From positions 1,020,001 to 1,052,000 of the forward strand of contig NC_007614.1 of NCBI RefSeq assembly GCF_000196355.1: a DNA stretch of 32,000 nucleotides, given 5' to 3'. The DNA comes from Nitrosospira multiformis ATCC 25196. Its GTDB lineage: Bacteria > Pseudomonadota > Gammaproteobacteria > Burkholderiales > Nitrosomonadaceae. The number at the start of each line of letters is the position of its first letter. The first letter of the stretch is position 1. Made by a program: the position numbers and the translations under genes. The notes beneath the pieces were generated by a model. It saw nothing but the letters and a program-made list of their open reading frames with translations. It was not told the origin of the DNA and ran no database searches. Below are positions 1 to 32,000 of the stretch, one piece after another.

Positions 1-690
1 TCCATCAACAGCGAGCGCCCTAAGCTTTTTCTGATTTTCGTTGTAGTAAGCAAAGCCAAAATACCCGAGTGCGTTTTTATCGCTTGCTACCCCCTGTACC
101 AGCACGTTGTCGTCTTCGGAAGCGGTGAAATCCCCCCGACTCGACTTGGCCTTTCCAACAATGGCTTCCGTAAAGTAATCAAAGGTGCCGGAATCTGCTC
201 CCGGGCCGTAAAGTTTTATCGGTTCATCCGGCCATGCCGGGTTTATCTGCTTCCAACTGGTTATTTTCCCTTGGGCGTCGGGTTCCCAAATCTTCTTCAA
301 ATCTGCAACGGTAATGACTTTAACCCAATCATTTCTAGGGTTTGCCACGACCGTCAATGCATCGTACGCTACTGGCATTTCAACGTATTGCACCCCGGCA
401 GCTTTACATGCGTCCATTTCTTTTTTCAGGATAGGACGCGAAGCATTAGCGATGTCTATCTCACCGCGGCAAAATTTCTTGAAGCCTCCTCCCGTGCCTG
501 AAATACCAACTGTGACTTTAGCGGCACCCTTCTTGGCTATTTGAAAATCTTCAGCCACCGCTTCGGTAATGGGGAAAACAGTGCTGGAACCGTCAATTTT
601 TATAACCGGCTCAGCATACACAGGACTGACAGCACCAAGCAGTGCGCCCAATACCACTACTACTATCTCAATACGCAGCAATTTCAGCAT
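1..690 (-). CDS. pstS: PstS-family periplasmic phosphate-binding protein. The 3' end runs off the window, so it is absent from the ORF track.
   Basis: Own translation of the minus strand from ATG (690-688): [87 protein letters not shown]...[22 protein letters not shown]. It has a signal peptide and the SGTGGG / DIANASR motifs typical of PstS-like binding proteins. AGGAG lies 6 nt upstream. The frame stays open for all 230 codons down to position 1. Confidence 0.85.
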
Positions 691-876
691 CTTGTTCTCC
701 TAAAGAGGTTTTATTATTTCCTTTTGCAGGCTTGTTATGACATGAATGGCTCGATCAAAACGGGAGGCGGAGCAAGCTTAAGAAGCTCCAAGCTTTCCTG
801 AGTTCATTTGGCCATTCTTTGCATTCTTTGTTAAGCCGCTGTCTGTATTTCACCCACTTCCTCAAGCGAACCGGAA

Positions 877-2376
877 TCAGAAGGCTATTTGACTGCGGAA
901 CATGAAAGTATTCAGGTCATCCGGCTTGCCCCCGCTTGCGGTCACGAGCGGTGAATCCTTGATTTCCAATATCCTGTCGTAATTAAACATGAAGCGAAGA
1001 TTGCTGTTCACGTACCAGTTCAGGGCAGCAGTAAAGTTTTTCATCTCGCCTGCCCTGAAAGCGCCGTCGTTCAGATCTACCCCGGCGATACGTGCTGCCA
1101 GTTCCCATGCGCCCCATCCACCCTTGGAAAAGCTGAAGTTCCGGGTTGGTTCCACTCTGTGAAACTTTCCTTCTTTGTACTGGCGCGATTCTCCCGTAAG
1201 CGTCCACGCAGCTTCTCCGTACCATCCATGGAAGCTCAGTGAATCCAGGCCGTTTCTACGACCAATCCAGCTATGGGTATACTCACCTCCCGCGCTCAAC
1301 GGTCCATAGACGCCGCTGGCCTCCAGCCCCAGCATCTTGACGTCCTCGACATTTCCCAAGGCACCCGAATCAATCGGAAAGAGGTTGGTTATATGGGAGG
1401 TTTCGTGCCTGAATCTCACGCCATTTGAGGGGCCAAATAGCTGGCCGCTGCCACTCGGTCTGCGATAATTTCCTGCCACACCCAAATGGACAATCCTTGT
1501 CTTTTCGTCAAGGGGTGCAAAAGTGATGCGCGAATTGGTTCCCCAACTTTCATCCAGACTGTCGTTATTAGCGTCGATTGACTCCCCAAAAAGACCGACC
1601 TGTCCGGTCCAGTTCTTACCTCTACTTGACAGGTTTACACCGATAGCGCGGTCTACGAGGGGTGCATTGAGCACATTCATTAACGATCTTTCCATAAACA
1701 TGAGATCGTTGGAGCTTTCCTGCAGCTCGCGGCTGAAAGCCTGTTTCTGATGGCCGACGTTGATCTTTGCGAAATCCAGCCCTCTATATGAGATAAACAT
1801 GTCCTTGACGCCGACTTGGTTATCAGCGAAGTCGACCTGACTCTTGAAATCCCAATCTTTAAAGAAAGTGCCTGCAAACTCCAGTCGCCCCCGGCGCAGC
1901 TCTGCGCCATCATTGGCTTGAACCGGAACCCCGCCTCTAAAAAAATGATCATTACTACTGTGCGTGTAATCCGTATGAATCCGGCCACCGATCTTGAACT
2001 TGAAGTTCTTGTCTGCTGTTTCAAATTGCAAGCCGTTTTTATCCAGCTTCAGTTGCTTTTCGCTTTCCTTGAAACGTTCCTCAAGGGACTCAACCTTGCC
2101 AACGAGCTGCGCACGTTCCGCTTTTTCTTTTATTCTCGCATTTCTGTCGCCGGACGCTGGCTGACCAGCTCTCTCTACCTCCGGTGCAGGCAATGCGTTT
2201 GTTGATGGAGTACCTTGGACTCTTTCATAGGTACCCAGGGGTTCTCGGTCAGGTCCAGGCTCTGCAAATATATGCTTGGTTTTGGTATCAACATAAAGAT
2301 CAATCGCAAAAGCCCCGGATGATGTGCCTGCTCCCATGACAGCGACCGCTGCCAACATAAGTTTCAAATATTTCAA
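877..2376 (-). CDS. Phosphate-selective porin, OprO/OprP family
   Basis: 499-aa ORF with signal peptide MKYLKLMLAAVAVMGAGTSSGAFA. A charged Glu/Lys-rich linker is followed by a beta-barrel-like body ending in a terminal aromatic (...FRSQIAF), matching the porin O/P layout. It sits directly upstream of pstS and downstream of Pho-box repeats. Confidence 0.8.
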   Translation of the reverse strand: MKYLKLMLAAVAVMGAGTSSGAFAIDLYVDTKTKHIFAEPGPDREPLGTYERVQGTPSTNALPAPEVERAGQPASGDRNARIKEKAERAQLVGKVESLEERFKESEKQLKLDKNGLQFETADKNFKFKIGGRIHTDYTHSSNDHFFRGGVPVQANDGAELRRGRLEFAGTFFKDWDFKSQVDFADNQVGVKDMFISYRGLDFAKINVGHQKQAFSRELQESSNDLMFMERSLMNVLNAPLVDRAIGVNLSSRGKNWTGQVGLFGESIDANNDSLDESWGTNSRITFAPLDEKTRIVHLGVAGNYRRPSGSGQLFGPSNGVRFRHETSHITNLFPIDSGALGNVEDVKMLGLEASGVYGPLSAGGEYTHSWIGRRNGLDSLSFHGWYGEAAWTLTGESRQYKEGKFHRVEPTRNFSFSKGGWGAWELAARIAGVDLNDGAFRAGEMKNFTAALNWYVNSNLRFMFNYDRILEIKDSPLVTASGGKPDDLNTFMFRSQIAF

Positions 2377-2446
2377 AGCTGTGCTCCCAGTTTTAGTCCT
2401 TATTGCTCATGTTTACGAAAAACCGGGGCAAGAATACGAGAGAGAA

Positions 2447-2486
2447 ATGACTGACTTATTACCCTTTTGTAACTGTTTTATGACAA
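2447..2486 (-). promoter_or_regulatory. Tandem Pho boxes (PhoB binding sites) upstream of the porin gene
   Basis: The minus strand reads TTGTCATAAAA CAGTTACAAAA GGGTAATAAGT CAGTCAT. That is four 7-bp repeats at 11-bp phasing. By hand count this matches the E. coli consensus CTGTCATA(A/T)A(A/T)CTGTCA(C/T) at 15/18 and 13/18. The site ends 70 nt upstream of the porin ATG, and a TATTCT -10-like hexamer follows. Confidence 0.7.
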
Positions 2487-2753
2487 AAGGTAGGGTTGAG
2501 CCATGATGACCGGTGGGAATGCCTGAATGTTTTCACCATGATCGTGACGTAGGACGAGCGGCAGACTGGCTTTTACTTTTGCTGCGCGGGCAGGGCTACT
2601 TATACTTAGGAGTTTCAAGAAAAAACCTGAGGAGCTTACTTCAGGGCCCTCCACCTTACTGGAGGCAGTCCGCTCCTTCTCAAAGCGAGAATGAGGGTTA
2701 ATGGGTGCTATGCCTAGGGTAGGCCTTATACTGTTTTTCCAGAGCACTACGGT

Positions 2754-2897
2754 TCAGGGAAACCGACAAATTCTTCTTCGTGCACGTAGGGGATAAAGAG
2801 CCTTTTTTCGCGGATCGTAAGGCAAGTTCGAAATGATGCTATTCATGCGCTCGATATAGCCCTCTTTGACCCTGATATACACTGCGTATTCACACAT
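2754..2897 (-). CDS. Hypothetical small protein (47 aa), below the ORF-track cutoff
   Basis: Hand translation gives MCEYAVYIRVKEGYIERMNSIISNLPYDPRKKALYPLRARRRICRFP*. GGAG lies 7 nt upstream of the ATG. I recognise no family, and it lies in a 670-bp gap between the porin and the MFS gene. Confidence 0.25.
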   Translation of the reverse strand: MCEYAVYIRVKEGYIERMNSIISNLPYDPRKKALYPLRARRRICRFP

Positions 2898-3042
2898 GGT
2901 TCACTCCATACTGATGAGATTCGGGTCGCACACCATTCTGCCGGCCTGTTACAGCATTTTTAGGGGCTCCGACAAAAAACTCGTGGAAAATTAGATGTAC
3001 ACGCTGGCGCCCGGATATAACAAAACCGGCATCACCTTGTAG

Positions 3043-4311
3043 ATGGATCGCAGATGGAGGAACAAGTCAGTGAAAGCGGGCCCGGGGCGCAGGATACTTG
3101 CCCGTTTACTTATCCCTGCGGAGGCAGCTGAAACCGCTTTCCCGTTACTGGCAGCCCGCGCATTGCGCGCTTTTGGCGATGGCTATGTTGCTGTGCTTTT
3201 GCCCGCTTATCTACTGGCGTTGGGATTTGACCAACTGGACGTAGGCTTTTTAACTACGGCAACGTTAGCCGGTTCAGCTTTGGCGATTCTTGGGATTGGT
3301 ATGGTTGGCTACAGATGGACAGTTCGTCGACTGCTGCTATCCGCCGCCTTGTTAATGGCAGTTACCGGCCTTGGCCTTGCGAGCATCTCGTCGTTTTGGC
3401 CACTGTTTGTTGTCGCATTCGTAGGAACGCTTAATCCTGGTTCGGGCGATGTAAGCATGTTTTTGCCACTGGAGCATGCCCACCTGGCACAAGCAGCTCG
3501 CGGCAATGCACGGACCGCGCTGTTCGCCCGTTATTCGCTTATTGGCTCCCTGAGCACTGCTATTGGGGCTTTAGCTGCTGCCATCCCCTCCTGGCTTGTG
3601 CCATGGTCCGGTCTTTCATTAATTGATTGCCTGCGCATAATGTTCTTGCTGTATGGCCTGCTCGGCGGGGTAGTCTGGCTGCTGTATCGAACTCTGCCGA
3701 CGGTCGAGGTCGAGGCGGCTCCACTACCGCAGCCGTTGGGCCCCTCACTCAGCATTGTGTTCAAGCTTGCCATGTTATTCAGCATTGACGCGTTTGCCGG
3801 GGGGCTGTTGGGGAATTCCCTGCTGACGCTCTGGCTCTTTGAGCGGTTTGGACTGTCGCTCGGACAGGCCGGAACATTCTTCTTCTGCGCCGGACTCTTA
3901 TCGGCCGGATCCCAGCTTGCTGCACCGGTCATCGCACGTAAGATCGGGCTGCTAAACACCATGGTCTTCACTCACATTCCTGCTAGCATGTGTCTCATTT
4001 TTGCTGCAATTGCCCCAGATCTCGAGGCCGCGCTCGCCCTGCTGTTTGTACGCAGCGCATTATCGCAGATGGATGTGCCGACACGTACTGCTTACGTAAT
4101 GGCTGTGGTCACCCCGGCAGAGCGCGTTGCCGCTGCAAGCTTCACTGCCGTGTCCCGCAGCCTTGCTTCGATCGCGAGTCCGACCTTGACCGGTGCCTTG
4201 CTGGCCAGCGGACTGCTGAGCGCGCCGCTGATTGCTTGTGGAGCTTTGAAGATGGTCTATGATTTGGCCTTGCTAATATCCTTCAGGCACCTGAATGTTC
4301 CGTTGGAGTGA
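3043..4311 (+). CDS. MFS-type transporter
   Basis: 422-aa ORF that is hydrophobic throughout, with about 12 predicted helices. The N-terminal AARALRAFGDGYVAVLLPAYLLALGF segment is typical of major-facilitator proteins. The exact start is uncertain. Confidence 0.7.
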   Translation: MDRRWRNKSVKAGPGRRILARLLIPAEAAETAFPLLAARALRAFGDGYVAVLLPAYLLALGFDQLDVGFLTTATLAGSALAILGIGMVGYRWTVRRLLLSAALLMAVTGLGLASISSFWPLFVVAFVGTLNPGSGDVSMFLPLEHAHLAQAARGNARTALFARYSLIGSLSTAIGALAAAIPSWLVPWSGLSLIDCLRIMFLLYGLLGGVVWLLYRTLPTVEVEAAPLPQPLGPSLSIVFKLAMLFSIDAFAGGLLGNSLLTLWLFERFGLSLGQAGTFFFCAGLLSAGSQLAAPVIARKIGLLNTMVFTHIPASMCLIFAAIAPDLEAALALLFVRSALSQMDVPTRTAYVMAVVTPAERVAAASFTAVSRSLASIASPTLTGALLASGLLSAPLIACGALKMVYDLALLISFRHLNVPLE

Positions 4312-4352
4312 GAATTGAAATAAACGAAAAGTCTGCATTAATTCTTGAAAAT

Positions 4353-4515
4353 ATGAGATACAAACGCACCAACCTTCGATGGGTGGCAGCATTCGAAGCC
4401 GCCAAGGGTATATTGGTATTGACGGCGGCGAGCGCGGGGTTCGAATTTGCCCACATGATGGCCTCCCAGAGATAGAGATAGTCGATGGGCTTGTCAGCCA
4501 TTTTCATCTCAACCG
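4353..4515 (+). pseudogene. Frameshifted and truncated remnant of a DUF2127-like small membrane protein
   Basis: The frame from ATG 4353 gives MRYKRTNLRWVAAFEAAKGILVLTAASAGFEFAHMMASQR*, with a stop at 4473. The similarity then continues in another frame (...HDGLPEIEIVDGLVSHFHLN...). The N-terminal LRxxAxFEAxKGxLVL and later HxHLN motifs resemble DUF2127 proteins as I remember them. The expected C-terminal helices are missing because the PRTase gene begins at 4553. Confidence 0.35.
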
Positions 4516-4552
4516 CGTATTTTCCTGGAAACTGCCAGTACCGGGAGAAGGG

Positions 4553-5179
4553 TCAGGCAACTGCAAGGATGGCGATAACCTCTTCATCCGTTATCTGCGG
4601 AAAATCCATGTAAAACTGCGCTACAGCGTAGAAGTTGATGGGACTGGAAAGACATACTACGCGGTCAGCATTGTTGCGCACTTTTTCCACCGTATCGGGC
4701 GGTGCCACGGGTACCGCGCAGATCAATTCCTCCGGTTTCTTCGCCCGGAGTGCATGCAATGCGGCTATCATGGTTGAACCGGTAGCCAGCCCATCATCGA
4801 CTACGATCACTATCCGTCCGGCGGGATCGATGGACGGCCGTACCGGGGTATATTGAGCGCGGCGCTGCCGTATCGTTTCCAGTTGTGCGGAAACTTCGTC
4901 TTTGATGTAGTTCTCATCCGCGCCCACATCACGGGCGTGACTCGTAAGATAAACCCATCCGGTTTCGTCGACGGACCCAATCGCGAATTCGGGATTGCCT
5001 GGCGCCCGTACTTTACGCACCAGCACCACGTCCAGTTCACCTTCCAGTTCATCGGCAATAATTTTGGCCATGGGCACTGCGCCTCTGGGAATAGCCAGGA
5101 CCAGCGGATTTTTACCGCGATATTCTGAAAGCGCTTCCGCAAGCTTCCTGGCTGCTGCCGCGCGATTTTCAAAATACAT
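4553..5179 (-). CDS. Predicted phosphoribosyltransferase (COG1926-type PRTase, function unknown)
   Basis: MYFENRAAAARKLAEALSEYRGKNPLVLAIPRGAVPMAKIIADEL...IVIVVDDGLATGSTMIAAL contains the PRPP-binding loop VVDDGLATGST. I prefer the MYFENR start at 5179. An alternative ATG at 5233 overlaps the PolX stop. The 355-aa track ORF running to 5620 is an artefactual N-terminal extension. Confidence 0.8.
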   Translation of the reverse strand: MYFENRAAAARKLAEALSEYRGKNPLVLAIPRGAVPMAKIIADELEGELDVVLVRKVRAPGNPEFAIGSVDETGWVYLTSHARDVGADENYIKDEVSAQLETIRQRRAQYTPVRPSIDPAGRIVIVVDDGLATGSTMIAALHALRAKKPEELICAVPVAPPDTVEKVRNNADRVVCLSSPINFYAVAQFYMDFPQITDEEVIAILAVA

Positions 5180-5222
5180 GCTGCCCCCGATCACGTGTTT
5201 ATTTTCAGTATAGGTGAATTTT

Positions 5223-7025
5223 TTACCGGACATTTTTACCTGACCGGATTTGAGGCTTGGTTTGCCGTTTGTACGGGCCGCAGGTGTTGGGGCGCTGCAT
5301 CGTGCGGGCAATGAGTATTCGTAATTCCTCGAGAGAGCGGGTGTTGAGCACATCCTGTTTTTCCAGCCAGCCCCGCCTTGCCTGACCGATACCAAAGCGC
5401 AGGTTCGCGAAATCAAAAGTGCTGTGGGCGTCGGAATTGATGCTGACCAGCACCCCTTCCTCCTTGGCCATCTGGCAGTAGATATCGAACAAATCCAGCC
5501 GCTCGGGCTGGGCATTGAGTTCGAGGAAGCATCCGCGGCGTCCTGCTTCACGGATAATGCGGGGCATATCGATATCATAAGGCGGGCGCTGCGGGATGAG
5601 GCGACCGTTGGGATGCGCAAGAACGGTGAAATGGGGATGTTCCATTGCGCGCAGTATCCGCTCGGTCTGCCTCGCCCGCGGAAGCTCGAACTTGCTGTGG
5701 ACTGCCCCTACGACCAGATCGAGTTGCGCCAGAACGTGATCCGGCAGATCCAGGGTGCCATCCTCCAGAATGTCCACCTCGATTCCCTTGAGCAGGGTAA
5801 TTCCTTCCAGTTCTTCATTCAGCGCGTCGATCTCATCGCACTGGCGCTTCAGCCGGAGAGGATCGAGGCCGCGGGTGACTCTCAGTCCGCGTGAATGATC
5901 CGTGACGGCAATGTATTCCAGGCCATGCGATTTGCCGGCCAGTGCCATTTCGCGCAAGGTGTTATGACCGTCCGTAGCTTTTGTGTGAGTATGCAGATCC
6001 CCCCGCAAGTCGCACAGCTCGACTAGGCGTGGCAATTTCCGGGTTCGTGCCACGTCTATTTCACCCCTGTTCTCGCGCAACTCGGGTGGAATAAAGGATA
6101 GTCCGGCGGCACGATAGACCGATTCCTCGGTCTCGCCCGCGATGCGGTTTTTACCCCGGAACACGCCGTATTCGTTGACTTTCAACCCTTTTTTCTGGGC
6201 GATATACCGTACCGCAACATTATGGGCTTTTGATCCGGTAAAATAGTGCAGGGCAGCGCCGTAGCTTTCGTCCGCAACCACGCGCAGGTCCACCTGCAAG
6301 CCGCATTTCAGGACCACGCTGGCGCGAGTGCTTCCGGCAGCAAGTATTTCTGCAACCTCCTCGTACCCGGTGAAGCGCTCCATGACAGGACTGCCCGATG
6401 CGGCTGTGACAACGATATCGAGATCCCCAACCGTTTCGCGCATGCGCCGGTAGCTGCCGGCGACGATTGCTTCCTTGACTCCGGGAACGTCTGCCAGAAA
6501 CGCGCGCAGCGGCTCGGCGTATTGCGCCGCCACCGCCAGCTTGAAACGCCCTTTCTGATCGGTATGCGCCTCGATCGCCTGGAGGATGTTGAGCTCGGTT
6601 TTCTCGCCAAAACCAGATAGTGCACGAATGCGTCCCTCACGCGCCGCGCCGTAGAGCTGCTCGACAGTCTGGACATCCAGGTCGTGATAAAGATGCCGGA
6701 CCCGCTTCGGCCCGAGGCCGGGCACTTTCAGAAGCTCTGTAACCGCGGGGGGAAGCTCGGTTTGCAGCCGATCCAGCAAGGCGCAATGGCCGGTGGCAAT
6801 AATTTCTTCGATCTTGCCTGCAAGATCGCGCCCTATGCCGGGAAGCTCCGTCAGGTCTTCCTTGTTTTCGAGCAGCACGTACGCTTCGGTGGAAAGGGCG
6901 CCTATTGCCTGGACTGCGTTACGGTAGGCGCGTATCCGAAAAGGGTTTGCGCCTTCGATCTCGAGCAGATTGGCAATCTCTTCGAAGACAGCGGCGATAT
7001 CGGCATTATGGCTGGGCATGCGCAT
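5223..7025 (-). CDS. polX: Family X DNA polymerase with a C-terminal PHP phosphoesterase domain (PolX)
   Basis: 600 aa. The N-terminus IAAVFEEIANLLEIEGANPFRIRAYRNA carries HhH motifs. The pol-beta-like palm has GSYRRMRETVGDLDIVV. The PHP domain has DLHTHTKATDGHNT...INSDAHS. Confidence 0.9.
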   Translation of the reverse strand: MRMPSHNADIAAVFEEIANLLEIEGANPFRIRAYRNAVQAIGALSTEAYVLLENKEDLTELPGIGRDLAGKIEEIIATGHCALLDRLQTELPPAVTELLKVPGLGPKRVRHLYHDLDVQTVEQLYGAAREGRIRALSGFGEKTELNILQAIEAHTDQKGRFKLAVAAQYAEPLRAFLADVPGVKEAIVAGSYRRMRETVGDLDIVVTAASGSPVMERFTGYEEVAEILAAGSTRASVVLKCGLQVDLRVVADESYGAALHYFTGSKAHNVAVRYIAQKKGLKVNEYGVFRGKNRIAGETEESVYRAAGLSFIPPELRENRGEIDVARTRKLPRLVELCDLRGDLHTHTKATDGHNTLREMALAGKSHGLEYIAVTDHSRGLRVTRGLDPLRLKRQCDEIDALNEELEGITLLKGIEVDILEDGTLDLPDHVLAQLDLVVGAVHSKFELPRARQTERILRAMEHPHFTVLAHPNGRLIPQRPPYDIDMPRIIREAGRRGCFLELNAQPERLDLFDIYCQMAKEEGVLVSINSDAHSTFDFANLRFGIGQARRGWLEKQDVLNTRSLEELRILIARTMQRPNTCGPYKRQTKPQIRSGKNVR

Positions 7026-7166
7026 TCCCGTTTGCTTCCGTCCACAAGCACTTTGCTGATTTTGCGGGGAAAGTTGCTGGTCGAGGATTCACAAGGTCAG
7101 TTTAGTATATTCATGGAGACATGCAGGCTCGGCGGGCAGCAAGGATTCAGGCGCATCCGGTTACCC

Positions 7167-7195
7167 TTGACACGGCAAGGCGGTTCTCCTATAGC
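7167..7195 (+). promoter_or_regulatory. Sigma70-like promoter candidate for archease-rtcB
   Basis: TTGACA (7167-7172), a 17-nt spacer, then TATAGC (7190-7195). It lies in the divergent polX/archease intergenic region, about 150 nt upstream of the archease ATG. Confidence 0.4.
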
Positions 7196-7346
7196 TTGTA
7201 GTGTGCACTCCGGTTTTAGCGCCGTTTTAAGGCGATAAAAAGCAAGCGGGAGAGCGCAGACAGGAGGGCCAATGGAAAAGCAAAGGGGAAATTCTGGAGA
7301 GGCCGCCCGGGTTAGACTGAGTGATGGATCAAAGGATAATGTGTGC

Positions 7347-7763
7347 ATGCCAAGCCAGACTTCATCCTACTTCGAGCATGATGCGGACATCGGCATCATC
7401 GGACGTGGCGATACGCTGGAGCAGGCATTCGAGACAGCCGCTCAAGCAGTGTTCGGCATAGTCACGCCCCTGGATAAGGTGCAGCCGCAGACTTCGGTCA
7501 AGATAGAGTTCGAAGAATCAGATCACGAACTGGCGCTGGTGACATGGTTGAATCTGTTGCTGGGAAAGGCGCGTGAACTCGGCATGGTTTTCAGCCGCTT
7601 CCATGTGCAGCGCCGGGAAAACGTGTGGTCCACCGAAGCTCTCGGTGAAAAATGGCGCGAAGTAATGGAGCGTGGAGTAGAAGTCAAAGGTGCGACGCTG
7701 ACCATGCTTTCTGTCAAACAAACCGGAGCAATGTGGGAAGTGCGGTGCATAGTGGATGTGTGA
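7347..7763 (+). CDS. Archease (RtcB activator/chaperone)
   Basis: MPSQTSSYFEHDADIGIIGRGDTLEQAFETAAQAV...VKGATLTMLSV...VRCIVDV. The N-terminal FEHxADIG and C-terminal VKAxT...xxVDV signatures are those of archease. I prefer the internal ATG at 7347 over the track start at 7272. Confidence 0.85.
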   Translation: MPSQTSSYFEHDADIGIIGRGDTLEQAFETAAQAVFGIVTPLDKVQPQTSVKIEFEESDHELALVTWLNLLLGKARELGMVFSRFHVQRRENVWSTEALGEKWREVMERGVEVKGATLTMLSVKQTGAMWEVRCIVDV

Positions 7764-7802
7764 GATCATATAAATTGAACGATAGGAACGGCAGGAGGTG
7801 AC

Positions 7803-9230
7803 ATGAATCTGGAGCGCCTACGTCAACTGCAACCCTGCCTGTGGACATTGCCGCGCGCACCGGGCGAAGAACGCGCGCAGGTCCTCCTGTATGGCAGCGC
7901 GCCCTTGCTCGTCAGCATGGACGACAAGGTACTCGAGCAGATCGCCAACGTTGCTTCCCTGCCGGGGCTGGTTGGAGCGGCAATGACCATGCCGGATGCG
8001 CATTGGGGATATGGTTTTCCCATAGGGGGTGTTGCTGCTTTCGATGCTGAGCAGGGGGGGGTGATTTCCGCAGGCGGGGTCGGCTTCGATATTTCGTGCG
8101 GCATACGCTGTCTGCGCAGCAATCTGAATCTGGAGGATGCGGTAGAGCATTTTCCCCAGCTCGGAAAAGCCTTGTTCCGCGCTATCCCTGCTGGAGTGGG
8201 CGAGGAGGGCGAGATCAAGCTGAACCCGGAGCAGCTCGACCAGGTGATGCACGGCGGTGCACACTGGGCGGTACAGCAAGGCTACGGCACTCCAGCAGAT
8301 CTGGATTATGTTGAAGAACAGGGGCGGGTAGCAGGAGCGATCCCGGAAAACGTATCCGAACTTGCCAAAAAGCGCCAGCGCGGCGAGATGGGCACGCTCG
8401 GCTCAGGCAATCATTACCTGGAAGTACAGGTGGTGGACCGCATCTTCGATCCTGGCGTCGCGCTGGCGCTTGGCCTGCATGAAGGACAAATCCTGATTTC
8501 GATACATTGCGGTTCGCGTGGGCTGGGGCACCAGATCGGTACCGATTATCTGGTGCTATTGGCAAAAGCAGCCAGCCGCTCGGGCATTCATTTACCCGAT
8601 CGTGAACTCGCTTGCGCGCCTGTCAAATCCCCCGAAGGCCAGCAATATATCGGCGCGATGAATGCTGCGATCAATTGCGCGCTTGCCAACCGGCAAATCC
8701 TGACGCATCTTACGCGCTCCGTATTTACGGAAATTTATCCCCAGGCCGAGCTTGAAACCTTGTTTGATGTTTCGCACAATACCTGCAAGGCCGAAACCCA
8801 TCAGATCGACGGTGAATCGAGGTTGCTGTATGTGCACCGCAAGGGCGCTACACGCGCATTCGGCCCGGGCCACCCCATGCTGCCGGAACGCTACCGCCAG
8901 GTAGGACAACCCGTCGTTATCGGTGGAAGCATGGGAACAGGCTCCTACATTCTCGTTGGTGACAGCGAAAATCCCGCCTTCGCTTCTTCAAGCCACGGTG
9001 CAGGCCGGGCCATGAGCCGGCACCAGGCACTCGCGCGATGGAAAGGACGTGCGCTGGTGGACGAGTTGGCGCAACAAGGTATTCTGATCCATACCCGCTC
9101 CATGCGAGGTGTGGCGGAAGAAGCCCCGGGCGCCTATAAGGATGTCGATCTGGTGGCGGAGGCCACGGAAGAAGCCGGGCTCGCCCGGCGCGTCGCGTTT
9201 CTCCGACCCAAAGTCTGCGTTAAGGGTTAA
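7803..9230 (+). CDS. rtcB: RNA 3'-phosphate ligase RtcB (long, archaeal/eukaryal-like form)
   Basis: 475 aa carrying MPDAHWGYGFPIGGVAAF, GGVGFDISCG, GSGNHYLEVQ, HCGSRGLGHQ, SSSHGAGR and a C-terminal VCVKG. These are the RtcB metal-binding and His-GMP motifs. Confidence 0.95.
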   Translation: MNLERLRQLQPCLWTLPRAPGEERAQVLLYGSAPLLVSMDDKVLEQIANVASLPGLVGAAMTMPDAHWGYGFPIGGVAAFDAEQGGVISAGGVGFDISCGIRCLRSNLNLEDAVEHFPQLGKALFRAIPAGVGEEGEIKLNPEQLDQVMHGGAHWAVQQGYGTPADLDYVEEQGRVAGAIPENVSELAKKRQRGEMGTLGSGNHYLEVQVVDRIFDPGVALALGLHEGQILISIHCGSRGLGHQIGTDYLVLLAKAASRSGIHLPDRELACAPVKSPEGQQYIGAMNAAINCALANRQILTHLTRSVFTEIYPQAELETLFDVSHNTCKAETHQIDGESRLLYVHRKGATRAFGPGHPMLPERYRQVGQPVVIGGSMGTGSYILVGDSENPAFASSSHGAGRAMSRHQALARWKGRALVDELAQQGILIHTRSMRGVAEEAPGAYKDVDLVAEATEEAGLARRVAFLRPKVCVKG

Positions 9231-9246
9231 GGGTTGAGGATTAAGG
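9219..9246. repeat. Four tandem heptamers (GTTAAGG GTTAAGG GTTGAGG ATTAAGG) straddling the rtcB stop codon
   Basis: Read directly from the sequence. The TAA stop (9228-9230) lies inside unit 2. Confidence 0.8.
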
Positions 9247-9280
9247 AAGGGTGAACAAATTCCTGCCAGACGCGATGGAC

Positions 9281-9308
9281 TTGACCGGGGATTCCTCGGC
9301 AATATAAA
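9281..9308 (+). promoter_or_regulatory. Sigma70-like promoter candidate for the usp gene
   Basis: TTGACC (9281-9286), a 16-nt spacer, then TATAAA (9303-9308). It lies 22 nt upstream of the ATG at 9330. Confidence 0.4.
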
Positions 9309-9329
9309 AACTTTTTTCAAGGGAGTGAC

Positions 9330-9803
9330 ATGTATCAACGTATCCTGGTTCCAATAGACGGCAGCGCGACCTCCACTCTTGCACTCCAGGAAGTCTCGAA
9401 ACTTGCAAAGCAGCACAGCAGCCAGGTGGAACTGGTATATGTCATGGCTGATATTCATTTGATGGATGCCAACAGCTACATCAATTACGATGAAATGAAG
9501 GAATCCCTGGAGAGAACCGCCAGGAAGATATTGGCGGAGGCGCAAACATTGATGCAACAGGCAGGGGTTGCAGTCGAAGTGAAATTACTGGAAGCGGGTG
9601 GCGAGCGCATTGCCGGCGTAATACTCGAAGAAGCAAGGCGCTGGTCGGCCGAGTTGATCGTAATTGGCACACATGGGCGTTCCGGTTTCAGTCGCGTCCT
9701 GTTCGGGAGCGTCGCGGAAGGGATGGTGCGCATGGCACATATTCCCGTGCTGCTCATCCGCGGCGACAAAAGCCAGTTGCGTGAAAAGGAGCGCGCGACA
9801 TAG
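9330..9803 (+). CDS. Universal stress protein (UspA family)
   Basis: MYQRILVPIDGSATSTLALQEV...LIVIGTHGRSGFSRVLFGSVAEGMVRMAHIPVLLIR shows the classic Usp ATP-binding motif G-x2-G-x9-GS. Confidence 0.9.
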   Translation: MYQRILVPIDGSATSTLALQEVSKLAKQHSSQVELVYVMADIHLMDANSYINYDEMKESLERTARKILAEAQTLMQQAGVAVEVKLLEAGGERIAGVILEEARRWSAELIVIGTHGRSGFSRVLFGSVAEGMVRMAHIPVLLIRGDKSQLREKERAT

Positions 9804-9835
9804 TCCTGGCAGTTCTGGCGGAGGCTCCGGTCTTT

Positions 9836-9854
9836 CAGGCTTATCCTAAGCCTG
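9836..9854. other. Perfect 8-bp hairpin (CAGGCTTA-tcc-TAAGCCTG) between usp and the HPF gene
   Basis: Seen in the sequence. No U-tract follows, so it may be an attenuator, an operator or an RNA processing site rather than an intrinsic terminator. Confidence 0.3.
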
Positions 9855-9890
9855 GTGCAGTATGATTCTATCATCGAGAGGACATAAGTC

Positions 9891-10478
9891 ATGAAATTGC
9901 AACTTCAGATCACCACACGCGATATTCCCCATTCTGACGCACTGGAAAGCCATATTCGGCAAAAAGCGGAAAAGCTCGAGACTTTTTATCCCCAGATCAT
10001 GGGGTGCAGGATAGTCGTCGAGGTTCCTCACAAACACAAACACCAGGGCAACCTGTTCAATGTGCGGCTGGACATCACAGTGCCGGGAAAGGAGCTTGTG
10101 GTGACCCGTGAACCGAACGAGGATGTGTACGTTGCGCTGCGCGATGCATTCGACGCCGCAAAGCGTCAGCTCGAAGACTACGGACGGCGCCAGCGCGGTG
10201 AAGTCAAGGCGCATGCTCCCGTCCTGCATGGAAAGGTGGTACGGCTGATGCCGGAGGAAGGCTATGGTTTCGTCGAAACTTCGAGTGGACAGGAGTTGTA
10301 CTTTCATCGCGAAAATCTTGCCAACAATAACTTTGAGCAATTGGAAGAAGGAAGCGAGGTGCAGTTCCTCGAAGATATCGGCAGTGAAGGTTTTCAGGCA
10401 AAGCGCGTCAGTACAGGCAAGCGTCAGGTAGAAGAACCCGAAGAAGCAGAGCCGCGCTTGACAGGTTCGGCGGATTAG
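9891..10478 (+). CDS. HPF/RaiA-type ribosome hibernation domain fused to a C-terminal cold-shock (CSD/S1-like) domain
   Basis: The N-terminal ~100 aa, MKLQLQITTRDIPHSDALESHIRQKAEKLETFY...VYVALRDAFDAAKRQLEDY, match the S30EA/HPF fold pattern. The C-terminal HGKVVRLMPEEGYGFVETSSGQELYFHRENL...GSEVQFLEDIGSEGFQAKRV has the RNP1-like GYGF and YFHR motifs of cold-shock domains. Confidence 0.8.
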   Translation: MKLQLQITTRDIPHSDALESHIRQKAEKLETFYPQIMGCRIVVEVPHKHKHQGNLFNVRLDITVPGKELVVTREPNEDVYVALRDAFDAAKRQLEDYGRRQRGEVKAHAPVLHGKVVRLMPEEGYGFVETSSGQELYFHRENLANNNFEQLEEGSEVQFLEDIGSEGFQAKRVSTGKRQVEEPEEAEPRLTGSAD

Positions 10479-10551
10479 ACTAAGTCCGGCGCACTCAACC
10501 GAAGAATGTAAAGTGCAGGGAGCAAAGCGGCAAAGGGGATAGGAGATTGCC

Positions 10552-11133
10552 ATGAAAATGGACATAGGCACCGGTGATGCCCTTATCATAGTGGATGTGC
10601 AAAACGACTTTCTGCCCGGCGGAAGCCTTCCTGTACCGGCGGGAGATGAGGTCATCCCAAACCTTAACCGGTATATCGCAGCTTTTCTTTTTCGCGAATT
10701 ACCTATTTTCGCTACTCGCGACTGGCATCCGCCTGATCACTGCTCCTTTCATCAGCAAGGAGGGCCTTGGCCCGCGCACTGTATTGCCGGCACGCAGGGC
10801 GCGGCATTTCCGGCGAATCTTGAAATCCCCTGCGACACGCATATCATTTCCAAGGCCACCTCCAGGGAGAAAGATGCTTATTCCGGTTTTTCGGAAACAG
10901 AACTGGATGCCATGCTGAAATCCGCAGGAATTTCCCGTGTTTTCATCGGTGGCCTGGCTACGGATCATTGCGTTCTCAGTACCGTACGGGATGCCTTGAA
11001 CCAGGGGTATGACATCTTTGTTCTCAAGGATGCAGTACGGGGGCTGGATGCCGACGCAACCAGCGCCGCCCTAGAGGAAATGGCCCATCTGGGCGCAAAA
11101 CTCATCGATTTCGAAACCATTGTCCCTGCGTGA
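10552..11133 (+). CDS. pncA: Nicotinamidase / isochorismatase-family hydrolase
   Basis: ALIIVDVQNDFLPGGSLPV...ATRDWHPPDHCSF...GLATDHCV carries the catalytic Asp-Lys-Cys and metal-site pattern of PncA. Its stop overlaps the start of the next gene (GTGA at 11130-11133). Confidence 0.85.
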   Translation: MKMDIGTGDALIIVDVQNDFLPGGSLPVPAGDEVIPNLNRYIAAFLFRELPIFATRDWHPPDHCSFHQQGGPWPAHCIAGTQGAAFPANLEIPCDTHIISKATSREKDAYSGFSETELDAMLKSAGISRVFIGGLATDHCVLSTVRDALNQGYDIFVLKDAVRGLDADATSAALEEMAHLGAKLIDFETIVPA

Positions 11134-12503
11134 ACCCACTCTCCAGCCCGCTACTGACCGACCATTACCAGTTGACCATGCTGGAGAGCTACCTTCAGCA
11201 GGGAATGCAGGAAACTGCGGTTTTCGAGCTGTTTTTCCGCAAGCTTCCCCCGACCCGGAATTTTCTGGTGGCGGCGGGTCTGGAACAGGCGCTGGAATTC
11301 CTTGAGAACCTGCATTTTTCAGCGGGGGAGTTGACATGGCTCAAGGCCCGGTTTGGACCTGCTCTTGTAAATTACCTTGAACAATTCCGGTTTACCGGCG
11401 ATGTGGATGCAATGCCGGAAGGGACGCTTTTTTTTCCGGATGAGCCCATCCTTCGGATCACGGCGCCGCTGCCGCAAGCCCAGTTCGTTGAATCGCGTAT
11501 CATCAACCTGCTGCATTTCGAAACCCTGATCGCCTCAAAGGCAGCACGCTCAGTGCTGGTTGCGCCCGGCAAACTCCTGGTGGATTTCGGCATGCGCCGG
11601 GCACATGGAGCGGAAGCCGCGTTGCTTGCCGCCCGGGCAAGTTATCTTGCCGGTTTTTCCGGCACATCAACAGTACTTGCGGCGGCAATATATGGCATGC
11701 CTTCGTTCGGCACCGTTGCTCATTCCTACATTCAGGCCCATACAGACGAGACTGCCGCTTTCGAACATCTTGTGCGTTGCCATCCGAAAAACTCGACGCT
11801 GCTGATCGATACCTACGACACCGAGGCGGCTGCCATCAAGGTCGTCGCCCTGGCCCGCAAACTTGCACCGGAGGGCATCGAGGTAAGTGGCGTCCGGCTG
11901 GACAGCGGCGACTTGGGAATGCATGCCCGGCGCGTGCGCCGGATACTCGACGAGGGGAGACTCGAAAAAACCCGCATCTTTGCCAGCGGTAATCTGAACG
12001 AAAATCGGGTGCATGAACTGATTTCATCCGGCGCTCCCATTGACGGCTTTGGCGTGGGTACTGCATTAGACGTGTCGAGCGACGCTCCGGCGCTGGATTG
12101 CGCCTATAAGCTGCAGGAGTACGCCGGCAAGGCCCGCCGCAAACGCTCCGAGGGAAAAGCGACATGGCCGGGTCGGAAGCAGGTGTATCGCAAATATGAC
12201 CCGAATGGCCAAGCGATGCGCGATGTTATTGCACTGGAAAAGGATGATTCGCATGAGGGCGAGCCTTTAATTGTCCCTGTGATGCGGAATGGGCGGCGCA
12301 TTGAAGGGATCGACGGGAATGGGAAGCTGGAGGCCATCCGCCGGCGAACAGTGGCGAACTATGCCCGCCTGCCGGAACCCCTCCGATCGCTTGAAACGGC
12401 ATCCGCTTACCCGGTCGAAATCTCCCCCTCGCTGCAGGCTCTGGCAAAACAGGTGGATGACGAGTGCGGCCTCATTACCTCTACCCGGAACCTTTGCGTC
12501 TGA
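11130..12503 (+). CDS. pncB: Nicotinate phosphoribosyltransferase (about 450-aa class)
   Basis: 457 aa. The N-terminus is LLTDHYQLTMLESYLQQGM, followed by FGMRRAHG and GVRLDSGD, all characteristic of NAPRTase. It is translationally coupled to pncA. Confidence 0.85.
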   Translation: MNPLSSPLLTDHYQLTMLESYLQQGMQETAVFELFFRKLPPTRNFLVAAGLEQALEFLENLHFSAGELTWLKARFGPALVNYLEQFRFTGDVDAMPEGTLFFPDEPILRITAPLPQAQFVESRIINLLHFETLIASKAARSVLVAPGKLLVDFGMRRAHGAEAALLAARASYLAGFSGTSTVLAAAIYGMPSFGTVAHSYIQAHTDETAAFEHLVRCHPKNSTLLIDTYDTEAAAIKVVALARKLAPEGIEVSGVRLDSGDLGMHARRVRRILDEGRLEKTRIFASGNLNENRVHELISSGAPIDGFGVGTALDVSSDAPALDCAYKLQEYAGKARRKRSEGKATWPGRKQVYRKYDPNGQAMRDVIALEKDDSHEGEPLIVPVMRNGRRIEGIDGNGKLEAIRRRTVANYARLPEPLRSLETASAYPVEISPSLQALAKQVDDECGLITSTRNLCV

Positions 12504-12524
12504 GCGGGTGTTGACCTGACCTTC

Positions 12525-12548
12525 GTATCCTGCCGCGCTCGAGGATAC
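12525..12548. terminator. Hairpin between the convergent pncB and FGase genes
   Basis: GTATCCT-(10 nt)-AGGATAC forms a 7-bp stem. No clear U-tract appears on either strand. Confidence 0.25.
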
Positions 12549-12569
12549 CTTCGGAGGAGTAGGGACGGC

Positions 12570-13274
12570 TCATGCAACTGCCTCGTTGAGGGTGCCCGCC
12601 AGCAGGCTGCGTAACGCACGCCACCGCCAGCCGCCCTTGAGAATATGCTTCTGGTTGACCTCCAGTTCGATGCCGACGTAAGCATTGACAGGAAATCGGC
12701 GGCGCAGGTAGGTGGGGAAACCGTTTGCCGATCCGGTGTAGGGATAGTTGCGGCGTACCCTTAAATCGGGCATGTGGGCGGCAAGGCACACTCGCCAGCG
12801 GGTGCACAGTTCTTGCTCAAGATGGCGTGAGGGATCATAAAGCAGTCCGATATCGGTATTGCGAACTTCCCCCTTCAATTCGGGAGTGAAGCTGTGTGAG
12901 GAGATGTGGATTACCCTCAGGCCGGAGCGAATGGCATCCGCGATGTTCGCTTCCACCCAAGTGCGATAAGGCAAGTAGTGGTTCTTCAGAATCTCCTGGC
13001 GGACGGCGGCAGATGTGTTGCGCGTCGCTTCCGAATAAAGGCGGGGGTGACCGATCGAGCGGTTGAGGTCGATCAGCAGACGGCTTGTTGTAGCGGCGAA
13101 CAATGGCGAGTGCAGTGCCATGGCAAGTTTTTTAGCCAAGCCCAAAGCGCCGCTGTCATAGCCCCGGTGGCTGTGCAACAAATGCTCGTAGCCTTCGAAC
13201 AGCGGACGGTAGCGCGGTGGCATGCGGTTACCCCCATGTTCACAACTGATTAAAAAATGAATATTCGTCGGCAT
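12570..13274 (-). CDS. N-formylglutamate amidohydrolase (FGase) family protein
   Basis: 234 aa. FLISCEHGGNRMP...HSHRGYDSGA...IHISSHSFTP...GLLYDP...RNYPYTG shows the FGase-fold metal and substrate motifs (CEHxG, H..D, SxHSF). Confidence 0.8.
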   Translation of the reverse strand: MPTNIHFLISCEHGGNRMPPRYRPLFEGYEHLLHSHRGYDSGALGLAKKLAMALHSPLFAATTSRLLIDLNRSIGHPRLYSEATRNTSAAVRQEILKNHYLPYRTWVEANIADAIRSGLRVIHISSHSFTPELKGEVRNTDIGLLYDPSRHLEQELCTRWRVCLAAHMPDLRVRRNYPYTGSANGFPTYLRRRFPVNAYVGIELEVNQKHILKGGWRWRALRSLLAGTLNEAVA

Positions 13275-13304
13275 TCTGTTGAAGTCATATGCAACTCGTT
13301 CAAT

Positions 13305-14543
13305 TCATTTCAGAAACATGCGATTTTCGTCCAGACAATCGCACAGCTCGCGGTAGACCGTCTCCAACCGTCTCCTGCTGAAGTCGGAACCGATCGCATT
13401 CAGGATGCGGCGCGCAAGCGAGCCCTCTCTTAAAATGGTTTGCAGCGCTTCTCGGCAGCTTTTTCCTTGCCTGGATTCGACTGGCATCTCAGACTCGACA
13501 AGATGTCGCCACAGAACGCCAGCCGTGCAATCCGTACCCGGAAAACCCATCAGGCGAAGGTATGCCACATTATCGATTACGGCTTGCTCTGCGTCACGGA
13601 TGCAGGCATGCATGATCCTGACCAATGCTTCCGTGGCGATGGATTGCTGCGCGACCAGCGACGCGTAAGCTTCGCTATAGAGCGCATGCACGATATTGAT
13701 CGCAGCAGCGGCGATGGCAAAGTCAGCACTCGAGCATTCCTGGGTATCGATTACGCGGATCTCGATAGCGTTACGGTCAAAGCGGGGAATTTCCCCGCGC
13801 GCATTGAGCCACTCATGCTGTAGCATTTCTTCCGGATCGAGTGCTGCAATTTCGCGGTACATCGGCGCCAGAATCTTTTCTTCATAGGCGGCGGCACTGG
13901 AGACTGTTTCCGGGATTACCCGGCCGATGGTCGAGGGTACCTTCAGCTGGTGCTCGCAGTAATTTGCCATCCGGAAATCCAGGCAACCAGAATAGCTGCC
14001 TTCGGCGATCGGGGAGCTTGCCGCTACTGCTGGAAGAATGGGCAGCAGCAGCCGCACCGCGGCGTGAAGCCGCGCAAATTCATCGTCGTTTGCGAAAGGC
14101 ATGTTCAGGTGCATGCTTTGCAGGTTGGCCCAGCCATGTCTTCTGCAATCGAAGATATGGTCATAGGCCAGATAGATTTCCGCCTGCTCGTGCGGCCAAA
14201 GGCGGGTCTCCGTGCGGGGATTCATCCAGGGGTGCATGCCGGTCGGCATGAGCCGTGCATTCATCGATTCGAGCACCTTGCTGATCCGCCGGATTTCGCC
14301 TTGAAACGCGACAGACAGGGAGGAAATGTCCGGTTGCGGGTCGATGTTTTTCAGTTCGAGCAGATGCAGCACCAGCTCGTTCGACCATCCCAACTGGCCG
14401 TTCCCGGCCTCGGATGCAAACGCGCCGGTAAGCTTTCGCAGCAACTCGTCGGCAATAGGAACAATCGCGAGCGTATTCCGGTCGACAATCATGTACTCCA
14501 GTTCGATGCCATAACCTGTAAAGGCCGGCAATGCCGCAGTCAT
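13305..14543 (-). CDS. GCS2 / YbdK-like carboxylate-amine ligase (glutamate-cysteine ligase family 2)
   Basis: 412 aa. GYGIELEYMIVD...SNELVLHLLELKN...MHPW...MHLNMPF...IEIRVIDTQEC is the beta-grasp and ATP-site pattern of GCS2 / glutamine-synthetase-like amidoligases. Its start overlaps the upstream peptidase stop (ATGA, 14540-14543). Confidence 0.8.
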   Translation of the reverse strand: MTAALPAFTGYGIELEYMIVDRNTLAIVPIADELLRKLTGAFASEAGNGQLGWSNELVLHLLELKNIDPQPDISSLSVAFQGEIRRISKVLESMNARLMPTGMHPWMNPRTETRLWPHEQAEIYLAYDHIFDCRRHGWANLQSMHLNMPFANDDEFARLHAAVRLLLPILPAVAASSPIAEGSYSGCLDFRMANYCEHQLKVPSTIGRVIPETVSSAAAYEEKILAPMYREIAALDPEEMLQHEWLNARGEIPRFDRNAIEIRVIDTQECSSADFAIAAAAINIVHALYSEAYASLVAQQSIATEALVRIMHACIRDAEQAVIDNVAYLRLMGFPGTDCTAGVLWRHLVESEMPVESRQGKSCREALQTILREGSLARRILNAIGSDFSRRRLETVYRELCDCLDENRMFLK

Positions 14544-15280
14544 GTTGCCTTATCCGGCTCGTCTCGTGTTCGGATGACGAGCAGATTGGCATCATGCGTC
14601 ACGATGCCCAGCAGCACGGAGCACAATACCCGGTCGATGTTGCTCCAGTACTCCTGGGCCGGGCCGTATGGATCGGCGACAAGAACTGTACGCTTCTCGC
14701 GGTCATAACCGGTGAGTACGACAAAATGCCCGGCTGGAAAACCACGCACATCATCCGGTATGTCATTTGGCCCGTATTCCCGGGGAGCGCGGTAAAGGAA
14801 AGTGGAGCTCAGGCCAGTCAGGACAGGCAGGCCGCGACGTAAAAGGCCGTGGATGAGGGATTGCGAGAGGTCTGTGAGACGTAATCGTCCGCCTAAACGC
14901 AGAAACTCCAAATAACCCTCCGTGGCCCGTCGCAATCTCGAGTCCGACTTGATCTCGCGTTGCCGTTGCAGGCGTTCCGCGATATCCATCCCTGATGTGA
15001 ACCAGGTTGGATCGAAAACCATCAGGTTGTACGTATAGATGGTGGCATGGAAACCGTTTCGCAACGCATCGCAACCTAAAAAAACGGCAAAGGTTCCTCC
15101 ACCGTTTTCAAGCTTGTGGGTGCGGTCAATGATGGTGTCCAGCAGTTCCGCCTTGCCGAGATAGCTGTAGATGGCATGCAGGCACGTTGGACCACATGTC
15201 GTTTCATCGGGTTGCGGCAGTGTTTTGACGGGTAAGCGCAGTGTTGTTCTGAGCATGGCAAATGGGCGGCAGAGGCACAT
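14540..15280 (-). CDS. Papain-fold cysteine peptidase, C39-like (possibly DUF3335/RimB-like)
   Basis: LPQPDETTCGPTCLHAIYSYLG supplies the Gln oxyanion residue and catalytic Cys spacing of C39-like peptidases. GHFVVLTGYD...VADP supplies the His and Asp. The start may instead be the internal ATG at 15256 (MLRTT...). Confidence 0.65.
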   Translation of the reverse strand: MCLCRPFAMLRTTLRLPVKTLPQPDETTCGPTCLHAIYSYLGKAELLDTIIDRTHKLENGGGTFAVFLGCDALRNGFHATIYTYNLMVFDPTWFTSGMDIAERLQRQREIKSDSRLRRATEGYLEFLRLGGRLRLTDLSQSLIHGLLRRGLPVLTGLSSTFLYRAPREYGPNDIPDDVRGFPAGHFVVLTGYDREKRTVLVADPYGPAQEYWSNIDRVLCSVLLGIVTHDANLLVIRTRDEPDKAT

Positions 15281-15597
15281 GTCATGACAGCTTCGCTGTA
15301 GCTAAAGAACATGGGGAACATAGGAGCATGGGGATCCGCCATGGGGCTGTTCCCGGGCCGGCCTTGTTCGAAGTCCCTCTATAAAGGTTAGGTGATGCGC
15401 TGGAAGAAATCCAGTTCGTGGAGCATGCTCATCAAATGCTCTCTCTACTGGGGGAGAGGAATGGTGAGAGGATGGCAGTCGAAGAATCGAACGCTTTTCA
15501 GCGCAGATTTGTCGAAACCTCGGTTTCCAGTCAGGGGACCTACCCTGGCAGAAGGCACCAATCTGGCGCCGATCTCAATCTCTCCGCGCCTAGTCTT

Positions 15598-15672
15598 TTA
15601 GGCAAGCCAGACGCCAGCGAGATAACCGGAACAGACGGCAGAGCCGATAATAAGAAGATGGCCTTCAGCCAT
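15598..15672 (-). CDS. Candidate 24-aa hydrophobic micro-ORF (MAEGHLLIIGSAVCSGYLAGVWLA)
   Basis: Hand translation. It begins 43 nt downstream of the methyltransferase stop and upstream of the peptidase operon. The SD is only weak (AAGG, 4 nt upstream). It could be a chance ORF. Confidence 0.15.
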   Translation of the reverse strand: MAEGHLLIIGSAVCSGYLAGVWLA

Positions 15673-15714
15673 TTTGCCTTGCCACTTCTTCCGAGAACCT
15701 CGCTTGCCTATCAG

Positions 15715-18366
15715 TCAGGCGGCTGCCGCCTCCTTCTGGACCCAGAACAGATACATGGTATTGAACGTGTCAGGGTTCTCGGTTTCGAATATGTGCCAGC
15801 GGTCGAGATCGGTTTGAGGAACATCCTCCGGAAAGCGCCGCCGATACTGATTAACCGTGCTTTGCCCAATCGAAAATCCGAGGAATATCAAACCAAGCTC
15901 CCGAAGATCTTCCTTGATGTGGGGAAGAGTATAACGATGCTCCTGGACATGGAATAGCATGTCGCGACACTCGCTCAAAGTATAGAAATCCCGTGCGGAT
16001 AAAACCTGACGAAATGTGTCTCCATTTTCTGGCGACATCATCTCCTGGCGACACGTCCTGATGTCTTCGGCAATGGGCTTGTATCCTCTTTGAGCAATAA
16101 AACGTTGGGCAAAAGCCAGGTGCGACCGTGCGTACTCGCTATACAGGCCGATACGCATGAAGCCGCCAGGCCGGAGCAAGGAAAGCAGCTTACGCCACCC
16201 GAGGAGAGGGTCGGAAAGATGGTGTAGAACGCCAACTGCTTCGATCACGTCGAAGAGTTTGCTACCTCTCGCCGCTATGCTCTCAGAATCGAGGTTCAGG
16301 ATGTCTGCCTGCGCGTATTCGATATTCCGTACGCACAACTCATCAGTCTTCCTTTTGGCATAACAGAGCGATCTTGAACTAAGATCGACAGCAAGAACAT
16401 TCGCATTCTTGAATCGCTGCGCGGCGGCAATGGCATGCCGGCCGGTTCCGCATCCCGCGACCAGAACCTCGATCGCGTCTTTGACACTTTCATTCCGATG
16501 TCCACGACTGGCAGACGATTCAAATCGCGCATAAGGGAAGCGGCTACTCAGGTAGCGGTCCACTAATTCGCTACCGGGCCGTAACGGAACCTTGATCCAT
16601 CTCGGATAAGGATTCTCTTCATACTGATTACGCACACGGCATGAAGTATCGTCTACGATGGCTGTCAGGGAAGGAAGGTGGGACAGATTCCGCTCTTCCT
16701 TCAGCGGCTCTTGCACCTGTTGCAAGAGCAGTGCTGCTATCGGGTCAGGCCAGGAATGGTCGAGAAGTCGTTCAGCAAATGGCAACGAACGGAGCGGAAA
16801 ATAAGCAGCCGCCGCTGCAAGCGATAGCGGGTGGATGGTTCCGTTGGCTTGCAGTGCGGCGGTGACTTGTTCCTTCAACTTCAGCGCCTGCTCATATTCC
16901 TCTGCCGAATATGCGAAAACATATTCGTTGATGAAGCATTGCCGCGCCAGTGCGCACCAAAATAAATCCCCTTCCTCCTGCCACTCCCGGCCATCTCCTC
17001 GTACCTTGCCGGCCCCATTTTCTTCGGCTATGGCTATTTGCAGAAGGCAATAGCGCAGCGAGGTCAAAAACTGTTCAAGTTCAACATCGCAAACAGGAGT
17101 ATTTTCCATCAAAGCCCGCAGCAGCTCATTATTGAACACTGCAGCAAAGCCGGCTTTGCTTGATTCAGATTTATCAAAAAGCTTCTGGCACGACATCCCG
17201 CCAGCCTGCGCTGTCTTCATCCCGTCGAGATGCCCACGTATGGCACAGTCTCTCTTGATCAGCGAAACAGCGGGGTTTCCAAAATCGTCTGGCTGGCCCC
17301 ATGTTTCGGATATGGCTCGAACAAGGAGAGAATGAAGGCGAGGTATGTCATGATCGCAGTAAAAATTCGCGATGCAATCTGTAAAATTCCTCTTTATATC
17401 GGAGTCATCGCAAAGTTCAAGTGCATCCCAGTAATCGATTACGGCATTGTCAGCCTTATGCTGTTGCCACAGCACATATGCACGATTGCTATAGGCCCGC
17501 GCATATCCAGGGTTCAGCTCAATAGCCCGGCCATAAGCAACTGCTGCTTCATCCAATCTCCCCAGCTCACGCAGCGCGTTTCCCAGATTGTTGAATGCCT
17601 CCGGAAACTGCGGCTTGTACAGGATGGCCTTTCCAAAACTTGATACTGCCTCTTCAAATTTACCTTGTTCCACGAGGACATTTCCCAGATTGTTGAATGC
17701 CTCTGCAGAATCCGGCTTTAACAGGAGTGCCTTGCGGAAGCTTGATACGGCATTTTCGAGATCCCCCTGCTCTCTATGGACGATGCCGATATTACAGTGC
17801 ATCTCCGCAAGCTGAGGCTGGATGCCGAGAGCCTTTCGATAATTGATCATCGCGTCATCCAGCCTGCCTTGCTCCCTGAGGGCGTTTCCAAGATTGCCAT
17901 AGGCCTCGGCAAAACGAGGCTCAAGTTTCACGGCAGTCCGGTAAGAGGCGATTGCATCATTCAATTTTCCTTGTTGTCTGAGCGTGTTACCAAGGTTGTT
18001 ATGTGCCTCCACGTAGTTGGGCTTGAACCTCAAGGCTCTCTTGATGAGTTCGATACCGATATCGATCCTGCCTGCATCCCGAGCCAGGAGGCCCAGGAAA
18101 TGCAGTGCATCGGGATGATTCGGATCAAGCTGAAGTATGTGTTGATAAATTGCTTCCGCTTGGGACAAATTTCCCCTCTTGTGATGCTCGACAGCGGCTT
18201 GAAGGTACTGCAGGATGGATTGTCGCGGAGACGTGTCGGCGAGTGAGGCTGCCGGGTTCGCTTCCGCGTTCCTTTCGCAGCAGTGCTTGTATTTCTTTCC
18301 GCTTCCACACGGGCATGGTTCATTCCGTCCAATCTTTTTCATGCTTTCAAGTTTTAAGCCAGTCAA
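15715..18366 (-). CDS. SEC-C motif / TPR-repeat / class I SAM-dependent methyltransferase multidomain protein
   Basis: 883 aa. The N-terminus has GRNEPCPCGSGKKYKHCC, a SEC-C zinc knuckle. About eight TPR units follow, with repeated A..Y...L...P....A..NLGN. The C-terminus has VLVAGCGTGRHAIAAA...VLAVDLS...FDVIEAVGVLHHL...LRPGGFM, which are MTase motifs I, II and post-I. Confidence 0.8.
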   Translation of the reverse strand: MTGLKLESMKKIGRNEPCPCGSGKKYKHCCERNAEANPAASLADTSPRQSILQYLQAAVEHHKRGNLSQAEAIYQHILQLDPNHPDALHFLGLLARDAGRIDIGIELIKRALRFKPNYVEAHNNLGNTLRQQGKLNDAIASYRTAVKLEPRFAEAYGNLGNALREQGRLDDAMINYRKALGIQPQLAEMHCNIGIVHREQGDLENAVSSFRKALLLKPDSAEAFNNLGNVLVEQGKFEEAVSSFGKAILYKPQFPEAFNNLGNALRELGRLDEAAVAYGRAIELNPGYARAYSNRAYVLWQQHKADNAVIDYWDALELCDDSDIKRNFTDCIANFYCDHDIPRLHSLLVRAISETWGQPDDFGNPAVSLIKRDCAIRGHLDGMKTAQAGGMSCQKLFDKSESSKAGFAAVFNNELLRALMENTPVCDVELEQFLTSLRYCLLQIAIAEENGAGKVRGDGREWQEEGDLFWCALARQCFINEYVFAYSAEEYEQALKLKEQVTAALQANGTIHPLSLAAAAAYFPLRSLPFAERLLDHSWPDPIAALLLQQVQEPLKEERNLSHLPSLTAIVDDTSCRVRNQYEENPYPRWIKVPLRPGSELVDRYLSSRFPYARFESSASRGHRNESVKDAIEVLVAGCGTGRHAIAAAQRFKNANVLAVDLSSRSLCYAKRKTDELCVRNIEYAQADILNLDSESIAARGSKLFDVIEAVGVLHHLSDPLLGWRKLLSLLRPGGFMRIGLYSEYARSHLAFAQRFIAQRGYKPIAEDIRTCRQEMMSPENGDTFRQVLSARDFYTLSECRDMLFHVQEHRYTLPHIKEDLRELGLIFLGFSIGQSTVNQYRRRFPEDVPQTDLDRWHIFETENPDTFNTMYLFWVQKEAAAA

Positions 18367-18447
18367 GCTTTAGCATCCTGTCCCTGCCCCGAAGCGGCGC
18401 GAACAAGAGCAACGAAAGTTGCCTGATTTGTTGAAACAGCAGTTGGA

Positions 18448-20121
18448 TCATCTTCCATCCAGCAACCGCTCCAGTTTCTTCCAGGCATTATCGCCGCTGT
18501 CAAAGCCTTCTTTCTCGTTGACGAACTCTACGGTGTAAGCCCGCTCCTGCGGCGCCAGCACTTCCTCTTTTTCCTGTAACAGTTTCAATACGCCCAGATC
18601 AGCCTCGGAGGCATCGCTTGATTCGCTTTGCCGTTTTACGATACGGCTTTGCATTGTCTCGGAGGACGCTTTCAGCGATGCAATCACAAACGGCACCGAC
18701 AGTTCATCTGCCAGCATTCGGAAATGCTCGCGCTCTTCCCGTTTCAGAAAGGCGGCATCCACGATTACCGGAAAGCCTGCGGCCAGCAGTTCTCGGGCCA
18801 GATCATGCAGTCGCGCATACGTTCGCACCGTAGCCTCCGCATGATAAATGCCCTCCGCCTGCGAGCGGCTGTCTGCCAACGCCGCCAATCCGAATAAACG
18901 CTTGCGCTCCACGTCCGATCGTATGCGTATGGCTTGCAGCCTTTCCAGTGCTGCCTGTGCAAAAGTCGTTTTGCCCGATCCCGGCAAACCCCGGGTAATC
19001 ACCAGGGCGGGCCGCTGCCGGGCAAGGCATGCTCTGGCGAGATCAAGAAAACTGCTGCAGGATGCCAGCGCGGCTGCCTTGTCCCGTTTGGAGAGGTTAT
19101 CCTGGCCGGCGCGAACGGCGCTGACCATGGCACGCACTGCGGCGCGATAGGCGAGATAGAAACGCAGCAAGGGCAGGCCCCCATAATCACCCGTAGTTTC
19201 CAGATAGGCATTGAGGAAGCGATAGGCAAGCTCAGACTGCTGGCGATGCAGCAGGTCCATGACGGTAAAGGCGGCTTCGTTCATTACATCGATCCAGCGT
19301 AGCGAGGGACTGAACTCGATACAATCGAAGGGAACGGGTCGTCCGCGAATCAGCGCAATATTACCCAGATGCAGGTCGCCATGACATTCGCGCACAAAAC
19401 CCCCGGCAAGCCGCCGTTCCAGATGCTCCTTGCGTACGCCATACTCAGTCTCGATCGCCGCGCGCAATCCAGCCACACGGACTTCATTTTCAGTGCCAGC
19501 CAGCGCAGTTTGTAGTTGCTCGAGAGTCTGAAATACTGTCGCATGTGTCGCAGCGGCTGACCCAAGCCCGGCCCCAGGCTCGGCCGAGGGCAGAGCCTCA
19601 TGAAAATGCGCGATCGTTGCCGCCAGGCTATCCATATGCTCCGGGAGAATCCTGTCGTGCTCGGCCAGCCTGTCCAGTTGTTGGGAAGCAGGGAAGCGGC
19701 GCATTTTTACTGCATATTCGATAGCCGGTTCAGCACCGATTTCCGGCATTTCAGCCGTGCCGCCGAGGGGAATGACATCCAGATAGAGTTGGGGTGCAAG
19801 ACGCCGGTTGAGCCGCAGCTCTTCCTCACAATAATGGCGGCGTGATGACAGATCGGTAAAGTCGAGGAAACCCAGGTCGACCGGTTTCTTTATTTTGTAG
19901 GCATAGCGTCCCGCCAGCAGTACCCATGAAATGTGGGTTTCCATTATTCCTACCCGTTTTACCGGGTGGGGATAGCAGCGAGGATCCAGCAAGGCAGTGA
20001 TTAATCTGCCTTGAACATCTCCATCCGCCTGCGGGGAATCAGACGGCTTCTTCGCTTGGGTGATTGAATCTTTCATGACCATGATCGATAACCTGGCCGG
20101 CAGGTTGAGGGTAACGCCCAA
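18448..20121 (-). CDS. Bifunctional APH-like (aminoglycoside phosphotransferase fold) kinase plus P-loop (AAA_33-like) kinase protein
   Basis: 557 aa. The central HGDLHLGNIAL is the Brenner/APH catalytic loop. The C-terminal ITRGLPGSGKTTFA is a Walker A motif. The start is uncertain, with an alternative ATG at 20082 (MVMKDS...). Confidence 0.75.
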   Translation of the reverse strand: MGVTLNLPARLSIMVMKDSITQAKKPSDSPQADGDVQGRLITALLDPRCYPHPVKRVGIMETHISWVLLAGRYAYKIKKPVDLGFLDFTDLSSRRHYCEEELRLNRRLAPQLYLDVIPLGGTAEMPEIGAEPAIEYAVKMRRFPASQQLDRLAEHDRILPEHMDSLAATIAHFHEALPSAEPGAGLGSAAATHATVFQTLEQLQTALAGTENEVRVAGLRAAIETEYGVRKEHLERRLAGGFVRECHGDLHLGNIALIRGRPVPFDCIEFSPSLRWIDVMNEAAFTVMDLLHRQQSELAYRFLNAYLETTGDYGGLPLLRFYLAYRAAVRAMVSAVRAGQDNLSKRDKAAALASCSSFLDLARACLARQRPALVITRGLPGSGKTTFAQAALERLQAIRIRSDVERKRLFGLAALADSRSQAEGIYHAEATVRTYARLHDLARELLAAGFPVIVDAAFLKREEREHFRMLADELSVPFVIASLKASSETMQSRIVKRQSESSDASEADLGVLKLLQEKEEVLAPQERAYTVEFVNEKEGFDSGDNAWKKLERLLDGR

Positions 20122-20136
20122 TATTAACCAGACGCA

Positions 20137-21090
20137 TTAGCCAAACTGCTCTGCGAAGCGGGCAAGAAAGGTATCGAGCGCGCTTTCGGGCAAATTGTTG
20201 ATCCCGGCCGCCGCCTTGCGTCCTCCCCCTGTTTCAAACTTCATGCAGAGCACGTCGGCACCCTGGGGATTCGCCAACGGCGCCCGCACACTGACCTTAT
20301 AGCCACCCGCCCGGTCGATCGTAATGACTGCATGCGCGCATGCCGGATTGTCGTTCGCAAGCTTGTTGGCAAAAACACCGCTTACCCGTCTTGCCCATGC
20401 CGCATCCGGAAGGAGATAGGCAGCGTGATGCGCGTGCTGGAGCAGGGGGCGCAACGATGCCGTCATCCGGGTATCCTCCAGAAATCCCGCTGCAAGCTCC
20501 TTGAAGGCAGCCGATTCGGCGATAAAATCGAATGGATCGGGGTAGGGCGCCATTGCCTCATATAATGCAAGAGGATGAAAATGCAGGTCTTCCAGGGTCT
20601 CGCCGTAGCTGTTGTAATTAAGGCATTCCCCCAGGTGTGCGAGCTTCTCTATCTGCGGTTGGACCAGTCCATTCTGTAGCGCAAGTCTACTGGCGCTTTC
20701 GCTGATGTTATCCCCAAAGGCTGCGGCAATCCCCCAGGAACGGTATTTTCCTTCCAGATGGCGGTCGACCAGCAGGCTTGTGCATACCCCCGCAGATGTA
20801 TCGATGTGAGTGCTCAAATGGGGATGGACGGGTATCTCCCCGGCATAGTGATGGTCGAAATACTCGACAGCCACGCCGGTCTCCAGCAGTTGCACGAGGG
20901 CAGCACGGTTGCTGTTCAGGGAGATGTCGAGCACTGTCACCCGTTCGCCTGCGTGGGCCTTGACCCGCTCGAGCAGGCGGATATCGCGCTTTAATCCTGT
21001 CACTAATTCTGTCCGAACAGGATTGCTCAGCAGAAGCTGATGGACGGCACAAAGACCGTCTGCATCTCCGTTAAAAACGTGATAATTCAT
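20137..21090 (-). CDS. DHH-family phosphoesterase-like protein
   Basis: 317 aa. The N-terminal FNGDADGLCA and later VEYFDHHY match DHH motifs I-III. It ends 15 nt before the kinase ORF. Confidence 0.65.
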   Translation of the reverse strand: MNYHVFNGDADGLCAVHQLLLSNPVRTELVTGLKRDIRLLERVKAHAGERVTVLDISLNSNRAALVQLLETGVAVEYFDHHYAGEIPVHPHLSTHIDTSAGVCTSLLVDRHLEGKYRSWGIAAAFGDNISESASRLALQNGLVQPQIEKLAHLGECLNYNSYGETLEDLHFHPLALYEAMAPYPDPFDFIAESAAFKELAAGFLEDTRMTASLRPLLQHAHHAAYLLPDAAWARRVSGVFANKLANDNPACAHAVITIDRAGGYKVSVRAPLANPQGADVLCMKFETGGGRKAAAGINNLPESALDTFLARFAEQFG

Positions 21091-21257
21091 ATTGAATTTT
21101 CAGATACCCCCGCCTTATGCTGCATCAATGAACAGGCCTTCGCGCTGTACCTGTGTGGATTCCATCGTTCGTTATTTTCGATTTGGGTGGCCCGCAGGCC
21201 TCGCCTATACTCACATCATCAATAAATTTAATCAACCACCCGCACAATGAGCTCATC

Positions 21258-22049
21258 ATGAAAAAAATCCTCTCAGCCGCTGCATTGTTTTTCCTGGGTT
21301 CGCTGGCCCAGGCTGCCATACAGGGGAAGGAAGTCACCTACACCACCAATGGCACCACCCTCAAAGGTTACCTTGTATATGATGACGCAATAACACATAA
21401 CCACCCTGCGGTGCTGGTGGTGCATGAATGGTGGGGTCTCGACGATTACGCGCGGAAACGCGCAAAGATGCTGGCGGAACTGGGCTACACCGCGTTGGCA
21501 GTCGACATGTACGGCGAGGGCAGGCAGGCTCATCATCCGGATGAGGCCTCCAGATATTCGGGAGAGCTGAAGAAGAATCTGCCCTTGGCGAAAAAACGCT
21601 TTGAAGCTGCCCTGAGTTTCCTGCAGAAGCAGGAGAATGTCGATCCGAGGAACATCGCGGCGCTGGGTTATTGTTTCGGCGGCAGCGTCGCCTTGGAAAT
21701 GGCTCGCCAAGGTGAAGATTTGAAAGGTGTGGCCAGCTTTCATGGCGGTCTGGCGACCGAGCACCCGGCTCAAAGGGGCAGGGTGAAGGCGCAGATTATC
21801 TCTTTTACCGGCATGGCTGACCCCATGATACCGGCCGAGCAGGTAGCGGCATTCAAGCAGGAAATGGAGAATGCCGGCGTAAACTACAAGGCAGTTACAT
21901 TTCCGGGCGCCAAGCATAGTTTTACCAATCCCGAGGCCGATGACTACGGGCGCAAATTCAATTTACCGCTCGCTTATGACGCGCAAGCTGACAAGGCTTC
22001 TTGGAAGGAGACGGAACGCTTCCTGGCCGAGGTATTCAAGGCAAGATGA
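21258..22049 (+). CDS. Secreted dienelactone hydrolase family protein
   Basis: The signal peptide is MKKILSAAALFFLGSLAQAA. VLVVHEWWGLDDY...GYCFGG...SFHG...H shows the DLH Cys-nucleophile (GYCFGG) alpha/beta hydrolase pattern. I prefer the ATG at 21258 over the track start at 21153. Confidence 0.85.
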   Translation: MKKILSAAALFFLGSLAQAAIQGKEVTYTTNGTTLKGYLVYDDAITHNHPAVLVVHEWWGLDDYARKRAKMLAELGYTALAVDMYGEGRQAHHPDEASRYSGELKKNLPLAKKRFEAALSFLQKQENVDPRNIAALGYCFGGSVALEMARQGEDLKGVASFHGGLATEHPAQRGRVKAQIISFTGMADPMIPAEQVAAFKQEMENAGVNYKAVTFPGAKHSFTNPEADDYGRKFNLPLAYDAQADKASWKETERFLAEVFKAR

Positions 22050-22240
22050 TGATGCCCCGAAGTATACTGGTTTTTGTAGTCTCGAATGAGCGAGGGTTGG
22101 AAACGCCTGCACGACGTGCGGGACTTATGCGGCAATCAGGATATTTGCGTACTCAGGTACAGGCAGAGCAGCGTTGGCGTGTCAGGCGCTGATGAAGGAG
22201 TACAAAGGCTTTGATGCAGAACCTGCCCTGCCTCCTTCCG

Positions 22241-22291
22241 CGCGTCCCAGCGATGAACGCGGGCGCGTTCACCACTTTCTTTTTATTTTTT
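22241..22291 (+). terminator. Weak rho-independent terminator candidate
   Basis: CGCG(t)CCC-(12 nt)-GGGCGCG forms the stem, and after 9 nt comes the T-rich run CTTTCTTTTTATTTTTT. It lies about 200 bp downstream of the DLH stop. Confidence 0.3.
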
Positions 22292-22303
22292 CACTTTCCC
22301 AGT

Positions 22304-22606
22304 TCAGCTTGGGAGTTTGACGCCAAGGATATCCACATGCTCGATTTGCGGTGGCTCAGCCAGCAAATCGGCTGCATTTGCCATTAGTGCGGCAGCGATC
22401 GGGCCGGACAAATGCGCCGATCTTCCAGCCTCGTCCACAAATGCATCAAAAATACCAAAAGTCGATGGGCCGAGCCGCAGGGCAAACCAGATCGGTGTGG
22501 TGGTTTCCTGATTTGCCATTGAAAGCCCCTGCTCGAGAAAGCTTTCTACGTCAGCTTCCTTTCCCGGTTTGGCTTGTAACCGCACAAACAGCGCAACTGT
22601 TACCAT
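22304..22606 (-). CDS. ABM-domain (antibiotic biosynthesis / quinol monooxygenase-like) protein
   Basis: MVTVALFVRLQAKPGKEADVESFLEQGL...WFALRLGPSTFGIFDAF has a ferredoxin-like ABM pattern. AAGGAAA lies 7 nt upstream of the ATG at 22606. Confidence 0.7.
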   Translation of the reverse strand: MVTVALFVRLQAKPGKEADVESFLEQGLSMANQETTTPIWFALRLGPSTFGIFDAFVDEAGRSAHLSGPIAAALMANAADLLAEPPQIEHVDILGVKLPS

Positions 22607-22707
22607 CTTGATTTCCTTTCTCGTGTTGAACAATAAGGCTCAGACTTTAAATATCGGGAGGATTTCTGCCAAGTGGCGATATTGACAATTTTGATATAAT
22701 TTACGCC

Positions 22708-23715
22708 ATGCATATTCATATTCTTGCGCTCGACCAGGTTTTCGACACCGGATTATCAACGCTCCTGGACACCCTGAGTATCGCGAACGATCTCGCGGTT
22801 TCTGCCAACGCAGTGACACGATTTGACCTGACGATCGCGGGGGTGCGCCGGAATATTCGTACCAGTCAGGGATTTTCTGTACCGGTAGTGCCAGCGGCGC
22901 GATGCAGCCCGCCGGATGTGGTATTGATTCCGGCGCTTGGGGCAAAAATGCCGGAAACGCTGCGGTTGGCGCTTGAGCGGCCGGATGTGTGCGAGGCGGG
23001 CGACCTTTTGCGGCAGTGGTCCAAAGAGGACGTTCTTATCGGCGCCGCCTGCACTGGAACCTTCGTTCTCGCCGATACTTTGCTTCTCAATGACCGGAGC
23101 GCTACCACATCATGGTGGCTTAGCCCCTTGTTTCGGGAACGTTATCCCCGCGTGCGCCTGGAGGAATCGCGCATGGTGGTAAGCTCGCCCGGGTTGGTTA
23201 CTGCGGGTGCTGCACTGGCACATATCGATCTGGCGCTTTGGCTCATACGCCAAAGCAGTCCCACGCTCGCAGAAATGACAGCGCGTTATCTGCTGATAGA
23301 ACCACGAGCGTCACAGGCAGTTTTTGCAATTCCTGATCACCTTGCACATGCCGATCCACTGGTTCAGCAATTCGAACGCTGGGCTCGCCACAGGCTGGGT
23401 GAACGTTTCTCCCTGAGCGAAGCAGCCAGTGCGACAGGCACAAGCGAGAGAACGCTTTCGCGGCGGCTAAAGGCTGTTCTGGGAAAATCCCCGCTTTCTT
23501 ATTTTCAGGATCTTCGTATTGAGCGCGCTGTATATCTCCTGGGGACGAGCAACGATAATGTAGACGCGATTGCTGCCCAGGTGGGTTATGCGGATGGTAC
23601 AACCTTGCGCACCCTTCTTCGCCGCAGGGTCGGTCGAACGGTGAGCGAGCTTCGAGCCAGAACCCGGGAGATTTCCAGTTCGTTCAACGACTCTCAAGCA
23701 CAGGATATCGAGTGA
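22708..23715 (+). CDS. GlxA-family transcriptional regulator (DJ-1/PfpI-like N-domain plus AraC HTH)
   Basis: 335 aa. The N-terminus is MHIHILALDQVFDTGLS...GAACTGTFVLA. The C-terminus, LSEAASATGTSERTLSRRLKAVLGKSPLSYFQDLRIERAVYLL...IAAQVGYADGTTLRTLLRR, is a double AraC HTH. It is divergent from the ABM gene. Confidence 0.85.
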   Translation: MHIHILALDQVFDTGLSTLLDTLSIANDLAVSANAVTRFDLTIAGVRRNIRTSQGFSVPVVPAARCSPPDVVLIPALGAKMPETLRLALERPDVCEAGDLLRQWSKEDVLIGAACTGTFVLADTLLLNDRSATTSWWLSPLFRERYPRVRLEESRMVVSSPGLVTAGAALAHIDLALWLIRQSSPTLAEMTARYLLIEPRASQAVFAIPDHLAHADPLVQQFERWARHRLGERFSLSEAASATGTSERTLSRRLKAVLGKSPLSYFQDLRIERAVYLLGTSNDNVDAIAAQVGYADGTTLRTLLRRRVGRTVSELRARTREISSSFNDSQAQDIE

Positions 23716-23911
23716 CAAAAAGTATCGCGAAAATAAGCTGCGCCACGTTCACAGACTGACTGCCTGCGCCCGTCATTTGTAGTTCATCCGGGCGTATTGA
23801 AAATTCCTGCTTCGATTACTTTGGGCTATAAAAGATTTAAATTGCCAAGTTTGCATATATTAGACGCCAGATGGCTTGCTTTCTTCTCGATATCGCTTTA
23901 TCATCATCTTT

Positions 23912-24370
23912 ATGACTTCTTTTATCTCACCAGCGGCCCGGAAGCCGTTTTCCGCCTCGAACATTCTAGGCGGCAAGCAGATACTCCACACCGATCCACG
24001 TTCGGCAGTCGAGTGGATAGAACTCGTGCGCAGAGGCATTCCCGCCCCGGCGATCGACGCAGTCCTGGGGCTCGTTGACCTGCGGCAGGGTGAACTCTCC
24101 CGCGCGCTGGATATTCCGGAGCGCACGCTGGTGCGACGAAAAAAGGAAGGAGTGCTCAACTGCGAGGAATCCGGCAAATTGCTGCGCCTGGCGCGGGTTG
24201 TTGAACGTGCCGGCGAGGTGTTTGAGGACGGATCCCTGGCGCTGGACTGGATCAAGTCACCCAACGCCAGCCTGGGCGGCGCCACCCCCCTGTCCATGCT
24301 GGATACTGATCTTGGCGCCGATTCAGTGATGACTATTCTTGGTCGGATCGAGCACGGTATTTTCACTTGA
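23912..24370 (+). CDS. Xre/ParS/MbcA-type antitoxin (DUF2384 toxin-binding domain)
   Basis: ...LSRALDIPERTLVRRKKEG.LN.EESGKLLRLARVVERAGEVFED...ALDWIKSPNASLGGATPLSMLDTDLGADSVMTILGRIEHGIF is the canonical DUF2384 C-terminus. Its stop overlaps the start of the RES gene (TTGA). I prefer the ATG at 23912. Confidence 0.85.
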   Translation: MTSFISPAARKPFSASNILGGKQILHTDPRSAVEWIELVRRGIPAPAIDAVLGLVDLRQGELSRALDIPERTLVRRKKEGVLNCEESGKLLRLARVVERAGEVFEDGSLALDWIKSPNASLGGATPLSMLDTDLGADSVMTILGRIEHGIFT

Positions 24371-24846
24371 AGTTGACGGTGTGGCGTATCGTCACACACC
24401 GCTTCGCCGCTTCTGCATTTTCCGGCGAGGGTGCGCGGCTGTTCGGCGGCCGCTGGAATCTCAAGGGCGAGCCGGTAGTGTACACGGCGCAGAGCAGGTC
24501 ACTCGCCTTTCTCGAAATGCTCGTCCAGGACGAGCCGCTGCGCGCCAATTATCTCCTGATCCCCGCGGAAATTCCTGGCGATATCCCCAGACTGGAAATC
24601 GATGCCGGACAGCTCCCGGAGAACTGGCGAACTCTCGAGAGCCGTAAAAACCTCGAGGAAATCGGCAGCCGGTGGCTGCGTGATGCCAGATACTGCGTAA
24701 TGGATGTTCCCAGCGTTGTAATTCCCGCTGAGCGAAACCTGCTGCTCAACCCGGCACACCCCGATTTTCGCAGAATCCGGATAGGTCAACCGGAAAACCT
24801 CAAGAGCGATCTGCGGCTACTGCGGAATCTATCCGCAGCAAAGTGA
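24367..24846 (+). CDS. RES-domain toxin (NAD+-targeting ParT/MbcT-like)
   Basis: VWRIV...FSGEGARLFGGRWNLKGEPVVYTAQSRSLAFLEMLV supplies the R...E...S residues of the RES domain. The start is a TTG overlapping the antitoxin stop. Confidence 0.85.
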   Translation: MKLTVWRIVTHRFAASAFSGEGARLFGGRWNLKGEPVVYTAQSRSLAFLEMLVQDEPLRANYLLIPAEIPGDIPRLEIDAGQLPENWRTLESRKNLEEIGSRWLRDARYCVMDVPSVVIPAERNLLLNPAHPDFRRIRIGQPENLKSDLRLLRNLSAAK

Positions 24847-24997
24847 ACAAGGGATATTGCTCGCTGCGGGGTCGATGCAGGAATAGCCGGTTCATCCACT
24901 TCCAGGAACAACTCTACGTGGTCATCCAGGATCGCGCTCGGGGGAAGAGGAATGGTGTAGGTTGCAGTCGCTGCTTCATGTAGTGTTCCTGACGCTC

Positions 24998-25270
24998 CTA
25001 TGGCGATATCGTGCCGAACAGGGTTCCATCCGGCGCGGTGACGCGGATTTCCGCGCGTTTGGGAAGCACGCGCGTACGTACTTCAACCCGGACCTTTTCA
25101 TTGCCGGAAACCGGGCGCGGAAGCGTGAGTTCGATCACGCCCTGTGGCACCTCGATCTGCGCAAAAGCGCCATTTCCCAGTATGGACGAGAATCCCAGTA
25201 TGGACGAGAATATCAGAACGGCAATTACCGTGGCGAAGCGTAGCTGCCATCTGCATTTCGCGGCAGTCAA
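24998..25270 (-). CDS. Small secreted protein of unknown function, translationally coupled to tyrosinase
   Basis: 90 aa. The TTG start overlaps the tyrosinase TGA (TTGA). The signal peptide is convincing: K/R-rich n-region, hydrophobic core and an AFA-Q cleavage site. The mature part is beta-rich (IEVPQGVIELTLPRPVSGNEKVRVEVRTRVL...). I recognise no family. Confidence 0.55.
   Translation of the reverse strand: MTAAKCRWQLRFATVIAVLIFSSILGFSSILGNGAFAQIEVPQGVIELTLPRPVSGNEKVRVEVRTRVLPKRAEIRVTAPDGTLFGTISP
25186..25221. repeat. Perfect 18-bp tandem duplication (CCCAGTATGGACGAGAAT x2)
   Basis: Read directly from the sequence. It is in frame and duplicates FSSILG within the signal-peptide core of the small secreted protein. 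Confidence 0.95.
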
Positions 25271-26967
25271 TGGGCCTCCACAACAATGGAAAGTACCTCC
25301 GCTTTCGGTTCCGTGCCAGGGGCATGTCTTGCCATCGGTACTCCCGGTTTTACCATTCGCTCCGAAACAATCCGGATATTCAACGCCCCGCTGTCTGTAA
25401 GCTGCGCGTTCTGCCGCATTGCCTCGATCGTGCCCGATAAAGGCACGGTAAAGGTAACCGGAGCCTGTATGGTGTGATGACCGAACATCGAGAGCGTACC
25501 GACGTAGTGAGGACTGGAGGGGTCCGTTCGACTGTTCCCGTCATCCACCATCACGGCAAAATCATGATGGTGCGCCAGCGGCGGCAGCGCCAGGGTGATC
25601 TTTGCATACAATCGCGGCGTTTCCGCCTGTGCGCGCAAGCCAAGCAGCGGAGACGGAAGTGTCACGACCGCGCTTGCCGCCTGCTCCCCGCTCACCACGG
25701 AACGGGTGATCTGGGCCCGGGTGCTCTCGGAGGGTACCGCTGCGCCCAGCAGTGAGGCGAACATGGGAGGCGCCACCACTTCCTCCCCGGAGCCGGGCTC
25801 ATAATCGTAATTGAAATCCCCGATAGCCGCGTAGTCCCCGGCGGTTCTTTTCTTCGCCGGCTTTCCCTTTGCATCGACAAAGAAAAGAAACGGTTCCCTC
25901 GACCAGGCGTCGAAATCCGCGCCTTCGGGCAAGGCAGGATATCCCCTCGCCAACTGCTTCCGGGTCCATACATCCCAAAGCCGATCGATATTCGCATGGT
26001 GCAGAAAAAAAAGCGGGTCGACAGGCGATAGATTGGCCTGCATGAAGCCGCCGTTGTTGGTGGTGTTGCCATTGGGGTCGGTAAAGATGCCGCCGACGCA
26101 GTTGTGCACCCTGTTGTGCGGCTGTCCTTCCAGCACGCCAAATCCGGTGAGGGCACTGTGACCAAGGGTCTTTGGGCTGGCAAACGTGAGGAAATCGCGA
26201 GGGGCCAGCGCGTCCAGCAATGTTTGCAGGGAGACGGCCTTCGTTGTTTTTCCATCGAGCTCCGGCTTTTCCCGGGTCGTGCCGCGCGCCTGTTTCAGAT
26301 CGAAAAAAAAGCGGCCTCTCGGATCGTTTAGCATATCGAACCACAGATCCTCGGGGGAGCGGATTCCCCGGGCGAGGAGCTGACCATACTGCGTCTCATC
26401 ATCGAATTCACCATTCGGCCCGCAAAAACGCTTCCAGTAATCCGCCCTGGCGATTACCCCGCGAAAGCGGTTCTGAAATTCGCGCGAGTTTGCAATATAG
26501 GCCGGATGAGCGGGGGTGAGCACATCCTCGAACATGACGGCGGGCACGCGTGCCTGAAAGGGACTGTCGGGGTCCGTATTCTCCGTCCAATCCCAGTAGG
26601 GAAGAGCAAACCCTGGGTCGCCGCTGAGCTCACGGCAAATCTGCTCGAACCAGCCGATATAGCCGCGGTGCCAGACCAGAAACCACCAGTTGCCGTGCGG
26701 GCAATCCATCGTGTGAGTGAGCGCGATGCGATACCAGTTGCGAGGGTCTTCCGGCGGGAGCTTGAGCATCCTGGCGATAGCCCTCTTGTAGCTTTCGATG
26801 GCGCGCTTTGCCCCAGGGTTCAGAACGTTCAAACGCCGATACTTTGCTTTCCCTTGTGCCTGGGCTCCGAAGGGCAGGGCAGAAGCGCCGATGGCGGCGG
26901 TGGTCGCCGCCGCAGCTTTCAGGAATGTGCGGCGGGACATGGTGGATGAGAACAATTTTGGCTGCAT
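25267..26967 (-). CDS. Tat-exported tyrosinase / polyphenol oxidase (type-3 copper) with a C-terminal extension
   Basis: 566 aa. The twin-arginine signal is MSRRTFLKAAAATTAAIGA. CuA is HGNWWFLVWHRGYIGWFE...LPYWDW. CuB is PHNRVHNCVGG...FFLHHANIDRLW. About 190 further aa may form a lid domain. The start is 26967 or 26940. Confidence 0.9.
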   Translation of the reverse strand: MQPKLFSSTMSRRTFLKAAAATTAAIGASALPFGAQAQGKAKYRRLNVLNPGAKRAIESYKRAIARMLKLPPEDPRNWYRIALTHTMDCPHGNWWFLVWHRGYIGWFEQICRELSGDPGFALPYWDWTENTDPDSPFQARVPAVMFEDVLTPAHPAYIANSREFQNRFRGVIARADYWKRFCGPNGEFDDETQYGQLLARGIRSPEDLWFDMLNDPRGRFFFDLKQARGTTREKPELDGKTTKAVSLQTLLDALAPRDFLTFASPKTLGHSALTGFGVLEGQPHNRVHNCVGGIFTDPNGNTTNNGGFMQANLSPVDPLFFLHHANIDRLWDVWTRKQLARGYPALPEGADFDAWSREPFLFFVDAKGKPAKKRTAGDYAAIGDFNYDYEPGSGEEVVAPPMFASLLGAAVPSESTRAQITRSVVSGEQAASAVVTLPSPLLGLRAQAETPRLYAKITLALPPLAHHHDFAVMVDDGNSRTDPSSPHYVGTLSMFGHHTIQAPVTFTVPLSGTIEAMRQNAQLTDSGALNIRIVSERMVKPGVPMARHAPGTEPKAEVLSIVVEAH

Positions 26968-26998
26968 GGATTAAACCCTGTTTATGGTTATCGATTCT

Positions 26999-27034
26999 GG
27001 ATAAAGCTGAACGGATAAAGTCGGATGGATAAAG
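26999..27034. repeat. Three phased direct repeats GGATAAAG at an exact 14-bp period upstream of tyrosinase
   Basis: Copies lie at 26999-27006, 27013-27020 and 27027-27034. On the gene strand they read CTTTATCC, 32-67 bp upstream of the tyrosinase ORF start. Confidence 0.8.
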
Positions 27035-27425
27035 CTTGACGGGACGGCGGGCATGGGGCACGCAATTTCCCGGAAATGAGAAGTGACGGGAGTTAAAAGA
27101 AACTTTCCGAAAGAATCTTTCTTTCAGCCATGCGGTTCAGCCTCCTGCCTCGTCCCGCTCAGGCATTTGGCATGGCCGCAAAGAATCAGGATTAGATAAC
27201 CAAATGGAAGCCAGGAGTAGCTGTAAAATCTTACAGGTAGCGGTTCGTGTTGGCGGAGTGTAGTTAGGGGAGACGATATTCCGCTCGTGGAATGAAACTC
27301 TCCGGGAAGCGGGAGCAGCGGATAGCGGTGCGGGAATCGGAAGTCAGCTCATATCCAATAACAGCTCGTTCTCCTGCCACAATCTTGATCAGCGCAGAAA
27401 ACTCAAGCCCAGACACGAGCTTAGA

Positions 27426-27459
27426 GAGTTATCAACAGAGCTATCCACGAGCTATCCAC
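27426..27459. repeat. Three tandem iteron-like / DnaA-box-like units (GAGTTATCAACA GAGCTATCCAC GAGCTATCCAC)
   Basis: Read directly from the sequence. The cores TTATCAACA and CTATCCACG (x2) resemble the DnaA box TTATCCACA, with 1 and 2 mismatches respectively. The 11-bp phasing puts them on one helical face. They lie about 200 bp upstream of the PIN-like gene. Confidence 0.6.
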
Positions 27460-27550
27460 GCCAATCGGGGAAAACTTCATCAGGTGTTAAGTTTCGGGGG
27501 AGCAATAGTTAAGATTAATTTATTCCCAGCGGGGGAAGTAAAAAGGAGGA

Positions 27551-27564
27551 TGGAACCGGTTCCA
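27551..27564. promoter_or_regulatory. Perfect 14-bp palindrome TGGAACCGGTTCCA (operator candidate)
   Basis: Seen in the sequence, 95 bp upstream of the PIN-like ATG. Confidence 0.3.
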
Positions 27565-27658
27565 GTTCACATTCAGGGGCCTCATACTGATATATAAGAG
27601 ATGGGCTGGTAATGCGTGCGTTACCCCTGTTTTGTACCAGCACTTAACTGGAACAAAT

Positions 27659-28624
27659 ATGAAAGTTTTTATCGATACAAATATTCTCCTAGACATTTAT
27701 CATCTATCCGGGCCTGACCTTGAGGAACTCCGAAAACTCAAGAAGATGGTTGAAAAGGGTAAGGTCGAATTGCTTGTGTCCATGCAGGTTATTGACGAGT
27801 TCTGGCGAAACCGAGAGCGGGTCATTGCGGACGCTATGCGGAAATTTCGTGAGTCAAAAGCTTCGGCACAAATTCCCAACATCATTCGAATCTATCCTGA
27901 GGCCAAGGAACTAAAGGAAGCGGTTGATAAGGTGAACGAAGTCGTCAAACAGCTTGCAGCTAAGGCAAGGGTAGACATTGAAGCCGATACCTTAAAATCC
28001 GATGAGGTAATAAGAGAGATATTTTCTGCCATCAAAGTTGGCGCGGTGAGCCCATCCCTTATAGAACAGGCACAATTGCGCTCCAAAGTTGGAAACCCTC
28101 CCGGGAAGAAAGACAGCCTTGGAGACGCCATTAATTGGGAGTGGCTCCTCGAACAGGAAATCGAATTCTGGGACGATGAGCTTATTATTATCAGCGCCGA
28201 TGGGGACTACGAGTCAGAATTGTCCAAAGGAAAGCCTAAAGAGTATTTGCTGAGGGAATGGAACGAAAAGAATACGAGCTGTGAACTCAAACTGGAGAAG
28301 TCGCTCGCGGATTTCTTTAAAGCCAAATTCCCTGACATTCAACTGGCGGAGGAAATCGATAAGATTGAAGCCATAGAACGGCTTGAGGAATCCGGCTCTT
28401 TCGCTGCCACGCATAGAGCAGTTTCGACGCTTGATGATTACGATGATTTCAAAGATTCAGAAGTCAAGCGCATCATCAAAGCTTATTTAGACAACAATCA
28501 GATTCGAAGGATTCTTGAAGATGAAGATGTCAGAGAGTTTGCTTTGAAGGTGGTCGGATTAGCCAAGTCAGAAGAAACAATTGGTCTTTCAAAGTCGTTG
28601 AAGGAGCTTCTTGAGCCGCTTTAA
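27659..28624 (+). CDS. Stand-alone PIN-like (DUF4935-type) nuclease-domain protein with an unknown C-terminal helical region
   Basis: MKVFIDTNILLDIYHLSG...VIDEFWRNRERVI...KDSLGDAINWEWLLE...IIISADGDY places acidic residues in a PIN-like order (D, E, D, D). The last ~110 aa are acidic and helical with no recognisable family. I prefer the ATG at 27659 over the TTG at 27632. Confidence 0.65.
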   Translation: MKVFIDTNILLDIYHLSGPDLEELRKLKKMVEKGKVELLVSMQVIDEFWRNRERVIADAMRKFRESKASAQIPNIIRIYPEAKELKEAVDKVNEVVKQLAAKARVDIEADTLKSDEVIREIFSAIKVGAVSPSLIEQAQLRSKVGNPPGKKDSLGDAINWEWLLEQEIEFWDDELIIISADGDYESELSKGKPKEYLLREWNEKNTSCELKLEKSLADFFKAKFPDIQLAEEIDKIEAIERLEESGSFAATHRAVSTLDDYDDFKDSEVKRIIKAYLDNNQIRRILEDEDVREFALKVVGLAKSEETIGLSKSLKELLEPL

Positions 28625-28855
28625 GATGAAAATCAACTTTCACCTTCAGCCTAATTGTGCGCTGCATGTAGAAGCTAGCTTCCTGCCGGTATTGTTCCCC
28701 ATTTTTCTAATGTTCCGGTCGATTGTGCGAGCGTCGAACCGTGCTTAATCTCGCATTTCCAGGTGGACTTCAATATCACCCGAGTACAGGACTTAGAGCC
28801 GCCGAATGCTGCTCCCTTTCACGGTATTAGGGGACTTTCAAGAAAGCAGTTTCAA

Positions 28856-28878
28856 TTGGCGGAGAGAGAGACCGCCAA
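28856..28878. other. Hairpin TTGGCGG-(agagagaga)-CCGCCAA upstream of the integrase
   Basis: A 7-bp perfect stem with a 9-nt purine loop. No U-tract follows. Confidence 0.3.
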
Positions 28879-28949
28879 CCTACCGTTTCATGGTGTCTCA
28901 GAAATTCCTATAAGACTTGGTTTTACTTATCTTTTTTTAAATACTTGCC

Positions 28950-28978
28950 TTGACGTGTTCCAGGTTGTCCCATAGTAT
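28950..28978 (+). promoter_or_regulatory. Sigma70-like promoter candidate for the integrase
   Basis: TTGACG (28950-28955), a 17-nt spacer, then TAGTAT (28973-28978). It lies 24 nt upstream of the first ATG. Confidence 0.4.
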
Positions 28979-29001
28979 CCCAGTCTCATATGTAGGTAGA
29001 A

Positions 29002-30225
29002 ATGGGGGTAGAAATGAGACGCCAAACGTGTAGGTTATCAGCAAAGGAAGTGTCTAACAAGAAGAAGCCAGGTTACTACTGCGATGGTGCGGGGCTCTAT
29101 CTGCAGATAAGTGACTCGGGCAGCAAGTCGTGGATATTCCGCTATACCTTGAACGGCAAGAACCGGCACATGGGTTTAGGGCCAGTTCATACTGTCTCCC
29201 TGGCTGATGCACGCACTGCCGCCGTTCAATGCCGGCAATTGCTGCTTCGCAAAATGGATCCTATTACAGCACGTGATGCTGAGCACGCACAGCAGTCACT
29301 TGAAGCTGCAAGGTCAATGACTTTTTCCGAGTGTGCTGCTCTCTATATTAAAGCCCATCGCTCCAGCTGGAAGAACACAAAACATGCCGATCAGTGGACA
29401 AATACCATCAAGACTTATTGCGGACCTGTCATAGGCCCGTTATCCGTCCAGGATGTCGATACGAAGCTGATTATGAAGGTGCTAGACCCGATCTGGGAAC
29501 AGAAACCGGAGACAGCCAGCCGATTACGCGGGCGTATAGAATCTGTACTTGATTGGGCTACAGTCAGAGGTTATCGAGAAGGAGATAATCCCGCCCGATG
29601 GCGAGGGTATCTTAGTCATGCGCTACCCTCGCTTAAAAAGAAACTCAGGGTAAAACATCATCCGGCCTTACAGTTCAGCCAGATGGCTGAATTTATGGGA
29701 TTGCTTCGAGCAGAGGAAGGCATTGCTGCAAGAGCACTGGAATTCCTAATTCTCACAGCCGCACGAACTAGTGAGGTTATCGGTGCAAGATGGGAAGAGT
29801 TGGATCTAAAGGCTTCGATCTGGACTATTCCAGGTACGCGCATGAAAGCGGATGACCCGCATCGAGTACCGCTTTCGGGAAGAGCTTTGGAAATTATCTT
29901 GAACTTGGAGAAGATAAAGCAAAGCGACTATGTATTTCCAGGGCAGAAGATCGAAAAGCCGCTAAGCAATAACGCCATGCTTAAGGTACTCGAACGCATG
30001 GGAAGGAATGATATAACCGTACATGGTTTTCGCTCATCATTTCGAGACTGGGCTTCGGAATGCACAAATTTTCCAAGAGACGTATGTGAGATGGCGCTTG
30101 CCCATACGATAAGCAATAAAGCAGAAGCAGCTTATCGTCGAGGAGACTTGTTCGAGAAGCGGAGGGTATTGATGGAAGAGTGGGCGGGATATTGCTACGA
30201 TGGCTCAGCAATTATGTCAAGGTAA
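29002..30225 (+). CDS. int: Tyrosine recombinase / integrase, P4-like (Arm-type DUF4102 N-domain)
   Basis: 407 aa. The N-terminal KPGYYCDGAGLYLQISDSGSKSWIFRY...GLGP...SLADAR is the arm-binding domain. The C-terminal catalytic residues are ...TAARTSEV...HGFRSSFRDW...LAHT...AYRR (R, H-x-x-R, H, Y). The initiation region GGTAGAAATG is duplicated at 28995-29004 and 29007-29016, so the start may be 29002 or 29014. Confidence 0.9.
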   Translation: MGVEMRRQTCRLSAKEVSNKKKPGYYCDGAGLYLQISDSGSKSWIFRYTLNGKNRHMGLGPVHTVSLADARTAAVQCRQLLLRKMDPITARDAEHAQQSLEAARSMTFSECAALYIKAHRSSWKNTKHADQWTNTIKTYCGPVIGPLSVQDVDTKLIMKVLDPIWEQKPETASRLRGRIESVLDWATVRGYREGDNPARWRGYLSHALPSLKKKLRVKHHPALQFSQMAEFMGLLRAEEGIAARALEFLILTAARTSEVIGARWEELDLKASIWTIPGTRMKADDPHRVPLSGRALEIILNLEKIKQSDYVFPGQKIEKPLSNNAMLKVLERMGRNDITVHGFRSSFRDWASECTNFPRDVCEMALAHTISNKAEAAYRRGDLFEKRRVLMEEWAGYCYDGSAIMSR

Positions 30226-30320
30226 TAACTATAGGGAATGCTTCTGTTCGAATCATCTGCAAGAAGTACTTGCCAGTTTAGGCTTCTATAAAAAGTCAGA
30301 GTCAGTTGTTGAATCTAATG

Positions 30321-30380
30321 GAGGGAACTTAAAATCCCTCGGGCTTAACCGCCCGTGCCGGTTCGATACGGCTGCGGGAC
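30321..30380 (+). other. tRNA-like fragment: three consecutive hairpins including a T-loop-like GGTTCGATA
   Basis: The hairpins are GAGGGA-acttaaaa-TCCCTC, GGGC-ttaacc-GCCC and CCCGTGCCG-gttcgata-CGGC(t)GCGGG. I could find no matching 5' acceptor strand or D-arm, so this is not a complete tRNA. It may be an att-site or tRNA remnant about 100 bp downstream of the integrase. Confidence 0.25.
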
Positions 30381-30727
30381 TAATATCCAAGAGCATAGAT
30401 GTGTTCTAATCTTTCCGTCTATAATTATTTACTGTCAGGTTGACAACCCAGCCCAAAGCTGAAGTTGTTCTATTAGCATATTGCTAAACATCATACCGCT
30501 GGCAGCTGGTCGGCTGTTCCTCGTCGACAACAACATCCCACCCATCTCCTCAAGCAGAGCCCACCTTTCCGTGCAGTGACTGTTTTTGAAAAGATTGCAG
30601 CGTGTTCAAGGATCTGTCTTTATCAAAACTGTCTACCACAGCTGTTAGATTCACATATCATGGTGCAGAGGGAAGATAGGGCATCCTGCTTTTATTGACA
30701 CCAGCCAAGCTCATTTGCATGAGAGCA

Positions 30728-31663
30728 TCAATCTCCCGATTTCTCATTCCTGGATGTTAACGAGTAATTTGAGCTGCGGATCGATTCTCCCGATGCGCGT
30801 CGATGAACAGTTTGATGCATAACGCGCGTGTTCACACCCGGCACGCTCACCCTGCATTTTATGCCTGCAGGTAGTTTGGAATCATCATTGGCAATTTCCA
30901 TTCGTACCCCAAAAGTACCGCTCGCTGTATCCATGACTTTATCTACGATTTTCACTCTGGCTTTATAAGACCCCCCCACAGGCGCCTCCGGAAATACTTC
31001 CAATAGTTGCCCTGGTTTGACCTTTCCATAAGCCTCGAGCGGGAGAAGTGTTTCTACATGTAAAACTGTAATATCCGCTATTTTCAAAATAATTTTCCGA
31101 TTATCACTCCTTGCGTCTGTCAACTCTCCAGGGTGCATCATCCGGTCGACGACAATTCCATTGAATGGACTTCTTACGGTCCGTAGACGTAGCTGTTCAC
31201 TGGCACGCCGGTACTCGAGCTGAGCCACGCGTTTATTATCCAGAGCCTCCTTTAGCTCTGCTTCAGCCAGTCGTTTCTCTGTCTCTGCTTCATCACGATC
31301 CTGTGTAGATACAAACTTCTGTGCAAGTAATTGTTCACGGCGATGATGCTTCAAGGTCGCATATTCGGATCGACTCTGGCTGGCCTGTATAGCACCTTCC
31401 ATAGTTGAACGGTATTTGGCAAGCTCGGTAGTCGCTTTTTCCAAGCCTGAATCCAGCGTTACAAGTATCTGACCAGTATTGACGGCGTCACCGCGATCCA
31501 CCCAGATTTTTTCGATAATTCCGGTCGTGCTCGGTCGGATCTCTACTATCTGGCGCGCCTCGATCAGGCAGTCAAACTCCCCTGCCCACCCAAATGCCGC
31601 CCCCCAAGAGGATACGCAGGCAAACGTAACTTGTGCCCAAAAGCGCCTCACATTAATAGTCAA
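30728..31663 (-). CDS. Membrane-fusion protein (HlyD / RND-adaptor family periplasmic adaptor)
   Basis: 311 aa with an N-terminal signal or anchor. Its parts are a lipoyl-like IRPSTTGIIEKIWVDRGDAVNTGQILVTLD, a coiled coil (EAETEKRLAEAELKEALDNKRVAQLEYRRASEQL), then VRSPFNGIVV and a beta-barrel. The start is a TTG with GGAAGGA 8 nt upstream. Confidence 0.8.
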   Translation of the reverse strand: MTINVRRFWAQVTFACVSSWGAAFGWAGEFDCLIEARQIVEIRPSTTGIIEKIWVDRGDAVNTGQILVTLDSGLEKATTELAKYRSTMEGAIQASQSRSEYATLKHHRREQLLAQKFVSTQDRDEAETEKRLAEAELKEALDNKRVAQLEYRRASEQLRLRTVRSPFNGIVVDRMMHPGELTDARSDNRKIILKIADITVLHVETLLPLEAYGKVKPGQLLEVFPEAPVGGSYKARVKIVDKVMDTASGTFGVRMEIANDDSKLPAGIKCRVSVPGVNTRVMHQTVHRRASGESIRSSNYSLTSRNEKSGD

Positions 31664-31693
31664 CGTTTGATTCCTTCCAATCGAGATATATCA

Positions 31694-32000
31694 TCACTCT
31701 CCACGTCCCGCAAAAGCCAGCATCTTCGCTAGTCGTTGATCTTCCAGCACAGTCTGGCGACGTATTCTCGAGTAATACCGTTCTGATGATCGTTGTGCCG
31801 ATCCCCGCAGCAGTTTTGCTTTCATGCCGGTTATTACATTACTGAAACTTGAATTGCTCATAACCCTACGAGCCATCTCTCCCGAAAATAGAACAAATAG
31901 CTCGTCTTCCAAGGAGACAATGGATTCGTAACTTCCCTTATCCCCCTGGCGTCCAGCACGTCCATAAAGTTGTCGGTCGATGCGGGGCGATTCGTGGAAC
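31694..32000 (-). CDS. SecA-like DEAD-motor ATPase. Only the C-terminal part is in the window, and the protein ends shortly after NBD2.
   Basis: Own translation upstream of the track ORF gives [47 protein letters not shown]...[23 protein letters not shown]...GRGE*. It aligns by eye with E. coli SecA [37 protein letters not shown]...[21 protein letters not shown]. The stop comes only about 75 aa after motif VI. Confidence 0.75.

Follow-up and report, generated by a model that had tools for sequence, protein, structure and literature searches.

The window analysed here, a 32-kb stretch of the Nitrosospira multiformis ATCC 25196 genome, carries six adjacent open reading frames on the minus strand, to which all features described below also belong. 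Their coordinates and fold-level domain assignments agree with those of the earlier note, which had been made from the letters alone; Pfam profile-HMM searches, which that note had proposed as a check, confirmed each domain call. In the order of reading, the genes encode a DHH-type protein (weak DHHA1 match, E 5e-4; DxD and DHH motifs can be read in its sequence), a kinase (APH, 6.8e-8, and AAA_33, 6e-36), a methyltransferase with additional domains (SEC-C, 3.6e-10, a class I methyltransferase domain, about 1e-16, and numerous TPRs), a peptidase (Peptidase_C39_2, PF13529, 1.1e-11), a GCS2 ligase (PF04107, 2.8e-20, 73.3 bits against a cutoff of 21) and an amidohydrolase (FGase, PF05013, 9.6e-22). 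The starts of the longest ORFs are probably too long in this window, as judged for the kinase (20076, MKDS...) and methyltransferase (18342, MKKIGRNEPC...) genes from database homologues and for the peptidase gene (15256, MLRTTL...) from the strain alignment. With the revised starts, the DHH and kinase genes are separated by 60 bp, the kinase and methyltransferase genes by 105 bp and the methyltransferase and peptidase genes by 458 bp, whereas the peptidase and GCS2 genes overlap by 4 bp (−4 bp) and 30 bp lie between GCS2 and FGase. The tight spacing previously described for all six genes thus holds for the last three, and tight coupling is limited to them. A run of six co-directional genes is by itself statistically unremarkable. 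Searches of the 32-kb window for Rfam families and tRNAs found none, and a promoter scan was uninformative (4 sites, 6.1 expected).

The last three genes (unit A) form a putative operon. The first encodes a predicted cytoplasmic papain-fold (Peptidase_C39_2-like) cysteine peptidase (14540..15256, longest ORF to 15280), assigned from Pfam and homologues. Across a set of 73 homologues, 66 of them from loci with RimK and seven of Nitrosospira type, 65 positions of the peptidase never vary, among them the cysteine of ETTCGPTC and the histidine of GHFVV. The junction sequences show that its stop codon overlaps the start of the second gene in an ATGA at 14540..14543, as the earlier reading had stated. 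The second gene (13305..14543) encodes a GCS2-family member, predicted to be an ATP-dependent carboxylate-amine ligase, which is 59–67% identical to the corresponding proteins of Nitrosomonas, Thiobacillus and Sulfuricella and keeps 83 invariant positions. Its family membership is clear, but its scores lie far below the NCBIfam equivalog cutoffs (51.3 against 371 bits for NF010039 and 46.1 against 176.4 bits for TIGR02050), and we rejected it as a YbdK/GshA orthologue. Its profile matches plant glutamate–cysteine ligase structures in the PDB weakly (E 6e-4), and its AF2 model is poor (pLDDT 54). The third gene (12570..13274) encodes an FGase-family, N-formylglutamate amidohydrolase-like protein, which keeps 46 invariant positions with a single lineage-specific change (D->N184). 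It matches 2odf (Atu2144; 1e-15) in a sequence search of the PDB, in which close matches were found for FGase only and none for GCS2, the peptidase, the DHH protein or the kinase. The dN/dS values are 0.08–0.15 for the peptidase, 0.21–0.23 for GCS2 and 0.16–0.20 for FGase; the range over the three genes is 0.06–0.23, compared with 0.10–0.22 for pncB. Upstream of the peptidase gene, the intergenic segment 15257..15490, delimited by strain alignment and blastn boundaries, occurs in all four of the N. multiformis strains compared, whether or not they carry the insertion described below. It probably holds the promoter of the three-gene operon, and an imperfect inverted repeat lies within it at about 15439–15460.

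The search with GCS2 gave thousands of homologues, around which 80 species-level loci were taken; counts refer to the 45 of these whose flanks reach 7 kb or more upstream and 5 kb or more downstream. GCS2 is accompanied by the peptidase in 44/45, by FGase in 42/45 and by an RLAN/RimK ATP-grasp gene in 39/45 loci, and the canonical order of peptidase, RLAN/RimK, GCS2 and FGase within 5 kb is found in 35/45. The ATP-grasp gene of the relatives encodes an RLAN+RimK protein of about 490 aa and is flanked by the peptidase and GCS2 genes, often with overlaps of 1–4 nt. The C39-like peptidase, RLAN/RimK, GCS2 and FGase genes are therefore a widespread conserved operon, distributed over Beta- and Gammaproteobacteria and Bacteroidota and still uncharacterised; a full-text literature search yielded no paper that describes the module or reports experiments on it. 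The other genes of the window are much less regular neighbours: the kinase is near the module in 14 of the 45 loci, the DHH gene in five, all of Nitrosospira or Nitrosovibrio, and the methyltransferase gene in one. ORF clustering revealed no further conserved family in more than 17 loci. We found no candidate for a fifth module gene or an encoded substrate, as an NMD3-like Zn-ribbon gene occurs in just 14 of 81 sequences (the 80 loci and the window) and the remaining neighbours are lineage-specific. In several lineages, the module lies near S30AE, Usp, HSP20, DnaJ-like or YqjD-like genes.

The methyltransferase gene (15715–18342, longest ORF to 18366; Pfam, homologue start), which combines SEC-C, TPR, an unknown domain and a class I methyltransferase domain, lies within a 2.9-kb strain-specific indel (unit B, 15491..18388). 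In blastn comparisons with strains Nl18 and Nl12, homology ends at 18389/18395 and picks up again at 15490, the indel standing in place of 98 bp in Nl18 and 51 bp in Nl12. The indel also includes about 224 bp of the 3' flank of the gene. Among the N. multiformis strains compared, it is present in the window strain and Nl7 only, and the methyltransferase gene is absent from the loci of N. briensis, Nsp14 and Nv6. Its GC content is 0.52, compared with 0.56 for the region, and neither a target-site duplication nor a transposase was found at the junctions. The C-terminal 553 aa of the protein belong to a large independent family (3,236 representatives at E<=1e-30), and we suggest that unit B is a recent insertion that brought in a gene of this family. 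A consensus scan placed a terminator-like hairpin, ATGGCTGAAGGCCAT with a T-rich tail behind it, at 15658..15672, 43 nt past the methyltransferase stop codon; the overall number of such sites in the region (12, with 8.8 expected) does not stand out from shuffles, and the support for this hairpin is positional only. A 24-aa ORF at 15598–15672 was rejected as a precursor peptide because it falls within the strain-specific insertion and overlaps the hairpin. A reading as a defence system was likewise dismissed, since PADLOC gave no match for five of the proteins and matched generic domains only (MTase, SEC-C, TPR) in the methyltransferase protein.

Unit C encodes a predicted bifunctional protein with an APH-like phosphotransferase and an AAA_33 P-loop kinase (18448..20076, longest ORF to 20121; Pfam, homologue start), whose genomic context varies. 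It lies upstream of the module in Nitrosospira. In Thiobacillus it follows FGase on the downstream side, with a DksA-type gene in between; Thiobacillus-like loci also have a stand-alone APH-like paralogue upstream. In Sideroxydans it stands with NMD3-like, S30AE, Lon and Usp genes, and in one further locus (L090) it adjoins pilus and secretin genes; the DHH gene is missing from all three of the latter contexts (Thiobacillus, Sideroxydans and L090). The functionally unrelated pncB co-locates with the module in 13/45 loci, compared with 14/45 for the kinase, and these loci are largely identical. We read the adjacency of the kinase to the module as regional synteny within this bacterial order and not as a sign of a common pathway. 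Its presence near the module in two lineages and in two arrangements could still indicate a weak functional coupling beyond synteny.

Unit D, assigned from Pfam, an AF2 model (pLDDT 92.5) and a fold match, encodes a 317-aa DHH/DHHA1 phosphoesterase (20137..21090) with the invariant residues D9, D11, D55, D79-H80-H81 and D127 and dN/dS values of 0.11–0.14. The best fold match of the model in the PDB is the PAP (3'-phosphoadenosine 5'-phosphate) phosphatase 8a8k (E 7e-14, TM 0.72–0.73). This is MtPAPP, the DHH-family enzyme of Methanothermococcus thermolithotrophicus, for which biochemistry and metal ligands are described (PMC10322725). Both proteins have the two-domain DHH/DHHA1 fold and a similar length (317 and about 316 aa), and the window protein has the Asp and His residues corresponding to the metal ligands of MtPAPP (PMC10322725). 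However, sequence identity is only 13%, and Mn2+-dependent conversion of PAP to AMP and phosphate is a prediction for the window protein. Orthologues with 63–65% identity in Nitrosomonas directly follow cysD-cysN/C, without the kinase, in three close genomes that are effectively one lineage, and thus stand beside sulfate-activation genes. Such genes are not beside the DHH gene in the window, where it adjoins the kinase, or in other Nitrosospira. The DHH protein is probably an MtPAPP-type PAP phosphatase, which would most likely hydrolyse PAP formed as a by-product of PAPS-dependent sulfur metabolism. The earlier note knew of no pathway for any member of the gene set; fold match and Nitrosomonas context point, for the DHH protein, to PAP hydrolysis in sulfate activation, a pathway unrelated to the other genes, and such a placement is one of the outcomes that the note had named as speaking against its reading. 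The assignment also suggests that a type of PAP phosphatase described as archaeal has counterparts in ammonia-oxidising bacteria. Nitrosospira-type genomes keep the DHH–kinase pair together with short spacing (27–120 bp), so units C and D may be one unit there.

We propose, with a probability of about 80%, that the region is a mosaic in which four units, separable in evolution, stand side by side only in Nitrosospira, with unit A as a reduced version of the four-gene operon. The earlier note had instead read the six genes as one reversible protein or peptide modification set, comprising kinase, DHH phosphatase, methyltransferase, ligase, hydrolases and a TPR scaffold. Adjacency, common direction and a range of domains spanning writer and eraser chemistries are what such a set would display, but every part occurs without the others. 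The methyltransferase gene is present at one of the 45 loci and lies within a mapped indel; the DHH gene accompanies the module in Nitrosospira-type genomes only; and most lineages, among them Nitrosomonas, Sulfuricella, Noviherbaspirillum, Chromatiales and Bacteroidota, have the module without DHH or kinase. Conversely, one locus (L091) retains DHH, kinase and pncB and lacks the ligase block. Gene-neighbourhood conservation, the test that the earlier note had named, places the two halves together only within Nitrosospira/Nitrosovibrio, an outcome that the note itself had set as refuting its reading, and in the window they are split by the 458-bp gap and the terminator-like hairpin. A six-gene set is thus very improbable, and this plausible but wrong "modification toolkit" need not be carried forward. 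A five-gene version, in which the neighbouring DHH and kinase were recruited to peptidase, GCS2 and FGase after RimK was lost in Nitrosospira, the kinase for example providing ATP-dependent activation in place of the ATP-grasp enzyme, draws on the order DHH, kinase, peptidase, GCS2, FGase kept in N. multiformis, N. briensis, Nsp14 and Nv6, on purifying selection on all five genes and on the kinase also neighbouring the module in Thiobacillus-like genomes. We nevertheless regard it as improbable: pncB co-locates in the same pattern, the DHH and kinase orthologues stand alone in other contexts, L091 has the pair directly beside pncB with no module, and by established enzymology neither an APH nor a P-loop kinase carries out ATP-grasp ligation chemistry.

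Within the mosaic, unit A (12570–15256) appears from sequence comparison to be a Nitrosospira-specific version of the module from which the ATP-grasp gene is cleanly missing through a single loss. A tblastn search with RimK gave no match in the 32-kb window or within ±10 kb in seven Nitrosospira-type loci, and the RimK-less Nitrosospira/Nitrosovibrio loci form one clade, sister to RimK-containing Nitrosomonas. The missing gene was invisible to the earlier reader from the letters of the window. In the Nitrosospira ancestor, the ATP-grasp gene would have been cleanly excised while the three remaining genes stayed functional. The absence of an otherwise near-universal member could also mark a decaying, functionless remnant; this is extremely improbable, as the unit A ORFs are intact and free of stop codons in all seven Nitrosospira-type genomes, their dN/dS values resemble those of pncB, the invariant positions of all three proteins are kept and the ATGA translational coupling is preserved in the Nitrosospira-type junctions. 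The same purifying selection and intact invariant residues are what a running pathway would be expected to show, and they would equally fit a module that is complete, with nothing functionally lost, because its RLAN/RimK gene has moved elsewhere in the Nitrosospira chromosome. The lack of RimK-like sequence around the seven loci and in the window speaks against such a move, as does the tolerance of reduced modules in other lineages, where Nitrosomonas communis-type loci have the module without FGase. We consider relocation unlikely, though far from negligible.

The earlier idea of a covalent mark that is written and erased is reasonable, as an amide mark or peptide that is made and trimmed, for the peptidase, GCS2 and FGase, as parts of a conserved amide-bond ligase/hydrolase operon, but not for six genes together. 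We hypothesise that GCS2 would spend ATP on an amide bond, probably of glutamyl type, on a small amine, a peptide or the terminus of a protein; that the RimK-like ATP-grasp enzyme of the ancestral module would add or extend residues; and that the cysteine peptidase and the FGase-type hydrolase would trim or remove the product. More specifically, the widespread operon might write and trim a glutamyl-type amide modification on a stress or ribosome-hibernation protein, with GCS2 alone, or with a recruited kinase, sufficing in Nitrosospira after loss of the ATP-grasp gene; this is speculative and rather improbable. If the glutamyl-modification reading is true, Nitrosospira provides a natural experiment on the module without ATP-grasp. 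The worthwhile target is the very widespread four-gene ligase/peptidase operon, for which naturally reduced variants, one lacking RimK (Nitrosospira) and one lacking FGase (Nitrosomonas communis-type), reveal dispensable components and can guide biochemistry.

Iyer, Abhiman, Burroughs and Aravind (Mol Biosyst 2009) reportedly used computation to predict neighbourhoods of RLAN/RimK-like ATP-grasp, GCS2 amidoligase and peptidase genes, and the Pfam RLAN domain PF14401 is said to have been defined from that work. The module described here has the same papain-fold peptidase, GCS2, FGase, order and tight coupling (35–44 of the 45 loci), whereas neither the window nor any of the Nitrosospira-type loci has the defining RLAN+RimK gene. 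With the RimK/RimB system of ribosomal protein S6 (RpsF) polyglutamylation in Pseudomonas and E. coli (PMC4741518, PMC11957791, PMC10092738), the module has in common the logic of an ATP-dependent amino-acid ligase gene beside a protease that trims or regulates the modification, and the ancestral module also has a RimK-family ATP-grasp enzyme, which the window lacks. In contrast, the protease is papain-like in the module and a retropepsin in RimK/RimB, and the module adds the GCS2 ligase, FGase and the RLAN domain. The pairing of GCS2 with an ATP-grasp enzyme in the ancestral module mirrors the two-step logic of glutathione synthesis by GshA and the ATP-grasp enzyme GshB, whereas the two dedicated hydrolases of the module have no counterpart there.

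All six minus-strand open reading frames (ORFs) stood up to an ORF check at their coordinates, and profile searches recovered every domain named for their products. In 5' to 3' order, the genes encode a DHH/DHHA1 phosphoesterase, for which the Pfam match is weak and the DxD, DHH and GGG motifs are visible in the sequence, a kinase combining an APH-like domain with an AAA_33 P-loop kinase, a SEC-C/TPR/class I methyltransferase protein, a Peptidase_C39_2-like cysteine peptidase, a GCS2 carboxylate-amine ligase and an FGase-family amidohydrolase. The true kinase, methyltransferase and peptidase genes are likely shorter than the longest ORFs, and database homologues together with the strain alignment place their likely starts at 20076, 18342 and 15256, respectively. 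With these starts, the tight spacing described in the earlier note for all but one of the gaps holds for the peptidase, GCS2 and FGase genes (-4 bp and 30 bp), but not for the others, which are separated by 60 bp (DHH-kinase), 105 bp (kinase-methyltransferase) and 458 bp (methyltransferase-peptidase). Tight coupling is thus limited to the last three genes (12570-15256, minus strand). The GCS2 protein shares 99% identity with an N. multiformis entry, which places the window in this species or one very closely related to it.

The GCS2 neighbourhoods of Nitrosomonas communis, Sulfuricella and Thiobacillus show an operon in the order C39-like peptidase, RLAN/RimK protein, GCS2 and FGase, with frequent overlaps of 1-4 nt between neighbouring genes; the second gene encodes a protein of about 490 amino acids with RLAN (PF14401) and RimK ATP-grasp domains. 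GCS2 homologues of 48-93% identity served to retrieve 80 species-level loci from Bacteroidota and from Beta- and Gammaproteobacteria, which were queried with every protein of the window and the Sulfuricella RimK; counts refer to the 45 loci that extend at least 7 kb upstream and at least 5 kb downstream of GCS2. The peptidase was found near GCS2 in 44 of these loci, RLAN/RimK in 39 and FGase in 42, and 35 had the canonical four-gene order within 5 kb. Conservation of the neighbourhood did not extend to all six families: the kinase occurred in 14/45 loci (five Nitrosospira-type, nine Thiobacillus-like), DHH in 5/45, all Nitrosospira-type, and the methyltransferase in 1/45. ORF clustering revealed no further conserved family at the module in more than 17 loci, and its other neighbours are lineage-specific.

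RimK was found at none of the Nitrosospira/Nitrosovibrio loci examined (N. multiformis strains Nl18, Nl7 and Nl12, a MAG, Nv6, Nsp14 and N. briensis). Since the RimK-less loci form one clade in the GCS2 tree, sister to RimK-containing Nitrosomonas, a single loss is indicated; protein lengths are unchanged, so that no fusion makes up for the missing gene. The peptidase stop/GCS2 start overlap is kept in N. multiformis and N. briensis. Judged from their sequences, the three remaining genes are not decaying. No stop codons occur within them at Nitrosospira-type loci, their dN/dS values (0.06-0.23) are similar to that of pncB, and the positions invariant across RimK-containing loci are kept (65 in the peptidase, 83 in GCS2 and 46 in FGase), the sole consistent change at otherwise invariant positions being D to N184 in FGase. 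A reciprocal reduction is seen at Nitrosomonas communis-type loci, which retain peptidase, RimK and GCS2 and lack FGase (L009, L014 and L059; also L010, L012 and L013). At one Bacteroidota locus, L078, GCS2 and FGase are the sole module genes present.

The window operon is a reduced variant of an operon known computationally, reportedly from a description by Iyer et al. 2009, and uncharacterised experimentally; literature searches found no experimental study of the peptidase-RimK-GCS2-FGase operon. GCS2 enzymes form amide bonds via an acyl-phosphate intermediate, and amides are hydrolysed by FGase-family and papain-fold enzymes. ATP-grasp enzymes of the RimK type extend a C-terminus with glutamates or make poly-alpha-glutamate (PMC10375531, PMC4741518). 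Given the chemistries of GCS2, RimK, FGase and the papain fold, we infer that the ancestral operon most plausibly encodes a cytoplasmic system that would build and trim a glutamyl-type peptide or protein modification. The Nitrosospira version would proceed without the ATP-grasp step, unless a RimK gene sits elsewhere in the genome.

The earlier note had interpreted all six genes as one reversible protein or peptide modification toolkit. Of this interpretation, the domain calls and a genuine ligase/hydrolase operon of peptidase, GCS2 and FGase remain, whereas the six-gene toolkit fails the tests set for it beforehand, its parts being separable in one relative, locus L091, in the Nitrosomonas DHH orthologues and through the strain-specific methyltransferase. 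L091 shares the synteny of the window (DHH, kinase, pncB, pncA, S30AE+CSD, Usp, RtcB, archease and PolX), and the peptidase-GCS2-FGase block is absent from it altogether. The functionally unrelated pncB lies near the module at 13/45 loci, largely the same as those with the kinase, so that regional synteny suffices to explain the adjacency of kinase and module. In Thiobacillus a DksA-type gene stands between FGase and the kinase downstream of it; the kinase of Sideroxydans is grouped with genes for NMD3-like, S30AE, Lon and Usp proteins, and in another genome pilus/secretin genes adjoin the kinase. Thiobacillus-like loci carry a stand-alone APH-like paralogue of 351 amino acids without a Pfam match upstream of the module (L084 3584-4639, minus strand; L044, L047, L055 and L072), and the same genomes have the full APH+AAA_33 kinase downstream.

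Nitrosomonas orthologues of the DHH protein (63-65% identity) directly follow cysD and cysN/C, whose products make PAPS, and neither kinase nor ligase module was found near them in three Nitrosomonas genomes, which are close relatives of each other. A confident structure model of the DHH protein (pLDDT 92.5) best matches the PAP phosphatase of Methanothermococcus thermolithotrophicus (MtPAPP, 8a8k; E 7e-14, TM 0.72-0.73), ahead of RecJ, NrnA and phosphodiesterases. MtPAPP was itself identified through adjacency to sulfate-activation genes, and its metal ligands are paralleled by invariant Asp/His residues of the DHH protein (PMC10322725). Fold and residues suggest that the latter is probably a bacterial MtPAPP-like PAP phosphatase.

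The methyltransferase lies in a 2.9-kb segment (15491-18388) common to the window and strain Nl7 only. Homology to strains Nl18 and Nl12 ends at 18389/18395 and restarts at 15490, the segment standing in place of 98 bp and 51 bp, respectively; its GC content is 0.52 versus 0.56, and its methyltransferase was not found in N. briensis, Nsp14 or Nv6. The C-terminal 553 residues belong to a large family (3,236 representatives at E<=1e-30) in which this domain is always C-terminal and the N-termini vary. A terminator-like hairpin lies 3' of the methyltransferase stop codon. An inverted repeat (~15439-15460, minus strand) precedes the peptidase start by about 190 bp and lies just inside the segment common to all N. 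multiformis strains compared. The repeat is degenerate in the window and perfect in Nl18 (L004 ~9090-9115; CCCTCTCCCC/GGGGAGAGGG), and it may serve to terminate transcription of the upstream gene or to bind a protein.

PolX, archease, RtcB, Usp, S30AE+CSD, PncA and PncB (5223-12503) form a stress/repair-type set syntenic across Nitrosospira. The gene at 9891-10478 (plus strand) joins a Ribosomal_S30AE ribosome hibernation-factor domain to a cold-shock domain. N. briensis and L091 conserve this fusion beside pncA, and Sulfuricella has it close to the module. A longer ORF antisense to the fusion gene (9846-10655, minus strand) matches no family and probably does not represent a real gene. S30AE, Usp, HSP20, LonC-like and NMD3-like Zn-ribbon genes lie near module or kinase in Sulfuricella, Thiobacillus and Sideroxydans, and, judged by eye from their sequences, the genes upstream of the module seem to be YqjD/ElaB-like in Noviherbaspirillum and DnaJ-like in Nitrosomonas. 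The loci compared for this neighbourhood were L085, L091, L002, L084 and L089; the genes recur loosely as a theme and do not amount to conserved linkage.

Elsewhere in the window, an Xre/MbcA/ParS-type antitoxin (23876-24370, plus strand) and a RES-domain toxin (24367-24846, plus strand) form an overlapping toxin-antitoxin pair. The segment 27000-32000, with a GC content of 0.45-0.49 versus about 0.56, encodes a PIN_12 protein (27632-28624) and a tyrosine integrase (29002-30225) and probably marks where an integrated element borders the chromosome; a search of the window for tRNA genes gave none. The gene at 25267-26967 (minus strand) codes for a tyrosinase carrying a TAT signal, and the corresponding region of N. 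briensis continues with a small ORF and then a multicopper oxidase.

Follow-up and report, generated by a model that had tools for sequence, protein, structure and literature searches.

A three-gene peptidase, GCS2 ligase and FGase operon of Nitrosospira multiformis, apparently a four-gene amidoligase cassette that has lost its ATP-grasp ligase

Three genes stand in a row on the minus strand of the 32,000-nucleotide stretch of Nitrosospira multiformis DNA that we analysed (the window throughout this article). They encode a C39-like cysteine peptidase, a ligase of the GCS2 family and an amidohydrolase of the FGase family. Comparison with other genomes indicates that this triad is a Nitrosospira-lineage derivative of a four-gene cassette, the missing member of which is an RLAN+RimK-type ATP-grasp ligase. 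Our preferred reading goes one step further, to a derivative by ATP-grasp loss that also works as a cytoplasmic module for making and trimming a glutamate-containing amide or short peptide; to that combined reading we give even chances. Iyer, Abhiman, Burroughs and Aravind reportedly catalogued amidoligase neighbourhoods in Mol Biosyst in 2009, with the arrangement RLAN (PF14401)+RimK / GCS2 / C39-like / FGase among them. Our literature searches found no experimental paper on the cassette.

A sequence-only reading of this DNA had described a triad of genes at 12570–15280 and named their families. We find three minus-strand frames at exactly those coordinates (Table 1), and Pfam bears out each name, with E-values of 1.1e-11 for the peptidase (Peptidase_C39_2, with Peptidase_C39 following at 3e-4), 2.8e-20 for the ligase and 9.6e-22 for the amidohydrolase. 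The three genes form a single operon. Their arrangement is far beyond chance, since gene order is identical in all the related loci examined. The same reading had the whole triad translationally coupled, which holds for half of it: the peptidase and GCS2 genes share an ATGA overlap, and because a 30-nt spacer lies between GCS2 and FGase, strict coupling belongs to the first gene pair only.

Table 1. Features of the three-gene locus, in positions of the window
Feature	Position	Strand	Basis
C39-like (papain-fold) cysteine peptidase, predicted, 246 aa	14540..15280	-	Pfam PF13529
Divergent GCS2-family (glutamine-synthetase-fold) ATP-dependent carboxylate-amine ligase, predicted, 412 aa	13305..14543	-	Pfam PF04107
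FGase-family (N-formylglutamate-amidohydrolase-like) amidohydrolase, predicted, 234 aa	12570..13274	-	Pfam PF05013
ATGA stop/start overlap of peptidase and GCS2; junction without the RLAN+RimK ATP-grasp gene	14540..14543	-	Sequence and junction comparison with four-gene loci
Upstream intergenic region, presumed seat of the promoter of the three-gene operon	15281..15714	-	Consensus and Rfam scans

Elsewhere the order of genes is C39-like peptidase, RLAN+RimK-type ATP-grasp ligase (about 490 aa), GCS2 and then, usually, FGase. Seventy-one other species-level loci, from five or more phyla, were long enough to judge, and in 70 of them the ATP-grasp gene sits between peptidase and GCS2, as it does in the loci of Sulfuricella and Nitrosomonas. 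FGase is the last cassette gene in 48 of 59 loci. The modal gap is -4, the ATGA overlap again, both between peptidase and ATP-grasp and between ATP-grasp and GCS2; such overlaps hint that the products may form a complex. There were at least 593 species-level genome matches. The cassette has carriers in at least about 600 bacterial species, among them ammonia oxidisers, oxidisers of sulfur and iron, denitrifiers and members of the Planctomycetota, Desulfobacterota and Nitrospirota. The idea that amidoligase and peptidase make up a conserved unit is thereby upheld, with order and tight spacing recurring across phyla.

Set beside this cassette, the window has orthologues of the peptidase, GCS2 and FGase genes in the same order and on the same strand, whereas throughout the Nitrosospira/Nitrosovibrio lineage the locus lacks the defining RLAN+RimK gene. 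Against the Sulfuricella copies, which keep order and strand, the peptidase is 74% identical, GCS2 63% and FGase 64%. Over wider comparisons the window GCS2 is 45–83% identical to the GCS2 genes of cassette loci, and the window peptidase matches the first gene at every one of the 80 genome loci compared with 53–93% identity. None of the large open reading frames of the 32-kb window has a RimK or ATP-grasp domain, and none of the best 120 homologues of the RLAN-RimK ATP-grasp protein bears the name Nitrosospira. The three-gene form turned up only in the window, in Nitrosovibrio Nv6, in N. briensis and in Nitrosospira-type metagenome contigs, and a direct peptidase/GCS2 junction is common to them all, the loci L006, L008, L090 and L091 included. 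These junctions point to precise excision of the ATP-grasp gene from the locus in an ancestor of Nitrosospira and Nitrosovibrio, with an ATGA overlap left behind. The deletion is old, because N. briensis has the same one at 65% GCS2 identity. The sequence-only reading had linked the triad to RimK-type ligases, rightly to judge by those 70 loci, each with a RimK-family ligase gene. It had also supposed that GCS2 takes the place of the ATP-grasp enzyme. Here the comparison goes the other way: GCS2 is no stand-in for a RimK-type ligase, because it normally lies beside one.

Other parts of the cassette vary as well. Nitrosomonas communis has variants without FGase, and at loci without FGase we found no substitute hydrolase. 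Peptidase and GCS2 are the invariant core; ATP-grasp and FGase are the losable parts. Clustering of open reading frames of at least 70 aa around some 80 loci gave no conserved fifth gene, just shadow frames and a lineage-restricted NMD3-like gene that lies upstream of the cassette in seven loci of Thiobacillus/Sulfuricella type. A search of 20–90 aa frames in the 800-nt flanks of about 80 loci found no conserved small frame or precursor peptide, and over the same number of loci there was no linked substrate gene or transporter. A role in defence was considered and set aside, PADLOC giving no match.

The peptidase carries LPQPDETTCGPTC and GHFVVLTGYD. Across an alignment of 46 family members C29, H185 and D203 never vary, and Q23, the candidate oxyanion-hole Gln, hardly does. 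An AF2 model (pLDDT 94, pTM 0.90) has C29 beginning helix 29–40, H185 at strand 184–193 and D203 past strand 198–202, with a helical insert of about 50 residues separating the Cys and His halves. The top Foldseek matches were C39 domains, the C39-like structure 3erv, PeiR and the phytochelatin synthase Alr0975 (ranks 11–28), and papain and cathepsin structures matched too. On the strength of this model we confidently predict a peptidase of papain-like (clan CA), C39-type fold with its catalytic residues in canonical positions, in line with the fold and the catalytic Cys and His proposed from the sequence.

The likeness to DUF3335 and RimB-type peptidases that the same reading had suggested fared worse. 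The DUF3335 model (PF11814) does not match the window peptidase at E<=0.1 and gives weak matches in 13 of the 46 family members (best E 4e-4), whereas 45 of them match Peptidase_C39_2 and Peptidase_C39 (PF13529 and PF03412); DUF3335 would be a distant relative at best. RimB is an aspartic endopeptidase of the retropepsin-like kind, a different thing from a papain/C39 fold. The best relatives, by sequence profile as by structure, are the C39 leader peptidase domains of PCAT/ComA type (about 1e-8 against ComA/PCAT1), with which the protein shares the pattern Gln-x5-Cys ... His ... Asp. Unlike them it is a soluble, free-standing protein that exceeds them by about 100 residues, the helical insert included. 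Neither a signal peptide nor a transmembrane segment is predicted in the peptidase, and no signal peptides are predicted for the cassette; we take the peptidase to be cytoplasmic on this prediction. A bacteriocin-leader peptidase was likewise rejected, for across about 80 loci the cassette is never found beside an ABC exporter, a GG-leader peptide gene or a transporter.

The ligase belongs to the Pfam GCS2 superfamily only and falls outside the YbdK and GshA equivalogs. Every NCBIfam model for YbdK or GshA scores far under its cut-off: PRK13515 does best with 51 bits (cut-off 371), and TIGR02050 reaches 46 (cut-off 176). Such scores speak against an ordinary glutamate-cysteine ligase. A GCS2 profile finds plant GCL and YbdK at a distance (E 0.004–0.03). 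The window GCS2 retains all 53 columns that are invariant across 30 orthologues; its structure model, made from a shallow alignment, has a pLDDT of 59, too low to build on.

In the PDB the amidohydrolase matches 2odf (Atu2144), with E 1e-15 from its sequence alone and 3.7e-34 by profile, against 8e-4 by profile for the FGase 2q7s. It keeps the invariant E12-H13, H123 and H127, NCBIfam models do not match it, and no hut genes lie nearby. These comparisons place the protein nearer to the uncharacterised Atu2144 than to a true FGase of HutG type, and we have dropped HutG as its identity.

What might such enzymes do together? Glutathione synthesis follows the logic of a GCS-type ligase paired with an ATP-grasp ligase. 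The GCS and FGase families have known activities on small molecules, primitive phytochelatin synthase forms an acyl-enzyme on glutathione, and C39 domains do so on peptides. In our preferred reading a cytoplasmic module would make and trim a glutamate-containing amide or short peptide, with no ribosomally encoded peptide. GCS2 would spend ATP on activating a carboxylate and then couple it to an amine; by analogy with characterised GCS-family enzymes, that carboxylate would most likely be glutamate's gamma-carboxyl. Where the cassette is complete, its RimK-type ligase would append one or more further alpha-linked residues (compare GshA plus GshB, or the poly-Glu of RimK). The C39-like enzyme may act on the product through an acyl-enzyme at Cys29, cleaving off or transferring a part of it, and the FGase-like enzyme may hydrolyse a bond of N-acyl-glutamate type and release free Glu. 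Nitrosospira, lacking the extension step, would cycle a shorter product of a single ligation. An add/remove cycle on glutamyl amides, as the sequence-only reading had it, is plausible. GCS2 and FGase both stand far from any characterised member, and their chemistry is extrapolated.

We favour a small molecule because neither a conserved fifth gene nor a small open reading frame flanks the cassette, because signal peptides and Rfam and PADLOC matches are absent, and because the GCS and FGase families act on such substrates; the pairing of GCS-type and ATP-grasp ligases mirrors glutathione synthesis, and Alr0975, which forms its acyl-enzyme on glutathione, is among the structural neighbours. The glutathione/phytochelatin pathway shows the same fold logic, in that GCS-type and ATP-grasp ligases go together with a papain-fold Cys enzyme working through an acyl-enzyme. 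There are differences: GCS2 is marginally related to GshA, YbdK and plant GCL, the Phytochelatin Pfam model touches just 3 of the 46 peptidase family members, and Foldseek TM-scores for the peptidase model are about 0.45.

The substrate could instead be a protein. The ligases would then attach Glu or a glutamyl-linked group to some protein whose gene lies elsewhere, at its C-terminus or on a side chain, the C39-like peptidase and FGase would trim or remove it, and Nitrosospira would keep the GCS2-dependent step only. We regard protein or peptide tagging of this kind as a serious possibility, although one we would bet against. RimK acting on ribosomal protein S6, PafA with Pup and LysX on LysW are the models that come to mind. 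Several observations that run against a small molecule are at home here: the closest sequence relatives of the peptidase are C39 domains that cut peptides, the nearest PDB relatives of the cassette ATP-grasp enzyme are the protein-modifying RimK S6-glutamate ligases (E about 1e-7), and the conservation of the peptidase, very high at 53–60% identity across phyla and dN/dS 0.06–0.10 within the Nitrosospira clade, can be accounted for by a conserved macromolecular target at least as readily as by a metabolite. The extra N-terminal RLAN domain of the ATP-grasp enzyme could recognise a macromolecule. It is general knowledge, too, that GS-fold ligases related to GCS2 serve as protein ligases in pupylation, where PafA and Dop pair a ligase acting on the gamma-carboxylate of glutamate with a hydrolase that undoes the bond; there is, however, no Pup-like gene and there are no proteasome genes near the window triad.

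For RimK, an add/remove pairing with a protease is established (PMC11957791, PMC10092738). The RimK-RimB(-RimA) system, which polyglutamylates S6 (RpsF) in Pseudomonas, likewise sets an ATP-dependent glutamate ligase beside a hydrolase that trims its additions. But the window is without any RimK-type gene, rimABK has no GCS2 and no FGase, and the ATP-grasp enzyme of the cassette has its additional RLAN domain and that modest E-value against RimK. A tagging system also sits awkwardly with the neighbourhoods, in which no candidate substrate gene is conserved beside the cassette (about 80 loci; the NMD3-like gene keeps to its seven), and with the small-molecule substrates of characterised FGase and GCS enzymes. 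ATP-grasp or FGase has been lost without decay of the other genes, which is easier to picture for a flexible metabolic route.

A bolder proposal spans both kinds of substrate, and we offer it as speculation that we think rather doubtful. Peptidase and GCS2 would be the minimal core of an uncharacterised, phylum-spanning system of intracellular glutamyl conjugation, yielding either a new glutamate-based peptide (like glutathione/phytochelatin, or like cyanophycin) or a new cycle of protein C-terminal tagging and editing, and Nitrosospira would be a natural 'ATP-grasp knock-out' in which the core works alone. The window itself holds a reduced copy of a system type that could already be predicted. 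An invariant core with a dispensable RimK-type ligase and FGase nonetheless narrows the biochemical search, and three-gene Nitrosospira and FGase-less Nitrosomonas communis are natural comparison strains. Should the cassette turn out to make a new glutamyl peptide or protein tag, the central stress or nitrogen physiology of environmentally important bacteria would have one more pathway.

Could the triad be a relic, three genes decaying since the ATP-grasp loss and useless in N. multiformis? We think this very improbable. In one metagenome contig of Nitrosospira type (L088) at least three frameshifts interrupt GCS2 and one interrupts FGase, as in a relic; the peptidase and the flanking genes there are undamaged, and the frameshifts may be assembly errors of long reads. 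All three open reading frames run unbroken in N. multiformis, N. briensis and Nitrosovibrio Nv6 as well as in two more contigs, at identities down to about 65%, and the invariant catalytic residues are retained. Within the Nitrosospira clade dN/dS is 0.06–0.20 for all three genes (0.13–0.20 for GCS2). The three surviving genes have been under purifying selection since the loss, and these selection data largely refute decay.

Scarcely credible is the remaining account, in which a gamma-glutamylcysteine ligase of the glutathione pathway, a HutG of histidine catabolism and a C39 peptidase for bacteriocin leaders are neighbours by chance: database names suggest as much ('glutamate-cysteine ligase family', 'N-formylglutamate amidohydrolase', 'C39 family peptidase'), but across phyla the genes keep their order and close spacing, GCS2 and FGase lie as far from GshA, YbdK and HutG as described above, and the peptidase is free-standing and predicted cytoplasmic, with no ABC-transporter fusion and no bacteriocin precursor or transporter nearby.

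In the region upstream of the operon a promoter scan gave no sigma-70-like site, an Rfam scan gave no matches there or in the cassette, and no conserved small open reading frame was found. The peptidase has two candidate starts, M1 (15280) and M9 (15256). A terminator-like hairpin at 15672–15658, called by consensus scan only, follows the TPR-methyltransferase gene that lies upstream.

A sequence-only reading had placed a peptidase, a GCS2 ligase and an FGase-family gene at 12570-15280, and three minus-strand open reading frames do fill that interval exactly, with the motifs quoted for the peptidase lying in the 246-aa product. The reading also had the three genes translationally coupled. This holds at the first junction, where the stop codon of the peptidase and the start codon of GCS2 share an ATGA, but not at the second, where a 30-nt spacer separates GCS2 from FGase. 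The downstream border of the triad is a convergent NAPRTase gene. Upstream, a terminator-like hairpin follows the SEC-C/TPR/methyltransferase gene, which N. briensis, Nitrosovibrio Nv6 and three Nitrosospira-type contigs lack at this place and which is therefore an insertion peculiar to the N. multiformis lineage.

Genes of the triad and other features of the window
Feature	Position	Strand	Remarks
Archease and RtcB RNA ligase	7272-9230	+	archease directly 5' of RtcB; universal stress protein gene follows
Ribosomal_S30AE (ribosome hibernation factor domain) fused to cold-shock domain	9891-10478	+	unusual fusion
FGase	12570-13274	-	234 aa; Pfam FGase 9.6e-22
GCS2	13305-14543	-	412 aa; Pfam GCS2 2.8e-20
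C39-like peptidase	14540-15280	-	246 aa; Pfam Peptidase_C39_2 1.1e-11
SEC-C motif, TPR repeats and class-I methyltransferase	15715-18366	-	883 aa; between AAA_33/APH kinase gene and triad
RES-domain toxin, PIN_12 protein, phage-type integrase with Arm DNA-binding domain	24367-30225		
TAT-signal tyrosinase-domain protein	25267-26967	-	

Elsewhere the triad is part of something larger. Sulfuricella, with a peptidase 73% identical, has a run of four genes, in which the peptidase gene is followed by one for a 490-aa RLAN+RimK ATP-grasp protein and then by GCS2 and FGase. The Nitrosomonas communis locus has peptidase, RLAN-RimK and GCS2. Scanning one genome per species with an alignment of the peptidase turned up at least 593 relatives; we retained 80 loci, from Beta- and Gammaproteobacteria, Desulfobacterota, Planctomycetota and Nitrospirota, whose gene content was surveyed by tblastn. 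An ATP-grasp gene sits between peptidase and GCS2 in 70 of the 71 loci of sufficient length, FGase comes after GCS2 in 48 of 59, and the first three genes most commonly overlap by 4 nt. Clustering all ORFs of these loci gave no conserved fifth gene, clustering short ORFs in their flanks gave no conserved precursor-like peptide, and the 11 of 59 loci without FGase held no substitute hydrolase. The constant core of the cassette is peptidase plus GCS2. By protein family, the conserved operon encodes a pair of ATP-dependent amide ligases that differ in fold and a pair of amide hydrolases that likewise differ in fold. The system is predicted to be cytoplasmic; no signal peptide or membrane segment is predicted in the peptidase.

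Some loci have their own peculiarities. Nitrosomonas communis-type loci (L004:9442-10600, L009, L089) keep the first three genes and are missing FGase; in one of them a PhdYeFM antitoxin gene follows the cassette. Only seven loci, all of a Thiobacillus/Sulfuricella-type sub-lineage (L001:7491-7985, for example), have directly upstream of the cassette, on the same strand, a gene for an NMD3-like zinc-ribbon protein of 164 aa, which may be an accessory factor or a substrate; the window has no such gene. P0190, a 410-aa metagenome gene call, joins the C-terminal part of the peptidase to an RLAN domain in one ORF, which may be a peptidase-ATP-grasp fusion occurring in nature or the result of reading through where the two genes overlap.

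The proposal of a papain-like fold with catalytic Cys and His in the peptidase was borne out by a confident AF2 model (pLDDT 94, pTM 0.90), which puts C29, H185, D203 and Q23 at canonical papain positions. Across 46 aligned sequences, with identity down to ~35%, the first three are invariant and Q23 nearly so; D90, W93, R167 and D230 are invariant too. The best Foldseek PDB matches are the PCAT1 and ComA C39 domains, xylellain, the C39-like 3erv, PeiR (an isopeptidase) and Alr0975 (a primitive phytochelatin synthase), with TM-scores of only 0.42-0.53 because of a ~50-residue helical insert in the peptidase. Its sequence profile matches the ComA and PCAT1 C39 domains at ~1e-8. The suggested kinship to DUF3335 fell away, since only 13 of 46 family members match it, and weakly, against 45 of 46 for Peptidase_C39_2 and Peptidase_C39. 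Nor is the protein RimB-type: RimB belongs to the retropepsin-like aspartic proteases (PMC11957791), whereas the window protein has a papain/C39 fold. The window GCS2 falls within its Pfam family but far under every curated YbdK and GshA model cut-off, and its likeness to solved GCL and YbdK structures is marginal. The FGase is much nearer to Atu2144 (2odf, uncharacterised) than to genuine N-formylglutamate amidohydrolase.

The window locus is a deletion derivative of the four-gene cassette. Peptidase runs directly into GCS2, always with overlapping stop and start, in the window, Nitrosovibrio sp. Nv6 (L006), N. briensis (L091), a Nitrosospira MAG (L008) and two Nitrosospira-type metagenome contigs (L088, L090); in L089 (peptidase identity 77%) the ATP-grasp gene is still present. 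Its loss is old, because N. briensis has the same deletion and flanking synteny as the window despite a GCS2 only 65% identical. No Nitrosospira or Nitrosovibrio name occurs among the best 120 matches (at least 71% identity) to the Nitrosomonas ATP-grasp protein, which are named from Nitrosomonas, Sulfuricella and Gallionella. These matches suggest, short of proof, a true absence of the gene. In L088:4748-6730, GCS2 has at least three frameshifts and FGase one, while the surrounding peptidase, AAA_33 kinase and NAPRTase genes show no damage; either the ligase and amidohydrolase genes are decaying in this one lineage or the frameshifts are errors of long-read assembly.

What might the cassette make? 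GCS2 would form an amide of gamma-glutamyl type, the RimK-type enzyme would lengthen it in those loci that have one, and the Cys peptidase and FGase-like enzyme would cut or trim the product. We favour a small molecule or short peptide, giving it roughly an even chance, because a substrate gene is never linked to the cassette, characterised GCS and FGase enzymes use small molecules, the two ligases parallel the GCS and ATP-grasp pairing of glutathione synthesis, and single steps are lost without decay of the others. The main rival, a role in protein tagging and editing, draws on the RimK affinity of the ATP-grasp ligase, the C39 affinity of the peptidase and the latter's very high conservation, and strikes us as possible if rather doubtful. 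Comparisons among members of the three-gene clade give dN/dS values of 0.06-0.10 (peptidase), 0.13-0.20 (GCS2) and 0.14 (FGase), and the residues invariant in each family are all retained; such constraint implies that the remaining genes are functional without an adjacent ATP-grasp gene. That the triad is a decaying remnant, or a set of coincidental neighbours, is essentially excluded.

Comparative genomics by Iyer et al. 2009 reportedly predicted amidoligase-peptidase neighbourhoods. We take the cassette to be of that kind, and the RLAN Pfam family presumably derives from the same work. In the literature searched we found no experimental study of the cassette. Because it has no ATP-grasp gene, which is among the features that define the complete cassette, the window locus is a variant of a kind so far described only computationally. 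The cassette is widespread and uncharacterised; its core can be better defined with the help of the Nitrosospira variant, and the window contributes a reduced copy and no new principle.

As for the rest of the window, archease and RtcB are a known activator-ligase pair. Sulfuricella, Thiobacillus and N. briensis also have the S30AE/cold-shock fusion, or else HPF by itself, in the neighbourhood of the cassette, which looks like lineage synteny with PncA/PncB, Usp and RtcB, not a cassette-wide association. G+C falls from ~0.59 to 0.45-0.49 in the RES/PIN_12/integrase region, lower from ~27000 onward, and a mobile element has probably integrated here. Upstream of the cassette region Nitrosovibrio Nv6 has a tyrosinase and a multicopper oxidase gene, and N. 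briensis a multicopper oxidase gene.

What the first reader, a model, noticed from the sequence alone, without database searches (positions are those of the whole stretch)
30728..32000. SecA-like motor that terminates just after NBD2, paired with a membrane-fusion protein
The partial ORF at the window edge carries the SecA helicase motif VI region ([22 protein letters not shown]...SLEDELF) and the beginning of the scaffold helix ([15 protein letters not shown]). It stops about 75 aa after motif VI. It therefore lacks the helical wing domain, the two-helix finger and the C-terminal linker/SEC-C that canonical SecA uses to drive polypeptides into SecY. Thirty nt downstream, with its own GGAAGGA SD, starts a HlyD/RND-adaptor-type membrane-fusion protein. 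MFPs normally bridge an inner-membrane pump to an outer-membrane channel, yet no pump gene follows within 500 bp. A SecA-derived ATPase coupled to an MFP inside an AT-richer, integrase-marked region could be a non-canonical export or envelope-spanning system. The upstream partners lie outside the window.
Basis: partly seen in the sequence, partly recalled or inferred. Interest (0 to 1): 0.65.

Follow-up and report, generated by a model that had tools for sequence, protein, structure and literature searches.

The report
Short SecA secretion module, last two genes
The window edge holds the last two genes of a widespread, already published but never tested gene module in which a shortened SecA motor, three HlyD-type adaptors and a membrane protease probably export giant surface proteins.

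Summary
On the minus strand, 32000->31697 encodes the last 101 residues of a SecA-like ATPase. It stops 81 residues after motif VI. A 311-aa membrane-fusion protein (31663->30728) follows after 30 nt. The stop is genuine: in 75 related loci the tail is 65-83 residues (median 81), and the tail is always C-terminal.

Across 80 species genomes the short SecA follows a PqqD/M50-protease-HlyD fusion (64/67) and a GAF-HlyD fusion (60/63). A small adaptor follows it in 42/75, sometimes with TolC. ABC-ATPase-like frames are nearly absent (4/83 loci). The orthologous Nitrosospira sp. Nsp1 locus shows the full cassette behind a 5436-aa protein.

This module was described by comparative genomics in Kamneva, Poudel and Ward 2015 (PMC4452313). 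Their table lists Nitrosospira multiformis Nmul_A0923 (HlyD), A0925 (M50) and A0926 (GAF), very probably this locus. Function remains untested.

Two points were not found in the literature searched. All 10 neighbouring giant genes whose start I could read carry the N-terminal LEPR-XLL motif. The M50 protein carries a leader-binding PqqD domain. Together these point to leader-guided export of giant proteins.

The parts
31694..32000 (-). 3' end (101 codons plus the stop at 31694-31696) of the short 'secondary SecA_DEAD' ATPase. It covers the end of NBD2 with motif VI and about 35 residues of the scaffold helix, then a conserved C-terminus LAFAGRGE. Probably Nmul_A0924.
   Evidence: 79% identical to the C-terminus of the 666-aa Nitrosospira sp. 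Nsp1 protein. Tail length matches the family mode.
31664..31693 (-). 30-nt intergenic spacer with the Shine-Dalgarno-like GGAAGGA (31672-31678), 8 nt before the TTG start of the adaptor gene.
   Evidence: Read directly. No promoter or terminator signal above shuffled expectation, which is compatible with co-transcription.
30728..31663 (-). Small periplasmic adaptor (membrane-fusion protein, 311 aa): N-terminal signal/anchor helix, lipoyl domain, long alpha-hairpin and beta-barrel, with no membrane-proximal domain. Last gene of the cassette. Probably Nmul_A0923.
   Evidence: Pfam and NCBIfam. 82% identical to the Nsp1 orthologue. AlphaFold2 pLDDT 87.5. Best superposition is MacA 3fpp, TM 0.64/0.73.

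Best explanation
The window holds the last two genes of the 'secondary SecA_DEAD / type-I-secretion-like' module described by Kamneva et al. 2015. The full operon, partly beyond base 32000, most likely reads: giant repeat protein, GAF-HlyD, PqqD/M50-HlyD, short SecA, small MFP.

Proposed mechanism (inferred, not shown). The giant cargo has no Sec-type signal peptide but carries an N-terminal LEPR-XLL leader. The cytoplasmic PqqD-like (RRE) domain of the M50-HlyD protein binds this leader. The intramembrane HExxH protease may clip it. The short SecA keeps its ATPase motor and preprotein clamp but has lost the parts that engage SecY. It supplies ATP-driven threading in place of the ABC transporter of a classical type I system. 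The roughly 7-helix M50 domain and the single-pass GAF-HlyD form the inner-membrane platform. The three HlyD-type periplasmic domains, including the window's small MFP with its MacA-like hairpin, build the duct to a TolC-family channel, which is encoded in the cassette or elsewhere.
For: Shown:
- Module membership and synteny. M50 N-domain directly upstream in 64/67 loci, GAF-HlyD in 60/63, small MFP downstream in 42/75.
- The orthologous Nitrosospira sp. Nsp1 locus has the full order behind a 5436-aa protein. The published table gives Nmul_A0923/0925/0926.
- Motor competence. Walker A in 65/68 and DEAD in 66/68 full-length homologues. PPXD is present.
- Loss of SecY-engaging parts. All SecA and SecA2 NCBIfam cut-offs are failed.
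- Protease motifs HELGH and NPLLRxDxYY are at least 90% conserved in 58 sequences. PqqD is above the Pfam threshold (24.7 against 23.4).
- About 7 TM segments in M50-HlyD and 1 in GAF-HlyD. The M50-HlyD C-terminus folds as an adaptor with a hairpin.
- TolC inside the cassette in Methylosinus pMSC49a and about 7 GTDB loci. ABC-ATPase-like frames occur in only 4/83 loci.
- Cargo link. A same-strand frame of at least 900 aa is present in 36/50 long loci, carrying RTX, cadherin or Big_9 repeats. Genes of 24-38 kb sit next to plasmid-borne cassettes.
- All 10 visible N-termini of these giant genes pass NF012209 LEPR-8K (23-35 bits against a cut-off of 17). They have no hydrophobic signal-peptide core.
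Against: No experiment exists. Kamneva et al. found that most of the operon was barely expressed in M. extorquens AM1.

Within the window only the SecA tail and the MFP are visible, so the giant gene and its leader in this genome are inferred from relatives.

An M50 protease is not known to form a protein-conducting pore. The small MFP is missing next to SecA in 33/75 loci. About 28% of long loci show no large frame within 10 kb. LEPR-XLL was checked in only 10 cases and not genome-wide. Direction of threading, leader cleavage and the SecA docking site are speculation.
Confidence: 0.65

Rival explanations
1. The short ORF is a broken or mis-sequenced ordinary secA (pseudogene), and the MFP next to it is coincidental.
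For: The ORF is cut by the window edge, so its 5' part cannot be seen here.
Against: The tail length and the C-terminal LAFAGRGE motif are conserved across 75 loci and many phyla. Tail hits always end at the protein's C-terminus. The family has RIDRQL[YF]GR, whereas the solved B. subtilis SecA aligned has RIDNQLRGR. Orthologues are intact at 666-670 aa. Copies sit on plasmids.
Confidence: 0.01
2. The cassette matures and exports a small ribosomal peptide (RiPP-like). The RRE binds the peptide's leader, M50 removes it and the HlyD proteins export it. The giant genes are neighbours for another reason.
For: There is a PqqD domain. The closest NCBIfam model of the M50 part is the daptide intramembrane protease (E 1.5e-40). 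PGAP names it 'PqqD family peptide modification chaperone'. Small DUF3467 ORFs occur in 23/55 loci.
Against: No modification enzymes are conserved in the cassette. DUF3467 and SapC are absent from about half of the loci, and minimal cassettes run straight from the giant gene to GAF-HlyD. The daptide model cut-off is missed (139.5 against 300). The LEPR-XLL leader sits on the giant proteins themselves in 10/10 cases. A SecA-type polypeptide motor is unnecessary for a small peptide.
Confidence: 0.12
3. The short SecA is a cytosolic holdase or unfoldase that keeps giant proteins unfolded and hands them to a transporter encoded elsewhere (a classical ABC type I system or SecYEG). The HlyD proteins are accessory.
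For: The motor lacks any membrane-inserting part and has no TM segment. RTX repeats in some cargoes are typical of ABC-dependent type I substrates. TolC is usually not in the cassette.
Against: Three membrane-anchored HlyD-type proteins are co-conserved with it at over 90%, and no ABC ATPase is. The two-helix finger and scaffold needed for SecY engagement are gone. The cargo lacks a Sec signal peptide.
Confidence: 0.12
4. The module is a signalling or envelope-surveillance device: a GAF sensor plus site-2-type regulated intramembrane proteolysis, with no cargo transport.
For: There is a GAF domain and M50/S2P-like motifs. Kamneva et al. suggested a regulatory role for the GAF protein.
Against: No anti-sigma or sigma partner is conserved. 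Three TolC-docking-type adaptors and in-cassette TolC are hard to explain without a duct. There is tight linkage to giant exported proteins.
Confidence: 0.07
5. The MFP is an ordinary RND or metal-efflux adaptor, as databases name it ('CzcB', 'efflux RND transporter periplasmic adaptor subunit'), and is unrelated to the SecA-like gene.
For: It passes the generic TIGR01730 model, and the next best model is CzcB/NccB. Source names are listed.
Against: No RND, ABC or MFS pump gene is adjacent in the window or in orthologous loci. The model lacks the membrane-proximal domain that contacts RND pumps. The gene keeps its place after the short SecA in 42/75 loci.
Confidence: 0.03

Closest known systems
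Secondary SecA_DEAD / type-I-secretion-related module (Kamneva, Poudel and Ward, PLoS One 2015, PMC4452313)
   Same: Identical architecture: a SecA_DEAD protein without the wing/scaffold domain, an M50-like membrane protein with HlyD, a GAF-HlyD protein, a small HlyD/biotin-lipoyl protein, and sometimes an OEP/TolC. Their S2 Table lists N. multiformis Nmul_A0923 (HlyD), A0925 (M50) and A0926 (GAF) at distances 1, 1 and 2 from the SecA_DEAD gene.
   Different: Nothing structural. That paper named no substrate, no PqqD domain and no giant genes. It saw about 20 genomes.
Classical type I secretion system (HlyB-HlyD-TolC)
   Same: HlyD-type adaptors with TolC-docking hairpins. TolC is encoded in or out of the operon. 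Cargoes are very large RTX, cadherin or Ig-repeat proteins without Sec signal peptides. SapC, known from the Campylobacter fetus sapCDEF S-layer type I locus (my knowledge), occurs in 8/55 loci.
   Different: There is no ABC transporter. The only conserved ATPase is a SecA derivative. There are three different adaptors instead of one, and two are fused to cytoplasmic or membrane domains. The conserved cargo mark is N-terminal (LEPR-XLL), whereas type I signals are C-terminal.
Canonical SecA and Gram-positive/mycobacterial SecA2
   Same: NBD1, PPXD and NBD2 with intact Walker A, DEAD and motif VI. About 40% identity to solved SecA. Like SecA2 it is an extra, dispensable paralogue dedicated to special cargo.
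   Different: It ends about 35 residues into the scaffold helix, with no wing domain, two-helix finger or C-terminal linker/SEC-C. It scores below every SecA and SecA2 NCBIfam cut-off. Its conserved partners are HlyD/M50 proteins, not SecY/SecY2.
SecA_DEAD plus preprotein-binding domains fused inside giant proteins of Omnitrophota and Actinobacteria (West-Roberts et al., bioRxiv 10.1101/2023.11.21.568195)
   Same: A SecA motor without the scaffold/wing domain, physically tied to giant proteins and proposed to help export them.
   Different: There the motor is a domain of the giant protein itself, next to TM segments. Here it is a separate 650-690-aa protein in an operon with HlyD/M50 partners. 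Relatedness of the two SecA clades was not tested here.
RiPP leader peptidases of the M50 family with RRE (daptide MpaM-type NF041824; YydH/LiaK NF058609) and peptidase-containing ABC exporters
   Same: The logic is the same: a leader-binding domain plus a leader protease built into the exporter. There is a PqqD-type RRE, and the HExxH motif is conserved.
   Different: It scores below both family cut-offs. It is fused to an HlyD periplasmic domain. The presumed substrate is a protein of 5,000 to 12,000 aa, not a peptide. The motor is SecA-like, not ABC.

Membership tests
Secondary SecA_DEAD / T1SS-like module (Kamneva 2015) | SecA_DEAD protein that has lost the wing/scaffold domain | tested here: met
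   The window tail ends 81 aa after motif VI. Orthologues have SecA_DEAD, PP_bind and P-loop_SecA only and align to residue ~582-615 of solved SecAs.
Secondary SecA_DEAD / T1SS-like module (Kamneva 2015) | Small HlyD/biotin-lipoyl protein adjacent to the SecA_DEAD gene | tested here: met
   Window 31663->30728, 30 nt after the SecA stop. 42/75 loci. Listed as Nmul_A0923.
Secondary SecA_DEAD / T1SS-like module (Kamneva 2015) | M50-like polytopic protein with HlyD domain, and a GAF-HlyD protein, next to the SecA_DEAD gene | tested here: inconclusive
   These lie beyond base 32000, so they are not visible in the window. They are present in the 79-82% identical Nsp1 locus and in 64/67 and 60/63 loci. 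Published as Nmul_A0925/A0926 for N. multiformis, which I infer to be the source genome.
Canonical SecA (NCBIfam TIGR00963 / PRK12904) | Whole-protein score above the equivalog cut-off | tested here: not met
   565.4 bits against 814, and 557.9 against 800, for the L064 orthologue.
Canonical SecA | Helical scaffold, wing domain, two-helix finger and C-terminal linker | tested here: not met
   No SecA_SW hit. The alignment to B. subtilis SecA stops at residue 582 of 778. The protein ends there in 75 loci.
Canonical SecA | DEAD motor (Walker A, DEAD, motif VI) and preprotein cross-linking domain | tested here: met
   Motif VI is in the window. Walker A in 65/68 and DEAD in 66/68 homologues. SecA_PP_bind at 86-92 bits.
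Accessory SecA2 (TIGR03714, TIGR04221, TIGR04397, NF012136) | Score above the family cut-off; SecY2/Asp or SecA1-dependent context | tested here: not met
   466.7 against 930, 435.9 against 725, 537.2 against 1085 and 370.8 against 1100. The conserved neighbours are HlyD, M50 and GAF proteins, and none is SecY-like.
Periplasmic adaptor / membrane-fusion protein (TIGR01730, HlyD_D23) | Lipoyl domain, alpha-hairpin and beta-barrel; score above cut-off | tested here: met
   124.8 bits against 94.9. The AlphaFold2 model shows all three domains. Foldseek gives MacA, AcrA and MexA at E 1e-17 to 1e-19. The membrane-proximal domain is absent.
Classical type I secretion system | ABC transporter (HlyB-type) as inner-membrane energiser | tested here: not met
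   LSGGQ plus Walker A frames occur in 4/83 loci. Only one is of HlyB size, and it is on the opposite strand. None is in the window next to the MFP.
Classical type I secretion system | TolC-family outer-membrane factor | tested here: inconclusive
   TolC is in the cassette in Methylosinus pMSC49a and within 10 kb in 8 of the 80 GTDB loci: after the small MFP in four, convergent with it in two, and elsewhere in two, one of them a weak match. It is not in the window. It is usually encoded elsewhere, as is also common for classical systems.
RiPP M50 leader peptidases (daptide NF041824; YydH/LiaK NF058609) | Score above the equivalog cut-off | tested here: not met
   139.5 against 300 and 28.8 against 225. 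The HExxH motif and PqqD domain are nevertheless present.
LEPR-XLL (NF012209) giant proteins as cargo | N-terminal LEPRxLL motif on the giant protein encoded next to the cassette | tested here: met
   10/10 visible N-termini score 23-35 bits against a cut-off of 17. This was not testable for the window's own genome, because the gene lies outside the window.
Known anti-phage defence systems (PADLOC) | Any cassette protein matching a defence model | tested here: not met
   No hits for the four cassette proteins.

The most novel reading that the evidence does not exclude
The module is a distinct, ABC-independent secretion pathway dedicated to LEPR-XLL giant proteins. An N-terminal leader is read by the RRE domain and clipped by the M50 protease of the exporter. 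The polypeptide (5,000-12,000 aa) is threaded N-terminus first by a SecA motor that no longer uses SecY. It passes through a hetero-oligomeric three-adaptor duct into TolC. The module itself is published. The cargo class, the leader-recognition logic and the resulting mechanism were not found in any paper I could search.
Probability: 0.45. Interest if true: 0.8.

Novelty: already known. Interest (0 to 1): 0.4.

Why it matters
Giant surface proteins (adhesins, RTX proteins, S-layer-like fibres) shape biofilms, symbioses and predation. How cells export a 10,000-residue chain is largely unknown outside the ABC-type type I pathway.

This module is very common. It occurs in at least 582 species-level genomes across Proteobacteria, Nitrospirota, Rokubacteria/Methylomirabilota and, per the 2015 paper, Planctomycetes and Verrucomicrobia. 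It is often plasmid-borne, and in one case it and its giant gene fill about two-thirds of a 62-kb plasmid.

If the proposed mechanism holds, SecA's motor has been re-used outside the Sec channel. The LEPR-XLL motif would then become a predictive export signal for giant proteins. For this window itself the value is mainly correct annotation. Databases call these genes 'prepilin peptidase', 'DEAD/DEAH box helicase', 'CzcB' or 'hypothetical protein'.

Tried and rejected
- Exact look-up of the window's MFP, and of its identical cluster entry P0065, found no contig. I could not extend the window itself and used the Nsp1 orthologue instead.
- Searching with the 101-aa tail returned only short fragments. 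These were useful for the C-terminus alignment only.
- Single-linkage clustering of greedy ORFs merged all HlyD proteins and picked antisense shadow ORFs in high-GC loci. I replaced it with domain-specific phmmer on stop-to-stop frames.
- Island boundaries could not be resolved. There is no tRNA, no Rfam hit even at E 10 and no convincing direct repeats. Relaxed ARAGORN gave only a spurious call. A tRNA-Leu-like remnant I thought I saw at about 30300-30375 is therefore not claimed.
- The promoter/terminator scan was uninformative.
- PDB sequence searches with DUF3467 and M50-HlyD found nothing.
- Foldseek of the M50-HlyD model was dominated by its adaptor domain, so the fold of the M50/RRE part was not independently matched.
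- PADLOC gave no defence link.
- Eight literature searches missed the key paper. The ninth ('SecA homologs' plus Proteobacteria) found it.
- The tail-only search of the 1.84-billion-protein library is too insensitive to size the family (45 hits).
Full report
**What is in the window**

The finding lies on the minus strand. Reading 31999->31697 gives 101 codons ending ...LAFAGRGE, with the stop at 31694-31696. Residues 2-51 match the end of Pfam P-loop_SecA, which is SecA's second nucleotide-binding domain with motif VI (E 1.2e-13, 51.6 bits against a cut-off of 27). The ORF ends 81 residues after ...GRQGD.

Thirty nucleotides later a TTG at 31663 opens a 311-codon ORF (31663->30728). It is preceded by GGAAGGA at 31672-31678. 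The product is a periplasmic adaptor, also called a membrane-fusion protein or MFP. It matches HlyD_D23 (E 3.8e-19) and scores 124.8 bits on TIGR01730 against a cut-off of 94.9.

Downstream there are 502 nt with no long ORF, then the 3' end of a convergent P4-type integrase gene (29002-30225). G+C falls to 0.45-0.50 over 27-32 kb, against 0.53-0.59 over most of 3-27 kb.

**Is the early stop real?**

Yes.
- An alignment of 18 homologous C-termini shows one shared end point and a conserved tail.
- In 75 loci from different species the distance from ...RQGD to the stop is 65-83 residues. The median is 81, and the window has 81.
- A search of 1.84 billion representative proteins with the 81-residue tail alone found 45 matches. 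In nearly all of them the match runs to within a few residues of the protein's own C-terminus, for example 598-677 of 677.
- Full-length homologues are 650-690 aa. They carry SecA_DEAD, SecA_PP_bind and P-loop_SecA but no wing/scaffold domain.
- They align to B. subtilis SecA only up to residue 582 of 778, and to Clostridioides SecA2 up to about residue 615.
- Walker A (65/68) and the DEAD box (66/68) are intact.
- The family scores below every NCBIfam SecA and SecA2 cut-off, for example 565 against 814 bits.

The protein is thus a working-looking SecA motor with its preprotein clamp. It lacks the wing domain, two-helix finger and C-terminal linker that canonical SecA uses at SecY.

**The neighbourhood**

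I examined the best 80. Domain-specific searches of stop-to-stop frames gave these counts.

| Feature relative to the short SecA | Loci |
|---|---|
| M50-type N-domain directly upstream | 64/67 |
| GAF-containing N-domain upstream of that | 60/63 |
| Small MFP immediately downstream | 42/75 |
| DUF3467 nearby | 23/55 |
| SapC nearby | 8/55 |

Both upstream proteins end in HlyD-type periplasmic domains. Where the small MFP is not downstream, it can sit elsewhere in the locus. In Mesorhizobium it lies between DUF3467 and GAF-HlyD, and in Pseudosulfitobacter it is divergent from the giant gene.

A TolC gene directly follows the small MFP in Methylosinus sp. C49 plasmid pMSC49a. Among the 80 GTDB loci, TolC homologues lie within 10 kb in eight: after the small MFP in four (L029, L035, L054, L075), convergent with it in two (L030, L056), and elsewhere in two (L071 upstream, L059 a weak match). 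ABC-ATPase-like frames occur in only 4 of 83 loci. No cassette protein matches a PADLOC defence model.

**This genome**

The window's exact MFP sequence sits in a cluster whose longest contig is 3,184,243 bp. From memory, that is the chromosome length of Nitrosospira multiformis ATCC 25196. The nearest visible relatives are Nitrosospira.

The closest readable locus is Nitrosospira sp. Nsp1. Its SecA tail is 79% identical and its MFP 82% identical to the window's. That locus reads:
1. 5436-aa repeat protein
2. GAF-HlyD (616 aa)
3. PqqD/M50-HlyD (715 aa)
4. short SecA (666 aa)
5. MFP (316 aa)
6. IS and toxin-antitoxin debris

The same order is expected just beyond base 32000.

**Prior art**

Eight literature searches found nothing. 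The ninth found Kamneva, Poudel and Ward, PLoS One 2015 (PMC4452313). They report 'secondary SecA_DEAD domain proteins' that have lost the wing/scaffold domain. These are encoded with an M50-like membrane protein, a GAF-HlyD protein and a small HlyD/biotin-lipoyl protein, sometimes with an OEP/TolC gene.

They propose that the SecA_DEAD protein replaces the ABC ATPase of a type-I-like system, with the M50 protein as the membrane component. Their S2 Table lists N. multiformis ATCC 25196 Nmul_A0923 (HlyD, distance 1), Nmul_A0925 (M50, distance 1) and Nmul_A0926 (GAF, distance 2). That is exactly the arrangement inferred here.

I found no experimental follow-up. The 2015 authors found most of the operon barely expressed in M. 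extorquens AM1.

**What I can add**

1. *Cargo.* A same-strand frame of at least 900 aa lies in 36/50 long loci. These frames carry RTX, cadherin, Big_9, He_PIG or PPC repeats. On annotated plasmids the adjacent genes are 24-38 kb long. In every case where I could read the start of such a gene, it carries the NCBIfam LEPR-8K / LEPR-XLL motif above threshold (23-35 bits against 17). That is six plasmids and four GTDB loci, 10 of 10. The motif reads roughly basic stretch-(L/F/Y)EPRxLLSAD, and there is no hydrophobic signal-peptide core. The 2015 paper mentions no substrate, giant protein or PqqD domain. 'LEPR-XLL' occurs only incidentally in two papers.

2. *Leader recognition.* The M50-HlyD protein begins with a PqqD-type (RRE) domain. 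It passes Pfam's threshold in the Nitrosospira protein (24.7 against 23.4). HELGH and NPLLRxDxYY are at least 90% conserved over 58 sequences. This suggests an active intramembrane metalloprotease related to RiPP leader peptidases (daptide model E 1.5e-40, but below cut-off).

3. *Architecture.* Hydropathy gives about 7 TM segments in M50-HlyD, one in GAF-HlyD after a 350-aa cytoplasmic part, and none in the short SecA. An AlphaFold2 model of M50-HlyD (pLDDT 80.5) has a C-terminal adaptor with a roughly 27-residue-per-helix hairpin that matches MexA, AcrA and MacA. The window's MFP (pLDDT 87.5) has a signal/anchor helix, a lipoyl domain, a roughly 40-residue-per-helix hairpin and a beta-barrel, but no membrane-proximal domain. 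It superposes best on MacA (TM 0.64/0.73).

4. *Scale.* The M50-HlyD family has at least 7878 clusters at 90% identity. The 120 best matches are almost all 714-716 aa long.

**Most likely mechanism (inferred)**

The giant protein's N-terminal LEPR-XLL leader is bound by the RRE domain and perhaps cut by the M50 site. The short SecA supplies ATP-driven threading. The M50 and GAF-HlyD membrane parts form the inner-membrane platform. The three HlyD-type domains form the periplasmic duct to TolC. GAF may gate the machine in response to a ligand.

Only synteny, domain content, motif conservation and the cargo mark are shown. Binding, cleavage, the path of the chain and its direction are not.

**Rivals**

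- A pseudogene is excluded.
- A RiPP-like small-peptide exporter is possible but lacks modification enzymes and a conserved precursor.
- A cytosolic unfoldase feeding another transporter does not explain the co-conserved adaptors.
- A pure signalling device does not explain three TolC-type adaptors.
- An ordinary RND adaptor is contradicted by synteny and by the missing membrane-proximal domain.

**Related published idea**

West-Roberts et al. (bioRxiv 10.1101/2023.11.21.568195) found SecA_DEAD and preprotein-binding domains, again without scaffold/wing, fused inside giant proteins of Omnitrophota and Actinobacteria. They proposed self-export. A 2026 preprint links SapC and TolC to giant Chlorochromatium proteins. 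Both fit a general tie between stripped-down SecA motors and giant-protein export.

**Verdict**

The novelty of the finding as stated is 'already known', through a 2015 comparative-genomics paper that very probably covers this locus. Interest is moderate. The system remains functionally untested, is very widespread, and now has a concrete, testable cargo and leader hypothesis.

Noticed in passing
window 29002-30225 (+), with 27000-32000: A P4-type tyrosine integrase (Arm-DNA-bind_3, Phage_int_M, Phage_integrase) converges on the MFP gene. G+C drops to 0.45-0.50 from about 27 kb to the window end. No tRNA, Rfam hit or flanking direct repeats were found, so island limits, and whether the cassette lies inside the island, remain open.
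   Followed up: partly
window 27632-28624 (+): A 330-aa PIN_12/PIN_8 nuclease-like protein. Its C-terminal 100 residues match the PADLOC candidate defence model PDC-S34 (E 5e-14). It sits between the tyrosinase gene and the integrase.
   Followed up: no
window 15715-18366 (-): An 883-aa protein with an N-terminal SEC-C zinc motif (PF02810, E 3.6e-10), many TPR repeats and a C-terminal methyltransferase domain. The SEC-C motif that the short SecA lacks appears here on an unrelated protein 14 kb away.
   Followed up: no
window 25267-26967 (-): A 566-aa tyrosinase-domain protein with a twin-arginine (Tat) signal, at the last high-GC stretch before the low-GC region.
   Followed up: no
L083-L091, L094-L097 (plasmid records); L005, L028, L040, L062: Every giant gene next to the cassette whose start is readable (10/10) has the N-terminal LEPR-XLL / LEPR-8K motif. 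The genes reach 24-38 kb. In four GTDB loci the LEPR-XLL gene lies downstream of the cassette rather than upstream.
   Followed up: yes
L095/L097 (NZ_CP049043.1, Pseudohalocynthiibacter plasmid pRR4-35_6, 62 kb): A giant gene that appears to run across the record origin (about 35 kb, unannotated in PLSDB), together with the cassette and a divergent small MFP, takes up about two-thirds of this plasmid.
   Followed up: partly
L084 13920-15836; L083 14055-16016; L085 19842-21824; L095 12031-14037: Public annotation of the short SecA is inconsistent: 'prepilin peptidase', 'DEAD/DEAH box helicase', 'translocase', 'hypothetical protein', 'preprotein translocase subunit SecA'. The M50-HlyD partner is named 'PqqD family peptide modification chaperone', 'peptidase M50' or 'hypothetical protein'.
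   Followed up: no
L056 3855-4157; L064 3100-3918; L096 1833-2630: Two optional small partners sit between or beside the giant gene and the cassette: DUF3467 (about 100 aa; no PDB relative by sequence) and SapC (about 270 aa). SapC is otherwise known from the Campylobacter fetus S-layer type I secretion locus. Their role (chaperone?) is unknown.
   Followed up: partly
L092 11048-15352: In Nitrosospira sp. Nsp1 the cassette is followed by an IS21 IstB fragment, a PEP-CTERM protein and a ParE/Phd toxin-antitoxin pair. As in the window, mobile-element debris flanks the 3' end of the cassette.
   Followed up: no
window 5223-7025 (-), 7803-9230 (+): A PolX-type DNA polymerase with a PHP domain, and an RtcB RNA ligase, in the high-GC part of the window. 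Both are unrelated to the finding.
   Followed up: no
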